Source: Deltaproteobacteria bacterium
GTDB lineage: Bacteria; Desulfobacterota; DSM-4660; Desulfatiglandales; HGW-15
Direction: 5' to 3'
Assembly (NCBI GenBank): GCA_019313825.1
Contig: JAFDAM010000001.1
Location: forward strand, 13,121-77,120
Length of the DNA: 64,000 nt
In this document: piece by piece, positions 1 to 64,000 of the stretch
How the letters are laid out: each line of letters starts with the position of its first letter
Position numbering within the stretch: position 1 is the first letter of the stretch
Translations under genes and position numbers: made by a program
The notes under the pieces: model-generated
Told to the model about the DNA's origin: nothing
Databases searched by the model: none
Seen by the model: the letters and a program-made list of their open reading frames with translations, nothing else

Positions 1-1271
1 AGAACAGTGTCACGTGTATAGGGCCTGCAGGTGATCTCCGGATGCCTATCGCCTCCATTCAGACCACAGATCCGGACAATAGACCATGCAGGGCGGCCGG
101 GCGCGGCGGAATGGGCGCGGTCATGGGCTCCAAGGGGCTTAAGGCCCTTGTGGTGAATCGGCAGGGAGACAGGGTTGACACTATTGCTGACCCCGAAGCC
201 TTTAAGGAGGCGTCCAAGTTCTACGCGGGGATAATGAAAGACAGTCCGCACACAAAAGGCTATACCTATCTGGGTACAGCCTCGATGGTCTCACCTATCA
301 ATGAGGCAGGCGCGTTTCCGTCTTACAACGCCACACAGGGGAGGTTTGACAAATGGGAAAAGGTCAGCGGTGAGACCCTGGCCAAGACTATCAGGGAGCG
401 CGGGGGGAACCCGTCTCACAGCGGCTGTGCCCAGTGTATTATCAACTGTTCCAATGAATTTGTGGATAAACAGGGCAAGTTTGTGACCTCGGGCCTTGAG
501 TATGAGACGATCTGGTCCATGGGCGGCATGACCGGAGTTGGTGATCTGGATACAATTGCAAAGCTGGATTTTCTTTGCGACGACATCGGCCTCGACACAA
601 TGAGCGCCGGCGTGGCAATATCCGTGGCCATGGATGCTGGGCATAAGGAGTTCGGAGACGGCCAGGCCGCAATCGATATGGTCGAAGAGATCGCCAAGGG
701 CACGGACTTCGGCAAAATCCTTGGTGGGGGCCCGGTAGCCGTGGGCGAACACTTTGGCCATCACAGGGTCCCGGTCGTCAAGGGTCAGAGCATCTCCGCC
801 TATGATCCAAGGGCCCTCCACGGCATGGCCGTCACCTATGCCACATCAACAATGGGGGCGGATCACACGGCAGGATGGGTTGTCGGGTCAAACCTGGCAA
901 AGTTTGGCGGAAAGCTAGACCCCTTTTCCGCAAAAGGCCAGGTGGAGGTTTCTCGCAACGCCCAGATCCAAAGCGCCGGCTATGACACAACAGGGATATG
1001 CACATTTGCAAATGGAGGAACTCGATCCCCGGATGGCCTTAAGGCATTCTTCAAGATGATCGGCGCCAAGATCGGCAGGGCGTTCGGGCAGGCAGAGTGG
1101 GACGAACTCTGTCTTCGCGTGATAAAAGCGGAACGGGAGTTCAACCGAAAGGCCGGATTTACGAACAAGGACGATCGTCTGCCCAGGATGTTCTATGAAG
1201 AGCCGTTGCCTCCACACAACAAGGTGGTTGTTATAAGCGACGAAGAGATGGACACCACCTTTGATTTCTAA
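1..1271 (+). CDS. Aldehyde:ferredoxin oxidoreductase (tungsten/molybdopterin AOR family), C-terminal part; 5' end lies outside the window
   Basis: The reading frame is open to the window edge. AOR-family motifs are recognisable (GRGGMGAVMGSKGLKA, CAQCIINC, GADHTAGW), and a MoaD-like gene follows. Confidence 0.85.
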   Translation, partial: NSVTCIGPAGDLRMPIASIQTTDPDNRPCRAAGRGGMGAVMGSKGLKALVVNRQGDRVDTIADPEAFKEASKFYAGIMKDSPHTKGYTYLGTASMVSPINEAGAFPSYNATQGRFDKWEKVSGETLAKTIRERGGNPSHSGCAQCIINCSNEFVDKQGKFVTSGLEYETIWSMGGMTGVGDLDTIAKLDFLCDDIGLDTMSAGVAISVAMDAGHKEFGDGQAAIDMVEEIAKGTDFGKILGGGPVAVGEHFGHHRVPVVKGQSISAYDPRALHGMAVTYATSTMGADHTAGWVVGSNLAKFGGKLDPFSAKGQVEVSRNAQIQSAGYDTTGICTFANGGTRSPDGLKAFFKMIGAKIGRAFGQAEWDELCLRVIKAEREFNRKAGFTNKDDRLPRMFYEEPLPPHNKVVVISDEEMDTTFDF

Positions 1272-1281
1272 TGGTCCATTG

Positions 1282-1524
1282 ATGATAAAGGTGAACGTAA
1301 AACTGTTCGGGGTCTTGAGTCACCCTTTCCGGGATTATAATCCAGATCATGGGCTTGATGTCGAGATACCGGACAGAGCTACATACGAAGAGCTCCTGAC
1401 CCATCTCAAGATCTCAAAGCAAGAGGTAGGCATGGTCTCTGTCGAGGGTGCGCTTGTAAAGCCGGGTGAAAGACTGCAAAACGGAACCCGCATACGAATC
1501 TTTCAACCGGTTCTTGGAGGATAA
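1282..1524 (+). CDS. MoaD/ThiS-family ubiquitin-like sulfur-carrier protein
   Basis: About 80 aa, beginning MIKVNVKLFG and ending in a C-terminal Gly-Gly (..PVLGG). Sits directly after the AOR gene. The start was chosen at an internal ATG. Confidence 0.65.
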   Translation: MIKVNVKLFGVLSHPFRDYNPDHGLDVEIPDRATYEELLTHLKISKQEVGMVSVEGALVKPGERLQNGTRIRIFQPVLGG

Positions 1525-1525
1525 A

Positions 1526-2602
1526 ATGTTTGTTGTAATTATGGCAGGGGGCTCTGGTACCAGGTTCTGGCCGGTTAGTCGCCAGAAGAGACCAAAACAG
1601 TTCCTGAATATCAGTGGCAATGACCCCATGGTGGTCGAGACCTGTAACAGGTTGCGACCTGTGGCCCGCGATGAAGAGATGATAATTGTCCTTGTAAGGG
1701 AACATTTAGAAGAGGCCCGATCTCTTTTCAGGGATCGAAGCGTACATATCCTTGCCGAACCGGTTGGACGAAATACTGCCCCCTGCATCGGTATGGGAGC
1801 GATCTATGCCCGTTACTCGGGTTATGAAGGACCCGTGGCCTTTCTGCCCGCAGACCATTATATTCGCGACCCGTCCGCCTTTCTAAAGGCCCTCGATCAG
1901 GCCGGAAAGGTTGCAGAAGCAGGGGGTATTGCCACCCTTGGAATCGTGCCCACCCGGCCCGAGACAGGTTACGGCTATATCCGGAAGTCACAACCTCTTG
2001 CCGATTTTTCGGATTTCCCAGTCTATGGTGTCTCCGCCTTTGTAGAGAAGCCTGATAATGAAAAGGCTCATCAGTATCTTCAATGCGGAGAGTATCTCTG
2101 GAATGCCGGCATCTTTGTGGCCACACCAAAGACTATTATAAAGGAGATCAGGCAGCACCTTCCCGACCTTCATTATGGCCTTGAACGATTAAAAGAGACC
2201 CTGGGGACAGATTCCTTTGAGAAAGAGATGGAGAGGGTATACAACGGTCTGGAACCAGTTTCCTTTGACTACGGAATCATGGAGAAGACCGGGGATCCGT
2301 TGTTCGTGCTCCCGTGCGAATGCGGGTGGAGTGATGTGGGATCATGGGCCTCCCTGTATGATGTGAGAGCGCAGGATCAAGACAATAACCGGAACCTGTC
2401 TGAAGGAGAGACCCTCCTGATTGATTCCAGGAATAGTTTTGTTTCCGGAAGGAGCGGACGGCTTGTAGCCTGTCTGGGCATTGATAACTGCCTTGTTGTT
2501 GATACGCCGGAGGCATTACTGGTCGCGGACCTGGGGAGATCCCAGGAGATTCGAAAGGTCGTTGAGCAACTAAAGAAAATCCGCAAGGAGGAGTTGCTGT
2601 GA
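1526..2602 (+). CDS. Mannose-1-phosphate guanylyltransferase (NTP-transferase family)
   Basis: N-terminus MFVVIMAGGSGTRFWPVSR is the typical nucleotidyltransferase G-loop. The internal ATG at 1526 was preferred over the long ORF-track start. Confidence 0.85.
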   Translation: MFVVIMAGGSGTRFWPVSRQKRPKQFLNISGNDPMVVETCNRLRPVARDEEMIIVLVREHLEEARSLFRDRSVHILAEPVGRNTAPCIGMGAIYARYSGYEGPVAFLPADHYIRDPSAFLKALDQAGKVAEAGGIATLGIVPTRPETGYGYIRKSQPLADFSDFPVYGVSAFVEKPDNEKAHQYLQCGEYLWNAGIFVATPKTIIKEIRQHLPDLHYGLERLKETLGTDSFEKEMERVYNGLEPVSFDYGIMEKTGDPLFVLPCECGWSDVGSWASLYDVRAQDQDNNRNLSEGETLLIDSRNSFVSGRSGRLVACLGIDNCLVVDTPEALLVADLGRSQEIRKVVEQLKKIRKEELL

Positions 2603-3945
2603 ATCCGGTCATCTTCAGAGAATATGATATTCGGGGAAGGAGCCCTGATGAACTGAATCATGACACGGTCTATGGATTGGGCCTGGCGATCGGCACATAT
2701 TACCATGAACAGGGAGCAGGCAGGATCACACTTGGCCGCGATTGCCGATTAAGCTCGCCTGACCTTCGAGACGCGCTCACGAAAGGCTTGACAGAAACGG
2801 GTATGGATGTGGTGGACGCGGGCATGATTCCTACGCCGCTCCTCTATTTCTCCATCTTTCATTTAGAGGCGGACGGAGGCATTCAGGTTACGGGGAGTCA
2901 CAATCCTCCCGAGTATAACGGGTTCAAGATATGCCTCGGTAAAGGAACGATCCATGGCGAAGAGATACAGAAGATAAGGGAGATTGGAGATAAGGGAGCT
3001 TTTCACAGGGGAAAAGGCAGCATAGAAAAGATCGACGTTATTAAGCCCTACCTTGACTGCCTGAAAGAGAATATACGGCCCGGAGATATCCCGAGAAAAG
3101 TTGTCGTTGATGCGGGTAACGGTGTAGGCGGAATTGTGGCCCCCGAGGTCTACACGGCGATGGGGGTGGAGGTGGAAAGGCTTTTCTGCGAGCCGGACGG
3201 TCGTTTTCCCAACCATCATCCTGATCCCACAATACCTGAAAACCTGAAGGATCTTACCGCAAAGATCTCCGAACATTCTGCGGATCTGGGTATCGCCTTT
3301 GACGGTGATGCGGACAGAATCGGAGTGGTTGATCAAAACGGCAATATCATCTGGGGCGACCAATTGATGATCATCTTTTCGCGCGATCTCCTTGAGCACA
3401 GTCCCGGGGCAAAGATTATTGGAGAGGTAAAATGTTCCCAGGTACTGTATGATGATATTGAAAAACATGGTGGCAAGCCCATTATGTGGAAGGTCGGTCA
3501 TTCCCTGATCAAGAGGAAAATGAAAGAGGAGGGCGCCGTTTTTGCCGGAGAGATGAGCGGGCACCTCTTCTTTGCGGATCGCTATTTTGGTTATGATGAC
3601 GCCATCTATGCGGGTGCCCGACTTATAGAGATCCTTACGCGGAAAAGAGAAAGTGTCAGCGAACTCCTGTCTGATATTCCGCGTATGGTGAATACCCCTG
3701 AGATCCGTATGGATTGTCCTGATGAGAAAAAGTTTCAGGTGGTTGCGGAGCTTGCAGAGGGCTTTAAAAAGGAATATAAGGTTATTGACGTGGACGGGGC
3801 AAGGGTCCTCTTTGACGAAGGTTGGGGCCTGATAAGGGCATCCAATACACAGCCCATGCTGGTACTCCGTTTTGAGGCTAGGAATGAGGCGCGCCTTGAG
3901 GAGATAAGACAGATCTTTATGGATAGATTAAAAGGGGCAATATAG
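2599..3945 (+). CDS. Phosphomannomutase/phosphoglucomutase
   Basis: Active-site loop TGSHNPPEYNGFK and metal loop FDGDADR. Overlaps the upstream gene by 4 nt. Confidence 0.9.
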   Translation: MNPVIFREYDIRGRSPDELNHDTVYGLGLAIGTYYHEQGAGRITLGRDCRLSSPDLRDALTKGLTETGMDVVDAGMIPTPLLYFSIFHLEADGGIQVTGSHNPPEYNGFKICLGKGTIHGEEIQKIREIGDKGAFHRGKGSIEKIDVIKPYLDCLKENIRPGDIPRKVVVDAGNGVGGIVAPEVYTAMGVEVERLFCEPDGRFPNHHPDPTIPENLKDLTAKISEHSADLGIAFDGDADRIGVVDQNGNIIWGDQLMIIFSRDLLEHSPGAKIIGEVKCSQVLYDDIEKHGGKPIMWKVGHSLIKRKMKEEGAVFAGEMSGHLFFADRYFGYDDAIYAGARLIEILTRKRESVSELLSDIPRMVNTPEIRMDCPDEKKFQVVAELAEGFKKEYKVIDVDGARVLFDEGWGLIRASNTQPMLVLRFEARNEARLEEIRQIFMDRLKGAI

Positions 3946-3976
3946 ATATATCTCTTTCCCTCTGAATCAACTTATC

Positions 3977-4231
3977 GGAACTACTCAGGTTTAAAATTTC
4001 GGAGGTTCAGGGTTCCCCGATAAACCGGGATCTTCGACAAGGTTAAAATGATGAAAGAGGGGTTCGATTCAGAGACAAATGCCAAGTTCATACGGTTTTT
4101 ACGATACGCCAATCCTGTTTGCACGGAAGTCCAGAGCATACTCTATGTCGCCCTGGAAATATAAAGAAGATTGCAAAATGATTAACCGTGAACTGTGAAC
4201 ATTGAACCTGATAACCTGGACAGTTACAACC
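3977..4231 (+). mobile_element. Decayed copy of the four-helix-bundle (IVS-like) cassette: inverted arms plus a ~35-codon gene remnant
   Basis: The left arm carries AACTACTCAGGT. The right arm is a heptamer array (cgtgaac tgtgaac attgaac ctgataa cctggac). The internal frame 4057-4164 reads GFDSETNAKFIRFLRYANPVCTEVQSILYVALEI, matching residues of the intact copy at 36108-36479. Confidence 0.7.
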
Positions 4232-4261
4232 ACCTATCAAACTCAAAAGATAGGGTATGAT

Positions 4262-4594
4262 ATGGAATATACAGGAAAAGAGGAACGTGATAAGGCCAGG
4301 AATTACATCGAGCCCTATGATACCGGCACATATCTGGCATTCGAATTGAACGATAAAATATATAGATTCAATCTGCTGGATACATCCCCGGGAGGAATGG
4401 GTATGCTGGTCAAGAAAGAGGAGTCTGAAGTTCTAAATCGATTAAATATCGGAGATAAGATAAGGGTGGAATATAAAACACCTGAGGCCGGCGTACTCAT
4501 GGATTTTGAGATAATGCACATCACACAATTCAGGAGGGGCAGGTTTAACGGTCACCACCAGGTCGGTCTATCTCTTCTTCCCAATCCGGGGTAG
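4262..4594 (+). CDS. PilZ-domain protein (putative c-di-GMP binding)
   Basis: RxxxR (RDKAR) and DxSxxG (DTSPGG) motifs at PilZ-like spacing. Start taken at MEYTGK. Confidence 0.6.
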   Translation: MEYTGKEERDKARNYIEPYDTGTYLAFELNDKIYRFNLLDTSPGGMGMLVKKEESEVLNRLNIGDKIRVEYKTPEAGVLMDFEIMHITQFRRGRFNGHHQVGLSLLPNPG

Positions 4595-4627
4595 ATTCTT
4601 CAAACCTTTGGAAAAATCACTTTTTTT

Positions 4628-4656
4628 CAGTAATGTCCGGTAAGGATTTTGCAATG
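4628..4656 (+). repeat. Module C repeat (CAGTAATGTCCGGTWAGGATTTTGCA)
   Basis: The same ~30-nt module recurs at 21374-21407 (+), 24842-24870 (-), 36934-36958 (+) and 37361-37392 (-). Confidence 0.8.
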
Positions 4657-4712
4657 CAATAGTATAGGCCTTGATGGCCGGTAAATGTTGTAAAGGAGTG
4701 TCTTTCAAAGGA

Positions 4713-4892
4713 GGCAATAGCTGTCTCATCAAGGCGATATCTTTTTGAAATTCCACTGGCCTCTTCAGTGGTCAAATATTTGGGTTTTATGCCTTTGAAT
4801 CCCTTGGAATCTGCAATTGACTTGACAAAACCCAAATATTGACCACTTCCTCAAAAGGTAGTAGATATCGCCTTGAAGAGATGGTCATTGCC
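4713..4892. repeat. Family A hairpin (MITE-like) element, copy 1
   Basis: Outer stem CAAGGCGATATCT / AGATATCGCCTTG. Inner stem GGTCAAATATTTGGGTT / AACCCAAATATTGACC. Near-identical copies lie at 23722-23912 and 28355-28535. Confidence 0.85.
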
Positions 4893-4939
4893 GGATTTGA
4901 CTGTCATTTTCAAGATTAAGCAAAGGAGACATAGAATAT

Positions 4940-5383
4940 ATGGAAGGCGCTGTTGACGACTTTGTTCAGGAGTTGAAGAAACAGATCATTGAGGAAACAA
5001 AAGCGGCTTACGGAGAGATAGCTTATCAACGCTGGCGAAACCCCCTTTTTAAGGGGGCAATGGATAATCCCGATGCATTCGCCCGTTTAAGCGGGGGGTG
5101 CGGTGATACAATGGAAATCTACCTGAAATTCGAAAATAACCGGGTGAAAGAAGCCTCATACCAGACCGATGGATGCGGATCCAGTAATGTGTGCGGATCA
5201 TTTGCGGCAGAGATGTCTATTGGCAGAAGCCCCGACCAACTCCTGGAGATCACCGAAGATGCCATATCTGAAAAAGTGGGAGGGCTGCCCAAAGACGATG
5301 AGCAATGCGCCTTACTTGCCGCCCAGACCATTCATATGGCCTTGAATGCGTGGTTAAACAGGCCCGAAACCCCAGACGGTTAA
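4940..5383 (+). CDS. NifU/IscU-like Fe-S cluster scaffold domain protein
   Basis: Contains GGCGDTMEIYLKF, DGCGSS and a distal C (CALLAAQ), which is the three-Cys IscU-type pattern. A paralogue lies at 42939-43382. Confidence 0.75.
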   Translation: MEGAVDDFVQELKKQIIEETKAAYGEIAYQRWRNPLFKGAMDNPDAFARLSGGCGDTMEIYLKFENNRVKEASYQTDGCGSSNVCGSFAAEMSIGRSPDQLLEITEDAISEKVGGLPKDDEQCALLAAQTIHMALNAWLNRPETPDG

Positions 5384-5885
5384 TTTATTGGTACCGTTCA
5401 AAAGTGATGGCATATGATATTTTCATATCAAAGGTTATGCCGGTCTTTTCAAGACGATATCTCAAAAAAAAGTTCCGCCTAAACATTGAAGTAGCCTGAT
5501 TTTTAAGGGTTTACGCCCGGTAACGATTGCAGAATGTCCCGTTATAATTGGGAAAATCTTTTTTAAACTCTTAAAAATCAGGCTACAGGCAAAGAACGGA
5601 ATAGATATCGTCTTGAAAAGATTGGCATGACCGGAGATTAGGCTGACTTTTATTTTACCCGGTTTTAACCCAGATTGTGCATAAGGAACCGTAGCAAGGC
5701 GCAGAAAACCTTAGCGAAACGCGAAGTTGGAGCGATTTTGAGACGCAGGCATATTCATAAATCTGTTGAGGAACAAAATCGTGAAACAAGCGTTGCAGCA
5801 AGGATTTTCAAGCCGCAGTAGGTTTCTAATGCACAATCTGGGTTTAATATCCATGCCATCACTTTTGAACGTTACCAATTTATTA
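5384..5885. repeat. ~500-bp nested palindromic intergenic element
   Basis: Outer inverted arms of ~40 nt (TTATTGGTACCGTTCAAAAGTGATGGCAT at 5384-5420 versus 5845-5885) enclose a family-A variant (5438-5634) and a second hairpin (arms 5668-5702 / 5812-5846). Confidence 0.8.
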
Positions 5886-6317
5886 GGTTCTTCTCCCAAT
5901 TAGTTGGGAGAAAGTGATCAAGGGTTCCAGGATTCAAGGGTTCCCCGTAAAAGTGCGCGGTGAATCCTTATACTTAAGCATTTCACTCGAACCCTTGAAT
6001 CCTTGAATCCTCAATTACCTTCAACTTTTTTAGAGGTGATTCATTTATTTTATATGCTCACCCCCTGATAATGGCTATCGCTTCCTAATGGTTTATACAC
6101 ACCAAGATCCACATCTCATGTGAAGACCAGAGATCCTCTGAATCCTCCTGATTCATGCCCGTTCCCGGGGCGATCTCATATATCACTATAATTGTCATGA
6201 AAGAGGGTGTCATTATTTTGACTACTGTGTCACTTTCCAAAACATCTTCGTCCTGTCCTTCCTGTAAAACAGGCTCATCAGCCTCTGATTTAAGACCCTA
6301 ATCCCAAATTAAGGTTT

Positions 6318-6333
6318 TGGCACACTATTTGCT
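6318..6333 (+). promoter_or_regulatory. Sigma-54 (-24/-12) promoter candidate
   Basis: TGGCAC-ACTAT-TTGCT matches the TGGCAC-N5-TTGCW consensus exactly. It lies ~280 nt upstream of the MCP start. Confidence 0.5.
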
Positions 6334-6609
6334 GTGATAAAGAACGTTCCGTGAGGAAGACTTTGATCTAAAACCTATTCCCTGCGGAGCCACAATTAAA
6401 GATATAACGGTATCTGAACCTGGATATAGCCTGATAAAAAGAGAACCCGCCATACATCATTATTTTGGGTAAGCATGTCCCACACATGAATAATATTGGA
6501 AAATCTTATTTGAAAGATGCAGCCCTGGAACCGAAAAGCCAAAGACGTAAATAAGTATCATCTTGTAATGATAACAAACCCTGGTCAATAACATCTAAGG
6601 AGGACCAAT

Positions 6610-8193
6610 ATGACTTTCTTAAACCTAAATTGGAAGAAATCCATCCAAACAAAAATCAATCTTGTCCTGCTGATCCTTACTACGCTCATTCTGATCGCTT
6701 TTGGTGTATACGATCATTCTATCACAAAGATGAAAATGACGAGGGAACTGAACAGCCTGTCCGACCTTGTTGCCACCAGGTTATCGCGTAGCATGGTGGT
6801 GGCCCTCTGGGAGGTATCCAAGGAGATGGGAATTGCGAACGCCAAGTCGGAGATGGCTGAAAAGCGCATCTACTCGATTGTTGTCAGGGAAACGGACAAG
6901 GAAGAGGCCTTTGTTGCCATAAGGCGTAATGACAAAAACTGGGATGTCTCGGAATTTGATGGGGACCTGAAGGGTGATTTCATCTCCAATAGTATGGACA
7001 TCACACGGGAAAATGAGAAGCTGGGATCAGTTGATATCTTTATCACTCAAAAATTCATGCAGAAAGCGCTTAACGGGAATCTCTTCAAGCTTACGATCAA
7101 GATCCTTGTTCTTGACCTGCTTCTGGTGATTGGCATGTCCCTGGTCGTTAAGAAGGTCCTGGCTCGGCCTTTAAATCAGATTTTAGGAAGGGTTCGGGAC
7201 ATTGCTGAAGGGGGAGGCGATCTCACAATGAGAATCGAGGCCGAATCCCAGGATGAGGTCGGAAGACTGGCAGATCTTATTAACATATTTTTGGGCAATC
7301 TCCAGCAGATGATTCAGAATATCTCAGGCAATGCCGACACACTGAATACGTCTTCCTCTGATCTGTCAACCCTCGCAAATCAGATGTCCGACGGCGCAGA
7401 CCAGATGTCGAACAGGGCCAACACCGTGGCCGCTGCGAGCGAAGAAATGAGCACCAATATGGACTCTGTAGCAGCGGCCATGGAAGAGGCGTCTACCAAT
7501 ATAGGAGTGGTTGCGACTTCTGCTGAGGAGATGACCGCCACTATCAATGAGATTGCCCAGAATTCAGAAAAGGCCCGCAACATAACCAACGAAGCCGTCA
7601 CACAGGCCCATAATGCTTCAGAAAGGGTTGATGAGCTCGGTAAAGCAGCCCAGGAGATTGGAAAGGTGACCGAGGCCATCACCGAGATCTCAGAACAGAC
7701 AAATCTTTTAGCCCTGAACGCCACGATCGAGGCGGCCCGCGCGGGCGAGGCAGGTAAGGGCTTCGCAGTGGTGGCAAACGAGATCAAGGAATTGGCAAGA
7801 CAGACAGCCGCTGCTACGAGGGAGATAAAAGAGCAGATCGAAGGCATTCAGGCCTCGACCTCGGGAACTGTGAAGGAGATCGGGAACATTCTGAAGGTCA
7901 TCAACGATGTAAATGATATTGTGTCTACCATTGCCGCGGCAGTAGAGGAACAGTCCGTGACCACAAAGGAGATTGCGAGCAATGTGTCCCAGGCCTCACA
8001 AGGGATTCAGGAAGTCAATGAAAACGTGGCCCAGAGCAACACCGTGTCAAAGGATATCGCTAGAGAGATTACCGATGTCAACCAAGCTACCGCGGAGATC
8101 TCTAACAGCAGTTCTCAGGTGAACCTGAGCGCCGATGAGATGTCAGGCCTGGCCGCACAGCTTCAGGAGATGGTGGGGCGTTTCAAGGTCTAA
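6610..8193 (+). CDS. Methyl-accepting chemotaxis protein (TM-sensor-TM-HAMP-signalling domain)
   Basis: Highly conserved MCP hairpin core [35 protein letters not shown]. An RBS (AAGGAGG) precedes the ATG. Confidence 0.9.
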
Positions 8194-8220
8194 GCTTTAT
8201 AATCAACTACCCCCTCACCC

Positions 8221-8242
8221 CCCCTCTCCCCAGGGAGAGGGG
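8221..8242 (+). terminator. GC hairpin downstream of the MCP gene
   Basis: CCCCTCTCC-ccag-GGAGAGGGG lies 28 nt after the stop codon. There is no clear U-tract, so intrinsic-terminator status is uncertain. Confidence 0.3.
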
Positions 8243-8444
8243 GATCAAAATGAATTGCCGTCAAAGATAGGTATTAGACGTTCCCATCCTTCTTCCTTTC
8301 CTATATGAACGGGATCCGCCTCTCTGAGTGGTCCTTTGCCCCCTGCTTGCCCGTCGTTACTGTGGAGGGCACTTTGTGCCTCCTTTGCCGACTTTACTTG
8401 AGATCCTGCTATGCCCATTTTTTCAGGGCCATATCTATATGAAA

Positions 8445-8682
8445 AAGGCATAAGGCATACGGTATACGGGAAAACCAAACAGGACCAGTGTTTTGTTTTT
8501 CTGATCTCTTTCTAACGACCTCTATCTTCTGAGTTTTACGCTTTTTGCCTTGCTCTATAATCCTCTAATCCTTAAGCCTATATTCCTGATGTATCAGCTA
8601 TGAGCTATGAGCTAAACGTTTTTCGCTCTGCGCTATGCCCTATGCGCCTTACCCTATGCGCTTTGCGCCACGCGCCATGCTC
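8445..8682. repeat. Degenerate heptanucleotide tandem arrays in inverted arrangement
   Basis: Left array: aaggcat aaggcat acggtat acgggaa. Right arrays: gctatga gctatga and gcgctat gccctat gcgcctt accctat gcgcttt gcgccac gcgccat. The 7-nt periodicity is visible by eye. Confidence 0.75.
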
Positions 8683-8915
8683 TTCCCCTTGACACATAAT
8701 TGACTTTCCACCATACTTCCCTATCAAAAAGAGCTCCCATAGCTTAGTCCCTCGATTCATAAATTCGGTGACGCATTTATTCACTCGGGACTAAGTGCTT
8801 AGTGAGCAATTGCACAAGTTATATTCACAAAAATACGTTATAGTATTTGCGAATCGAAGTACTTAGTTAATCTTACATTCCCTTGTACGGGAGATGGAAA
8901 GTAGAGAGTCTTATA

Positions 8916-10145
8916 ATGAAAATAAAAAAAGAATGGTTTCTCTCTGTGGTAAGCGTCACTGTTTTCCTTTTTTTCATGAGCCCGTTACCGTACTGCTTTG
9001 CCCAGGAAAATAATAGCTTCAAACCCTTGTTTCCGGTGGGGCTCGATCACGATTTTCCTGAACCACGCAAGACATTTGATGAGATTAAAGGCTTGATCCT
9101 GGAACAGTATTACAGCGACGATATTACCGAGAAAGCGCTCTATTGGGCTGCGGTTCAGGGCATGCTCAGGCACATATCCCCCCCGGAAGAACCTGTGCTC
9201 GCAAAAATCTGGACTGCTGAAGAATATGAAAAAATTCTTCACTCCCTGCAGGGCGTCCAGGTTTCCCTGGGAATTAAAAGCTCGTTTAATCCCCAGGACG
9301 GCAGCCTGACCGTTACGGACGTGTTGCCCCGTTCACCGGCTGAGACGATCTTGAAACCCCTTGACCGGATCCTGCGTATAGATTCACAACCGTTAAAGGG
9401 AATATCCCTGAATGAAGTGGACAGGCTTCTTACGGGCGAAGAAGACACGGAAGTCACGCTCACGGTAAACCGGGATATCAAGACCTTTGATGTCACCCTC
9501 AAACGCAGTAGATTCGAGACGCAAACACTGGTTATCTCCCGGCTTAATAATACCATTGCCCTTGTGGAGATAAAAAAGTTTACATCCGATCTTTCAAAAA
9601 AAGTCAGTGATGAGCTGGAGAAATTAAAGGAAGAAGGATTCCAGGGACTGATTATAGACCTCCGCAATAATACCGGCGGCGTTCTCGCGGAATCCCTGCG
9701 CACCGCGGAACTGTTTCTTTCTGAGAATCTGATCCTTTTGAGATCCCTGCAGCGTGAAACTGACCTGCAAAATTACATCTCCATGAATGATAATCCGTTC
9801 GAGTTTGACATCACCGTTCTGGTGAATCGAAAAACCGCCTCTTCTGCGGAGATCCTGACAAGCGCTCTTCAGGACCACCAGAAAGCGGTCATTATAGGCA
9901 CTCGAACCTTTGGAAAAGGCGTATTTGAAAAAACGCTCAAGCTGAAAAATGATTTCCGGGTTAAGTTTATAACAGGGGCCATGTACTCCCCGAAAGGACA
10001 GTCCTGGCAAGGCAAGGGAATTACCCCGGATTTTCTGGTAGAACAGGACGATAAGACCCTGAAAGCCCTGTTAAAGATGGAGCCCAAGCAGCGGTTTCAC
10101 AAGGATGTAGCCATGATCACAGCCTATAAGCTTATGACGCGTTGA
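8916..10145 (+). CDS. S41-family C-terminal processing peptidase (PDZ + peptidase domain), secreted
   Basis: N-terminal signal-like segment, PDZ-like region, TASSAEIL and TFGKG catalytic-region motifs. Start taken at MKIKKEW. Confidence 0.8.
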   Translation: MKIKKEWFLSVVSVTVFLFFMSPLPYCFAQENNSFKPLFPVGLDHDFPEPRKTFDEIKGLILEQYYSDDITEKALYWAAVQGMLRHISPPEEPVLAKIWTAEEYEKILHSLQGVQVSLGIKSSFNPQDGSLTVTDVLPRSPAETILKPLDRILRIDSQPLKGISLNEVDRLLTGEEDTEVTLTVNRDIKTFDVTLKRSRFETQTLVISRLNNTIALVEIKKFTSDLSKKVSDELEKLKEEGFQGLIIDLRNNTGGVLAESLRTAELFLSENLILLRSLQRETDLQNYISMNDNPFEFDITVLVNRKTASSAEILTSALQDHQKAVIIGTRTFGKGVFEKTLKLKNDFRVKFITGAMYSPKGQSWQGKGITPDFLVEQDDKTLKALLKMEPKQRFHKDVAMITAYKLMTR

Positions 10146-10157
10146 TTATCTTTTTTA

Positions 10158-10280
10158 CTCCTCAAAATAATCTGTGGGTTTAGTTTGATTAAGGAGAAGG
10201 GTTGTCTCCTAATAAAACAATAAATACTGTTATTTAACTATTACTTTCAAATAAATTTACCCACAGATTCTTATGAGGAG
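10158..10280. repeat. Long-loop inverted repeat downstream of the peptidase gene
   Basis: CTCCTCAAAATAATCTGTGGGT (10158-10179) pairs with ACCCACAGATTCTTATGAGGAG (10259-10280). Confidence 0.6.
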
Positions 10281-10473
10281 CCTGAATTATTATATGAATC
10301 CATTAAACCCGGTCCTCTGACTCCAGCAATGCGGGATTTCCGCAATCAAAAGGAGCAATATAAGATACACTTGCATGAGCATGTATAAAAGTGATACTGG
10401 AATATAGATTGTCTCATTTGTCATCGGAGAAGGTTGCGAGCAACAGTACCCTGCTAAACAGGAAGGATCAACC

Positions 10474-11496
10474 ATGGTGAAGAATGAAATTCCCCGTATA
10501 GGTGTAATAGGGGCTGGTAGCTGGGGCACTACCCTGGCAAACCTATTAGCTGAACAAGAGTATAACGTAGATCTGTGGGTCAGGGAAGAGGAAGTCTATG
10601 ACCAGATAAAACAGGAACGGATCAATAGGACCTTTCTACCGGATAATAAGCTTGTCCCTCAATTGAATCCGGTGAAGTCATATGAAGAGGCGCTATCAGG
10701 GAAAGATCTGATTCTGATGGTTGTCCCATCACATGTCTTTAGAGAGGTCTTAAACCATATGAAGCCGTATCTTCGTCCTGGTATGACGCTTATAGCAGCA
10801 ACCAAGGGCATAGAGAACGACTCCCTGAAGATCATGTCACAGGTTGCCGAAGAAGTCCTGCCAAAGGAATACACCGACCTTTTCGTCTGCCTGGCAGGTC
10901 CCAGTTTTGCCAAAGAAGTCATAAAAAAACAGCCCACAGCAGTGACCATCGCATGCCGCGATTTGAGCCATGTGGAACGTCTCCAAAGAATATTTTACAC
11001 GGAATTTTTTCGGGTATATATCAGTGACGATCTGATCGGGGTACAGCTCTGCGGGGCATTAAAGAACGTAATCGCCATAGGCGCAGGAGCGGCAGACGGG
11101 CTGGGCTTCGGGCTAAACGCCAGGGCCGCCTTGATTACCAGGGGACTGGCAGAGATTACCAGACTGGGAGTGGCAATGGGGGCCAACCCCATGACCTTTG
11201 CAGGATTGGCCGGTATAGGTGACCTTGTCTTGACATGTACAGGAGATCTGAGCAGGAATCGGACCTTGGGTCTCAAGATCGGAAAAGGGATGACTCTCGA
11301 AGAGATCACCGGCGGGATGAACATGGTAGCCGAAGGAGTAAAAACATCTCTGTCAGCATATCAACTAGCAAAAAAGATGTCTGTTGATATGCCCATCATC
11401 AACCAGGTATATGAGATTCTCTATCAAGGCAAGGACCCAAAAGCAGCAGTCAAGGAACTCATGACCAGGGAGTTAAAAAAAGAACTGGAGACCTAG
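10474..11496 (+). CDS. gpsA: NAD(P)H-dependent glycerol-3-phosphate dehydrogenase
   Basis: N-terminal Rossmann motif IGVIGAGSWGTTLA and a GpsA-typical core (GPSFAKEV, ALKNVIAIGAG). Confidence 0.9.
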   Translation: MVKNEIPRIGVIGAGSWGTTLANLLAEQEYNVDLWVREEEVYDQIKQERINRTFLPDNKLVPQLNPVKSYEEALSGKDLILMVVPSHVFREVLNHMKPYLRPGMTLIAATKGIENDSLKIMSQVAEEVLPKEYTDLFVCLAGPSFAKEVIKKQPTAVTIACRDLSHVERLQRIFYTEFFRVYISDDLIGVQLCGALKNVIAIGAGAADGLGFGLNARAALITRGLAEITRLGVAMGANPMTFAGLAGIGDLVLTCTGDLSRNRTLGLKIGKGMTLEEITGGMNMVAEGVKTSLSAYQLAKKMSVDMPIINQVYEILYQGKDPKAAVKELMTRELKKELET

Positions 11497-11597
11497 TGCT
11501 TTATAACAGAGATTCGCATATCCGACATCCCATCTTACATACATGAACAGATGATATTAATAAAATGCTTCCTCTTATCTGAAAAGCGTATGAGATC

Positions 11598-12575
11598 ATG
11601 ACACTGCAACTGTTGTTATGCTTTATCGGTTTCGCGATGCTCTATTATGGAGCGGAATGGCTTGTCAAAGGATCTTCCAGCCTGGCACGGAGTCTCGGAA
11701 TGACCCCGGTAGTCATTGGACTCACCGTGGTTGCCTTCGGCACTTCCGCACCCGAGCTTGTGGTAAGCCTCATATCTTCCATTCAGAACAAGAGTATGAT
11801 CGCGGTAGGAAACGTGGTGGGAAGCAATATCTGCAATATCGCCCTGGTCCTTGGTTTGTCCGCCCTGTTTCAGCCAATCACAAGTCACAGTTCTATAGTA
11901 AGGCGTGATATACCCATCATGCTCGGCATATCCCTCTACCTCCTCCTTCTTTCCCTGAATTCTAGTCTTGGCAGGATCGAGGGGGCCACTCTTTTTGGCG
12001 GTATTATCCTCTATACCTTTTTCAATTACTATATAGCTATGAAAGAATCCGAACAGGAGCCTGAAATGGCGGCTGAATGTGAAACAGAGATAGAAGATAT
12101 CGGTTATGTGGCATCCAGATCCAGACAGGTTCTCCTTATCTGCGCGGGAATCATCGGAGTGGTCTTCGGAGCTCAACTCGTTGTAAATTCCGCCGTAAAT
12201 ATCATGAAGGTATTGGGTGTGAGCGAAAAGTTCATCGGCCTGACCATCGTTGCCTTCGGGACATCTCTGCCGGAGCTTGCAACATCCGTGGTGGCGGCCA
12301 TTAGAAAGGAGATGGACATAAGCATCGGTAATCTGGTAGGAAGCAACGTCTTCAATATTATGAGTGTACTGGGAGCGGCCTCCATGGTAAGGCCGATCAC
12401 CATCCCCGGAGGGTTTTTAGAAAGCGGTCTTATCTTTGATTACCTGGTCATGATTTTTACCAGCTTGCTGCCGTGGCTGATGATGAGAAAGACAAATACC
12501 GTTACCAGGGGCGGGGGCCTCTTACTACTTCTGTGTTATGCCGGGTATATCGCATATTTGATAATGCAGGCATAG
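11598..12575 (+). CDS. Ca2+/Na+ antiporter (CaCA/YrbG family)
   Basis: Two alpha-repeat motifs (GTSAPELVVS.., GNVVGSNICNI and GTSLPELATS.., GNLVGSNVFNI). Polytopic membrane protein. Confidence 0.85.
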   Translation: MTLQLLLCFIGFAMLYYGAEWLVKGSSSLARSLGMTPVVIGLTVVAFGTSAPELVVSLISSIQNKSMIAVGNVVGSNICNIALVLGLSALFQPITSHSSIVRRDIPIMLGISLYLLLLSLNSSLGRIEGATLFGGIILYTFFNYYIAMKESEQEPEMAAECETEIEDIGYVASRSRQVLLICAGIIGVVFGAQLVVNSAVNIMKVLGVSEKFIGLTIVAFGTSLPELATSVVAAIRKEMDISIGNLVGSNVFNIMSVLGAASMVRPITIPGGFLESGLIFDYLVMIFTSLLPWLMMRKTNTVTRGGGLLLLLCYAGYIAYLIMQA

Positions 12576-12647
12576 ATATTGTGGCCTAAATCTCTCAAAT
12601 AAATCGGGACTTTCAAAAAAGCGCAGGACGTAAGTAAAAAAGAGACA

Positions 12648-13454
12648 ATGACATTAAATAGCAAAAACGACCGCCTTAAGAAGGAGATACTCCTTGAAGG
12701 ATTGGGCAAGTCCTTATTTGCCACAAACATTATTTTGCATAAATCTCTTGATTCCACTAACCGGTTGGCAAAGGAGCTGGCCTCAAAGGGTTCACCGGAA
12801 GGAACGGTTGTGCTGTCAGAGGAACAGACAGCAGGTACGGGCAGGATGGAGAGGCGCTGGCTCTCTCAGGGATACATGAATCTCCTGGCCTCTGCCCTTA
12901 TCAGACCAGCCATGCCATCAGACCAGATCTTTGTACTGACCATGATATTGGCCCTCGCCACCATTAATGGTGTAAATGAGTTAACCAGTCTTAAACCCAT
13001 GATCAAGTGGCCCAATGATATCTATTTAGGTCCAAAGAAGCTTGGAGGTATCCTTACGGAATTTTCTGTGAAGGGAAAAGACGTAAAGTGGGTGGTTCTT
13101 GGGCTCGGCCTGAACGTAAACTGGATGCCCGAAAAAGACACAAACCTTCTTTACCCTGCCACAAGCATCCTTGCGGAGTCAGGGAAAAAGTGTCCCAGAA
13201 ACGAGCTTTTGGCACTGATCCTGAGATCACTTGAGGGTCTTTATAAAGAGGTACAGGCAGGTAGGCTTGATCCCCTCTACAGAAGATGGAATCAGCATTC
13301 CTTGATCATGGGAAAGGATGTAGAGATCCATTCTGCTGGAGAGATAATCATGGGAAAAGTCCTCCGTATAGATCGAAACGGCGGCCTTGTTATCAAAGAC
13401 AGCGCCGGCAGGGAGCAGGTAATCTTGAGCGGGGATGTGTCAGTAAGATTTTAG
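12648..13454 (+). CDS. birA: Biotin--[acetyl-CoA-carboxylase] ligase (no N-terminal HTH)
   Basis: Biotin-ligase motif EEQTAGTGRMERRW, the KWPNDI motif and a C-terminal SH3-like tail. Confidence 0.85.
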   Translation: MTLNSKNDRLKKEILLEGLGKSLFATNIILHKSLDSTNRLAKELASKGSPEGTVVLSEEQTAGTGRMERRWLSQGYMNLLASALIRPAMPSDQIFVLTMILALATINGVNELTSLKPMIKWPNDIYLGPKKLGGILTEFSVKGKDVKWVVLGLGLNVNWMPEKDTNLLYPATSILAESGKKCPRNELLALILRSLEGLYKEVQAGRLDPLYRRWNQHSLIMGKDVEIHSAGEIIMGKVLRIDRNGGLVIKDSAGREQVILSGDVSVRF

Positions 13455-13470
13455 CCGTCAGATTTGAACT

Positions 13471-14598
13471 CTATATATCAGATATATGGTTTTCCGTTTT
13501 TAATCCAACCGTTAAAGGCCTTGATGGGTCTCCTGCCAGGTACAGGGTCTGGGTCGGAAACGCAAAATCTATTTTTTCTTCACTAAAGCGACGAAAAACT
13601 TCTTTATTGAACCTTTCCGTAAAGGCCATATAGCCCCAGTAGTCGGGCGGGTGATACCAGTAGATGGCCATTATGTTCAGTGAATCCGCATTGAGGTCGC
13701 TGAAGTAGACACGGGGCGGAAAGTCTTCGTGCATCCCTTCATGGTTGTCCAGGAGTTCTTTTACGATATCAATGGCTTTATCGATCTTTTCCGGGGGTGT
13801 ATCATAGGTGATGGTCAGGTTTGCAATCCTCCGGATGTAGGGACGTTTACCGATATTTTGTATGGTCCTATTTGCAAGCTCACCGTTTGGTATGGTGACA
13901 AGATGTCCCTCCAAGGTCCTTATTTTGGTTGACCTCAATCCCACCTCTTCAACAGGGCCGTCATGCCCGTCGATAACTATCCTGTCTCCCATCTCAAAGG
14001 GCTTGTCAATGAAGAGCACAAAGGAGCCGAAAAAATTCTTTATGGTATCCTGGGCCGCCAAAGCCACGGCCAGGCCGCCGATACCCAGACCCGCAATGAT
14101 TGATGTGATCGGTTTATCGCTCAGTATTTGAGCAATCTGGACAAGGACAAGTATGACTATGGTGATTCGAAGGCTCTTTCGAATAACCGGAACAAGCATA
14201 TCATCAAGCTTGCTTTCAGTCCTCTCTGCCATTCCGGAAAGCCATTTAATGGGAATGTCCACCAGCCAGTAGAGGAAATAGCCAACACCCAGGCATATGA
14301 GAATTGACTGTATGGTGGCGGAAACTTCCGCGACCTTTGATTTCAGATCGAGGAAAGAGAGACCGAAGGATATGCCAAAAGCCACAAACAGAAAGACCAC
14401 TCCTTTACCAATAGCATGAAATGTTATGGACGCTATAACGCGTTGCCGGTTTTCATGTTTAGCTGCCGATCTCTGAAGGATAAATTTTGATATCTTTCCA
14501 AGGATAAAGGCCAAAAAAATGATGCCGAATAACGCAATAATACGCCATAAGCTATTACCGGCTATTTCGAACTCGATTAGTACTTTTGTAATGTCCAT
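13471..14598 (-). CDS. MscS-family mechanosensitive channel
   Basis: Multi-TM N-terminus followed by the MscS beta-domain signature (FEMGDRIVIDGHDGPVEEVGLRSTKIRT..G..VTIPNG). Confidence 0.85.
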   Translation of the reverse strand: MDITKVLIEFEIAGNSLWRIIALFGIIFLAFILGKISKFILQRSAAKHENRQRVIASITFHAIGKGVVFLFVAFGISFGLSFLDLKSKVAEVSATIQSILICLGVGYFLYWLVDIPIKWLSGMAERTESKLDDMLVPVIRKSLRITIVILVLVQIAQILSDKPITSIIAGLGIGGLAVALAAQDTIKNFFGSFVLFIDKPFEMGDRIVIDGHDGPVEEVGLRSTKIRTLEGHLVTIPNGELANRTIQNIGKRPYIRRIANLTITYDTPPEKIDKAIDIVKELLDNHEGMHEDFPPRVYFSDLNADSLNIMAIYWYHPPDYWGYMAFTERFNKEVFRRFSEEKIDFAFPTQTLYLAGDPSRPLTVGLKTENHISDI

Positions 14599-15042
14599 GG
14601 AAACCTCGCAAGTAAGATTTTATATGAAGAACAGAAAAACCTATTTCCGCAAATAATGGTTATTGTACCACCACTTTTATTATAAAATACTTCTATGAAA
14701 GGAAGGCTTACATATTTTAGTCTTTTTTTTCTTTATAACAATAATTTACCATAAATTTCAAATTGTTCAAGTTGATGATTCACCGTACTCATTTCACGGA
14801 TGACCCTAAAATTATTACTTTAAAGAATTTGGAAGAATATATATGTGGAAAAAATGACACTACTCCGAGAAGCCGAATCCTTGTGAACGAATTTTTTCCT
14901 GAATTATTTGTTTCTAGGCTATCCTGACATTATTCTATATAATTCCAACTGTATCTATTTATATTCACATTGCGACTTATAAATGGTTTCCATTAGAAAG
15001 TGTTTATGCTATTTTGAAGTAATATAAAAAAGGGGGACAAAA

Positions 15043-15225
15043 GTGGCTACTCTTCAGCCAAAGGGTGAGAAAGTCAGACAGGCGGTAAAATGGATCTCCG
15101 GAGAGCTGAAGGAGGATGAAAACAAGTCGATCCCTCAGCTTATTCAGGATGCCGCACTAAAATTCAATCTATCCCCAAAGGATGAGGAGTTCCTTATCGC
15201 TTTCTATCAAAAAAACAAGGCGTAG
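15043..15225 (+). CDS. Small hypothetical protein (60 aa)
   Basis: GTG start preceded by AAGGGGGA. The composition is protein-like, but no family was recognised. Confidence 0.4.
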   Translation: MATLQPKGEKVRQAVKWISGELKEDENKSIPQLIQDAALKFNLSPKDEEFLIAFYQKNKA

Positions 15226-15298
15226 ATATATTTTAGTATCCGCTGGAAGGTTGTAGACCGGTTTTATCTAAGATCAAAAGAGGTATGGGGGATGATAT

Positions 15299-15556
15299 TC
15301 AGATATTAATAATATCCTTTTCTTTCATTCGGCTGATGATGAATTTTAAAAAGTACAAAAACAGCCACAAACAGCCCACTATTGAGATTACTCCGGCCAG
15401 GATTGGTACCCAGAAACCGTCCTGTTGAAGATGATTCAGACCAACATTGATGGAGATAAGAGCTATCAAAATGATATAGCCTATTATAAGTCCCAGGACG
15501 ATAAGAAGAGACCAGAGACTAAAATTTTTCAGAGGAAATGGCTCCTGGTAGATCAA
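15299..15556 (-). CDS. Small membrane protein translationally coupled to dnaA paralogue 1
   Basis: Two to three hydrophobic helices. Its start overlaps the dnaA-1 stop (ATGA overlap at 15553-15556). Confidence 0.5.
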   Translation of the reverse strand: MIYQEPFPLKNFSLWSLLIVLGLIIGYIILIALISINVGLNHLQQDGFWVPILAGVISIVGCLWLFLYFLKFIISRMKEKDIINI

Positions 15557-16902
15557 TGTATCATGCCTTTCAGATTTTCACCTAAAAAATCTACCTGATT
15601 TTTAATGTTTTTATCAATCTTTATCTTCCGTTCAATAACCTCAGATGAATACAGTACCGTGGAATGGTTCCTATCGATTGATCTGCCGATATCTTCTAGG
15701 GTGGCTTCCGTATAACATCGACAAAGATATGCGTATACGTTTCGAGGATAAGAATGGATCTTTTTTCTCGATTTTGATCGAAGCATCATGGGTTCAATCT
15801 TGAAATACCGACATATAATCTTCTTAATACTATCTATAGTGATTTGGCTCTGATCAGAGATATGGCTCTTGATCACCTCTTTGGCCAGATCCAGATCTAG
15901 CTTCGCCTTCAGGAGGTCGGTCTTGGCACTGAGACACCTGAGAGCGCTTTCAATCTGACGGACATCACGATTGAGATGTTCGGCAAAGAGATGAACTATA
16001 TCCTCAGAAAGGCGAAGTTTCTGCTCAGAGGCTTTTTTTTCTATTATCCTGACTCGGGTCTCATAATCCGGTTTCTCAAGGGTGGTAATAATACCGGCAG
16101 TCAGCCGAGATGAAAGCTCTTTTGTCATGGCCGGAATATCTTTGGGCAAAAGGGAGCTGGTAAAGATAATCTTCTTATTATCGTTTGCCAAAACCTCCAG
16201 CGTATATCCGAGCTCTTGCTGTGTCTTTTCCTTGCCGCTTAAAAAATGGACCCCCTCAAGGAGAAGGACATCGCAAGAATGACGATATCTGTTTTTAAAC
16301 TCTTCAATCCGTTTATTTTTCAGGGCAAAGATCATTTCATTCACGAAATCTTCGGCAGTAATATAGTATGCCCTGATATTGGGATCCTGTTCCAGGAGCA
16401 TGTGTCCTATCGACTGGGAGAGGTGACTTTTCCCCAGACCCGTACTGGCCCACATAAAAAGAGAGTCATAGGGCAAGCTTCCCCCCATGGCCAGGGCTTT
16501 TGAGGCTGAATAGGCAAACTCGTTGCAACCTCCCACAACAAATCGATCAAAGGTGAATTTCTTATTAAACCTTCTCCTGCCATTCCCCCTCTTTACCGGT
16601 ACATTGGGAACGGTTAATTGTCTGGATTCTTTAAACATATCAGGGACTACCGCTCTTTTTTCAGGGGCTTTAACCTTTAGCGTGATTTTATTATTGCCGT
16701 TGCCTGTCTTTTCAAGCTTCTCTTCCATGATGCCCATATAGTTCTCCTTAATCCAGTTAAGGGAAAACCTGTTAGGGCATCCAAGAACAATGGAATCATC
16801 CTTTTCATCCAGGCATATAATGGGATTTATCCATAGAGAGAAGCTGTTTTCCGGCAGCTTATCCTTGATATGATTCTTTACTTCTTCCCAAATGGTATTC
16901 AT
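15553..16902 (-). CDS. dnaA: Chromosomal replication initiator DnaA paralogue 1 (full-length, atypical Walker B)
   Basis: All four DnaA domains are recognisable: P-loop ASTGLGKSHL, VRQIESAL (Arg finger kept) and domain IV DRNHSTVLYS. Walker B reads VLLLEGVHFL instead of ..IDDIQF. Start at MNTIWEEV, with GGAG 6 nt upstream. Confidence 0.85.
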   Translation of the reverse strand: MNTIWEEVKNHIKDKLPENSFSLWINPIICLDEKDDSIVLGCPNRFSLNWIKENYMGIMEEKLEKTGNGNNKITLKVKAPEKRAVVPDMFKESRQLTVPNVPVKRGNGRRRFNKKFTFDRFVVGGCNEFAYSASKALAMGGSLPYDSLFMWASTGLGKSHLSQSIGHMLLEQDPNIRAYYITAEDFVNEMIFALKNKRIEEFKNRYRHSCDVLLLEGVHFLSGKEKTQQELGYTLEVLANDNKKIIFTSSLLPKDIPAMTKELSSRLTAGIITTLEKPDYETRVRIIEKKASEQKLRLSEDIVHLFAEHLNRDVRQIESALRCLSAKTDLLKAKLDLDLAKEVIKSHISDQSQITIDSIKKIICRYFKIEPMMLRSKSRKKIHSYPRNVYAYLCRCYTEATLEDIGRSIDRNHSTVLYSSEVIERKIKIDKNIKNQVDFLGENLKGMIH

Positions 16903-16959
16903 TATAAACTCCAAAGATGCAATAAATGAATATAATGTACCCCCATTTCCTAAGGACAT

Positions 16960-17447
16960 GTTATCTAAAAAACCGCGACGACTGTCAAAACGGATTGATA
17001 ACAGGTATTACTTAGGGCCCACTATGTTTTTGACGTAAGACAAGTTGCAGGAAAGACAAAATTTATTGCGCCGATGGTCCTAAGGCTCAGTTAAAAAACA
17101 ATAAATCATAAGTTAAAATTTTGTCTTTGAATTCAAAAGCTTCCCATGATTTGCCTTATAGTGTATAAAAACATCCACAATTATTAATCTCCGGTTTTCT
17201 CTTATTTTTGCCCTATTTTGACGATTTTCATTTTTTTTGTTTCATTTTTCGATCTTCTTTCTAGTGCAAATGTTCCTCCCGTTTTAGGTAAGGTTCTTGC
17301 ACTGGCATGAAGACGCCTGTAAATCAAGGAGATTAAATTTTTATCATTGTGTTTGTCTTTATATTGAGATATGGATAAAAAATATTTTAATAAAAATTAA
17401 AAAAATTATTTTTCTTATTTTTCTTAAAATAATCGAAAAAGGTTGAA
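16960..17447. other. AT-rich divergent intergenic region (dnaA-1 / ddl); possible origin-like or DnaA-regulatory region
   Basis: Very AT-rich with long T/A tracts. Only degenerate DnaA-box-like 9-mers were seen (acATCCACA at 17171-17179, TaTGGATAA near 17372). Confidence 0.3.
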
Positions 17448-18389
17448 ATGGAAAAGACAAATATCGCCGTATTAGCGGGTGGCTGGTCCGGGGAGAGAGA
17501 GATATCCATTAAGAGCGGTGAGGCCGTTTATAACGCCCTGGATAAGGAAAAATATAACGTGACCAGGTATGACCCTCGTGATGATCTTGCCTCCCTGATA
17601 AAAGAGATGGATGGAATAGACCTCGCCTTCATATTACTCCACGGGAAATTCGGCGAAGACGGATGCGTTCAGGGTTTCCTCGATCTCTTGGGCGTCCCTT
17701 TTGTGGGATCCGGTGTCCTGACCAGCGCCATGACTTTGAACAAAAGGATCACCAAGGAGATATACAAAGGTGCCGGGCTAAATGTCGTTAAGGATGTCAT
17801 GCTTAATAAAGACCGGAAGTTCGCTGTTGATAATATTATACAGGCTCTTGGCCCTTCAACGGTGGTAAAACCCGTTGCAGAAGGATCAAGCCTTGGCATC
17901 TCTCTCTGCCATAATGAAAAAGATCTTTTAAAAGGGATTAATCTGGCATTTCAATACGATCAGGAAGTGATGGTGGAACAATATATAAAGGGCCGGGAGA
18001 TCACCTGCTGTGTAATCGGAGAAGGGCAGATTGAAGCTCTCCCCCTTGTTGAGATCGTGCCTAATCAAGGGTATGCTTTTTTTGATTATGAGGCAAAGTA
18101 TACGCCGGGCGCTACAAAAGAGATCTGTCCTGCTCCAATATCAGACGCCCTCAGTGAGAAGGCCCGGTATTGCGCAAAACAGGCACATCAGATCTTGAGA
18201 TGCAAGGTGTGGAGCAGGACGGATATGATTATCCAGGATAATAAGATCTATCTGTTAGAGACAAATACCATACCGGGCATGACCAAAACCAGTCTCTTTC
18301 CTCTTGCGGCCAAGGCTGCCGGCATGACACTTTCACAACTTCTTGACAGATTAATAGAGCTATCCCTTGACCAAAGAGGTTCCGATTAG
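17448..18389 (+). CDS. ddl: D-alanine--D-alanine ligase
   Basis: ATP-grasp Ddl pattern (IAVLAGGWSGEREISIKSG, HGKFGEDG, EVMVEQYIKGRE, ETNTIPGMT). Confidence 0.9.
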   Translation: MEKTNIAVLAGGWSGEREISIKSGEAVYNALDKEKYNVTRYDPRDDLASLIKEMDGIDLAFILLHGKFGEDGCVQGFLDLLGVPFVGSGVLTSAMTLNKRITKEIYKGAGLNVVKDVMLNKDRKFAVDNIIQALGPSTVVKPVAEGSSLGISLCHNEKDLLKGINLAFQYDQEVMVEQYIKGREITCCVIGEGQIEALPLVEIVPNQGYAFFDYEAKYTPGATKEICPAPISDALSEKARYCAKQAHQILRCKVWSRTDMIIQDNKIYLLETNTIPGMTKTSLFPLAAKAAGMTLSQLLDRLIELSLDQRGSD

Positions 18390-18526
18390 ACATTCACCTA
18401 TTTGCTTAAAATAGATAATATTCCCCCAATATGTCCGATATTCAACGGTTCTGACCGGTTTTTACGTCAGTTTCCCGCAACTGTCCGTAATTTCAGCCGG
18501 TATCTATTTTATCACATTGTCTTGAA

Positions 18527-18775
18527 AAATTTTTCGCAATCACAATGGGCTCGCTGTTACCCTGTTACACAATTGGAGACCTTTGAAAAACGCCCCCTTT
18601 TGCCCAATCTCTGTGTCAGGCTTAAATTTTAATCCTCAAAATACTCAATGTATTCCTGTGGTTAAAATTATCGCCTTCCTTAATCTTGGGCAAAATTGAA
18701 CATTTTTCAAAGGCATCAATTGAACTGCAAAATGCGCGGGAACCGAAGGGGCTTGCGAAATATTTCACAATCTCT
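18527..18775. repeat. ~250-bp imperfect palindrome upstream of parS
   Basis: Paired blocks: TTTCGCAA/TTGCGAAA, CAATTG/CAATTG, CCTTTGAAAAA/TTTTTCAAAGG and TTTTGCCCAA/TTGGGCAAAA. Confidence 0.65.
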
Positions 18776-18820
18776 CCCTTTATAGTCTTGAAACTACATT
18801 ATGGAGCCGCACAATAATAA

Positions 18821-18836
18821 TGTTTCACGTGAAACA
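18821..18836. promoter_or_regulatory. parS centromere site
   Basis: TGTTTCACGTGAAACA matches the chromosomal parS consensus tGTTNCACGTGAAACa. It is embedded in a 26-bp perfect palindrome (18816-18841), 170 nt upstream of parA. Confidence 0.85.
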
Positions 18837-19008
18837 TTATTTTTTCTTTGCAAATGAAGGTGATTATGTTATCAGCTTAACCTGCTGTTTGTGATAAAGG
18901 GGCATTAAGTCAAACGAGTCTATAAATATATCTCGCGGGCCCTTCTTTTCCGGCTTTTCGGCTCCACCTATGAAATATCTATCTTTTCTATAAGACGCAA
19001 AGAGAGTC

Positions 19009-19788
19009 ATGGGACAGGTCATCTCCATATCAAATCAGAAAGGCGGTGTCGGCAAGACCACGACCGCCGTGAATCTATCCGCTTCCCTCGCGTCGACAGA
19101 TAAAACATGTCTGCTTATAGACTGTGACCCCCAGGGTAATGCAACAACAGGTTTAGGCGTAGATAAGTCTGGTTTAGAAAACGGGTTTTATGAATTCATG
19201 TTTGGCTCCGAACCTGAGGAAAACGTTGTCACTGAGACCGATCTGCCCGGGCTATTCCTCATGGGTGCTACGAATGACTTGATAGGTGCTGAGGTGGAGA
19301 TGGTCATTTTTGATGATAGAGAATACCTTCTTAAAAAAAGACTTATGCCTCTAAAGGAAAAATATGACTATATCTTCCTGGATTGCCCCCCATCTCTCGG
19401 TTTTTTAACGCTGAATGCAATGACAGCCGCAGATTCGGTTCTGGTCCCCCTTCAGTGCGAATACTACGCCCTGGAGGGGCTGAGTGAATTGTTGAAAATC
19501 CTCAAAGCCGTCAAGAAGGGGCTTAATCCATCCCTTAATCTGGCCGGAATACTGTTAACAATGCATGATTCCCGCAATAATCTCTCAGCGCAGGTGGAGG
19601 ATGAGGTTAGGGGGCATTTTCAAGGGGTAGTATTCAATACGATTATTCCTCGAAATGTACGGCTGAGTGAGGCCCCAAGTTATGGGACGCCTATTCTTCT
19701 CTATGATATTAAGTCCATAGGTGCCCGGAGCTATCTTGCCCTGGCAAAAGAACTGATTAGCCGTGGAGGAAATTATGGCAAAACGTAA
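19009..19788 (+). CDS. parA: Chromosome partitioning ATPase ParA/Soj
   Basis: Deviant Walker A NQKGGVGKTTT. ParA-family throughout. Confidence 0.9.
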   Translation: MGQVISISNQKGGVGKTTTAVNLSASLASTDKTCLLIDCDPQGNATTGLGVDKSGLENGFYEFMFGSEPEENVVTETDLPGLFLMGATNDLIGAEVEMVIFDDREYLLKKRLMPLKEKYDYIFLDCPPSLGFLTLNAMTAADSVLVPLQCEYYALEGLSELLKILKAVKKGLNPSLNLAGILLTMHDSRNNLSAQVEDEVRGHFQGVVFNTIIPRNVRLSEAPSYGTPILLYDIKSIGARSYLALAKELISRGGNYGKT

Positions 19789-20620
19789 GGCCTTGGGAAA
19801 GGGATTATCGGCCCTTATCCCTGAAGCGAACAGGTTTGAAGCAGGGGGTGAGGAGTATTTTCAGTGCCCAATAGAGGAAATAGAGCCAAACCCGTATCAA
19901 CCACGCCAGGACTTCAAAAATGCTGATCTGGAAGAACTTGTCCTGTCAATAAAAGAGACGGGTATTATCACACCTATTCTGGTAAGCAAGGCAGAAAAGG
20001 GGTATCGTCTCATAGCGGGTGAACGCCGATGGAGGTCAGCTCAGAAGGCGGGTCTTAAAAGGGTACCTGTAGTAGTCAGAGAAACCACCCCCATTGAATC
20101 TCTGGAGTTGGCTTTAATAGAGAATATTCACAGAAAAGACCTGAATCCCATAGAAGAGGCCCTTGCCTATAAAAGATGGTTGGATGATGCCAATACCACC
20201 CAGGAGGCCCTTGCAAAGAAACTTGGCAAGGAACGTTCTACCATTACCAACATGCTAAGGCTACTTAATCTCTCACATGTCATTCAGAAGGATCTGATCG
20301 ACGGTCATCTCTCCATGGGCCATGCTCGTGTCCTGGCCGGGCTCAAAAGCGCGGATGAGCAAAAGAGAGTCCGGAATCTGATAATCAAAAAGGCCCTTTC
20401 AGTTCGCCAGTTGGAGGAATTGATTACAAAGAAGAGGCCGGGTGACCGTGTAAAAAAGAAAAAAGAGGAACAGGACCATTATATACAATCCCTTGCTGAC
20501 GATCTCAAAAGGTCATTGGGTACAAAAGTAGATATAAAGAAACGCGGGAATAGAGGAAGTATTAACATCTATTTCTATTCTGATGATGAACTCACTCGGC
20601 TTCTTGACCTTCTGACATGA
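19775..20620 (+). CDS. parB: Chromosome partitioning protein ParB/Spo0J
   Basis: MAKRKALGKGLSALI N-terminus, the GERRWRA arginine patch and an HTH region. Start taken at the internal ATG overlapping the parA end. Confidence 0.9.
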   Translation: MAKRKALGKGLSALIPEANRFEAGGEEYFQCPIEEIEPNPYQPRQDFKNADLEELVLSIKETGIITPILVSKAEKGYRLIAGERRWRSAQKAGLKRVPVVVRETTPIESLELALIENIHRKDLNPIEEALAYKRWLDDANTTQEALAKKLGKERSTITNMLRLLNLSHVIQKDLIDGHLSMGHARVLAGLKSADEQKRVRNLIIKKALSVRQLEELITKKRPGDRVKKKKEEQDHYIQSLADDLKRSLGTKVDIKKRGNRGSINIYFYSDDELTRLLDLLT

Positions 20621-21217
20621 TAGACCTTTTTCTCCATCTCCTCTCTTCTCCCCTTAACAGCCTCTGAATATTATCTTTGTGACTGATGCATATCATGGCT
20701 GCCATGATCAAAGAACTTATTATCAACGCGTATGATTCACTGAAAAGTATTAATAGTATGGGCATGGAAGAGACTGATATCATTGACCCAAGGGAAACAA
20801 AATCCGATTTATAGATCACTATTATAAAAATGAACAGGGCTATAAGAAAAGGAACAGGTGAGACGGCAAGATATATGCCCATTACCGTGGCTACACCCTT
20901 CCCTCCCCGAAATCTTTGAAAAAGAGAAAATTGGTGGCCGATGAAGGCGGCTAATCCCACGATTTACAGTCCAAGCCCAAAGTCGGGAATAATACGGGAG
21001 CATATAAAGACAGGGAAAAACCCTTCAAGAGGTCCATTACAAGGGTCAGGAACCCCCATTTTATACCGAGCTCTCTGGCCACATTTGTGGCACCAGTATT
21101 ACCGCTTCCCTTCCGGATAATATCAATCCTTGCAACACCTTGGCTTATCAGCACACCGAAAGGTATGGACCCGATAATATATAATGTTACAGGTAATAGT
21201 ATATAATATAACCACAT
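20592..21217 (-). pseudogene. plsY: Glycerol-3-phosphate acyltransferase PlsY interrupted by a single frameshift (or a sequence error)
   Basis: The N-terminal half (SIPFG..GSGNTGATNV) is in one frame and the C-terminal half (GHQFSLF..FRGGKGVAT) is in another. The switch is confined to about 20955-20965. Confidence 0.7.
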
Positions 21218-21370
21218 TATGATATTTAATTTCTGAGTTATTGTTATATTATGCTGCTCAAAGTAAAAAGAATCGGCGCATTTATTCAATCCTTAAGTCC
21301 TTGCTTCATAAGGAGGTCCCACCCTGGCCTGATCTTCGATACGCCCAAAGGTCAGGTGTTATGAATATTT

Positions 21371-21614
21371 GCCGGTAATATCCGGTTCGGATTTTGCGCT
21401 AATAATGTTTGTATCCAAAAAATGGCCGGTGGGGGTCTCTTTTCAATGGCAACCGGGTTAGAAGCAAAAGTTCAATAAAAGGTGCCTGCCAGGCGGACGG
21501 AATGCCTAAATCCACCATCTAATTTCCACATCATCAATGCGGATAAAAGATTTTGGTCTGTCCCTGGGCTCCAGCTAGGTATTAGATATCTGCAAGTTGA
21601 GCCCGCGAAATCCC
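21371..21614 (-). repeat. Partial copy (module C + left half) of the composite hairpin element at 36931-37392
   Basis: Reverse-complement match, high identity by eye, running from the ATGGCCGGTGGGGGTCTCTTTTCAATGG terminus through GAGCCCGCGAAATCCC. The distal half is missing. Confidence 0.8.
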
Positions 21615-21726
21615 AACCTGATATTACTTAATATTTACTAAATTTGCTTGCGATTTCAAGGAATATGTTAGAATATATCCACATCTGTATCTATATGCAA
21701 TCCTATTCTTTAACTGAGGTGTTCAA

Positions 21727-22131
21727 TTGATAGTGATGGTCATGGATGGTCAGGGTGGAGGGATTGGCTCCGCCATTATTAAGGGACTCAGAAAAGATAT
21801 CCCTGACGGCCTGGAGATATTGGCCCTGGGAACAAATTCCATTTCCACCTCGCGCATGATGAAGGCCGGTGCCAACAAAGGTGCGACCGGCGAAAATGCT
21901 ATCGTCCATACCTGCCCTAGGGTGGACGCAATTATTGGTCCCTTGGCCATTATTATGGCCAACGCCATGATGGGTGAGGTGACGCCAAGGATGTCTGAGG
22001 CCGTATGCTCAAGCGAGGCGGAAAAGGTACTGATTCCCCTTACTCAGGAAAAGATAATGCTTGTGGGCATTACTGACGAACCATTACCTCACCTGGTTGA
22101 ACACGCGGTAAAAATTATTAAGGAGATGTAA
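21727..22131 (+). CDS. DUF3842-family protein
   Basis: N-terminus VMDGQGGGIGSAII and overall length fit DUF3842 as I recall it. TTG start with GAGGTG upstream. Confidence 0.55.
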   Translation: MIVMVMDGQGGGIGSAIIKGLRKDIPDGLEILALGTNSISTSRMMKAGANKGATGENAIVHTCPRVDAIIGPLAIIMANAMMGEVTPRMSEAVCSSEAEKVLIPLTQEKIMLVGITDEPLPHLVEHAVKIIKEM

Positions 22132-22136
22132 CTACC

Positions 22137-22322
22137 ATGTGTGAATCCACAGCCTATCTTTTAGTTAATGGACAGGAAGAAATGGTCCTTGAGAGTGTTG
22201 ACGGCTTTGAATCCGAGGGGGATCAGATAAGATTGGTCAACATCTTTGGAGAGGAAAAAAAGATCAAGGCCAGGATTAAGTCCCTTTCCCTGGTGGAACA
22301 TAAGATTATCCTGGAACCTTAA
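22137..22322 (+). CDS. cooT: CooT-family nickel-binding protein
   Basis: 61 aa starting MCE (conserved Cys2), with a beta-rich small-protein pattern typical of CooT. Confidence 0.65.
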   Translation: MCESTAYLLVNGQEEMVLESVDGFESEGDQIRLVNIFGEEKKIKARIKSLSLVEHKIILEP

Positions 22323-22428
22323 ATACCTGATCCCTGGAGACGCATGTGATTTACAGGTTTACGCCCATCTACTCTTATATCAGTTGCAATTGCGTCTCTG
22401 GATGCTTGAAGGAGAGATAAAATTCGGA

Positions 22429-23613
22429 ATGATAAAGAAAAATGTGACAGACGTTGCCATAAAAGGCAAAAGGCTGTTGATTAGGGTTGATTTTAATGTT
22501 CCTCTCGATGACAACGGCAACATTACTGACGATAAAAGAGTAAGGGCGGCACTGCCTACAATTGAGTATGTATTGGATAAAGGCGCCAAACTTATGCTTA
22601 TGAGTCATTTGGGAAGACCAAAAGGGGAGGTTCGTGAAGATATGAGACTCACTCCTGTTGGCAAACGCCTTGAGGAATTGCTTAATCGGCCTGTCAAAAA
22701 AATTGATGACTGCATCGGTTCTAGTGTTGAAGATGCGGTTAACCGCATGAATTCAGGTGATGTCGTACTCCTTGAGAATCTACGATTCCATAAGGAAGAG
22801 ACAAAGAACGACCCTGAATTCGCAAGGCAGCTCGCCTCCCTGGGCGATCTTTTTGTAAACGATGCCTTTGGCACATGTCATCGGGCGCACGCCTCGACAG
22901 AAGGCGTAACTCATCACCTTGAATCCGTGGCAGGCTTCCTTGTCCAGAAGGAGATAGAATACTTTGAGAGGATAAACCTCTCTCCTGAAAAGCCTTTTGC
23001 GCTGGTCCTAGGCGGAGCCAAGGTGTCTGACAAGATTCCGGTTATAGAGAACATGTTATCAAAGATAGACGTGCTTATTATCGGTGGAGCCATGGCATAC
23101 ACATTCCTTAAACAGAAAGGGGTAAATATCGGTTCTTCTCGCTATGAGCAGGATATGGCCGATATTGCCAAATCACTGTTAGAGAACGCAAAAACCATGG
23201 GTGTTGAAATGTTTCTCCCTGTGGATCACATTGTATGTGATAACATTGATGAGCCAAAACATATAAAGACCACTGAGGACGCGGATATTAATGAAGGTTT
23301 CTTGGCAGTAGATATCGGACCCAAGACAATAGAACTGTTTAAGGCAAAATTGCGGACCGCAAAGACGGTGGTATGGAACGGCCCGATGGGCATTTTTGAA
23401 AAAGAGTCATTTTCCACCGGAACCAGGATGATTGCCGAGACGATAGCTGAATCTCCTGCCACGTCCGTTATATGCGGCGGTGACAGCGCTGCTGCCGCAA
23501 AGAAGTTTAATGTTGAAGATAAGATGTCACATATCTCTACCGGAGGTGGTGCATCGCTTGAGTATTTAGCAGGAAAGACCCTTCCCGGAATCGCCGCATT
23601 GGCTGACAGATAG
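22429..23613 (+). CDS. pgk: Phosphoglycerate kinase
   Basis: RVDFNVPL, SHLGRPKG and a C-terminal GGGASLE motif. Start at MIKKNV with AAGGAGAG upstream. The longer ORF-track start overlaps cooT and is unlikely. Confidence 0.92.
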   Translation: MIKKNVTDVAIKGKRLLIRVDFNVPLDDNGNITDDKRVRAALPTIEYVLDKGAKLMLMSHLGRPKGEVREDMRLTPVGKRLEELLNRPVKKIDDCIGSSVEDAVNRMNSGDVVLLENLRFHKEETKNDPEFARQLASLGDLFVNDAFGTCHRAHASTEGVTHHLESVAGFLVQKEIEYFERINLSPEKPFALVLGGAKVSDKIPVIENMLSKIDVLIIGGAMAYTFLKQKGVNIGSSRYEQDMADIAKSLLENAKTMGVEMFLPVDHIVCDNIDEPKHIKTTEDADINEGFLAVDIGPKTIELFKAKLRTAKTVVWNGPMGIFEKESFSTGTRMIAETIAESPATSVICGGDSAAAAKKFNVEDKMSHISTGGGASLEYLAGKTLPGIAALADR

Positions 23614-23721
23614 TAACGGATCCCCGCCCATCGAAGATTCCCGCCAAATTTGGCGGTAGAAGGATGTAGCTTTGTTTGCACCCTAAAAGGTTGTATCGAA
23701 CATAGGAGGTCCCGCTATGGC

Positions 23722-23912
23722 GGGATCTCTTCAAGACGATATCTTTTTAGAATTCCATCCCGCTATGGCGGGACAGTGGTCAAATATTTGGGTTTTATGC
23801 CTCTGAATCCCTTGGAATCTGCAACTGACTTTGCAAAGCCCAAATATTTGGCCACTTCCTCAAAAGGTAGCCATGCCCGGGCGGGGTCGTCTTGAAAAGA
23901 TAGTCATTGCCG
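23722..23912. repeat. Family A hairpin element, copy 2 (right outer arm replaced)
   Basis: Shares the core GGTCAAATATTTGGGTTTTATGCC...CCCAAATATTTGGCCAC. Flanked by small CCCGCTATGGCGGG hairpins (23711, 23758). Confidence 0.8.
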
Positions 23913-24098
23913 GAGAGACTGCCCTTTTCAGGCAGAGCCAATTTCCCCTAACCACACTCAAAGGGCGTGGCTTTTCAAGACAAAGTAAAAGAGTCAATAC
24001 CATGCCAGAGTGAGTATTACTGATGATTTAGGAGTTTTTCCGCAATAAATCTGTTGATGGGATATTGAAAAATGCAAAAGGAAGGGACTGATAAACAG

Positions 24099-24557
24099 TT
24101 ATTCCAGATTGGCGTACATTCGTTCCATCATATCTTTGAACTTTTTTAAATCATTCTTTGAAATATTATTAAATATCTTGTCCTGGGCAGATGAGGATAT
24201 AAGGAACAACTCCTTTTTCATTTTTACCGCCTTGTTCGTTTTAATGATCAGATGTTTCCGTCGATCATCAGGATCAGGCCTACGATCTATGAAGCCGTTT
24301 TTTTCCATCACATCTAGCATCCTAGTTATATTCGGTGTGTCCTTTGCTAATGCTTTTGCCAATTCTATCTGAGATAACCCGTCTTCTTTAAAAAGTACCT
24401 GCAATATACCCCAATGATCCGTGGTTAGGGGATAACCATTTTCATTAAATCTACGCTGGAGCTCAAGCTTCATCCTCAAAAGTGTTCTACTCATAAGAGA
24501 TCCAATATTATTAGCAAGCAAAAGCGGACTGATTTTCCGTTTGTCTTTCATTTTCAA
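24099..24557 (-). CDS. MarR-family transcriptional regulator
   Basis: Winged-HTH MarR pattern (LSQIELAKALAKDTPNITRMLDVMEKNGFIDRRPDPDDRR). Confidence 0.85.
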   Translation of the reverse strand: MKMKDKRKISPLLLANNIGSLMSRTLLRMKLELQRRFNENGYPLTTDHWGILQVLFKEDGLSQIELAKALAKDTPNITRMLDVMEKNGFIDRRPDPDDRRKHLIIKTNKAVKMKKELFLISSSAQDKIFNNISKNDLKKFKDMMERMYANLE

Positions 24558-24734
24558 TAGCCTCTCATTATCATTAATATCTTTTCCAAGAGATGATATA
24601 ATTATCTTAATATGGCATGGAATGCAAGCACAAGACAGGTCAGACGTTTATTTGCAATAAAATCAGTGGCTTAAATAAAGATATCGCTCTATGCTATTAC
24701 ATTTAAAGCAATATTCATACTTCAATACACTGCA

Positions 24735-24870
24735 GTGAAGAACCCCGACAAAAGGTCGGGGCTTCTTCTAAGGAAATAGCCTGTTTGATTTTTGAGGCTC
24801 CGCCCCCAAACCCTTACGGGCAATCAACTTCAATACGCCGGCATTGCAAAATCCTAACCGGACATTACTG
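24735..24870. repeat. Module D (hairpin GAAGAACCCCGAC..GTCGGGGCTTCTTC + GAGGCTCCGCCCCCAAACC) followed by module C
   Basis: Near-identical to 36804-36887. Module C lies at 24842-24870 in reverse orientation. Confidence 0.8.
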
Positions 24871-25109
24871 AATACAATGGGGATTGCGTATTTTTATCGG
24901 CTGTGTTATGTCATGAATGACATAATGAATCATGGGCTATTACGGTTAATCATATCTACCAACGCACATCTCTGCCTTTCCTCATTATCTGAGTATTTAT
25001 TCGGGACAAGGCAGGCAATGAAAGAGATTGCCAAGCTCGCGAATCAGTTGAAAACAGATGAAAAAATAGTGATCTTTAGATCCCATTTTTAAAAGGAGAG
25101 TTAAAAGGA

Positions 25110-26357
25110 GTGTTTTTCAAGGTAAAAACCTCTGAAGAGGTCTTGGAAATTCTTAAAGGCTTTGGTCCATCGGGAGATGAGAAGATATCCATTGAGCTCG
25201 CCCTGGGACGGACCTTAAGCAGAGACGTCTTGGCCCCGGAGAACCTTCCTGGTTTTTACAGGTCTTCCATGGACGGCTATGCGGTAAGGGCCAAAGATAC
25301 GTTTGGTGCGACTGAAAGCCTGCCGGCGCTTCTTGATCTAACAGGCGAGGTTATCATGGGACAACGTCCTGACATCATCGTCAGACCCGGTACGGCCGTG
25401 AAGATCTCCACCGGTGGCATGCTTCCCGAAGGTGCTGATGGTGTGGTTATGTTGGAATACAGCCATCCCCTGGACGAAAAGACCATTGAGATCAGCCATG
25501 CCATATCCCCCTTGGAGAATGTGATACAGCCGGACGATGATTTTAAAAAGGGGAAGACTGTCCTTGAAAAAGGTCACACATTACGACCTCAGGATCTGGG
25601 TGTAATGTCCGGCCTTGGCATATCCCGGGTTTCGGTCTTTCAGAGACCAAAAGTCGCTATCATATCCACGGGGGATGAAGTTGTCCCTATTGATCAAAGG
25701 CCTGAACCGGGACAGGTCCGGGATATAAACAGCTATACACTGAGCGCCTTTTGCCGACAGGCCGGCGCTGAACCGATTAATCTGGGATTGTGCGGTGATA
25801 ATTTCGAGCAACTCAAAGATACAGTAAAGCAAGGCCTGGACAGGGCGGATACCGTATGGATATCGGGAGGCAGTTCAGTAGGAACCCGGGACCTGACCCT
25901 GAAGGTCTTTGAAACCTTTGATAATATGGAACTGCTTGTCCACGGTATCTCCATCAGTCCGGGTAAACCCACAATCATCGCGAAGATCGGTTCCCGCGCC
26001 ATATTCGGTCTTCCCGGTCATACAGCCTCTGCCATGGTGGTGGCGGAAGTCTTTCTCGCTCCGTTCCTGGCCGGGCTATCAGGAGAAAGGGCTCTTTCCG
26101 GGACATCATATGAGGTAGAGGCCGAACTGAGCAGAAACATCGAATCGGCAAGCGGGAGAGATGACTATTTAAGGGTAAGATTAGAAAAAAAGGGTGACGG
26201 ATTAATGGCCGAACCTATCTTCGGCAAATCAGGACTTATCTCCACACTGGTGGAGGCCCATGGTTTGCTCCGGGTGGACAGGAATACTGAGGGGCTTTAC
26301 CAGGGTCAGAAGGTAAGAGTTATGGTCTTTAACCCTATAAAAGGAGGCTCCGGTTGA
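25110..26357 (+). CDS. moeA: Molybdopterin molybdotransferase MoeA
   Basis: MoeA N/MoCF-binding/C domains (SMDGYAVRA.., ISTGDEV.., SGGSSVG..D). GTG start after AAGGAG. Confidence 0.85.
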   Translation: MFFKVKTSEEVLEILKGFGPSGDEKISIELALGRTLSRDVLAPENLPGFYRSSMDGYAVRAKDTFGATESLPALLDLTGEVIMGQRPDIIVRPGTAVKISTGGMLPEGADGVVMLEYSHPLDEKTIEISHAISPLENVIQPDDDFKKGKTVLEKGHTLRPQDLGVMSGLGISRVSVFQRPKVAIISTGDEVVPIDQRPEPGQVRDINSYTLSAFCRQAGAEPINLGLCGDNFEQLKDTVKQGLDRADTVWISGGSSVGTRDLTLKVFETFDNMELLVHGISISPGKPTIIAKIGSRAIFGLPGHTASAMVVAEVFLAPFLAGLSGERALSGTSYEVEAELSRNIESASGRDDYLRVRLEKKGDGLMAEPIFGKSGLISTLVEAHGLLRVDRNTEGLYQGQKVRVMVFNPIKGGSG

Positions 26358-28288
26358 AGAGGCATGTTTACCTGGCCATGAAGACCCTTGAAGAGGCCAA
26401 AGAGATATTTTTTTCCAGATTCGGACATGAATATAGGAGCGGCGCTGAAGAGATCTCCACCGAAGAATCACTGGGCCGCGTTACCGCGGAGCCCATATTT
26501 GCCAGGATATCCGCGCCCTCTTACCACTCTGCTGCCATGGACGGTATCGCGGTAAATGCGGAAGATACCTATGGCACCACGGAGAAGAATCCGAAGATCC
26601 TCAGGATCGGTAAAGACGCCCTGTGGATCAACACCGGTCACGCGATCCCCGACGGCTTTAACGCGGTCATCATGATCGAAAAGGTCCATCAACTGGATGA
26701 CGAGAACATAGAGATCCGTTCTCCGGCCCATCCCCGGCAACATATAAGAAAGGTGGGTGAGGATATAGTCGCCACCCAGCTGCTCCTTCCCCGGAACCAA
26801 AGGATCCGACCCTATGATATGGGCGCACTCGTCTCAGCAGGCGTTTTCTCTCTCAAGGCATGGAAGAGACCAAGGGTGGTTATTATTCCCACTGGATCCG
26901 AGCTTGTGCACCATAGGGATCTCAAGGAGCCGGAACAGCTGAAAAAGAATCAGCTCCTCGAATCCAATTCCCTCACCCTTTCAGGTCTTATCCGTGAGTG
27001 TCACGGTATCCCGATAATCTACGATATCGTCTCCGATATCGAGCGGGATATCCGCGAGGCCCTGGAAAGGGCTGTCGATTCCAAGGCGCATCTGGTCATT
27101 ATCAATGCCGGGTCATCTGCCGGCAGTAAAGATTATACGGCCAACATCATTGAAGAGATGGGAGAGGTCCTTGTCCATGGTGTGGCCATGATGCCCGGCA
27201 AGCCTACTATTCTGGGGACCATAAAGGGTAAGCCCGTAGTCGGCAATCCCGGCTATATGGTTTCAGCCGCGTTATCCTTTGAGCAGTTTGTCAAACCACT
27301 GCTATACGGTCTTCAAGGTCTAAGGCCTCCCAGTACAAAATCCATAACAGTTCAGCCCTCCAGGGATATCCCCTCTAAGCTGGGGACCGAAGAATTTTTA
27401 CGGGTTAATATCGGCAGGGTGGGAGAGCAAGCAGTCGCCACGCCCCTGTCGCGGGCTGCCGGTTCCATTACCACCTTGACCAGGGCTGAAGGTATTCTTC
27501 GTATCCCGGCCCTTTCCGAGGGGGTGACCCAGGATGAACATGTGGAGGCAGAGCTTCTGGTGGAAGAGGAAGAGATCCGAAACACCGTGGTCGTTATCGG
27601 CAGTCACGATATTACCATTGATATCCTTGCTGATGAGATCCGTAGGCGGGGCGACAACATCCGAATCTCTTCCGGGAATGTCGGTAGTCTGGGTGGCCTT
27701 ATGGCGCTCAGAAAAGGGATATGCCATATATCAGGATCACATCTCCTGGATACGGAAACAGGTGAATACAATATTTCCTATATCAAGAGATATCTCAAAA
27801 ACATCAAGGTAGGCGTTTTTCACCTGGTCCTGAGGGATCAGGGCCTGATCGTTGCCAGGGGAAATCCCAAAGGCATAAAAGGTATCATGGATCTCACCAG
27901 AGATGACATAACCTTTGTTAACCGTCAGGCAGGATCCGGCACCCGCGTGCTCCTTGATTACAGACTGGAACAGTCCGGAATAAACCCTGACTCCATCGAG
28001 GGATATGATCACGATGAGTTCACGCATATGGCAGTTGCCGTGGATGTCCTGAGCGGCGCGGCAGATTGCGGCATGGGTATCTTTGCGGCGGCCAAGGCGC
28101 TTGGTCTGGATTTTGTTCCCATGGTGAGAGAACAATATGACCTGATCATTCCGTCCTCCATTTTAGAGAATCCTAATATTCAAGTGGTCATTGAGACAAT
28201 CAGATCACCTGGTTTTAAGAACAGGGTTAAGGGCCTTGGCGGATATGACCCATCAAAAAGCGGTAAATTCTGGATGGAGGTAGGTTGA
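26354..28288 (+). CDS. MoeA-like protein fused to a C-terminal periplasmic-binding-protein-like (molybdate/tungstate-binding type) domain
   Basis: The N-terminal ~400 aa are MoeA-like (AMDGIAVNA, IPTGSEL, NAGSSAGSKD). A C-terminal ~230 aa PBP-like domain follows. 4-nt overlap with moeA. Confidence 0.75.
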   Translation: MKRHVYLAMKTLEEAKEIFFSRFGHEYRSGAEEISTEESLGRVTAEPIFARISAPSYHSAAMDGIAVNAEDTYGTTEKNPKILRIGKDALWINTGHAIPDGFNAVIMIEKVHQLDDENIEIRSPAHPRQHIRKVGEDIVATQLLLPRNQRIRPYDMGALVSAGVFSLKAWKRPRVVIIPTGSELVHHRDLKEPEQLKKNQLLESNSLTLSGLIRECHGIPIIYDIVSDIERDIREALERAVDSKAHLVIINAGSSAGSKDYTANIIEEMGEVLVHGVAMMPGKPTILGTIKGKPVVGNPGYMVSAALSFEQFVKPLLYGLQGLRPPSTKSITVQPSRDIPSKLGTEEFLRVNIGRVGEQAVATPLSRAAGSITTLTRAEGILRIPALSEGVTQDEHVEAELLVEEEEIRNTVVVIGSHDITIDILADEIRRRGDNIRISSGNVGSLGGLMALRKGICHISGSHLLDTETGEYNISYIKRYLKNIKVGVFHLVLRDQGLIVARGNPKGIKGIMDLTRDDITFVNRQAGSGTRVLLDYRLEQSGINPDSIEGYDHDEFTHMAVAVDVLSGAADCGMGIFAAAKALGLDFVPMVREQYDLIIPSSILENPNIQVVIETIRSPGFKNRVKGLGGYDPSKSGKFWMEVG

Positions 28289-28354
28289 GGCCAGCCTTCA
28301 TCAGAAACTCTGAATAATGAATCCACGCCCAAAGGGGTGTATCTGTCTGAAGAA

Positions 28355-28535
28355 GGCAATGGCTGTCTTTTCAAGGCGATATCTTTTTGAAATTCCACAG
28401 GCCTCTGCAGTGGTCAAATATTTAGGTTTTATGCCTGAGAACCGCTTGGAATCTGCAACTTACGTGGTAAAGCCCAAATATTTGTCCACTTCCCTAAAAG
28501 GTAGTAGATATCGCCTTGAAGAGATGGGCATTGCC
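28355..28535. repeat. Family A hairpin element, copy 3
   Basis: Collinear with copy 1, including both the outer and inner stems. Sits inside the Mo-cofactor gene cluster. Confidence 0.85.
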
Positions 28536-28655
28536 GAATTAGACTAACCTTTTCAGACATAACCAATTTTCTCTGACTTCCCACAAGAGGCGGGAATCTT
28601 AGACACTCTCAGAGGACGTGGTTTTCCGGTTATAATAAAAAAGGAGTCGATCAAG

Positions 28656-28994
28656 ATGGTATCCTTTGGAATACATTCAAAACACTGGGTTGTGGATGAA
28701 GACGATAACATCATCATGGGAGAGGGCAGGATGGAGATCCTGGAAGATATTGAAAAAACAGGATCCATAAACCAGACCGCAAAAAACATGAAGATGTCAT
28801 ACAAGGGCGTCTGGGGCAGGATCAAGGCAACAGAGAAGGCCATGAAGCTCAAGATCGTGGACACTGACAGGAAGATGGGGTCCCGCCTTACCGAGGAAGG
28901 CAAGGACCTCCTCGCAAAATACACCCTGCTGAAAAAAGAGTGCCTGGAGGCAGATGATAAGGTCTTCAGGTCAATCTTTAAACATACAGAATAA
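28656..28994 (+). CDS. ModE N-terminal-like winged-HTH regulator (molybdate-responsive type)
   Basis: SINQTAKNMKMSYKGVWGRIKATE resembles the ModE/LysR-type HTH. Short (112 aa), with no Mop domains. Confidence 0.6.
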   Translation: MVSFGIHSKHWVVDEDDNIIMGEGRMEILEDIEKTGSINQTAKNMKMSYKGVWGRIKATEKAMKLKIVDTDRKMGSRLTEEGKDLLAKYTLLKKECLEADDKVFRSIFKHTE

Positions 28995-28998
28995 CGTC

Positions 28999-29550
28999 AT
29001 GAAAGAGAAAGATACGGATAAAAGGATAAATGACCCTGAAAAAGGATCACGGCTCCCTATCCTTGTTACCATTGTAGGCAGGTCCGAATCAGGCAAGACC
29101 ACCCTCATGGAAAAACTTATCCCTGAGTTCAGGAAAAGGGGGTTACGTGTAGGGACCATTAAACATCATCTCCACGACTTTGATATCGATCACCCGGGCA
29201 AGGACAGCCGGAGGCACAAGCAGTCCGGCTCAGAAACGACCATTATATCATCCCCCCATATGATCGGCATGGTAATGGATGTTGATCATGATCATAGTCT
29301 TGAGGAATTGCTTCCTTTTTTCAATGGTAAGGATATCGTTATTTCAGAAGGCTATAAGAAAGCGGACATCCCAAAAGTGGAGATATTCAGGCCCGAGGTC
29401 CACGACAGACCCGTCTGTGAGAACGATGAGACGCTGATCGCCATTATGACGGATGCGGATGTCCATCTTGACGTGCCAAGGTTTGGAACAGGCGATGTTA
29501 AAAGACTGGCAGATTTTCTTGTCAGACACTTCGAGCTGGATAAGAGATAA
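28999..29550 (+). CDS. mobB: Molybdopterin-guanine dinucleotide biosynthesis adapter MobB
   Basis: P-loop GRSESGKTTL, then GTIKHH..D.D.PGKDS. Start at MKEKD just after the upstream stop. Confidence 0.8.
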   Translation: MKEKDTDKRINDPEKGSRLPILVTIVGRSESGKTTLMEKLIPEFRKRGLRVGTIKHHLHDFDIDHPGKDSRRHKQSGSETTIISSPHMIGMVMDVDHDHSLEELLPFFNGKDIVISEGYKKADIPKVEIFRPEVHDRPVCENDETLIAIMTDADVHLDVPRFGTGDVKRLADFLVRHFELDKR

Positions 29551-29587
29551 TAAAAGACCTCACACCCTTCTACTTTTTTAGGCGTTG

Positions 29588-30883
29588 CTAGTGCTTGAAT
29601 GCCCTCTGTCCGGTAAAGACCATGGTCACCTGTGGATCGGCCTCATTACACGCCTGGATGACCTCAAAGTCCCTCAGGGACCCGCCCGGCTGCACAATGG
29701 CCCTTATCCCCTCCTTGATGGCCACAGCCACACCATCCCTGAAAGGGAAAAAAGCGTCGGATACCATTGTTGCATTGATCAGTCCGCCCTTTGCCTCTTT
29801 GGTCTCTTTTTCAATCTCTTCCAGAAGGCCGGGATCTTTTTCTCCTCCTTTGACCATAAGCTCCAGCTCCTTGTAAGGAAGACCGTGTCTGTTGAAACAG
29901 ATGGCGTCGGCATACTTGGTGTAGGCCTTGAAGATGGCTATCTCAGCCACTCCTACCCTGTCCTGTTCCCCGGTCCCTATCCCGATGGTAACACCGTCCT
30001 TGACATAGATCACCGAGTTGGAGGTGATGCCCTGTTCCACCTGCCAACCGAACAGCATGTCGGCAAATTCTTCATCTGTAGGTTTTCTTGCAATAGTATG
30101 TTTTTCTCCCTTGTACTCTGTACCGGCAATCGTGAGATCCGCGGAGGAACTTACGCGATTGAGTGGAGACTGTTGAATGATCAGCCCGCCGTCAATCAGG
30201 CTCTTGAAGTCTATGTACCTGGCATTGGCATAATAGGGGAGGTTATCAATATTATTGATGCGCACGATCCGGAGATTTGCGCTCTTTGTCAGTATCGGGA
30301 TGGTCCCCTCTTCATAATCCGGGGCTGCCACAACCTCCAGGTAGTTTTGCGAGATCAGCTCGGCCGTCGGCTTGTCCATCGGCCGGTTAAATACCGCGCA
30401 ACCGCCAAAGGCCGCGATCCTGTCAGCCATATTGGCCTTCTGGTAGGCCTCTGAAAGGCTTGCCCCGTAGGCCACACCGCAGGGGTTGTTGTGCTTTACA
30501 ATTACAGCCACCGCGCCTTCCGTTAGATACTTAATGATATTGATGGCGTTATCCATGTCTGTCAGGTTGGTCTTGCCGGGATGCTTTCCTGCCTGGATCA
30601 TATCTTCATCGGTAATGGCCGACACCAGACCTTTAAGGGGCTCGATAAACTTGCATTCACCCATGACAAGGTTCCCGTTAACAAGCTCATACAGGGCCGC
30701 CTCCTGGCCGGGATTTTCACCATAACGCAACCCCTTCTCTATCAGCTCGCCTGACTTCCCGTCAGGGATCTTCCATGCCCTCTTTCTATATACCAGCGCC
30801 TGATCCCCGAAAGAGATGGTAACGTCCGGGGGGAAATGGTCATCCATCACTGTGCGGTACATCTTCTTCAAATCATTCCTCAT
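29588..30883 (-). CDS. purH: AICAR transformylase-domain protein (PurH C-terminal-domain type; no MGS/IMP-cyclohydrolase domain evident)
   Basis: AICARFT signatures (LRYGENPGQ, VKHNNPCG, IVQPGGS.RD). Confidence 0.7.
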   Translation of the reverse strand: MRNDLKKMYRTVMDDHFPPDVTISFGDQALVYRKRAWKIPDGKSGELIEKGLRYGENPGQEAALYELVNGNLVMGECKFIEPLKGLVSAITDEDMIQAGKHPGKTNLTDMDNAINIIKYLTEGAVAVIVKHNNPCGVAYGASLSEAYQKANMADRIAAFGGCAVFNRPMDKPTAELISQNYLEVVAAPDYEEGTIPILTKSANLRIVRINNIDNLPYYANARYIDFKSLIDGGLIIQQSPLNRVSSSADLTIAGTEYKGEKHTIARKPTDEEFADMLFGWQVEQGITSNSVIYVKDGVTIGIGTGEQDRVGVAEIAIFKAYTKYADAICFNRHGLPYKELELMVKGGEKDPGLLEEIEKETKEAKGGLINATMVSDAFFPFRDGVAVAIKEGIRAIVQPGGSLRDFEVIQACNEADPQVTMVFTGQRAFKH

Positions 30884-30885
30884 AT

Positions 30886-31272
30886 CTATCCTCCTGAAAT
30901 CCTGTTGATGCCATCCATGAGGAATGTCTTATTGAAGTTGATCAACAGGCCAAGCGGTTTGTCTGCAAGACGCAAGTAGGTCAAAAGCTGCTTTTTATGT
31001 AATGATTGGATCTCTTCTACTGACTTCAGCGTAACGATAATACTATCTTCGACCAGCAGGTCCAGTCGAAACCCTTCCTCCTGAACCTTCTGTCCGCGAT
31101 AGAAGATCTGCAAAGGGACCTCGGACTTTGCTTCTACCCCCATATTCTTCAATTCCATGAGCATACAGGCCTTGTAGACAGATTCCAACAGGCCTGGTCC
31201 GAGTTCTTTATGTATGGTTTTTGCCGCTTCTATTATCTGGGATGAGAGTGTATTTGTATCCATAAGTATCAT
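30886..31272 (-). CDS. GxxExxY protein (PD-(D/E)XK-like small protein family)
   Basis: The family-defining motif GPGLLESVY is present. 128 aa, wedged with 2-6 nt gaps between the purH-like gene and folE2. Confidence 0.75.
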   Translation of the reverse strand: MILMDTNTLSSQIIEAAKTIHKELGPGLLESVYKACMLMELKNMGVEAKSEVPLQIFYRGQKVQEEGFRLDLLVEDSIIVTLKSVEEIQSLHKKQLLTYLRLADKPLGLLINFNKTFLMDGINRISGG

Positions 31273-31278
31273 GAATGT

Positions 31279-32055
31279 CTATCCATGCTTCTTATGTTTC
31301 TCTATATAGGCATACGCGTTATGGTTGTGAATGGATTCGAAGTTCTCCGATTCCACTGCGAACCAGGTAATGTTCGTGTCCTTATTCAATTTCTGGGCAA
31401 TATCCCTTACAACATCCTCCACAAACTTAGGATTGTCATATGCCCTCTCGGTCACGTATTTCTCATCCTCCCGCTTGAGCACGGAATAGACATCACTGGA
31501 CGCGGACTCCTCCACAAGGCTGATCAGGTCCTCTATCCATATAAACTTTTTGAACCTGACCTGGAGCTTCACCTCGCCACGCTGGTTATGGGCGCCGAAA
31601 TCGCTTATCTCCTTGGAGCATGGACAGAGGGTGGAGATCGGGACCTGGATGATGGTCACGAGATCGCTCCCGTTATTAAGCGAACCCCTAAAGGTGCACT
31701 TGTATTCCATGAGACCCTCGCTCCCTGACACGGGAGCCCTCTTTTTTACAAAATATGGAAAGGAGATCTCCATATGGGCGCTTTGGGCATCCAGACGCTC
31801 TTTCATCTCCTCCAGGATATCTGAAAAGTTCTGAAGGGATATACGCCGGCTGTGCTCGTTAAGTATCTCCACAAAACGGCTCATATGGGTCCCCTTGTAA
31901 TATCGCGGCAGATCCACATACATATTGATCCTGGCAACTGTCTGCTGCTTCCCCATATTCTTGTCAAGAACGGTGATAGGGTAACGGATCCCTTTCACCC
32001 CCACCTGGTCGATGTCTATGTTCCTGTCATCCTTATGATTTTGTATGTCTTTCAT
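31279..32055 (-). CDS. folE2: GTP cyclohydrolase I type 2 (FolE2/MptA)
   Basis: N-terminal DIDQVGVKGIRYPI and CPCS metal-site motifs typical of FolE2. Confidence 0.85.
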   Translation of the reverse strand: MKDIQNHKDDRNIDIDQVGVKGIRYPITVLDKNMGKQQTVARINMYVDLPRYYKGTHMSRFVEILNEHSRRISLQNFSDILEEMKERLDAQSAHMEISFPYFVKKRAPVSGSEGLMEYKCTFRGSLNNGSDLVTIIQVPISTLCPCSKEISDFGAHNQRGEVKLQVRFKKFIWIEDLISLVEESASSDVYSVLKREDEKYVTERAYDNPKFVEDVVRDIAQKLNKDTNITWFAVESENFESIHNHNAYAYIEKHKKHG

Positions 32056-32194
32056 GGTAAACTCTTAGTATCAGAATTAAATTTAGGCCTTATTTAAATA
32101 TCTCAGGCAGTTAAAGTCAATAAAAAGATCATCAAACATATCCCTATTTTATAGCTTGATATTGTATGCCTAAAGATATATTTTATAGACCTTC

Positions 32195-32251
32195 CGTGGC
32201 GTGGCGCAGTCTGGAAGCGCATCTCGCTGCTTTTGCGGGAGTGTCGGAGGT
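32195..32251 (+). pseudogene. Degenerate partial duplicate of the 5' two-thirds of tRNA-Pro
   Basis: CGTGGCGTGGCGCAGTCTGGAAGCGCA..GTCGGAGGT is collinear with the intact tRNA 58 nt downstream. The anticodon arm is corrupted and the T-arm 3' half is missing. Confidence 0.7.
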
Positions 32252-32308
32252 AAGCATACACAGGTTATCCATCCTTTTTATATTTTGTGAAGAATAAATA
32301 AGCAAGCT

Positions 32309-32385
<77 letters not shown>

Positions 32386-32640
32386 GTCTTCGTTCGAAAC
32401 GGAGTGAAGAGCGAAGACTGCCGCGACGGAGCTAAAAGCGAAGTCGGGCTAGACACATCACCTTCATAATCATCGTTTCGAACTACGCCTTGGCACGCCA
32501 TCCTCCGTTCAGAGCAAAGCGGAGAGTGAAGGCTGCCGCGACGTCTTGTCGCGTCAGAGTCCTGACGAAGACGGAAGCCGACAGGCGGAGGCGGGCAAAA
32601 TCCTTTAATTCGGGATTGCTCCAAGCTATGTCTCCCCCAC

Positions 32641-32928
32641 TCAGTCAGCGGCGTGTGCTCCGTTCATGTAGTGCTCTGCCAATTGTTGCTGTTTCCCATG
32701 CCTGAATTCAATAGTGAGGTGAGCATACCTATCAGTCATTGAGATGTCTGAACGGCCGATCATCTCCTTGACTTCCTTAAGGCCTGCTCCTGAGAGGAGA
32801 AGGTTTGAGCAGAAAGTATGCCGCAGGTCGTGGAAATGGAAATCCTTGATCCCGGCTTCCCCAAGGGATGCCCGCCATGCCTTATGGAAAGATTTAAGAG
32901 GCGTTCCATCTAGGAGGAGAATATCTAT
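32641..32928 (-). pseudogene. Tyrosine recombinase (phage-integrase family) C-terminal remnant, ~95 codons
   Basis: The minus-strand frame reads ..IKDFHFHDLRHTFCSNLLLSGAGLKEVKEMIGRSDISMTDRYAHL.., containing the HxLRHT and catalytic Tyr motifs. The N-terminal two-thirds are absent. It lies 255 nt from tRNA-Pro. Confidence 0.8.
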
Positions 32929-33249
32929 TCAGTGAACATTGGAAGGAGAATTCAGCATATCCCAGATTAGACCTTGCCAGCCACTGATAAGGCCTTCATC
33001 ATGGCAATTGCCACAAGACCAGTGAATCTGATTCGTTGTCGGATCAAGGTGAATGTCGAGAATCCCCTTACATGGTTTCCGTCCGGGCCGGCGCCAGCAT
33101 TTAGGTGTTGAATCTGTCGGAATACCGGCCTCTAATGAGGTGGCATAGGTTATGATTTCCGACATTTTCTTGACCTTCAGCTTTAGCTGGGGAACGCCTG
33201 CCTCGGTCTTTGCCTCATCAAGCCAGTGTTGAATATTGATCACCCACAT
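32929..33249 (-). CDS. Hypothetical Cys-rich protein (106 aa)
   Basis: ORF with a CWRRPGRKPC...CGNC pattern (possible zinc ribbon). No family recognised. Confidence 0.35.
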   Translation of the reverse strand: MWVINIQHWLDEAKTEAGVPQLKLKVKKMSEIITYATSLEAGIPTDSTPKCWRRPGRKPCKGILDIHLDPTTNQIHWSCGNCHDEGLISGWQGLIWDMLNSPSNVH

Positions 33250-33472
33250 CTATTTATTCCTGTCCTTTCTTTTTCCATTCTTCTTACACCCTCAGGATAT
33301 CAGCTGGCCATAACACCAGATATGTCTGATGTACAATATATATTATCAGCTTCTAAAATGATTAAAAGGTTTACGCCCTCTCAATCACTTCTCCACGGAC
33401 CAAGCTGGTTATGAATCTTACCCAATAACTTTTTTAATCTATATGTCGCCTGTGGGAATGTATAACAATTTA

Positions 33473-34900
33473 TCATACCAACTTTTTACTCCAATACTCG
33501 GCCATGGCTGAGAGCATCCAGGCAATATCATGGAGCCGGGTATAAACCCGCAACCCCTGTTCATTAAGTTCGCTGATAGTTTTACTTCCCCAAAAGCCGT
33601 GATGATTCCCGATAAAAACCGGCAAACCAATTTCTCTCTCAAGATCAGAAAAACCCATGATATGTTTATTTTCAGATTCCCGAAAAAACCTTAAAGTTTC
33701 CGTCTCCTGTGAGTCCATTCCTGCTCTACCGAATCCATGCAAAACTACTGCATCCACTTCGCCGGAATGCATTATTTCCCGGCCGAGGGAGAGTAAGAAG
33801 TCAGTCTCATTGAATTTGCCCGACGCTCCGAAGTCGACCGGATTTTTTGAAGAAGCCCGAGAAAGTAGACCCAGATCCCTCAATTTTCCCTGAAGACCAT
33901 CGCTGAATTCCGGAACGGTCAGTCCGGATTCCACCAAGCAATCGGTCAGGGCGACACCCCAAGATCCACCCATTGTGATGATACCTATTCGTCCCCCTCT
34001 CATTTGGGGCCGTTCTATGAGGCCATGAGCCAAAGGAATTAAAAGTTCCATTGCAGGTGAAATGACGATTCCCGTCTGTTTGAACATGCCCTTGGTTATC
34101 TGCCACTTACTTGATAGGGCTCCTGTATGACTTTGAGCAGCGCGAGCGCTGTCGGCTGTCCTGCCTCCATTGTAAACGATAATGGGTTTTACTTGATTGA
34201 CTCTCCTTGCGACCTCCATGAACCGTTTCCCATCCCGAATCGTTTCTAAATACATCACAATGGCCTGGGTTTCAGGATCTTTTTCAAAAAATTCAAGAAA
34301 ATCGGTCACAGTCAGATCCGCCTCGTTTCCGGTGTGGACAAATTTCCCGATGCCCATTTTTTGATGCGAAGCCGAGGCAAGGAGATCGTGAATGGCAAAA
34401 CCCCCTTGGCATACGGCGGCTATGGGCGTTTTTAGGAGATTCTTGGAATGGGTAGATGAGGCATAAAATCCTTCATAGAGGTTGAAGGTGCCGCTGACGT
34501 TTGGTCCCAGCAACCTCATATTCATGGAATGGGCAAGTCGGGTTAATCGTTCCTGGGTTTGAATCCCCCTATCAGAGGTTTCTGCAAATCCGGCAGTGAT
34601 AATCGTGATTCCCTTTACCTTTTTTTGCCCGCAGGCTGCTATTGTTTCTTCCAAATATTTTTCCGGAATGGCAATAACGGCTAAATCCACGGGTTCTTTG
34701 ATGTGTCTGATATCTTTGAAATTGGGTAAATTGAAAATCCGTTGGGCCTGCTTGTTCACCGGGTATATGATACCGGGATATTTTACGGAGTGAAGCCCTT
34801 CCATGATAAAGGTTCCCCAAGATCCGGGTCGCTCCGAGGCCCCTATGACGGCAACAGATTTCGGGTTAAGAAAGATGTTTAAATCTGAGGGACATACCAT
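33473..34900 (-). CDS. ADP-forming acetyl-CoA synthetase (acetate--CoA ligase) alpha-type subunit (CoA-binding + ligase-CoA domains)
   Basis: NPKSVAVIGAS CoA-binding start, GPN..G, and a phosphohistidine-loop-like SHTGAL. Confidence 0.8.
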   Translation of the reverse strand: MVCPSDLNIFLNPKSVAVIGASERPGSWGTFIMEGLHSVKYPGIIYPVNKQAQRIFNLPNFKDIRHIKEPVDLAVIAIPEKYLEETIAACGQKKVKGITIITAGFAETSDRGIQTQERLTRLAHSMNMRLLGPNVSGTFNLYEGFYASSTHSKNLLKTPIAAVCQGGFAIHDLLASASHQKMGIGKFVHTGNEADLTVTDFLEFFEKDPETQAIVMYLETIRDGKRFMEVARRVNQVKPIIVYNGGRTADSARAAQSHTGALSSKWQITKGMFKQTGIVISPAMELLIPLAHGLIERPQMRGGRIGIITMGGSWGVALTDCLVESGLTVPEFSDGLQGKLRDLGLLSRASSKNPVDFGASGKFNETDFLLSLGREIMHSGEVDAVVLHGFGRAGMDSQETETLRFFRESENKHIMGFSDLEREIGLPVFIGNHHGFWGSKTISELNEQGLRVYTRLHDIAWMLSAMAEYWSKKLV

Positions 34901-34903
34901 GGC

Positions 34904-35605
34904 TTAATTCCTTTCCAATAGCACTAGGGCATCTACTGCTATTGGTTTGTCGGCGGTAATAATTACCGGGTTGATGTCGATCTCTCTGATCTTATCATTC
35001 TCAATACCGATTTGGCCCACCGAAACCAGGGTTTTCGCCAGATTATCTTTATCCACACTCTCCATACCGCGGGCGGATTCCAGGGTTTTATGTCCTTTGA
35101 TCTCATACATCATTTCAAAGGCGTCACTTTTTTCAAATGGGGCAACTCGAAAGACCGTGTCATTTAACACCTTGGTGAATACACCTCCCAGCCCGAACAT
35201 CACACAGGGGCCGAATCGGGGGTCCCCAGTCATGCCAACCATAAGTTCTCGTTTCCCTTTGACCATCTGTGCTGAATTAATACTTGTTTATCGCCGCCAT
35301 CCATGCGATCCATGATCTTTTTATACGCCACAAGAGCTTCAGTATCATTTCTTATGTTCAGATGAATTAAACCCGTTTCCGTTTTGTGGGAGATTCCTCT
35401 CGAACAAACCTTAATAACTATAAGGATAGCCGATTTTTTCGGTAGCGGTAAGTAGGTTTTCAATATGGCGCACCAATACTTCTTCAATAACAGGAATGCC
35501 ATAAGCTCCCAAGATTTGTTTGGACTCGTATTCTGAAAGCGCGTATTGGCCTCTCCTGAGTGCTTCATCAATAATTTGTTTAACATCTGGGGGAATAGAT
35601 GGCAT
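34904..35605 (-). pseudogene. ADP-forming acetyl-CoA synthetase beta-type (ATP-grasp) subunit broken by two frameshifts
   Basis: Three consecutive overlapping frames (35605-35411, 35586-35230, 35266-34904) together reconstruct a ~234-aa ATP-grasp subunit (..LSEYESKQILGAYGIPV.., ..HKTETGLIHLN.., ..EIDINPV..). Confidence 0.7.
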
Positions 35606-36059
35606 GAAATTGCAATAATTGCAATTTTATTCTAAGAAACCTCTCAGAGTGCGGAGGACATTAATGGCCGGGGGAGACCCCTCGCCAAGGCTGTGTCCGA
35701 CTTTCAGAGATATTCTTATGGCAAGGAAAAGTGATTTGAAGGGAAGGAAAATTGGCGGGGAGAGACGACCATCAAAATCAACCATCGTCGTTCCTGCCGT
35801 ATAAAAACAAACCTGAAATACCTGCACTTTTTTCATTTTATTTAATAACCAAAACAACTGTTTTGGATCATTACAGTATAAAATATAGTGTACTTTTGCC
35901 CTTTATTTTGTGCACTATCACACAAGTTTATGTGCATTTAACTCCTATTCTTTCATGTATCAATCAATGAAAAACCCCTCATACCTCAGCTCTTCCTGAT
36001 GTCCTATTGCCCAGGCACATTCTGGCACAAATCTTGTAGATACTTTTCCGTAAAAACAA

Positions 36060-36512
36060 CTACTCAGGTTCATGGTTCAAGGGTTCACTGTTCAAGGTTA
36101 GGATGAGATGAAAATTAAACGGTTTGAAGATATTGAGGCTTGGCAACTGGCACTTCGTGCTGTAATCGATGTACTGGCATTTATCAACTATGGGCTAAAG
36201 AGACAGATACAAGATTCTGCCGGATCATCAATGCATAATATTGCCGAAGGTTTTGAATCCGAGACGAATGGGGAGTTCATCCGTTTCTTGCGGTATTCTA
36301 AGCGGTCTTGCTCGGAAGTCCAGCGCGAGCTTTACATCGCTGTGGAGGAAGAATACATATCGCACGGCGAATTCAAAGATGTCTTCAAGCAAGCCAGACG
36401 AACACGTGCTGCAGTTCGTGGTTTTATCAATTATCTCAAAAAATATGGGGGGTGCAAGGCGACCAACCGTGAACCATGAACCGTGAACCTGACAACCTGA
36501 GTAGTTATAAAA
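36060..36512 (+). mobile_element. Intact four-helix-bundle (23S-IVS-protein-like) cassette with inverted heptamer-array arms
   Basis: The left arm AACTACTCAGGTTCATGGTTCAAGGGTTCACTGTTCAAGGTT and the right arm AACCGTGAACCATGAACCGTGAACCTGACAACCTGAGTAGTT are reverse complements enclosing the ORF. Confidence 0.8.
36108..36479 (+). CDS. Four-helix-bundle protein (23S rRNA intervening-sequence protein / Avd-like family)
   Basis: MKIKRFEDIEAWQLA.. N-terminus, IAEGFE.., FIRFLRYSKRSCSEVQ.. The pattern and ~120-aa length are typical of the TIGR02436/PF05635-type family as I recall it. Confidence 0.8.
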   Translation: MKIKRFEDIEAWQLALRAVIDVLAFINYGLKRQIQDSAGSSMHNIAEGFESETNGEFIRFLRYSKRSCSEVQRELYIAVEEEYISHGEFKDVFKQARRTRAAVRGFINYLKKYGGCKATNREP

Positions 36513-36530
36513 AAACGGAGGTAAGAACAG

Positions 36531-36788
36531 ATGGCACAACCGGAAAAAAGATTTAAATGTGGCGCATGCGAGGTATCTATCTTTGAAAATACAATAACTA
36601 CAAAAGACGGGAAAAAAATGAGAACTAAAAAGGCCTCTTTCCAGAAACGATACAAAAATGCAGATGGAGAATGGAAATCCACAAACAGTCTTGATGTTAA
36701 TGATATCCCCAAAGCCAAACTGGTGCTTAGTGAGGCCTATAAATACCTGGCTCTTAGTAAAGACATTGAGGAAAACGGGGATAATTAA
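36531..36788 (+). CDS. Small hypothetical protein (85 aa)
   Basis: RBS GGAGG lies upstream. The sequence is basic, beta-rich and protein-like (..SFQKRYKNADGEWKSTNSL..). No confident family assignment. Confidence 0.45.
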   Translation: MAQPEKRFKCGACEVSIFENTITTKDGKKMRTKKASFQKRYKNADGEWKSTNSLDVNDIPKAKLVLSEAYKYLALSKDIEENGDN

Positions 36789-36803
36789 AACCATATTAAA
36801 TCA

Positions 36804-36887
36804 GTGAAGAACCCCGACCAAAGGTCGGGGTTCTTCTAAGGAAAAAGCCTGTTTGATTTTGGAGGCTCCGCCCCCAAACCACTACGG
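36804..36887. repeat. Module D repeat with a 14-bp perfect hairpin (36806-36836)
   Basis: GAAGAACCCCGACC-aaa-GGTCGGGGTTCTTC followed by GAGGCTCCGCCCCCAAACC. Second copy at 24735-24820. Confidence 0.8.
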
Positions 36888-36930
36888 CCATACATCCCCG
36901 TGCAAAGCCCGGGGCATTCTGGCTTTTTCA

Positions 36931-37392
36931 CGTCATGTCCGGTTAGGGTTTTGTAATGCCGGCATATGGAAGTTAATGGCCGGCGGGGGTCTCTTTCCAT
37001 GGTCGAACTGCATTATGTGCAGTGCATCCGCATGAAGCCGGAGGAGGCGGACGGGGGCTTCCTCTGATATTATCCGATCTGAACGAGGCTGAATAACGGA
37101 GAAGCATTCCCTGATCCACCATCAAGACATCATCTGTCCCGCTCCTATCGGGATTTCGCGGGCTCAACTTGCAGACATCTAAATACCTTGCTGGTGCCCA
37201 GGGACAGACCAAAATCCTTTGTCCGCATGGATGATGTGGAAATTAGATGGTGGATGTGGGCATTCCGTCCGCCCGGCAGGCGCCTTTTATAAAAGTTTTG
37301 CTTCTAACCCGTTCGCCATTGAAAAGAGACCCCCACCGGCCATCTTTAGAATACAAATGTCATTAATGCAAAATCCTAACCGGACATTACTG
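36931..37392. mobile_element. Composite MITE-like element: module-C outer inverted repeats + ~27-bp inner TIRs + long internally paired core, no ORF
   Basis: Inner TIRs ATGGCCGGCGGGGGTCTCTTTCCATGG (36976-37002) / CCATTGAAAAGAGACCCCCACCGGCCAT (37316-37343). Outer module C at 36934-36958 / 37361-37392. Internal long-range complementarity (ATCCACCATC..CATCATC with GATGATG..GATGGTGGAT). Confidence 0.75.
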
Positions 37393-37450
37393 TCTCACTG
37401 TATATTCTTTGAAAAATTATTGTTTTTTTTAACAACTATCTCAAGCTCAT

Positions 37451-37714
37451 CTATATCTTCGGGCCTGCTTCCTGGTGAGAACCGGCTAATATCAAAGTAA
37501 TACAACCTGCCTTTGTATAAAAGCGGAAATACTCGGCCTGACTCTCACGTGCGTACCCTTCAACGATCTTTGATGGAACTGAAATCGCAGCTCTTCTCAT
37601 TTGGGAAGTCAACCCATATACTTCCTCCTCAGGAAATTCTCTATGAGCTCGATAGACCAGAAGCGCCACTTCGTCAGCCAATTCAAACGCTCTGAGCTTC
37701 GTATGATCACGCAT
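37451..37714 (-). pseudogene. Truncated four-helix-bundle (Avd/23S-IVS-like) gene: only the first ~66 codons are family-like
   Basis: MRDHTKLRAFELADEVALLVYRAHREFPEEEVYGLTSQMRRAAISVPSKIVEGYARESQAEYFRF is family-typical. Similarity is lost near 37516, next to the composite element. An upstream anchor TAACTGCTCAGGT is present. Confidence 0.7.
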
Positions 37715-37761
37715 GATTCTTTCCTACAGCCTATCTACCTGAGCAGTTACATGAAAGTAAA

Positions 37762-38985
37762 TCAAAAATCCCTGACAACCCGAAATCCGATGAGGTAGTT
37801 GCTGTGCTTCGGGCTGAAGATGTTGCGATTGGCTGAGCGGACATATTTGGCCTTGGTGTACCAGCTGCCGCCCCTTAATACACGAAATCTGCCGTAGGAA
37901 GGCCCGGTAGAGTCCTTGACATCGCCCTTGAGATATGTCCCGTATAAGTCCTGACACCATTCCCATACATTACCGTGTATGTCGTACAACCCCCAGGGGT
38001 TCGGAGAAAAACTTCCTGTCTTAATTGTCCTTTTTCTATATACCCCTTTTGGGCAACCGGAAAGGGGATATTTCCCGTTATAGTTTGCCTGGTCCGTTGA
38101 AATACAGGCCCCGGTCCAGAACCGGGTGCTGGTATTGGCCCGACCGGCATACTCCCACTCAGCTTCAGCGGGCAGGCGATATCTGTCTGTCCCCTCCATC
38201 TGGTTAAGCCATTTTATGAACTCCAGGGCATCGTACCAGGAGACGCTCTCCACAGGACACTCATCCCCGCATTCTTTAAATGAGGAAGGATTATTCCCCA
38301 TCACTATCTTCCACTGACCTTGTGTCACCTCGGTCGTCTGCAAGAAAAAGGGCTTTGATATCGTTACCCAGTGCCGAATCTCATGCTTCAACCGCACCCT
38401 CTCTTCCGGTGGGCTTCCCATCATGAAACTGCCGGGGGGAATTAAAACGAACTTCATTCCGATGAAATTAGTAAAGGTCTTACTGCCCGGCGGAACTACT
38501 GTCTTCCTGAATGGCTCTATCTCCAATCTTTCCCTTTGCCTGCGTCTTTTCTGTTCCTTTTCCGTCAGCTCATCGTCCAGCATGCTGTAGGTATTGTATG
38601 TCCCGGGGGATATGAAGGCGGGGGTATTGTCAGGGCCTTGTTTATACTTTTCAGCCTTTGATAGGGGTTCTTCAAGGTTAATGGTATCAAGACACGCTTC
38701 CCGTGCTGACAGGTCTGTGCCGGAATGAACGGGCGCTCCATAATATAATACCTGAATTTTGCACCAACTATCTACTGCGGCTTGAAGCGCCTTATCTTTA
38801 AAGCTAGTTTCATGATTTTGATCCTCACCATATGGATAATATGCTTGCGGGTCAAAATCACTCCAACTTCGCTTTAAACACAAGGCTTTCGGCGCCTCGC
38901 TACGATACTTGGTGCAAAATCCAGGTAATAAGCTGACCACAATCAAACTTATCAGAAGAGTCAGTCCCATTTTTTCATGGTTCAC
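37762..38985 (-). CDS. Formylglycine-generating-enzyme (FGE/SUMF1, C-type-lectin-fold) domain protein with an N-terminal signal/anchor
   Basis: The C-terminal ~220 aa show FGE-sulfatase motifs (VSWYDA, RLPAEAEWEYA, NPWGLYDIHGNVWEW, RVLRGGSW...IGFRVV). Confidence 0.85.
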   Translation of the reverse strand: MNHEKMGLTLLISLIVVSLLPGFCTKYRSEAPKALCLKRSWSDFDPQAYYPYGEDQNHETSFKDKALQAAVDSWCKIQVLYYGAPVHSGTDLSAREACLDTINLEEPLSKAEKYKQGPDNTPAFISPGTYNTYSMLDDELTEKEQKRRRQRERLEIEPFRKTVVPPGSKTFTNFIGMKFVLIPPGSFMMGSPPEERVRLKHEIRHWVTISKPFFLQTTEVTQGQWKIVMGNNPSSFKECGDECPVESVSWYDALEFIKWLNQMEGTDRYRLPAEAEWEYAGRANTSTRFWTGACISTDQANYNGKYPLSGCPKGVYRKRTIKTGSFSPNPWGLYDIHGNVWEWCQDLYGTYLKGDVKDSTGPSYGRFRVLRGGSWYTKAKYVRSANRNIFSPKHSNYLIGFRVVRDF

Positions 38986-39170
38986 CTCCTTCTCTGATTG
39001 CCTTTTCCAGGGGGCTGTTGCCGTGGATGATTGTATTGATAGAAAACCCGTCGTGTGTAGTAAAAAGGAGCATAGAAAAATGACGTTTCTGTGTCAAGAT
39101 TATTGAATAATATCTGTTGACACATAACCGTCATTTACCTACTATCTTATCCCAGAAAACGGAGTTAGTA

Positions 39171-40412
39171 ATGAACTTCCCGGATATACAATCAGATAAG
39201 AATAACCGCCGTATGCTGGGCAAAAAGGCCGTAATACTGGTCACCAGCAGTATGACCATTATGGCCGGGGCTATCATCTCACCCTCGCTTCCTGAAATTC
39301 AAGCCGCTTTTCAGGAAGTGCCAAACGTGGAGATCCTGACTCCTCTTGTCCTGACAATTACCGCCCTGTTCATAGCAATCTTCGCGCCAATCGCGGGCCT
39401 GATCATTGACCGGTTCGGACGAAAACCACTGCTGTTGGCGTCACTCACGCTGTATGGCTTGGCCGGCAGCAGCGGGCTCTACCTGAACTCCATCTGGGAC
39501 CTGATCATTGGGCGCGTACTCCTTGGCACGGCTGTCGGCGGTCTGGTGACCTGTACGGCGACGCTGATCGCGGACTATTTCAGCGGCATTGAACGACAGA
39601 AGTTCATGGGCTTTAGGGTAGCTTTTATAAATTTTGGCGGTGTCGTCTTTCTCGTTGCCGGCGGGTTTCTGGCAGACCTGAGCTGGCGTGCCCCCTTTGC
39701 CCTCTATCTCATGGCGTTTATTGTGCTGCCGTGCGCGTATATGTGGATAGAGGAACCTCGGTTGCCAGGCAAGATAGGACGGGATATTCAAAAACCGTCT
39801 CAGGCCATTCCCTGGTCATACATACTTCTCCTGTACGGTATCGGCTCAATCGGATGGATTATTTTTTACATCATTCCCGTGAAGCTCCCCTTCTACCTCA
39901 AAGAGATGACAGACGCGTCTGCCACTCAGATAGGAATAGCCACGGGGCAATGGTCGTTTATTGGAGCGATAGTCGCATCCCAGTACCAGCACATTCGCAA
40001 GTTCTTATCATACCTGTCGGTTTTCGCGGTCCTGTTCCTCGTCACCGGTCTCGGCTTCGGAATCCTTGCCTTTGCAGACAGATACTCCGTCGTAATGTAC
40101 GCCATGACCCTGTGCGGCCTCGGGTTCGGCTTCATGATGCCAAATATCCTGATCTGGCTGTCTGAACTGGCTCCGTTGCATGTCCGAGGCAGAATCCTGG
40201 GGGGGTCGTCAACATGCAACTTTCTGGGACAATTCCTATCGCCCCTGGCGTTTCAACCTATCATCGCGACCTCCGGGCTCGGCGGCACCCTGGGAGCATA
40301 CGGCATCACGTCAATCACGGCCTTCATCCTTGGGCTTTGTTTCCTTGTATGGGCATTATTTTTCCCAATAAAGACTCCGCGCCTAAAGGACGAAACTTTT
40401 ATTACACCCTAA
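39171..40412 (+). CDS. MFS transporter
   Basis: 12-TM-like hydrophobic pattern and the MFS loop motif IIDRFGRKPLL. Start at MNFPD with GGAG upstream. Confidence 0.8.
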   Translation: MNFPDIQSDKNNRRMLGKKAVILVTSSMTIMAGAIISPSLPEIQAAFQEVPNVEILTPLVLTITALFIAIFAPIAGLIIDRFGRKPLLLASLTLYGLAGSSGLYLNSIWDLIIGRVLLGTAVGGLVTCTATLIADYFSGIERQKFMGFRVAFINFGGVVFLVAGGFLADLSWRAPFALYLMAFIVLPCAYMWIEEPRLPGKIGRDIQKPSQAIPWSYILLLYGIGSIGWIIFYIIPVKLPFYLKEMTDASATQIGIATGQWSFIGAIVASQYQHIRKFLSYLSVFAVLFLVTGLGFGILAFADRYSVVMYAMTLCGLGFGFMMPNILIWLSELAPLHVRGRILGGSSTCNFLGQFLSPLAFQPIIATSGLGGTLGAYGITSITAFILGLCFLVWALFFPIKTPRLKDETFITP

Positions 40413-40435
40413 AAGAGTGTATTAACGATAGAAGG

Positions 40436-40537
40436 CGATGACTCTCTCTTCAAGACGATATCTTTTGGGGAATTCCACTGGCCCATGCGATGGTCAAATA
40501 GGTAGTAGATATTGTCTTGAAGAGATAGATATCGCCG
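40436..40537. repeat. Family A hairpin element, internally deleted copy 4
   Basis: The outer stems are retained (TCAAGACGATATCT ... AGATATTGTCTTGA). The core jumps from GGTCAAATA directly to GGTAGTAGAT. Confidence 0.75.
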
Positions 40538-40628
40538 GATTTCAATATATTATTCAGGCAAAGCCTATTGCCTCATACAAATCAACAGTCGAGGCTTGAC
40601 ACCAATGCCAACAGAAAGGGGTAAGGGA

Positions 40629-41789
40629 ATGAAAGAAGTTGTGATTGAGGCGCTGCGCCCCTATGGGACCTCTATTTTTACCGAAATGACCGATCTGGCG
40701 GAGGCCCATGACGCCGTAAACCTCTCGCAGGGCTTTCCGGACTTTGACGGACCCGAGAAGATCAGGGAGATGGCGGCAGACGGTATCATGCGCGGACCCA
40801 ATCAGTATGTATCATCCCTGGGAATCCCGGAACTTCGCCGGGCCATAGCCCGAAAGATGAACCGATTTTACCAATTATCCGTGGATGCGGATGACGAGGT
40901 AACGGTCACCTCAGGCGCGACAGAAGGATTGTGCGCCACAATGCTGGGCATCCTGGAGCCGGGTGATGAGGTCGTTTTGCTTGAACCAACCTATGACGCT
41001 TACGCGCCCCTGGCCTCCATGGCAGGGGCGCGTATACGCTATGTACCCCTTAAAGACCCCGAATTCGGGCTTCCAAGGGAAGAGCTTGCTGAGGCCTTTG
41101 GTCCCAAGACCAAGGCCATCGTGATCAACAACCCGCAAAACCCCTGCGGCAAGGTGTTCAGCCGGGATGAGTTGGCATTCATCGGTAACCTATGTAAAAA
41201 ACATGACGCCTTTGCCATCGGGGATGAGGTCTATGAGCATCTGGTCTACAACGGCCGCAGGCATGTTCCCCTCCTGAGTGTGCCCGAACTCAGGGACCGC
41301 GCATTTATCGTCTCATCTACGGCCAAGACCTTCTCCATGACCGGATGGAAGGTGGGCTATGTGATAGCAGCCCCCGAACTCTCCCGCGCGGTGCGCATGA
41401 GTCACCAGTTCATTACCTTCTGCGGCAATCCGCCAATACAGCAGGCCATGGCCTTTGCCATGGATCTTCCCGACACTTACTACACCAGCCTTCTCAGCGA
41501 TTATACCAGGCGGCGCATCTGGCTCTGCGAAGCACTCGGGGACCTTGGATTTCTGATCCATCCGCCTGAAGGGGCCTATTACGTCCTCGCTGATATCACC
41601 CCGTTGGGTTTTGATGATGATCTTTCCTTCTGCCGTATGCTTCCAGAGCAGGCAGGCGTAGCGGCCATACCCTGCTCCTGTTTCTGGAAGGACAGGCGAA
41701 AGGGGCGTGAGCTTGTGCGCTTCTGTTTCTGTAAAAAGGATGAAACCCTCAGAGACGCGATTCAACGGCTCAGGAATTGGCTGCGTTAA
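40629..41789 (+). CDS. Class I/II pyridoxal-phosphate aminotransferase (YbdL/kynurenine-aminotransferase-like)
   Basis: NLSQGFPDFDGP, the SSTAKTFSMTGWKVGY PLP-lysine region and a C-terminal RFCF motif. Confidence 0.85.
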   Translation: MKEVVIEALRPYGTSIFTEMTDLAEAHDAVNLSQGFPDFDGPEKIREMAADGIMRGPNQYVSSLGIPELRRAIARKMNRFYQLSVDADDEVTVTSGATEGLCATMLGILEPGDEVVLLEPTYDAYAPLASMAGARIRYVPLKDPEFGLPREELAEAFGPKTKAIVINNPQNPCGKVFSRDELAFIGNLCKKHDAFAIGDEVYEHLVYNGRRHVPLLSVPELRDRAFIVSSTAKTFSMTGWKVGYVIAAPELSRAVRMSHQFITFCGNPPIQQAMAFAMDLPDTYYTSLLSDYTRRRIWLCEALGDLGFLIHPPEGAYYVLADITPLGFDDDLSFCRMLPEQAGVAAIPCSCFWKDRRKGRELVRFCFCKKDETLRDAIQRLRNWLR

Positions 41790-41872
41790 GAATCAAGTCC
41801 GGATCACGACCTTGCTTTTAGAGTGCTTTTAAAATCATTTATGGTTACAAGTTAAATTAAATATCTTAAATC

Positions 41873-42307
41873 ATGGTTAATTCCTTCACCCTAACCGGCC
41901 TGATCCGATATATAAAACTAAAACTGCTTGGCAGGGACATCATCATATCCGGCAGCTGCCTTCAATGCGGCCTCTGCTGTCGGAAATTATGCCTTGAAAT
42001 AAAAGGCAGGTGGGTAACTTCTGAAAATACGTTTTACAAACTTGTTAAGGCCAACTCTGATTATGAGCGTTTTAAGATTATCGGCCGAGATGAACAAGGC
42101 TTTCTCGAGTTCGCATGTACATGTCTTCAGGAAGACGGCTCCTGCCGCGATCACGATAATCGCTTAAAGATCTGCAGGGATTTTCCGGAAAAGGACATGT
42201 TTTTTATGAATGGTATCCTGCCCGAGGGATGCGGGTATTCTGTCCAAGAATGGGTATCCTTCGAAAAGATACTAAAGAAAACCATAAGGAAAAAAGGGCA
42301 AAAATGA
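41873..42307 (+). CDS. YkgJ-family cysteine-cluster protein (UPF0153)
   Basis: CLQCGLCC..C N-terminal cluster and C.C....GSC...D.R...C..FP, typical of the family. Confidence 0.7.
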   Translation: MVNSFTLTGLIRYIKLKLLGRDIIISGSCLQCGLCCRKLCLEIKGRWVTSENTFYKLVKANSDYERFKIIGRDEQGFLEFACTCLQEDGSCRDHDNRLKICRDFPEKDMFFMNGILPEGCGYSVQEWVSFEKILKKTIRKKGQK

Positions 42308-42470
42308 CAGAGACGCCTCCCATTGCAAGTCCTGCGGGCATGTTATTTATCAGGAGAATGACGGGGATTAGTTGTGAAAAGCAAAGAATCCACACCCAAA
42401 GGGAGTAGTTTTAAGTGGAAATTAGATGGTGGGTTTGGGAAAGCAGGGAAAGCAGGAAAGCAGGGTCCCC

Positions 42471-42499
42471 TTGACAGAAGGCCATTCTTTTCTTAGATT
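42471..42499 (+). promoter_or_regulatory. Sigma-70-like promoter candidate for the nifX-like operon
   Basis: TTGACA-17 nt-TAGATT, about 50 nt upstream of the ATG at 42548. Preceded by three tandem GGAAAGCA-type repeats (42438-42466). Confidence 0.35.
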
Positions 42500-42547
42500 T
42501 ATATGGTTTAAAAAATATCAACTTTGGATAAGGAGAGGAATAATAAC

Positions 42548-42928
42548 ATGATCATTGTATTTCCGGCCCAGGAGAATAACGGTATAGAGAGTCCGGTATA
42601 CGGTCACTTCGGTTCAGCACCCCATTTTATTGTCGTGGACAGTAAAAGCAATACTGTTAAGGCTGTTGTGAATACGGACAAAGATCATCGACACGGACAG
42701 TGACAGCCCTTGACCGCCCTGGCAGGGCGGGCCGTAGACGCTATCATCGTGGGGGGAATCGGCGCCGGTGCGCTTAACAAACTGAATGCCAAAGGAATAA
42801 TGGCATACCGTGCCGTGGAAGGTACTGTTAATGAAAACCTTGCATTGATCAAATCCGGGTTGCTCCCCTTGTTCACATTGGACCAGACCTGCGCAGGACA
42901 TGGCTCAGGTGAAGAATGTAATCATTAA
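42548..42928 (+). CDS. NifX/NifB-type (dinitrogenase FeMo-cofactor-binding domain) protein with in-frame TGA at 42701-42703: candidate selenoprotein (alternatively a nonsense-disrupted gene)
   Basis: SD AAGGAGAGG followed by ATG. The frame reads ..SPVYGHFGSAPHFIVVD..DHRHGQ-TGA-QPLTALAGRAVDAIIVGGIGAGALNKL... Both halves form one domain, and a hairpin follows the TGA. Confidence 0.55.
42714..42730 (+). promoter_or_regulatory. SECIS-like stem-loop downstream of the in-frame UGA
   Basis: CCGCCC-UGGCA-GGGCGG. The stem begins 10 nt after the UGA and the apical loop 16 nt after it. The loop contains GG. Confidence 0.45.
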
Positions 42929-42938
42929 CGGAGGTAAA

Positions 42939-43382
42939 ATGTCTCAATGTAAAAATATCAGCATACAGGATCCGGAAAGCCTGCGGGAAATGCTTTCCCT
43001 TTCAGGGTATGCTGATAAGGCAATTGATTATTTTATAAACAAGACGAATATGGGCACCCTGCCCGACGCAGATCAAGTGACGGAATTGACAGGGCCTTGC
43101 GGCGATACCATGAGGATCTATCTGAAACTGGAAGATGGACGTATTAATGACGCCAAGATTCAGGTCCTTGGCTGTCCCGCGGCGATCGCATCTGCCATGG
43201 CCACTATAGACTATATCAAGGGCATGACCCTGGAAGAAGCCTTGAAGGTTCAAGACCGGGATATCTTCCGAATGCTGGAAGCTCTTCCTGACCAGAAGCA
43301 GCACTGTATTCGGCTGACTATTAAGACCCTTCAAAAGGCGATCGATGAATATGGGAGTAAAGACAATCAGGAAGGAGAATAG
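42939..43382 (+). CDS. NifU/IscU-like Fe-S scaffold domain protein (paralogue of 4940-5383)
   Basis: GPCGDTMRIYLKL, LGCPAAIAS and QKQHCIRL motifs. Start at MSQCK after GGAGG. Confidence 0.7.
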   Translation: MSQCKNISIQDPESLREMLSLSGYADKAIDYFINKTNMGTLPDADQVTELTGPCGDTMRIYLKLEDGRINDAKIQVLGCPAAIASAMATIDYIKGMTLEEALKVQDRDIFRMLEALPDQKQHCIRLTIKTLQKAIDEYGSKDNQEGE

Positions 43383-43384
43383 AT

Positions 43385-43639
43385 ATGCCTCTTTTTGATT
43401 ACCTGTGCGTAGAATGTGGAAAATCCAGTGAAATCCTTGTCACTGCTTCAGATGACAGGCCGCAGTGTCAGGCCTGTGGCAGCATTAATCTCAAAAAACT
43501 GATTTCAGCCCACTCTTCACTGTCCGGGACGCAGACATCCTCGATCCCTGGGCTCGGTGATACAGCATGCTGCGGTTCCTCACCAGCACAGGCCGGTTGT
43601 GCCGGTCCCGGCAGCTGCTGCGGGAAGTTACAGGCATAG
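43385..43639 (+). CDS. FmdB-family zinc-ribbon protein with a Cys-rich tail
   Basis: MPLFDYLCVECG...CQACGS is the FmdB/CxxC-CxxC signature. The C-terminus carries CC..C..CC. Confidence 0.7.
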   Translation: MPLFDYLCVECGKSSEILVTASDDRPQCQACGSINLKKLISAHSSLSGTQTSSIPGLGDTACCGSSPAQAGCAGPGSCCGKLQA

Positions 43640-43906
43640 ATCAAACTACCCTGTGATTTCGGGATATCCTGCATTCTCTTTAGGATCTAAATCTCTGAAT
43701 TAGTCATAAAGACCGTTTCTTCCAACACAAACATCTTTCCTTTACCACATTTTATTTCATGTGTCCTGGAGTTCCCGGGCAATAATGAGGTTATAATGGG
43801 ACCCAAGATATTTCAGCTTTATTACATTGGATCAAGTGCATCGAAAATATTCCGCTCGCGTGAAATAGGCGCTTATGTAGGCCCGATAATATTGTCTGTT
43901 TTGAGC

Positions 43907-43935
43907 TTGACACATAATAGTCTTTTCCCTATATT
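43907..43935 (+). promoter_or_regulatory. Sigma-70-like promoter candidate with a ~300-nt leader before the RnfB-GltD fusion gene
   Basis: TTGACA-17 nt-TATATT. The same CTTGACACATAAT 13-mer also occurs at 8687-8699. Confidence 0.4.
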
Positions 43936-44237
43936 TCCTGAAAAAGTGCGGTTTTACCGCTGCATCCGGAGTGTGCAGGGAAATATAAAATATATGATAT
44001 TTTACAACACCCTCCTTCTGTGCCTGACTATAGACCACCAATAAACAGCCTGTAAAAGGATAAACTCCGGACCTCTTCCTTCTGCAGTTTTATGGTTTAT
44101 CGTCTCCTTTCAGAGATTCTGGATGGAGTGTCAGGGAATTATTTACGTAATTTTAATAAATGGATGTATAAAAACGCCAGGTCTGGGTCCGCCGTCCGGG
44201 CAAAACAGACTAACAGACGTAATATCAAGGAGACATT

Positions 44238-46358
44238 ATGATTCAAGCGACACTTTTTATGATGGGATTGGGTGCATTTTGCGGCCTTGTGCTGAGTGCC
44301 GCATCGCGAATATTCTACGTGTATGAAGATCCCCGAATCGAACTTGTGGAAGAATGCTTTGCCGGTGCCAACTGCGGTGGATGCGGTTTTGCCGGATGTT
44401 CTGCCGCTGCCGTAGCGGTAGTGAAAAATAAGGCCGCCCCTAATCTCTGTATAGTGGGTGGGGCGGAATCCGCAACAAACGTTTCAGACGTAATGGGCGT
44501 GGAGGCCGAATTGGCAGAGCCCTTAACCTGCTTTAATCCCTGTCAAGGCGGGGACCGTGCCCAAGATAAATTTATTTATATAGGCGTCAACAGTTGCAAA
44601 GCCCAGTCCATGCTTTACGGCGGCAAACGGACATGCGCGGTCGGATGCCTTGGGCATGGAGACTGTGTCCGGGCATGTATGTTTGATGCCCTGAAGATGG
44701 GACCGGATGGTTATCCGATTGTAGACGAGAAAAAATGCGTCGGGTGCGGCGCCTGTGAACGTGCATGCCCAAAAGAGATCCTGAATATAAAGACTCCTTC
44801 GGAACGGCTCCTTCATTTCAACCAGTACAGTGATCGTCTCGCCCCATGCAGACAGACCTGCCCCGCTGAGATAAACATCCCCCTCTATATAGCCCAGATC
44901 CGAGAAGGGGATTATGAGGGGGCGGTCCATACCATCAGGGAAAGGAATCCACTCCTCCTCTCCTGTGGCCGCGTATGCCCCCATCCCTGTGAAGACATCT
45001 GTCGTCGGGGAATAGAGGACGAAGCAGTATCCATCAACCAGCTTAAACGTTTTGCGGCAGACTATGAGATGACATCAGGTAAGCGTCTTCCAATATCTGT
45101 AGCCCCTTCCACAAATAAAAGGATTGCGGTGGTGGGTGGTGGACCTGCCGGGCTCAGTTGCGCTTACTTTCTGAGGAGATTGGGACATGATGTGACCATC
45201 TTTGAGGCAATGCAGAAGCTTGGCGGTATGATCCGTTACGGGATTCCTGAATACCGTCTTCCAAAAAAGATACTTGACTGGGAGATAGAAGGTATACTCA
45301 ATCTCGGTATAGAGAGTCATACAGGTGTAAGGTTCGGAATTGATTTTGATCTTACATCTCTTGTCGCCTCCGGTTATGATGCGATCTTTCTGGGTCTTGG
45401 CGCGTGGAAAGACTATACCTTGGGCGTTGAAGGCGAAGACCTTAACGGTTGTTACACTGGCATCGATTTTCTCTCAAGACTTACACGAGGAGAAAAAATA
45501 CCCATGGGTAAAACCGCGATTATCATTGGTGGTGGAAACTCTGCCATTGACTGTTCAAGAAATCTTCTTCGCTATGGGGTTGAAAAGGTCTATATTGTTT
45601 ATAGAAGAACCCGCAAAGAGATGCCCGCCAATGAGATGGAGATAGAGGCCGCAGAACATGAAGGCGTGGAGCTCTTCTTCCTCGCGGCGCCGGTGAGTGT
45701 TAAAAGCGATGAAGATGGAAATGTTACGCATCTTGAGTATCTTAAGATGGAACTTGGCGAACCTGATGCAAGCGGAAGACAAAGGCCGGTCCCGATTGAA
45801 GGCACGGAAACTCTTCTTCAGACCGATATGGTTATCACCGCCATTGGTCAGACCCCTGATATCTTTTTTAAAGACGATGAAACCCAGAAACGCCTTAATC
45901 AACTTAAGACTACCCGCTGGAACACTATAGATACGGACCCTGCTACACTTCAGAGCAGTATCCCTTATATATTCACAGCCGGTGATTCTGCCACAGGCCC
46001 TGCCCTTGTTGTTTCCGCCATTGGCGGAGGCCGCAGGGCAGCCCGTTCAATTCACCAGTTTGTAATGGGGGAAGAAGTTAAGGCATCGGATAATGAACTT
46101 TTCAACAAGAATATACCCGGAACCATATTTGACAAAGCAGAAGGTATTTCACGAAAATCCAGGTCCGCAATGGTAGAGCTTCCGGCAGCTGAAAGGATCA
46201 AGTCTTTTCTTGAAGTGGATCAAGTCCTGACAGAGGATGCTGCCGTTCAAGAGAGCCAAAGATGTCTCTCTTGCTGCCTGACATGTTACGACCCGGACCA
46301 GTACCTTACCAACATATCCCCCGCGGGCTACCATCGCAGTGAGTCAAAGGCCGCTTGA
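44238..46358 (+). CDS. Fusion protein: RnfB-like membrane-anchored Fe-S domain + 2x[4Fe-4S] ferredoxin + glutamate-synthase-small-subunit-like (GltD) NAD(P)H/FAD oxidoreductase
   Basis: N-terminal TM followed by CGGCGFAGC (RnfB-type), CVGCGACERACP, then GltD-like RIAVVGGGPAGLSCAYFL..YGIPEYRLPK and a second dinucleotide fold IIGGGNSAIDC. Confidence 0.8.
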   Translation: MIQATLFMMGLGAFCGLVLSAASRIFYVYEDPRIELVEECFAGANCGGCGFAGCSAAAVAVVKNKAAPNLCIVGGAESATNVSDVMGVEAELAEPLTCFNPCQGGDRAQDKFIYIGVNSCKAQSMLYGGKRTCAVGCLGHGDCVRACMFDALKMGPDGYPIVDEKKCVGCGACERACPKEILNIKTPSERLLHFNQYSDRLAPCRQTCPAEINIPLYIAQIREGDYEGAVHTIRERNPLLLSCGRVCPHPCEDICRRGIEDEAVSINQLKRFAADYEMTSGKRLPISVAPSTNKRIAVVGGGPAGLSCAYFLRRLGHDVTIFEAMQKLGGMIRYGIPEYRLPKKILDWEIEGILNLGIESHTGVRFGIDFDLTSLVASGYDAIFLGLGAWKDYTLGVEGEDLNGCYTGIDFLSRLTRGEKIPMGKTAIIIGGGNSAIDCSRNLLRYGVEKVYIVYRRTRKEMPANEMEIEAAEHEGVELFFLAAPVSVKSDEDGNVTHLEYLKMELGEPDASGRQRPVPIEGTETLLQTDMVITAIGQTPDIFFKDDETQKRLNQLKTTRWNTIDTDPATLQSSIPYIFTAGDSATGPALVVSAIGGGRRAARSIHQFVMGEEVKASDNELFNKNIPGTIFDKAEGISRKSRSAMVELPAAERIKSFLEVDQVLTEDAAVQESQRCLSCCLTCYDPDQYLTNISPAGYHRSESKAA

Positions 46359-46402
46359 TTCAGTCTGAGACTCTCCGTTTTGTCGGAAGGTAAACCGGTT
46401 TT

Positions 46403-46533
46403 CTGGATGGAGCGTTCAGCTCTCAGCGGTCAGCGGTCAGCCAAATACCTTGAAATTAAATGCCTTTTGCTGACGGCTGAATGCTGATAGCTGATAGCAT
46501 GAATCCAAAAACAGCTGTTTTTGGATGAACACT
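46403..46533. repeat. Inverted-repeat element, left copy (pairs with 62928-63067)
   Basis: Its reverse complement is collinear with the right copy (AGTGTTCATCCAAAAACAG.TGTTTTTGGATTCATGCTATCAG...CAGCCGTCAGCAAAAGGCATTT...GAACGCTCCATCCAG). Contains heptamer arrays cagcggt x2 and ctgatag x2. Confidence 0.85.
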
Positions 46534-46562
46534 ACTTCACTTTAGTCACTTATAACTTTCTT

Positions 46563-49022
46563 CTATTCATCCATTAATTTTGCCACTCCAACTACCTTCT
46601 CTCCTTCGCCCAGGTTAATCAGTTTTACACCCTGGGTGTTCCGGCCGATGACAGAGATATCCGCCACCCCCATCCTGATGATCTTCCCCTGTTCGGTAAT
46701 GATCATCAGCTCATCCTGATTAGCCACCTGATAGGAATAGACAACCGGTCCGTTTCTCTCCGTGGCCTTTATGGTCAGTATCCCTTTACCGCCCCTTGAC
46801 TGGCACCGGTATTCTTCTGTCTTGGTCCTCTTTCCAAATCCGTTCTCCGTAACAGTGAGGATCGTGGCCCCCTCCTTAAGAGCCTCCATCCCGACCGCTT
46901 CATCGTCAGGCTCCATCCGGATCCCGATGTTCCCCGCAGCCACCCTTCCCATACCCCTCAGGTCAGACTCCTTGAACCGGATGGATTTTCCCTGGCGTGT
47001 TGCTATAAAGATATCGTCTTCACCGCCTGTAACCCTCACACAGATCAGTTCATCGTCTTCATTGATCTTTAACGCGATAATGCCCTTGGTCCTCGGGTTG
47101 CTGTAAGCAATGAGTTCGGTCTTTTTGACCAGGCCCTTCTTTGTGGCCATGACAACGTACTTTGCATCCTCAAAGTCCCTGACATTCAGAGTGGTTGCTA
47201 CGCGCTCTCCCTTCTGTAGCTCAAGGAGGTTTACTATTGCCTTACCCCTTGCCATACGGCCCGCCTCTTGAATCTCGTGTACCTTCTTCCAGTAGACCCT
47301 GCCCTTGTTTGTGAAAAAGAGGAGATAATCAAGGGAGGAGGCTACAAAGAGGTGCTCAACAAAGTCCTCGTCCTTCGGCACAACACCGGTAAGGCCCTTT
47401 CCACCTCGGCGCTGTGCCCTGTAAAGGCTTATGGGGTTCCGCTTGATATAACCCCTGTGGCTCATGGTAACGACCATGTCCTCTTCGGCAATCAGGTCTT
47501 CAAGCCCTATCTCTCCGTCCTCTTCGAGGATCTCGGTCCTTCGCTCATCACCATAGAGTTTGGTGATCTCCTTCATCTCGTCCTTGATTATCTGAAGGAC
47601 CTTGTCCGGACTATCCATGATGGCCTTGAAGTGGGCAATATTTGTTATAAGCTCACTGTATTCAGCATCAATCTTCTCGCGCTCCAGGCCCGTAAGTCTC
47701 TGGAGTCTCAAGTTAAGGATCTCCTGGGCCTGGATATCTGTGAACTCAAACTCCTCGATCAGTCTTGCCTTTGCCTCCGCAGGATCAGATGAAGACCTGA
47801 TAAGAGCGATCACATCATCGAGAAAATCCAACGCCTTTTTATAGCCCTCAAGGATGTGTGCCCTGGCCTCGGCCTTATTGAGATCAAAAAGGGTCCTTCT
47901 TATTATGACCTCTCGGCGGTGATCGATGAATTGTTCCAGGATCTCCTTGAGGTTCAGGACCTGTGGCCTTCCCTTTACGATCGCGAGAAAGATGATCCCA
48001 AAAGAGATCTCCATCTGGGTGAACTTGTAGAGGCGATTAAGTATCACAAGGGCCTTTCCATCCCTCTTGACATCGATCACGATCCGCATACCGTCCCGGT
48101 CGGATTCATCCCTGATGTCTGATATCCCTTCAATTTTCTTGTTCTTTACAAGCTCCGCGATCTTCTCCAGAAGTCGTGCCTTATTAACCTGATAGGGAAT
48201 CTCCGAGACAATAACCCTCTCCAGGTTCTTGCCGACCATCTCGACAAAGGCCCTCGCCCGTATCTTGATAATTCCCCTTCCTGTTTTATAGGCCTCGGTT
48301 ATTCCCCTGCGACCAATGATAAATCCCGCTGTGGGAAAATCCGGACCCTGCACGACCCCTGTAAGTTCTCCCATGGAAATCTCAGGATTGTCGATCAGAT
48401 CGACTGTGGCACTACACACCTCACCAAGATTATGCGGAGGGATGTTTGTTGCCATACCGACGGCAATGCCTGATGATCCGTTTACCAGCAAGTTGGGTAT
48501 GCTTGTGGGAAGGACAAGCGGTTCAAGGAGAGAGTCGTCATAGTTTGGCCCGAAATCCACTGTCTCCTTCTCCAGGTCTGACAGGAAGTCCTGGGCAAGT
48601 CTGGTCATGCGGACTTCGGTATATCGCATTGCGGCAGCAGGATCACCGTCAACAGAGCCGAAATTCCCCTGCCCGTCTATAAGGGGGTACCTTAAAGAGA
48701 AGTCCTGGGCCATCCTTACGATCGTGTCATAGACCGCAACATCCCCGTGAGGGTGGTACTTACCTATTACATCACCCACAACGCGGGCCGATTTTTTATA
48801 CGGCCTGTTGTAGTAATTTTTCAGGTCGTGCATTCCAAACAATACACGTCTGTGTACCGGTTTCAGCCCATCACGAATATCGGGCAGCGCCCTCCCCACT
48901 ATCACACTCATGGAGTACTCGAGATAGGCCTTCTTCATCTCTTCTTCTATGTTTACAAAAGTAAAATTACCATTCGAGACCATTTCTATTCCCCAAAATT
49001 CAGGCGAAGAGCGTTCGGCCAA
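46563..49022 (-). CDS. gyrA: DNA gyrase subunit A
   Basis: [27 protein letters not shown], the active-site region AAMRYTE and C-terminal beta-pinwheel repeats. The exact start is uncertain (alternative Met 14 codons in). Confidence 0.95.
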
Positions 49023-49064
49023 AACAGACCTATCTTTTAGTTTTGACTTCCTGCCTTTCGCCTC

Positions 49065-51467
<2,403 letters not shown>

Positions 51468-52583
51468 CTATATCCTCATCGGCATAACCAGGCCTAAAAA
51501 ACCTTTATCTTCTTCACCTTTTATTAGACATGGGCTGGAATTATCTATTAGTCCCAGTTCAACAATATCACTATCCATAGACTGAAGCACATCTAAAAAA
51601 TACCGTGAATTAAAACCCATCTCAAGGTGTTCATCTTTATATTCCACTACTATATTATCCTGAGCATCTCCAAGATCGGGATTAATTGAAACAAGTTTTA
51701 GATTATTATCTTCCATAATAATTTTTACTCCCCTGTAACTCTCACTACTCAAGATAATCATTCTCTTCATACCATCTAATAGCTCCTTATTTTTTATCTT
51801 TACTTGATATTTAACAGCCTTAGGAATAACAGAATTATAATCAGGAAACTTAGTTTCTAAAAGTCTAATCACAATAAGAGAATTCCCTTTTCTAGCCACA
51901 CAATTATTCTTTTTAAACCCTAAAAATATCTTCTCACCTTTAGTTATTAATCTATCCAACTCCTGCATTCCTTTTTTTGGTATCATAACTCCGTTGTCTA
52001 TCTTTAGATCTTCAATATTCTCGATCTCTTTATCCATCATAGATAAGCGGTGTCCATCTGTCGAGACCATTCTTAGATATGTCTTTCCCTTTTTATCTAC
52101 CTTTTCTATATATATCCCTGAGAGTTTAAACCCTGCCTCCTCTAATGTTACGGAATATATGGTCTTATTAATCATCTCGCTTAATACATCTCCTTCTATT
52201 TCAACCATACTTACCCCTTCAGGTTCAACAAAGACGGGAAATTCTTCAGCCGGGAGACATGCCATATTATATTTTGTCTTATCATCTGATATAAATACCC
52301 AGTTATTTTCTTTCTCTTTTAAATAAATATCCTGACTTTTACTTTCCTTTAATATCTCAAATAATTTTCTACCTAATATGGTGATACTTCCTGGATTTAT
52401 GACTTCAGCCGGAATCGTCTGCTGAAGACTTATCTCTAAATCAGTGGCTGATATCTGTATTCCCGAATCAACAGTTGATAAAAGTATCATTGATAGAATA
52501 GGCATATTACTCCTCTTCTCAACAATACTTTGAACCCTGGAAAGAGATCCATAAAGTTCGTCCCTTTTAATCTTTATCTCCAT
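51468..52583 (-). CDS. dnaN: DNA polymerase III beta sliding clamp
   Basis: Three-domain clamp pattern and a C-terminal ..GLVMPMRI. Start at MEIKIKRDEL with GGAGGAG 6 nt upstream. Markedly AT-rich coding sequence. Confidence 0.9.
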   Translation of the reverse strand: MEIKIKRDELYGSLSRVQSIVEKRSNMPILSMILLSTVDSGIQISATDLEISLQQTIPAEVINPGSITILGRKLFEILKESKSQDIYLKEKENNWVFISDDKTKYNMACLPAEEFPVFVEPEGVSMVEIEGDVLSEMINKTIYSVTLEEAGFKLSGIYIEKVDKKGKTYLRMVSTDGHRLSMMDKEIENIEDLKIDNGVMIPKKGMQELDRLITKGEKIFLGFKKNNCVARKGNSLIVIRLLETKFPDYNSVIPKAVKYQVKIKNKELLDGMKRMIILSSESYRGVKIIMEDNNLKLVSINPDLGDAQDNIVVEYKDEHLEMGFNSRYFLDVLQSMDSDIVELGLIDNSSPCLIKGEEDKGFLGLVMPMRI

Positions 52584-52844
52584 ATGTATCTCCTCCATTC
52601 TAAATATTATTTTTATAGTATTAAATATTAATAATAATAATATATATTGTTACATTTTTAGAAACTTAATTAACTCATTGAAAATAGAATAAATTTATTA
52701 ATTAAAATTTAAACATAGATTCTATTGTTTTAAAATATATTAGTTAAAAAATTATATTTTTCTTCTTCTAAATAAAAATTTTGAAAGAGATAGAAAGTTT
52801 TTTTAAAAGTAGTGAAAAAAAGTATAGAAAGTATTTTATTAATA
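52584..52844. other. Extremely AT-rich dnaA-dnaN intergenic region (candidate DNA-unwinding/origin element)
   Basis: Almost pure A/T for ~250 bp. Direct repeat ATAGAAAGT x2 (about 52790 and 52824). No consensus TTATCCACA boxes seen. Confidence 0.35.
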
Positions 52845-54152
52845 TCAGTTTAAAAAATTTTCAATATTATTAATATCTTCCCTTATATCTTTTCTTTTGT
52901 TTTTTAATTTATCTATCTTTTTAACCGCGTAGATTATTGTTGAGTGATCTTTATCTCCATATAGATATCCAATCTCAGAAAAAGAAAGATCTGTATGTTT
53001 TCTGCATAGATACATAGAAATATGTCTTGGGTAAGAATAAAACCTCTTTTTTTTATCAGAAATAAGCTCAGATACTGAGATATTAAAATACCCGGACGTA
53101 ATAGATTGTATATCTTTTACACTTAACTTAATACCTTTATTATTTTTAATAATAGATTTTATCATAGAGATATTAATATCTCCGTTATTCAGAGATGAAT
53201 AAGTTTCAAATCTAACAATATTTTTTAATAAACTTTTTATATTATCATTGGTTTTAACTAATAAAGATATTATATCCTTTGGAATATTAATTTTATTCTC
53301 TTTTATTTTTCTTTTAATAATATTTAATTTTGTATTTTGATCATATTCCTTAATCTCGATTAAAAGACCCCATCCTAATCTCGACTTTAATTGAGAATTA
53401 ATATTATTGATTCTGTTTAAAGGTCTGTCTCCGGTTACGACAATCTGTTTGTTTTCCATGTATAGATCATTAAATATAGAGAGAAATTCTTCCTGTACCC
53501 TTTTTCGGTTGGAGATATGTTGAATATCGTCAAATAATAATATATCTATATTAAGATATTTTTCTCTAAATTTATCAAAAATATTATTTCTTACTGAATA
53601 ATTATAATCAGACAGAAAGGTTTTAGATGATACATATCCTATTCGAAAATAAGGATCTTTATTAAGTATCTGATTACCTATTGCATTTAATAGATGAGTC
53701 TTACCAAGGCTTAGATTAGAAAAGATGTAGATAGGGTTATAATGGTTTCCCGGTCTATTAGCCACTTCAAAAGATGAGGAAAAGGCAAACCTATTACACT
53801 CCCCTATTATAAAACTGTCAAAAGTCATAGATATGTTTATATTATATTTAAATAAATCTGATTGTTTGGTTTGCTGTGGCTGAGATGATATGACTGTGGT
53901 TGACGGGTTATTATGTGAAAAGACTATCTCAGGAGCCTCTTTTAGTATCCGTTTAAAAGATTGTTTTATCTCTTCGAGGTAGTTATCGCGTAACCATTTG
54001 ATAATGAACTTGTTTGGGACCCCTATAATTGCGACATTATTATCCAGTTTATTAAGGGTTATCTGTGAGAACCATGTTTCAAATTCAGGTCTGGGTATTC
54101 GCTGTTTTAGACTTCTTGTGATCTGGTCCCAAATCCCAATTTCTGTTGACAT
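52845..54152 (-). CDS. dnaA: Chromosomal replication initiator DnaA paralogue 2 (canonical synteny, very AT-rich, atypical P-loop and Arg-finger region)
   Basis: Walker B LLFDDIQHI, SLGKTHLLNAIGN, RL.WGL and domain IV DKDHSTIIYA. The P-loop starts SNLSLGKT, and the box VII position reads NIKSLLKNI (Lys where Arg is expected). Confidence 0.85.
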   Translation of the reverse strand: MSTEIGIWDQITRSLKQRIPRPEFETWFSQITLNKLDNNVAIIGVPNKFIIKWLRDNYLEEIKQSFKRILKEAPEIVFSHNNPSTTVISSQPQQTKQSDLFKYNINISMTFDSFIIGECNRFAFSSSFEVANRPGNHYNPIYIFSNLSLGKTHLLNAIGNQILNKDPYFRIGYVSSKTFLSDYNYSVRNNIFDKFREKYLNIDILLFDDIQHISNRKRVQEEFLSIFNDLYMENKQIVVTGDRPLNRINNINSQLKSRLGWGLLIEIKEYDQNTKLNIIKRKIKENKINIPKDIISLLVKTNDNIKSLLKNIVRFETYSSLNNGDINISMIKSIIKNNKGIKLSVKDIQSITSGYFNISVSELISDKKKRFYSYPRHISMYLCRKHTDLSFSEIGYLYGDKDHSTIIYAVKKIDKLKNKRKDIREDINNIENFLN

Positions 54153-54252
54153 ATTAAGATATTAACCTATATGTTTTATTAAGATAAAAATAAATTAATT
54201 TTAGAAAATTTTTAGTGGAATATCAACTAAAAATTTCTAAAAGGAGGATATA

Positions 54253-55002
54253 ATGACGTACTCTATTGGACTTGCCGGGAAAGGTGGAACCGGCAAGACA
54301 ACCATTGCAGGTCTGTTGATCAAATATCTCAATGAAAAAGGGAAGATTCCGGTCCTGGCAGTAGATGCAGATTCAAATGCCAATCTGAATGAGGTCCTGG
54401 GGCTTGAGGTCACGGAGACCCTTGGAGACGCAAGGGAAGAGATGAAGAAAGGTGTCTCTACTGGTATGACAAAAGATATATTTATGGAGATGAAACTGGG
54501 GGAGGCGGTTGTTGAGACAGAAGGCTTTGACCTTATCGTCATGGGTAGGCCTGAAGGGAGTGGTTGTTATTGTGCGGCCAACACATTACTTACCCAGTAT
54601 CTTGACAGATTAATAGATAATTATTCATGTGTAGTAATAGACAATGAAGCGGGGATGGAACATATCAGCAGGCTGACCACCAATAACATCGACCTACTTC
54701 TGATCATCTCCGATGCGTCACGAAGAGGCATCCTGTCCGCTGCCAGGATATCTGCTCTGACAGATGATTTGGGATTGAATATAGGAAATAAACTATTTAT
54801 TATTAATCAAGTGAAAGAGGGACAAGAGGAGGCATTAAAAAAGGCTGCGGATGAGCATCAACTGGAACTGGCCGGTATCATACCTGAGGACGACCTGGTA
54901 CGGGAATTTGATCTAAAGGGTAGACCTACAATTGAGCTTGACAAAAAGAGTAATGCCTTTAAGGCGGCATATGAGGTCTTTGATAGGATAATAGACATAT
55001 AA
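54253..55002 (+). CDS. cooC: CODH/ACS nickel-insertion accessory ATPase CooC/AcsF
   Basis: Deviant Walker A GKGGTGKTT and CooC-type CxC (GSGCYCAAN). RBS AAGGAGG. Confidence 0.85.
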   Translation: MTYSIGLAGKGGTGKTTIAGLLIKYLNEKGKIPVLAVDADSNANLNEVLGLEVTETLGDAREEMKKGVSTGMTKDIFMEMKLGEAVVETEGFDLIVMGRPEGSGCYCAANTLLTQYLDRLIDNYSCVVIDNEAGMEHISRLTTNNIDLLLIISDASRRGILSAARISALTDDLGLNIGNKLFIINQVKEGQEEALKKAADEHQLELAGIIPEDDLVREFDLKGRPTIELDKKSNAFKAAYEVFDRIIDI

Positions 55003-55089
55003 AATCAATATATAGTGTTGTTATAACAATAAAACTCAATATATAGTTTTTTACCTATATAAACAGCTCGTTTTATTGAGAAAAACTGC

Positions 55090-55118
55090 TTGACAAGAAA
55101 CACGTTGGAATCTATATG
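55090..55118 (+). promoter_or_regulatory. Sigma-70-like promoter candidate upstream of acsD
   Basis: TTGACA-17 nt-TATATG. Preceded by a direct repeat TCAATATATAGT x2 (about 55006 and 55037). Confidence 0.35.
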
Positions 55119-55273
55119 TTACTGTCTGAACCCTCTTGAAAAGGGTTTATTTTTTTGTTATGCTTTGTTATATTTTTCACATAAAAACAAGTGTCATAAT
55201 TTCAATAAGTTACCATACTTAACAATCGGAATCCAAGAATTTTTTTATAATCCAAATAAAGGAGGTAAAGAAA

Positions 55274-56824
55274 TTGGCCTTTGAAATTCCAAAACAACCC
55301 TATTCCGGAGAGATAGGAGAGACCACCATCGGTACAGGTAAGGGCGCTGTTACGCTGGGAGGGGAAGATTCATACCCTTTCCATACCTTTGAAGGAAAGA
55401 TGCCGAACCCTCCAAAGATCGCCATGGAGGTCTGGGATTACGATCCAACAGAGGAGTGGCCGGCAGCGGCAGTTGAGCCCTTTAAGGATGTAATATCATC
55501 GCCGGATGCATGGGCAAAAAAATGTGTTGATGAACATGGGGCTGACATGATAGTGCTCCAACTAAAGAGTACCGACCCCAACGGAATGGACAGGGGTGCG
55601 GACGAGGCCGCTGAAGTAGCGAAAAAGGTGGCTGATGCCGTTGACGTGCCGCTGGTCTTATGGGGTACGGCAAATAACCAGAAAGACGAAGAGGTCCTTA
55701 AAAAGATCTCAGAGGTATGTGAAGGGAAAAATGTGGCGCTTGGTCCGGTTGAAGAGGGGAATTACAAGGCAGTCGGTGCAAGCGCCTTGGGTTATAATCA
55801 CATTATTATCTCATCATCACCCATTGACGTGAATCTGGCCAAGCAGTTGAATATTCTCCTTGGAAACCTCGGGGTCCAGAGCAATAAAATCATCATAGAT
55901 CCCACGACAGGCGGACTCGGTTACGGCATGGAATACGGCTACTCCGTCATGGAGCGGATCCGTATGGCTGCCCTGACACAGGAAGACGAAAAACTCCAGA
56001 TCCCCATGATCAACAATATAGGTAATGAGGTATGGAAGTGCAAGGAGGTCAAGCAGCCCATAGATGAGGCCCCTGCGCAGGGTGACCCGGAGAAACGGGC
56101 TATCATGATGGAGGCGACAGCCGCTGTATGTTATCTGCTTGCCGGATCTGATGTGGCCATCCTCAGGCACCCTGAGAGCGTGCGTCTGACCCGTTCTTTC
56201 ATCGATCTCATGATCAACGGCGGTATGGCCACCGACGTTACGGAGATTGCAAAGAACCTGGACCTTGAAGAGGCTGATCTGACTGCCATATCGCCTGAGC
56301 CGAACCTTGACTTTGGTGAAAAAGAGGCATCCAGAGAGAAGCCTGCCAAGCCCAAGAAGAAGGAAGCGCCCAAGCCCAAAAAGGAAGCAAAGACGGCCGC
56401 GCCCAAACTCAAGAAGAAGGAAGAGCCTAAGGTAAAGGCCAAAGATGAGGCCAAGGCAAAGGCCGAGGATGAGGCCAAGGCAAAGGCCGAGGATGAGGCC
56501 AAGGCAAAGGCCGATGCCGACGCCAAGGTAAAGGCCGAAGAGGGTGCCAAGGCTGAGGCGGATGCTAAGGCAAAGGCCGACGCTGCGGCAAAGGCCGAAG
56601 ATGATGCCCGGAAAAAGGCCGAGGCCGACGCCAGGGCAAAACGCGAGGCTGGAGAGGATGAGCAGAGGCAGAAGAGGGCGGCTGAGCGGGAAAAACTCGC
56701 GGCAGAGAGAAAAAAGGTCCCTGAAAAGCCTGATACAATGACCCCTGCGGCTGTGCAGAAGACAGAGCAGGAAAAGATATTAGAGCATCTGAACAGGATA
56801 CACAGGAGAATACCTTTATATTAA
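55274..56824 (+). CDS. acsD: Corrinoid iron-sulfur protein small subunit (AcsD/CdhD type) with a ~190-aa Lys/Ala/Glu-rich C-terminal extension
   Basis: TTG start after AAAGGAGGT. The N-terminal ~330 aa are AcsD-like (TIM-barrel pterin-binding-like, ..LVLWGTAN.., ..IIDPTTGGLGYG..). The tail is low-complexity AKAKAEDE repeats. Confidence 0.8.
   Translation: MAFEIPKQPYSGEIGETTIGTGKGAVTLGGEDSYPFHTFEGKMPNPPKIAMEVWDYDPTEEWPAAAVEPFKDVISSPDAWAKKCVDEHGADMIVLQLKSTDPNGMDRGADEAAEVAKKVADAVDVPLVLWGTANNQKDEEVLKKISEVCEGKNVALGPVEEGNYKAVGASALGYNHIIISSSPIDVNLAKQLNILLGNLGVQSNKIIIDPTTGGLGYGMEYGYSVMERIRMAALTQEDEKLQIPMINNIGNEVWKCKEVKQPIDEAPAQGDPEKRAIMMEATAAVCYLLAGSDVAILRHPESVRLTRSFIDLMINGGMATDVTEIAKNLDLEEADLTAISPEPNLDFGEKEASREKPAKPKKKEAPKPKKEAKTAAPKLKKKEEPKVKAKDEAKAKAEDEAKAKAEDEAKAKADADAKVKAEEGAKAEADAKAKADAAAKAEDDARKKAEADARAKREAGEDEQRQKRAAEREKLAAERKKVPEKPDTMTPAAVQKTEQEKILEHLNRIHRRIPLY
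56444..56515 (+). repeat. Three tandem 24-nt coding repeats (GATGAGGCCAAGGCAAAGGCCGAG) inside the acsD tail
   Basis: Perfect x2 plus one copy with one end mismatch. Encodes (DEAKAKAE)x3. Confidence 0.9.
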
Positions 56825-57027
56825 TAAAATCATTTCATGATTTTATATAACGCGGCTTCGCCGCTCTAAGCTTCGCCATGGGCGGAGCGTTATATAAAAT
56901 TGCGTAGCAATTTTATCCCTGTGCACGGCACGGGGTATTCTGGCTGAGTTATTTTGAAAGTCCCGCGAAACGGGACGTTACATGAAATCGTGTAGCGATT
57001 TCATAAAACTATGAGGAGGAACCTCTG
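56825..57027. repeat. Mosaic of small hairpin modules in the acsD-acsA intergenic spacer
   Basis: AAAATCATttcATGATTTT; a GC unit AACGCGGCTTCGCCGC..GGCGGAGCGTT; AAAATTGCgtaGCAATTTT; CCCTGTGCACGGCACGGGGTATTCTGGCT (also at 36895-36927); GTCCCGCGAAACGGGAC; GAAATCGtgtaGCGATTTC. Confidence 0.8.
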
Positions 57028-59055
57028 ATGGCAGAAGAGAAAAAAGAAAAGGCAGCCAAACCGTTGAAACTAGCTGATCCGGTCGCGGCTTCCATGGATG
57101 TGGCAACCCAGGAGATGATAGTGCGATCCCATGACCTGGGTATAGAGACGGTCTTTGACAGGGCCCAGACAATGAAACCATGTAATATCGGAATCCAGGG
57201 CACATGCTGTAAGAATTGTTCCATGGGTCCATGCCGCCTTCCCTTGCCCAAGAGCGGGATAGAGGGGGAAGACACACGAAAAGGCCTTTGTGGCGCCACG
57301 GCCAACACCATCGCTGCGCGTAATTTTATCAGGATGATCGCCGGCGGCGCCGCGGCGCACTCCGATCACGGCCGCTGCGTTGCAGAGGTCTTTATGTCGG
57401 CTGCTCGAAAAGAGACAGAAGCCTATAAGATAAAGGACACGGTAAAACTCCTTGCAATCGCCCCACATCTCGGCGTCGAGACTACGGTTGAGGTTGATGG
57501 CGAGACAAAGGACAGGGATATCGATGAGATCGCCCTTGAAGTGGCTGAAAAGGCCCTTAACGAATGGGGCAAGGCAGAAGGTGAGCTGCTCTACCCTAAG
57601 AGAGCCCCGGAGGCGTTGTATGAGAAGTGGAAAAAGAACGGTGTGCTTCCCAGGAACATAGACAGGGAGATTGTTGAGATCATGCACCGAACCCACATGG
57701 GCGTTGACCAGGACTACAGGAACCTGATCAAGCAGGGCACCAGGGCGGCCATTGCGGACGGCTGGGGCGGCTCCATGCTGGCGACGGACCTTCAGGACGT
57801 TCTCTTCGGGACACCATCACCTATCTTGTCGGAAGCGAACCTCGGTGTCATGAAGGAGGACCATGTAAACATCATTGTACACGGACATGAGCCCGTATTA
57901 TCCGAGATGATCGTGGCTGTCTCCCAGAAGCCGGAGATAATAGAGTATGCCAAATCCAAGGGTGCCAAGGGCATCCAGTTGGGCGGTATATGCTGTACAG
58001 CCAATGAGATCCTACAGCGTCACGGGATCCCCACTGCGGCGACATTCCTCCAGCAGGAGCTCGCCATCATCACAGGGGCGTGCGATGCTATGGTTGTGGA
58101 TATCCAGTGTATCTTCCAGAACCTTGCAAACGTTGCAAAGTGCTTCCACACCAAGCTGATTACCACCCATCCCATAGCCAAGATGGAGCAGGACAACGTC
58201 ATCCACATCGAGTTTGACGAGCATCACGCGCTTGAGGACGCCGAGAGGATCATCAGGATGGCAATCGATAACTTTGAAAACAGAGGCACTGAAGTTATGA
58301 TACCGAAACACAAGGCGACCCAGGTCGCTGGTTTCGGTGTTGAATCCATAGAGTACCACCTCGGCGGTACATTCCGCGGCTCATATTACACCTTGAACGA
58401 TAATATAATCAATGGCCGCATCCGGGGTATCGCCGGCGTGGTGGGTTGCAACAACGCCAGGACAAGACACAATGAAGGCCATATCACGGTCGTAAAAGAG
58501 CTGATCAAGAACGACGTGATAGTGCTTACAACCGGTTGCAACGGCATCGCCTGTGCCATGGAGGGGCTGCTGACACCCGAGAGCGCCGCTGTCCATTGCG
58601 GTCCCGGCCTGGCAGAGGTCTGCGAGACAGTAGGTATTCCGCCTGTCCTGCACCTCGGATCATGTGTCGATAATAGCCGTATCCTGCTGGCCGCAACAGA
58701 GGTGGTAAAGGCAGGAGGACTCGGAAATGACATCTGTGATCTGCCTGTCGCAGGCAGCGCCCCTGAGTGGATGAGCGAAAAGGCCATCAGCATCGGTCAT
58801 TATTTCGTTGTGTCAGGCGTGTATACGGTCTTCGGCGTCACCCTGCCCACATCAGGTGCACCAGTATTCCATAACTACATCAGCAAGGATCTGGAGAAGA
58901 TCTACGGTGGGATGTGGGATATCGAGCCTGACCCGATTAAGCACGCACGGCTTATGATCGCCCATATCGACAAGAAACGTAAGGAACTCGGCATAGACAA
59001 GGCCAGAGAGAGGGTTCTTATGGATATGGCGGATCGCCAGGCCTTGGACGCTTAA
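57028..59055 (+). CDS. acsA: Carbon monoxide dehydrogenase catalytic subunit (AcsA/CooS type)
   Basis: N-terminal Cys clusters (CNIGIQGTCCKNCSMGPCRL), C-cluster ligand regions (HGHEP, GGICCTANE, GCNN, GSCVDN). Confidence 0.92.
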   Translation: MAEEKKEKAAKPLKLADPVAASMDVATQEMIVRSHDLGIETVFDRAQTMKPCNIGIQGTCCKNCSMGPCRLPLPKSGIEGEDTRKGLCGATANTIAARNFIRMIAGGAAAHSDHGRCVAEVFMSAARKETEAYKIKDTVKLLAIAPHLGVETTVEVDGETKDRDIDEIALEVAEKALNEWGKAEGELLYPKRAPEALYEKWKKNGVLPRNIDREIVEIMHRTHMGVDQDYRNLIKQGTRAAIADGWGGSMLATDLQDVLFGTPSPILSEANLGVMKEDHVNIIVHGHEPVLSEMIVAVSQKPEIIEYAKSKGAKGIQLGGICCTANEILQRHGIPTAATFLQQELAIITGACDAMVVDIQCIFQNLANVAKCFHTKLITTHPIAKMEQDNVIHIEFDEHHALEDAERIIRMAIDNFENRGTEVMIPKHKATQVAGFGVESIEYHLGGTFRGSYYTLNDNIINGRIRGIAGVVGCNNARTRHNEGHITVVKELIKNDVIVLTTGCNGIACAMEGLLTPESAAVHCGPGLAEVCETVGIPPVLHLGSCVDNSRILLAATEVVKAGGLGNDICDLPVAGSAPEWMSEKAISIGHYFVVSGVYTVFGVTLPTSGAPVFHNYISKDLEKIYGGMWDIEPDPIKHARLMIAHIDKKRKELGIDKARERVLMDMADRQALDA

Positions 59056-59090
59056 TTAATAAATAATAATCCTCAACGAAGGAGGAAGAT

Positions 59091-61304
59091 ATGTCAAAGT
59101 TAGTAGCATTTGCTGCCATTCAGGGCGGCTACAAGGTTGTTTCAACGGTCGAGGGTGAATTGCGAAACGCCCTCGATAGTTATGATGCAAGCACAAAGAT
59201 AGGGTTTCCGAATACAGCCTATTACCTTCCGGTTATCTATTCACTGACCGGCATGAAGTGTGAGACCCTTGAAGACCTTCAGAAACCCATGGAATTTGCC
59301 CACGGACTTCTTCCGCCGCATATAAAGAGCAAGAACCACCTGCCCTATCTCGGGCCGCTTCTGGACGCGGGCATGGCAGCCATCTTTGCCTATGAGGTAA
59401 AAGAGGCGTTGCGTATTCTAAGGGAGCCGGACTTCTATATCGCAGAGGAAGACCCGGACCTTGATGCGGGAAAGATGTGGGTAGGCCCGGCTGATGACAC
59501 GATCCTCAGAAAGAGGGGTGTTGAGTTTGTTGACGGTTCCGCCCCGGGTTTTGCCGCAATCGTGGGCGCTGCGCCTGATCCGGAGATCGCCAAGATGATA
59601 GTTGAAGACTACCAGAAGAAGAGTCTCTATATCTTCTGTGCCGCGAACCACAATGGCAGGACCCTTATTGAGCAGTGTATCGAGGCAGGCATGCAGGTCG
59701 GCTGGAATACGAGGATCGTTCCCTTCGGACCGGACATCTCGTCCGCCGTATTTGCCCTCGGTTTTGCCAACAGGGCCGCGATGGCATTCGGCAATGTCCA
59801 GCCCGGTGACCATAGCAAGATGCTCATGTACAACAAGGACAGGATCTTTGCCTTTGTCAACGCCCTGGGTGATATCGGGACGGAATGGGCCTGCGCTGCC
59901 GCAGGATGCGTAAACTGGGGTTTCCCCACACTTGCGGACACGGATATCCCGGAGATCCTCCCCACCGGTATCTGTACATACGAGCACGTGGTGGCAAACG
60001 TGCCCCATGACGAGATGTGCCAGAGGTCGGTTGAGGTCAGGGGCCTGAAGGTCACCATAGCCGAAATCGATATCCCATGCTCCTTTGGTCCTGCCTTTGA
60101 GGGAGAACGCGTAAGGGGCGCTGACCTGTATGCCCAGTGCGGGGGCGGCAAGAGCCAGTGTACGGAGCTCGCCAAGATGGCCGACATGAAGGAGATAGAG
60201 GACGGAAAGGTCGAGGTTGTCGGACCGGAACTGAATGAAGTCGAAGAAGGAGGCATCTTTCCGCTGGGCATCTATGTCCAGTGTGCGGGCCGTGAATTCC
60301 AGACCGATTTTGAGCCGATCCTGGAACGCCAGATCCATCACCTGGTCAACTATATCCAGGGCATCATGCACATAGGACAGAGGGATATCGCATGGATCCG
60401 AGTGAGCAAGGCGGCCGTTGACAAGGGCTTTTCCATAAAGGATATCGGCACCGTGATTCACGCCAAGTTCCATCAGGATTTCAAAAAGATCATAGACAAG
60501 GTCCAGGTAACCCTCTACACCAAGAAGGATGACGTAGACGCGCTGACAAAGAGGGCCAGGGCCGAATACAAGACAAGGGATGAGCGCGTGGAGAACATGA
60601 GGGACGAGGATGTGGAGACCTACTACTCATGCACCCTCTGCCAGTCATTTGCCCCATCCCACGTCTGTTCCGTAAGCCCTGAAAGGACGGGGCTCTGCGG
60701 TGCGTATAACTGGATGGACTGTAAGGCATCATATGAGATCAATCCCACGGGACCCAACCAGCCCATTGAGAAGGGAGAGTGCCTTGACCCGGTGCTGGGC
60801 CAGTGGAAGGGTGTCAACGAGTTTATTGAAAAGGCGTCCAGGGGCACCGTCACCCATTACAACTTCTACTCCATGCTGCTCGATCCCATGACCACGTGCG
60901 GCTGCTGTGAGTGTATCGCGGCAGTGCTGCCGTCATGTAACGGCGTGATGACCGTGCACAGGGATTATCGTGGCGAAACCCCCTGCGGCATGAAGTTCAC
61001 GACCCTGGCAGGTGTCATGGGCGGCGGCGCTGCTTCGCCGGGCTTTGTGGGTCACTCCAAGTTCAATATTACCCAGGGCAAGTTTATCCTGGGGGACGGC
61101 GGACTCCTGAGAATGGTATGGATGCCCAAGTCCTTGAAGGAGGAGATCAAGGAGAGGATCGATAAACGCGGCGCGGAGATGGGTTGTCCTGATCTGTATG
61201 ACAGGATCGCCGATGAGACGGTTGGAATCACAGAGGACGAGATTCTTCCTTTCCTCCGGGAGAAGGAGCATCCGGCCGTGAAGATGGATTCCATTGTGGG
61301 TTAA
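59091..61304 (+). CDS. acsB: CO-methylating acetyl-CoA synthase (AcsB, bacterial alpha subunit)
   Basis: A-cluster motifs (SCTLCQSFAPSHVC...GLCG, CGCCEC) and the typical ~730-aa length. Confidence 0.92.
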   Translation: MSKLVAFAAIQGGYKVVSTVEGELRNALDSYDASTKIGFPNTAYYLPVIYSLTGMKCETLEDLQKPMEFAHGLLPPHIKSKNHLPYLGPLLDAGMAAIFAYEVKEALRILREPDFYIAEEDPDLDAGKMWVGPADDTILRKRGVEFVDGSAPGFAAIVGAAPDPEIAKMIVEDYQKKSLYIFCAANHNGRTLIEQCIEAGMQVGWNTRIVPFGPDISSAVFALGFANRAAMAFGNVQPGDHSKMLMYNKDRIFAFVNALGDIGTEWACAAAGCVNWGFPTLADTDIPEILPTGICTYEHVVANVPHDEMCQRSVEVRGLKVTIAEIDIPCSFGPAFEGERVRGADLYAQCGGGKSQCTELAKMADMKEIEDGKVEVVGPELNEVEEGGIFPLGIYVQCAGREFQTDFEPILERQIHHLVNYIQGIMHIGQRDIAWIRVSKAAVDKGFSIKDIGTVIHAKFHQDFKKIIDKVQVTLYTKKDDVDALTKRARAEYKTRDERVENMRDEDVETYYSCTLCQSFAPSHVCSVSPERTGLCGAYNWMDCKASYEINPTGPNQPIEKGECLDPVLGQWKGVNEFIEKASRGTVTHYNFYSMLLDPMTTCGCCECIAAVLPSCNGVMTVHRDYRGETPCGMKFTTLAGVMGGGAASPGFVGHSKFNITQGKFILGDGGLLRMVWMPKSLKEEIKERIDKRGAEMGCPDLYDRIADETVGITEDEILPFLREKEHPAVKMDSIVG

Positions 61305-61482
61305 TAAAATTGCTATGCAATTTTATAGAACGCACCGCCTGCGGCGGAGCACAGAGCGGCGAAGCCGTATTATAGAAAAATATGTTATACAATTTTATAC
61401 AACGCTCCGCCTGCGGCGGAGCTTAGAGCGGCGAAGCCGCATTATATAAAATCGTGAAACGATTTTATTAGAGGAGATAATT
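61305..61482. repeat. Alternating AT-hairpin / GC double-hairpin modules in the acsB-acsC spacer (two tandem GC units)
   Basis: AAAATTGCtatGCAATTTT; [CGCACCGCCtgcGGCGGAGC..GCGGCgaaGCCG]; ..; [CGCTCCGCCtgcGGCGGAGCTTAGAGCGGCgaaGCCGC]; AAAATCGtgaaaCGATTTT. The GC unit is the reverse complement of the one at 56848-56894. Confidence 0.85.
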
Positions 61483-62826
61483 ATGGGATTAACCGGAATT
61501 CAGATCTTTAAATTGTTGCCCAAGACAAACTGTGCGGAGTGCGGTGTTCCAACATGTCTGGCCTTTGCAATGAACCTGGCATCAGGAAAGGCGGAGCTGG
61601 ACGATTGCCCCTATGTGTCTGATGAGGCAAAAGAGCAACTGGCAGAGGCCTCGGCGCCCCCGATCAGGCCGGTCGCGATCGGCGCAGGAGACAGGGCCTT
61701 CAAGTCCGGCGGTGAGACGGTTTTGTTCAGGCATGAGAAAACCTTTTATAACCCCACTGGTCTTGCCGCCATGATAAGCTCTGACATGGACCTGGGGGAC
61801 CTGGATAAGAAGCTGAAGGAATGGAATGCCCTTCAGTACGAGAGAGTCGGTCTGAACCTGAGGCCCGAGCTCGTTGCCCTGAAGGACGCAGGTGACGCCG
61901 CTGCATTTGCAGCTGCCGCTAAAAAGATCGCCGAAGAGAGCGAGTTCGGCCTCGTCCTGATGAGTGAGAACGCGGACGCCATAAAGGCCGCGGTCGAGGC
62001 GAGCGCCTTCAAGAAGCCGATCATCTATGTTGCGACAGCAGACAATGCGGATGATATGGGTGCTATTGCCAAGGACAGCAATGTGCCCCTTGCGATAAAG
62101 GCTGACAATGTGGAGGGCCTGATCGCCTTGAGCGACAAGCTGACAGGCATGGGCCTTAAGGACCTGATCCTTGATTCAGGATCAAGGGAGATGAAGCAGC
62201 TATTTGAGGACCAGGTTGCCATCAGAAGGGCGGCCCTCAGGGGCGGGAACAAGTCTCTTGGTTTTCCAACCATCACCTTCCCGTGCGAGATGGCCTCGAA
62301 CCTTGATATGGAGACCATCATAGCCTCCATGCTGATCGCCAAGTATGCGGGCATAGTGGTGCTCTCGGATTTCAAGGGCGAGAACGTATTCCCGCTGCTC
62401 CTGGAGAGGTTGAACATATTTACCGATCCGCAGAGACCAATGACCGTTACCCAGGGTATCTACGAGATCGGCAGCCCGGATGAGAACTCACCGGTGCTGG
62501 TCACCACCAATTTCTCCCTGACCTACTTTATTGTCAGCGGTGAGATCGAGGCGAGCAGGGTCCCGAGCTGGCTACTCATCCTGGATACAGAGGGGCTTTC
62601 GGTCATGACCGCGTGGGCCGCGGGCAAGTTCTCAGGCGATGTTGTGGGCATGTTCGTCAAGAAGTGCGGTATTGCGGACAAGGTAGCCCACAAGAAGATC
62701 ATCATCCCAGGCTATGCCGCAGCCATAGCCGGCGAAATGGAAGAGGAGCTTCCTGACTGGGATATCATGATCGGGCCCAGGGATGCGGCGCTGATAACAA
62801 AGTTTCTTAAAGATAACTGGAAATAA
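61483..62826 (+). CDS. acsC: Corrinoid iron-sulfur protein large subunit (AcsC/CdhE type)
   Basis: N-terminal [4Fe-4S] motif KTNCAECGVPTCLAFA...CPY, a TIM-barrel middle and a C-terminal B12-binding-like domain. Confidence 0.9.
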   Translation: MGLTGIQIFKLLPKTNCAECGVPTCLAFAMNLASGKAELDDCPYVSDEAKEQLAEASAPPIRPVAIGAGDRAFKSGGETVLFRHEKTFYNPTGLAAMISSDMDLGDLDKKLKEWNALQYERVGLNLRPELVALKDAGDAAAFAAAAKKIAEESEFGLVLMSENADAIKAAVEASAFKKPIIYVATADNADDMGAIAKDSNVPLAIKADNVEGLIALSDKLTGMGLKDLILDSGSREMKQLFEDQVAIRRAALRGGNKSLGFPTITFPCEMASNLDMETIIASMLIAKYAGIVVLSDFKGENVFPLLLERLNIFTDPQRPMTVTQGIYEIGSPDENSPVLVTTNFSLTYFIVSGEIEASRVPSWLLILDTEGLSVMTAWAAGKFSGDVVGMFVKKCGIADKVAHKKIIIPGYAAAIAGEMEEELPDWDIMIGPRDAALITKFLKDNWK

Positions 62827-62927
62827 GTATAAAAGATGGTTAATTGTTATCTGTTATTGGTTAATTGTACGCGATGACCCATTACAGTTCGAAGCCGGTG
62901 TTGTTAAATAGCTGATAACTGATAACT

Positions 62928-63067
62928 AGTGTTCATCCAAAAACAGGTGTTTTTGGATTCATGCTATCAGTCCCGCTACAGCGGGACATTCAGCCGTCAG
63001 CAAAAGGCATTTCATTACAAGGGATTTGGCTGATCGCTGACCGCTGAGATCTGAACGCTCCATCCAG
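62928..63067. repeat. Inverted-repeat element, right copy (pairs with 46403-46533), carrying an extra CCCGCTACAGCGGG mini-hairpin
   Basis: Collinear with the reverse complement of the left copy. A 17-nt insertion TCCCGCTACAGCGGGAC lies at about 62970-62986. Flanked by heptamer arrays at 62838-62870, 62909-62927 and 63093-63118. Confidence 0.85.
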
Positions 63068-63127
63068 ATTTTCTTATTTCTGGATGGCAACCAACTAATA
63101 ACCGATAACTATAACAGAGGAGAAAGC

Positions 63128-64000
63128 CAATGTTACTGATCGGAGAAAACCTGAATGTCATTAGCAGGGTTATTGGCAAGGCATTTAAGGAGATGGATCC
63201 CGGCCCCATAGCCCAGGAGGCCAAGCTCCAGCAGGAAAAGGGCATGGACTGGATCGACATCAACCTGGGTCCCGCAAGAAAGGGCGGGCCTGAGTTGATG
63301 GAATTCGTAGTGAAGACGGTCCAGGAAGAGATCGGCGATTCCATACCTCTATGCCTTGATACTTCAAACATCGAGGCCATGGAAGCGGGCCTGGCCGTCC
63401 ACAAGGGAAAGGCCATAATCAACTCCATCATGTGCCGGCCTGAGCGCTATGAGAAGATGATACCCCTGGCGGTCAAGTACCAGGCATGCATGATCGCCCT
63501 TATGTGGGGGCCGGATGGTCTACCCAGGGACGAGAACGAAAGGGGCGCCCTGGCAGCCGAGCTTATCTATGCCGCCAATGAGGCAGGGGTCCCGAACGAG
63601 GATATATTTGTGGACGGTATCGTTACACCGGTGAATATCCAGCAGCCCCAGCTCTTGAGTCTTCTGGCTTTTCAGGAGATGTTGCAGGATATGTTCCCTG
63701 GAGTAAAATCCACCTGCGGGCTCTCCAATATCTCCAACGGGCCGCCGGAAGATCTCAGGTCTATACTGAATACGACCTATCTGGTGATGTTGGAGAGGAA
63801 AGGAATGTACTCCTGTATTGCCGATGCATATGATGATGCTCTGATAGCCGTGGCCGGGGGTGAGAGGTCGGATATTGTAGACCTTATTCATAAGGTCATG
63901 GACGAAGAGGGTCCTGACATTGGATCTCTCTCAAAAGAGCTTCAGGACTATGTCAAGACAGCCAAGGTGATCCTGGGCCATTCCCTGTATTCGGATTCCT
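63128..64000 (+). CDS. acsE: Methyltetrahydrofolate:corrinoid/iron-sulfur protein methyltransferase (AcsE), 3' end outside the window
   Basis: Absent from the ORF track because there is no stop in the window. Hand translation from the ATG after AGGAG gives MLLIGENLNVISRVIGKAF...DINLGP...LCLDTSN...INSI..., an open frame of 291 codons with a pterin-binding fold. Confidence 0.85.

Follow-up and report, generated by a model that had tools for sequence, protein, structure and literature searches.

A vertically inherited AT-rich valley around dnaA and dnaN, probably centred on the replication origin, in a clade of sulfate-reducer-type bacteria

Introduction

AT-rich origin unwinding elements are textbook features of replication origins and span tens of base pairs. 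Two dnaA paralogs, dnaA1 and dnaA2, are found in the chlamydiae. Persistently low GC within mid-GC genomes is known from the enterobacterial O-antigen and capsule clusters, which are variable, exchanged between strains and not linked to the origin. In the Halomonadaceae, a single dnaA is accompanied by two predicted origins (bioRxiv 10.1101/2025.08.05.668638).

The locus described here lies in a window of 64,000 nucleotides from a Deltaproteobacteria bacterium (assembly GCA_019313825.1, contig JAFDAM010000001.1, positions 13,121 to 77,120). It resembles the Bacillus subtilis-type origin, with its DnaA boxes and DnaA-trios, in the gene order dnaA-dnaN-(gyrB), in a very AT-rich dnaA-dnaN spacer, in a switch of strand composition between dnaA and dnaN, and in (TTA)n runs of the spacer, equivalent to trio-like (TAA)n runs, beside a short G/C cluster; moreover, its dnaN-linked initiator, DnaA-2, aligns over the full length to the DnaA of the B. 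subtilis BUS structure (PDB 8BTG). In contrast to that type, the locus has no recF between dnaN and gyrB and no recognisable cluster of consensus DnaA boxes (by the E. coli consensus, which may not be the lineage's own), and the window carries a second DnaA paralog. Furthermore, the AT-rich zone has a core of approximately 2.7 kb and measures 6-7 kb overall, running through the coding DNA of initiator and clamp, whereas the B. subtilis DUE is a few tens of bp long. Thus, of the features that define a dnaA-dnaN-type oriC, the AT-rich spacer adjoining dnaA and dnaN (246-261 bp) and the skew switch are present, and a DnaA-box cluster was not found with the E. coli consensus.

As in horizontally acquired low-GC islands, GC drops sharply inside a mid-GC genome together with a shift in codon and amino-acid usage, but unlike such islands the block is syntenic, congruent across a deep clade, at equilibrium, composed of core replication genes and free of mobility signatures. 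With the O-antigen and capsule clusters it shares long-kept low GC at a defined locus, which argues for a maintaining force over recent import, whereas the dnaA-dnaN valley is a vertically inherited core locus. Similarly to bacteria with two DnaA proteins or two origins, one chromosome holds two full-length DnaA genes, both in an origin neighbourhood; in contrast to the Halomonadaceae, these are two diverged paralogs (26% identity) located 10-37 kb apart, beside dnaN and parS/parAB, and only the dnaN-linked copy lies within the deep valley.

Results

Composition of the block

The features around the block are as follows.

46563-49022, minus strand: gyrA, where baseline composition is regained (50.4% GC)
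49065-51461, minus strand: gyrB, downstream shoulder (46.1% GC, GC3 54%)
51468-52583, minus strand: dnaN, sliding clamp of 371 aa from the probable true start, with three Pfam beta-clamp domains
52584-52844, no strand: dnaA-2-dnaN spacer, probable oriC/unwinding region (about 12% GC)
52845-54152, minus strand: dnaA-2, full-length DnaA of 435 aa with Pfam DnaA_N, Bac_DnaA and Bac_DnaA_C
54153-54252, minus strand: predicted dnaA-2 promoter region (16% GC), with TTGATA-N17-TAAAAT at 54226 to 54198
54253-55273, plus strand: upstream shoulder, cooC-like ATPase gene (44.3% GC) and cooC-cdhD gap (26% GC)

The original prediction, read from the letters without computation, was that dnaA-2 and dnaN form an AT-rich block in surroundings of about half GC, and the sliding GC profile confirmed a significant drop. 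The block 51468-54252 (2785 bp) has 28.4% GC as compared to 47.6% for the remaining window; the 1-kb windows at 52-53 kb and 53-54 kb have 27.4% and 27.2% (z = -4.5 and -4.6; remaining 1-kb windows, mean 47.5%, sd 4.4%), and outside the block no window of 2785 bp falls below 38.0%. At 200-bp resolution both edges are sharp, GC falling from 47% to 34% over 51.3-51.7 kb downstream and rising from 31.5% to 44.5% over 54.1-54.5 kb upstream, and both match gene ends, as had been proposed. However, the block is not isolated, since gyrB (chiefly its 5' third), cooC and the cooC-cdhD gap form the shoulders of a broader valley. The gap between the dnaN stop and gyrB is 6 nt rather than the 7 nt originally given, and across it GC3 steps from 0.22 to 0.53.

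The deepest coding part of the valley is dnaA-2, with 28.0% GC and GC1/GC2/GC3 of 32/27.5/24%; its GC3 is near normal over the first 60 codons (0.42) and 0.17-0.28 thereafter. The dnaN ORF (51468-52598, minus strand) has 33.5% GC and a GC3 of 30%, and the GC3 of 24-30% in these two genes compares to 44-69% in the other genes of the window. The GC3 of gyrB rises from about 0.45 over the first 240 codons to about 0.58 in the remainder, and the CODH/ACS genes have 53-55% GC. The shift extends to the proteins, which were correctly described as rich in K, N and I: these residues make up 34% of DnaA-2 and 26% of DnaN as compared to 22% of GyrB, and 13% of one GC-rich ortholog of DnaA-2. Intergenic gaps elsewhere in the window, a neutral-like baseline, have 30-46% GC. 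Since the GC3 of dnaA-2 (24%), the spacer (12%) and the upstream gap (16%) all lie below this baseline, relaxed codon selection alone is an insufficient explanation.

The true start of dnaN is probably 52583, which is preceded by GGAGGAG and gives a 371-aa product as in all relatives. The spacer then measures 261 bp, in agreement with the nearly pure A/T stretch of about 260 bp noted originally; from ORF to ORF (52599-52844) it has 11.8% GC. DnaA-2 scored 418 bits on TIGR00362 (cut-off 343.9) and DnaN 279 bits on TIGR00663. Within the DnaA-2 family the Walker A motif is [SC]xx[GS]xGKT (SNLSLGKT in the window) as compared to the canonical GxxGxGKT, and lysine takes the place of the sensor II arginine, with the Walker B DD and the SR finger retained. 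The TTGATA-N17-TAAAAT site upstream of dnaA-2 was the top promoter-like site of the scan, and the element is also kept upstream of dnaA in the relatives L001, L003, L002 and L086.

Conservation among relatives

The combination of an AT-rich dnaA (24-32% GC) with a mid-GC gyrB and gyrA, in the order dnaA-dnaN-gyrB-gyrA, was found on at least 15 independent contigs. An extreme clade of 15 contigs has dnaA at 24-32% GC, with a GC3 of 16-33% in all 15. Values for dnaA were 26.1% in L001, 28.1% in L003, 31.8% in L085, 35.6% in L087 and 43.6-43.8% in L002 and L086, beside a gyrA of 47-51% in the same six loci. In every clade locus tabulated gene by gene GC increased in the order dnaA, dnaN, gyrB, gyrA, and among 80 further metagenome loci dnaA lay below both gyrB and gyrA in every locus holding dnaA and gyrB or gyrA. 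The clamp gene is less AT-shifted in relatives (dnaN GC3 0.39-0.49 in L001, L003 and L085; DnaN identity 66-76%), and the gene adjoining dnaA upstream, cooC or surA, always has a lower GC than the genes farther out.

All relatives sampled have the block in unchanged synteny, and the order cooC-dnaA-dnaN-gyrB-gyrA is retained as far as mid-GC and GC-rich relatives. Pairwise identity matrices of DnaA, DnaN, GyrB and GyrA are congruent, and the extreme lineages form a single clade in the GyrB tree and again in the DnaA tree. Dips are progressively shallower in the sister and outer groups, with valley depth graded continuously along the phylogeny from 61% to 25% GC. The nearest relatives of DnaA-2 among 5.8 billion database proteins all belong to the same clade, and the source labels of homologs include Desulfatiglandales, Thermodesulfobacteriota and Deltaproteobacteria. 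The lineage of the window is an extreme case of a tendency across an order-level group.

Between lineages, four-fold sites at identical residues match at 0.21-0.46 as compared to 0.21-0.33 expected from composition alone. Since these sites are thus essentially saturated, the low GC is actively maintained and carries no fading signature of import. No sequence-specific conservation beyond composition was found in the valley when relatives were compared.

Averaged GC profiles showed a V-shaped valley of about ±3 kb that is centred on the 3' part of dnaA and the dnaA-dnaN spacer and passes over gene and strand boundaries. In the extreme clade GC falls from a baseline of 0.48-0.52 at about -3.25 kb and recovers by about +3.5 kb, with minima of 0.20 within the 3' third of dnaA and 0.17 in the spacer, and the outer clade has the same shape at less depth. 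Each of the three clade groups has the lowest point of its averaged profile in the spacer, whose GC covaries with that of dnaA across lineages. When dnaA was compared with its flanks in a control set of diverse lineages, its dip was -0.069 in delta-labelled lineages and -0.028 in other phyla, as compared to 0.000 +/- 0.016 in gammaproteobacteria of orders whose oriC lies away from dnaA.

Origin signals

Most likely, the dnaA-2-dnaN spacer is the chromosomal replication origin, a predicted oriC of the B. subtilis type. The coding-strand GC skew at four-fold sites in 57 lineages was -0.195 for dnaA, -0.03 for dnaN and +0.01 for gyrB, all on the same strand; it was lower in dnaA than in dnaN in 45 of the 57 (p = 5e-7) and lower than in gyrB in 30 of 33 (p = 5e-8), the 57 lineages not being phylogenetically independent. 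This polarity switch between dnaA and dnaN would place the origin there, and we infer that it marks oriC. The skew difference could in principle reflect a gene-specific codon preference instead of the replication strand, and a gene-by-gene GC3-skew test within the 64-kb window preferred an origin at 52.7-54.2 kb only weakly (p about 0.15-0.19).

The spacer contains a dnaN promoter-like TTxAAC-N17/18-TATxAT element and (TTA)n runs, both shared by relatives. A search with the E. coli consensus, which may not be the lineage's own box, found no TTATCCACA with up to one mismatch in 51468-54252. Neither the spacer nor the DNA upstream of dnaA-2 held a cluster of such boxes, and isolated box-like sites at the start of the spacer are limited to L001 and L085. 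The motif search in spacers across relatives returned nothing enriched except AT-rich words.

The second dnaA

A second dnaA is located distant from the block, in the neighbourhood of partition genes.

15553-16902, minus strand: dnaA-1, second full-length DnaA paralog of 449 aa from M20, with Pfam DnaA_N, Bac_DnaA and Bac_DnaA_C
18821-18836, no strand: perfect parS (TGTTTCACGTGAAACA), just upstream of parA
19009-19788: parA
19763-20620: parB

DnaA-1 scored 390 bits on TIGR00362 (cut-off 343.9), aligns over the full length to 8BTG and is 26% identical to DnaA-2; the GC dip of its gene is mild (41.7%). Its family has a near-canonical Walker A, a Walker B EE (EG in the window) and a retained sensor II arginine. 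Homologs of both genes share contigs in L087/L090, L085/L089, L119 and L166, and L166 has DnaA-1 yet a near-normal dnaA-2 GC. The perfect parS and parAB mark the neighbourhood of dnaA-1 as origin-proximal and, lying in one origin neighbourhood with the valley, also favour its link to the origin; in L090 and L091 parS lies within the parA-dnaA-1 intergenic region. The parA/ddl-dnaA-1 intergenic region, with conserved non-coding blocks, box-like sites and parS, is an alternative candidate origin.

The original prediction raised the question of which initiator is ancestral. Judged by its place in the dnaA-dnaN-gyrB-gyrA order, dnaA-2 is the positional ortholog of the canonical dnaA, and dnaA-1 is an ancient conserved paralog beside parS/parAB, no recent arrival and older than the deepening of the valley. 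The DnaA tree singles out neither gene as the original initiator; in a distance tree the DnaA-2 family as a whole lies apart from other Desulfobacterota DnaAs.

Discussion

The valley is real, conserved, monophyletic and at compositional equilibrium, crosses gene and strand boundaries and coincides with the switch in strand composition; it has been kept for very long by a whole clade of sulfate-reducer-type bacteria. We consider it probable that the dnaA-2/dnaN block forms the centre of an AT-rich valley of about 6-7 kb that is inherited vertically throughout the clade, is centred on the origin and is kept by a position-dependent force at the DNA level. Such a force would act locally on the DNA itself and drive every site class towards A/T, in intergenic DNA, at all three codon positions, on both strands and in unrelated neighbouring genes, and would have lasted long enough to reshape the amino-acid composition of the initiator. 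We infer that it is tied to origin function. We favour selection for a long stretch beside the origin that melts readily or is coated by protein, the alternative being an AT-biased local mutation spectrum. Origin-proximal compositional selection, one of the explanations originally offered, is favoured in the form of a position-dependent force centred on the dnaA-dnaN spacer, be it selection or mutation bias. Counting against a positional reading are the sharp edges at gene ends in the window, which better fit a gene-level effect, the deepest point within dnaA and not exactly in the spacer, and the much stronger effect on dnaA than on dnaN in most relatives.

These observations would be expected under gene-level selection on the message of dnaA-2 (and dnaN), in which AT-rich non-preferred codons and an AU-rich mRNA throttle or destabilise initiator expression in very slow-growing cells. 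On this view, low GC would belong to the transcript and not to the chromosomal position. The GC3 step over the 6-nt dnaN-gyrB junction (0.22 to 0.53), the edges at gene ends, the near-consensus, conserved promoter predicted in front of dnaA-2, and the far smaller effect on dnaN than on dnaA in most relatives all agree with this explanation. However, the non-coding spacer (12%), upstream gap (16%) and cooC-cdhD gap (26%) lie below the intergenic baseline of 30-46% and are more AT-rich than the coding DNA, spacer GC follows dnaA GC across lineages, and the valley takes in the 5' part of gyrB as well as the divergently transcribed, unrelated gene upstream, be it cooC or surA. In addition, the first 60 codons of dnaA are near normal and the non-synonymous positions are as shifted as the synonymous ones (GC1 32%, GC2 27.5%), and we thus regard selection on the message as unlikely.

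Somewhat less probable still is a regulatory AT-island that recruits a coating protein, either DnaA-1 or one of nucleoid-associated or silencer-like type, to control transcription of dnaA-2/dnaN or access to the origin. An AT-island of this kind would be one particular form of DNA-level selection. The A/T bias is symmetrical, with a four-fold TA skew in dnaA the same as in dnaN or gyrB, the absence of conservation beyond composition fits a binder that reads composition, a conserved second DnaA is present, and promoter-like sites exceed the expectation from shuffles (30 as compared to 19.9 +/- 4.4); in other bacteria, excess promoter-like sites are typically restrained by silencers. On the other hand, the binder remains hypothetical, with no candidate protein named, the data do not set an AT-island apart from plain selection for duplex instability, and the near-normal dnaA-2 GC of L166, which carries DnaA-1, indicates that presence of the paralog is not sufficient.

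With a similarly low probability, the locus may represent an unusual origin architecture, namely a wide zone with few boxes and extreme AT-richness, which takes in most of the dnaA-2 coding sequence, is opened or licensed chiefly by its composition and not by a DnaA-box array, and is served by two anciently diverged DnaA paralogs. Going by their motifs, DnaA-2 (deviant P-loop, sensor II lysine) and DnaA-1 (altered Walker B) could share the initiator jobs or form a hetero-oligomer with asymmetric ATP sites. If such an architecture were true, the system would either require the lasting 20-point difference in GC or produce it as a side effect, and the locus would be a natural test case for the factors that determine GC content in bacteria.

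Horizontal replacement of the initiator/clamp module from an AT-rich donor, as originally suggested, is not supported: a monophyletic set of relatives shares the AT-rich block and its synteny, identities are congruent, the DnaA and GyrB trees agree and synonymous sites are saturated from lineage to lineage. At sites so saturated, the composition of an import would long since have ameliorated. No att-like flanking repeats, tRNA genes or mobility genes were found at the block, where repeats are short AT-rich chance matches only; the sole tRNA of the window lies at 32309-32382, and the neighbours of the block are gyrB and cooC. Hence, of the hallmarks of a genomic island, atypical composition was found, while incongruence or patchiness, mobility signatures and amelioration were not. 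If the ancestor of the clade had taken over dnaA-dnaN from an AT-rich donor and the donor composition had been retained, this would account for the strongly atypical composition and amino-acid usage of dnaA-2/dnaN and for the separate position of the DnaA-2 family from other Desulfobacterota DnaAs in the distance tree; GC1 and GC2 are also lower than the observed GC3 predicts by general codon-position GC trends, as in a partly ameliorated import. We nevertheless consider such an ancient replacement very unlikely, since donor composition could not passively persist at saturated synonymous sites, the cooC-dnaA-dnaN-gyrB-gyrA synteny extends to mid-GC and GC-rich relatives, distances of DnaA, DnaN, GyrB and GyrA are congruent and the trees agree, depth is graded continuously from 61% to 25% GC along the phylogeny, the shoulders slope into the flanking genes, the flanks are devoid of att-like repeats, tRNA genes and mobility genes, and the closest DnaA-2 relatives among the 5.8 billion proteins all fall within the clade.

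Finally, an assembly or binning chimera joining the dnaA-dnaN of an AT-rich organism to a mid-GC contig, also considered originally, would suit a window from a metagenome-assembled genome and its sharp block edges but is hardly conceivable, since identical junctions with the same composition step recur in many independent NCBI, JGI, Logan and ENA assemblies, made from different samples by different pipelines, and the 6-nt dnaN-gyrB junction and the conserved cooC-dnaA promoter are common to relatives.

What is new here is that a whole clade keeps a valley of several kb, with the initiator gene at 24-32% GC in genomes of 45-50% GC, and that the valley alters a third of the amino-acid composition of an initiator which is still conserved and intact. 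Since the valley persisted through saturating synonymous divergence, adjacent essential genes sit at different GC equilibria, which amounts to a natural experiment on GC content, within the same genome and on the same strand, with equilibria 20 GC points apart. Here, callers that infer horizontal transfer from composition would misassign genes of core replication. Considered alongside the conserved second DnaA next to parS/parAB, the valley points to an uncultured sediment lineage in which replication control may depart from that of the models.

Composition of the dnaA-dnaN block

The GC content of the window is 46.7% overall, but it is 28.4% in the block 51468-54252 compared to 47.6% in the remainder. 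Two 1-kb windows at 52-54 kb have a GC content of 27%, which is 4.5 sd below the other 1-kb windows, and all 2785-bp windows elsewhere have at least 38% GC. The block comprises the following elements:

51468-52598, minus strand: dnaN; GC 33.5%, GC3 30%
between dnaN and dnaA-2: non-coding spacer; GC 11.8%
52845-54152, minus strand: dnaA-2, the dnaA copy beside dnaN-gyrB-gyrA; GC 28.0%, GC1/GC2/GC3 of 32/27.5/24%
upstream of dnaA-2: 100-bp gap; GC 16%

All neighbors lie well above the block (gyrB 46%, gyrA 50%, the cooC-like gene 44%, CODH/ACS genes 53-55%), and at 200-bp resolution the GC content changes sharply at either edge, each of which coincides with the end of a gene. Lys, Asn and Ile together make up 34% of DnaA-2 and 26% of DnaN compared to 22% of GyrB. 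These values bear out the original prediction of a sharp low-GC block bounded by gene ends, with a spacer of almost pure A/T and proteins rich in these three residues; the gap between dnaN and gyrB measures 6 nt rather than the 7 nt given there.

The start of dnaN is probably at 52583, as this yields 371 aa, the length common to all relatives. The gene shows an unusually strong third-position excess of G over C in the window (GC3 skew +0.52, C3 only 7%), compared to skews of +0.06 to +0.23 in relatives. At four-fold sites alone the excess is mostly gone (+0.09), and it therefore resides largely in two-fold codons. Elsewhere in the window, the gene that comes next in low GC (36.8%) is a 152-aa ORF (24099-24557), whose GC3 skew of +0.39 is odd, and a 2.7-kb stretch (3946-6609; 42% GC) contains only short ORFs and none of at least 150 aa.

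The AT-rich block in related lineages

The dnaA-dnaN-gyrB-gyrA block was also found on contigs of other assemblies encoding DnaA-2 relatives, several of which carry cooC-CODH/ACS genes upstream of dnaA-2 as in the window. The DnaA-2 of the window is on record from an NCBI MAG labeled Deltaproteobacteria bacterium. Homologs of DnaA-2 and DnaA-1, the product of a second dnaA copy, bear labels such as Desulfatiglandales and Thermodesulfobacteriota, and a single-protein search of genome contigs with DnaA-2 gave no match. Among six such homologous loci, the GC content of dnaA is 26.1% (L001), 28.1% (L003), 31.8% (L085), 35.6% (L087) and 43.6-43.8% (L002 and L086), and that of gyrA is 47-51% at each of them. 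A further 80 loci came from a metagenome scan that used a DnaN alignment as its seed; dnaA was lower in GC than gyrB and gyrA at every one holding dnaA plus either gene, and wherever DnaA was at least 56% identical to that of the window, dnaA had 24-32% GC.

Pairwise identities of DnaA, DnaN, GyrB and GyrA gave the same pattern of relationships. In the GyrB tree the extreme lineages, i.e., the window, L085, L105, L003, L111, L095, L001 and L099, form one clade, which is recovered likewise in the DnaA tree. Its sister group has dnaA genes of 32-40% GC, and in more distant groups dnaA lies 1-9 GC points under its own gyrB, with L136 level with gyrB. The GC-rich locus L005 (64% GC) is 72% identical to the window in GyrB, 78% in GyrA and 64% in DnaN, but only 37% in DnaA, as composition-driven divergence of a single vertically inherited dnaA would produce.

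The original prediction had considered replacement of the two genes from an AT-rich donor as well as an assembly chimera, and had proposed comparing the relatives of DnaA-2 and DnaN with those of GyrB. Since these relationships proved to be the same, with relatives that are AT-rich in dnaA too, and since the same block occurs in other assemblies and has no mobility signature at its borders, neither a chimera nor recent import is supported. Three of the four tests that define a horizontally acquired island also came out against it, and an Rfam scan of the window returned one tRNA and nothing else.

Shape and position of the valley

In the mean GC profile of the extreme clade, with the dnaN start as anchor, GC fell from a baseline of 0.48-0.52 from about -3.25 kb, reached its minima within the 3' third of dnaA (0.20) and in the spacer (0.17), and was back to baseline by about +3.5 kb. 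Sister and outer clades show the same V-shaped profile, less deep. The gene directly upstream of dnaA is depressed in GC, be it cooC or surA, within gyrB the lowest values occur at the end facing dnaN, and codons 1-60 of dnaA are near normal in composition, indicating that the valley spans transcription units, strands and coding boundaries.

As a control we used 74 diverse dnaA loci, generic DnaAs being among the matches listed in an alignment-based search. The GC dip of dnaA against its flanks was 0.000 ± 0.016 in gammaproteobacteria, of orders that we take to have oriC away from dnaA, -0.028 ± 0.019 in other phyla and -0.069 ± 0.033 in delta-labeled lineages, compared to about -0.20 in this window. 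The clade of the window is thus the extreme of a graded, origin-associated tendency.

Maintenance of the low GC and the force behind it

Where the window and other extreme lineages have identical residues, the four-fold sites match at 0.21-0.46, compared to the 0.21-0.33 predicted by composition alone, and thus synonymous sites have been completely turned over. GC3 is nevertheless 16-33% in 15 of 15 extreme-clade contigs, and the low GC of the block is actively maintained. In a search for an embedded DNA element, third-base identity in dnaA and dnaN rose only in the lowest-GC3 stretch, which we attribute to composition, and their synonymous sites showed no sequence conservation beyond it. Moreover, the enrichment in A/T is symmetrical, and the TA skew of dnaA is no different from that of its neighbors. 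This symmetry and the lack of conservation beyond composition fit selection for a composition-level property, which could be easy melting at low superhelical stress or, alternatively, recruitment of an AT-preferring protein.

Origin-proximal compositional selection had been among the original suggestions, and it agrees with the position effect and with a skew switch centered at dnaA-dnaN; the same two features, symmetry and absence of conservation beyond composition, fit a symmetrical local mutation bias as well. A gene-level component acting through transcript or translation is kept alive by the block edges, which in this particular window are sharp at gene ends. Relaxed codon selection was rejected as the sole cause, since GC3 of dnaA-2 and, by far, the local non-coding DNA lie below the other intergenic gaps of the window (30-46% GC). 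Strand-specific cytosine deamination is not supported as the driver, given the symmetrical enrichment and the neighbor-like TA skew of dnaA.

Evidence on the replication origin

Read on one coding strand, the GC skew at four-fold sites is -0.195 in dnaA, -0.03 in dnaN and +0.01 in gyrB, and it is lower in dnaA than in dnaN in 45 of 57 lineages (p = 5e-7) and than in gyrB in 30 of 33 (p = 5e-8). Replication forks diverging from the spacer would leave dnaA as the sole local head-on gene and would be expected to give this skew. Per-gene GC3 skew within the 64-kb window neither located an origin significantly nor separated the candidates. The spacer holds a conserved promoter-like element for dnaN plus (TTA)n runs, and a conserved promoter (TTGATA-N17-TAAAAT) is predicted upstream of dnaA-2. 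Word enrichment in seven spacers returned only AT-rich words, with 15 shared 8-mers compared to 7 expected and a shuffle maximum of 17.

With moderate confidence we liken the locus to the B. subtilis-type origin regions; membership is provisional, since a search at dnaA-2/dnaN with the standard E. coli consensus, which may not be the host's own box, found no DnaA-box cluster. gyrB contains a perfect DnaA box (TTATCCACA; 51319-51327) about 134 nt from its start, which relatives share at this position; it was dismissed as origin evidence because the coding of the conserved EVVDN motif of GyrB accounts for it. A second origin candidate is the intergenic region adjoining dnaA-1, where blocks are conserved between the window and L089, a locus from another assembly.

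The second DnaA and its surroundings

The dnaA-1 region contains the following features:

15043-15225, plus strand: small ORF
about 15296-15552, minus strand: small ORF
15553-16902, minus strand: dnaA-1, a second full-length DnaA paralog
16960-17447: upstream region of dnaA-1
17448-18389: ddl
18821-18836: perfect parS (TGTTTCACGTGAAACA), directly upstream of parA-parB and near dnaA-1
19009-19788: parA
19763-20620: parB

Codon 20 is the probable translation start of dnaA-1, and the resulting length of 449 aa agrees with that of its homologs. DnaA-1 and DnaA-2 are only 26% identical, yet both score above the curated DnaA equivalog threshold and can be aligned with B. subtilis DnaA over their whole length. 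Homologs of DnaA-1 are numerous and better conserved than those of DnaA-2; in the genome that includes L085 and L089, DnaA-1 is 74% and DnaA-2 56% identical to its counterpart in the window. They share contigs with dnaA-2, usually in convergent orientation at a distance of 7-10 kb downstream of dnaN. dnaA-2 is the positional ortholog of the canonical dnaA, and the distance tree favors neither copy as the closer representative of the ancestral initiator. Since the outer-group locus L166 has dnaA-1 and a dnaA-2 of near-normal GC, the paralogy predates the deepening of the valley, and a second DnaA was rejected as a sufficient cause of the AT shift.

Each family has its own departures from canonical nucleotide-site motifs. 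In the DnaA-2 family the P-loop is deviant ([SC]xx[GS]xGKT, SNLSLGKT in the window, residues about 143-153) and a conserved lysine takes the place of the sensor II arginine (residue about 306), with the Walker B DD and arginine finger intact. In the DnaA-1 family the DD usual for DnaA at Walker B is replaced by EE, and in the window copy by EG.

L090 and L091 have the order parB-parA, a 1-2 kb intergenic region with parS, and dnaA-1; in the window and L089, ddl rather than parA adjoins dnaA-1. The upstream region of dnaA-1 (e.g., 17124-17145) holds blocks conserved in L089, including the palindromic TCTTTGAATTCAAAAGCTTCCC and a box-like site, TGTGGAT, and in L089 four DnaA-box-like sites fall within about 770 bp. 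The region may represent a second origin, a regulatory region or a small RNA. Microsynteny of dnaA-1 with an 85/86-aa membrane ORF and a 60-aa ORF is kept in L087/L090 and L089. Relatives have gpsA and birA immediately after gyrA; in the window these two genes (gpsA 10474-11496, birA 12648-13454) are separated from gyrA (46563-49022) by about 33 kb, indicating a rearrangement by which the distance between the dnaA loci grew from about 10 kb to about 36 kb.

Genomic setting and significance

A Wood-Ljungdahl CODH/ACS cluster (54253-62826) begins beside dnaA-2 and encodes a cooC-like ATPase, CdhD, a Prismane/CODH subunit, the ACS beta subunit and one further gene. The cooC-dnaA adjacency is kept in many relatives, which makes a central carbon-fixation operon the immediate neighbor of the putative origin. 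Neither a valley of this extent that reshapes the initiator nor this DnaA paralog pair was found described in the searchable literature. In conclusion, the valley is ordinary as an instance of origin-proximal AT-richness, and unusual in its extent, its depth, its age and its effect on the initiator gene.
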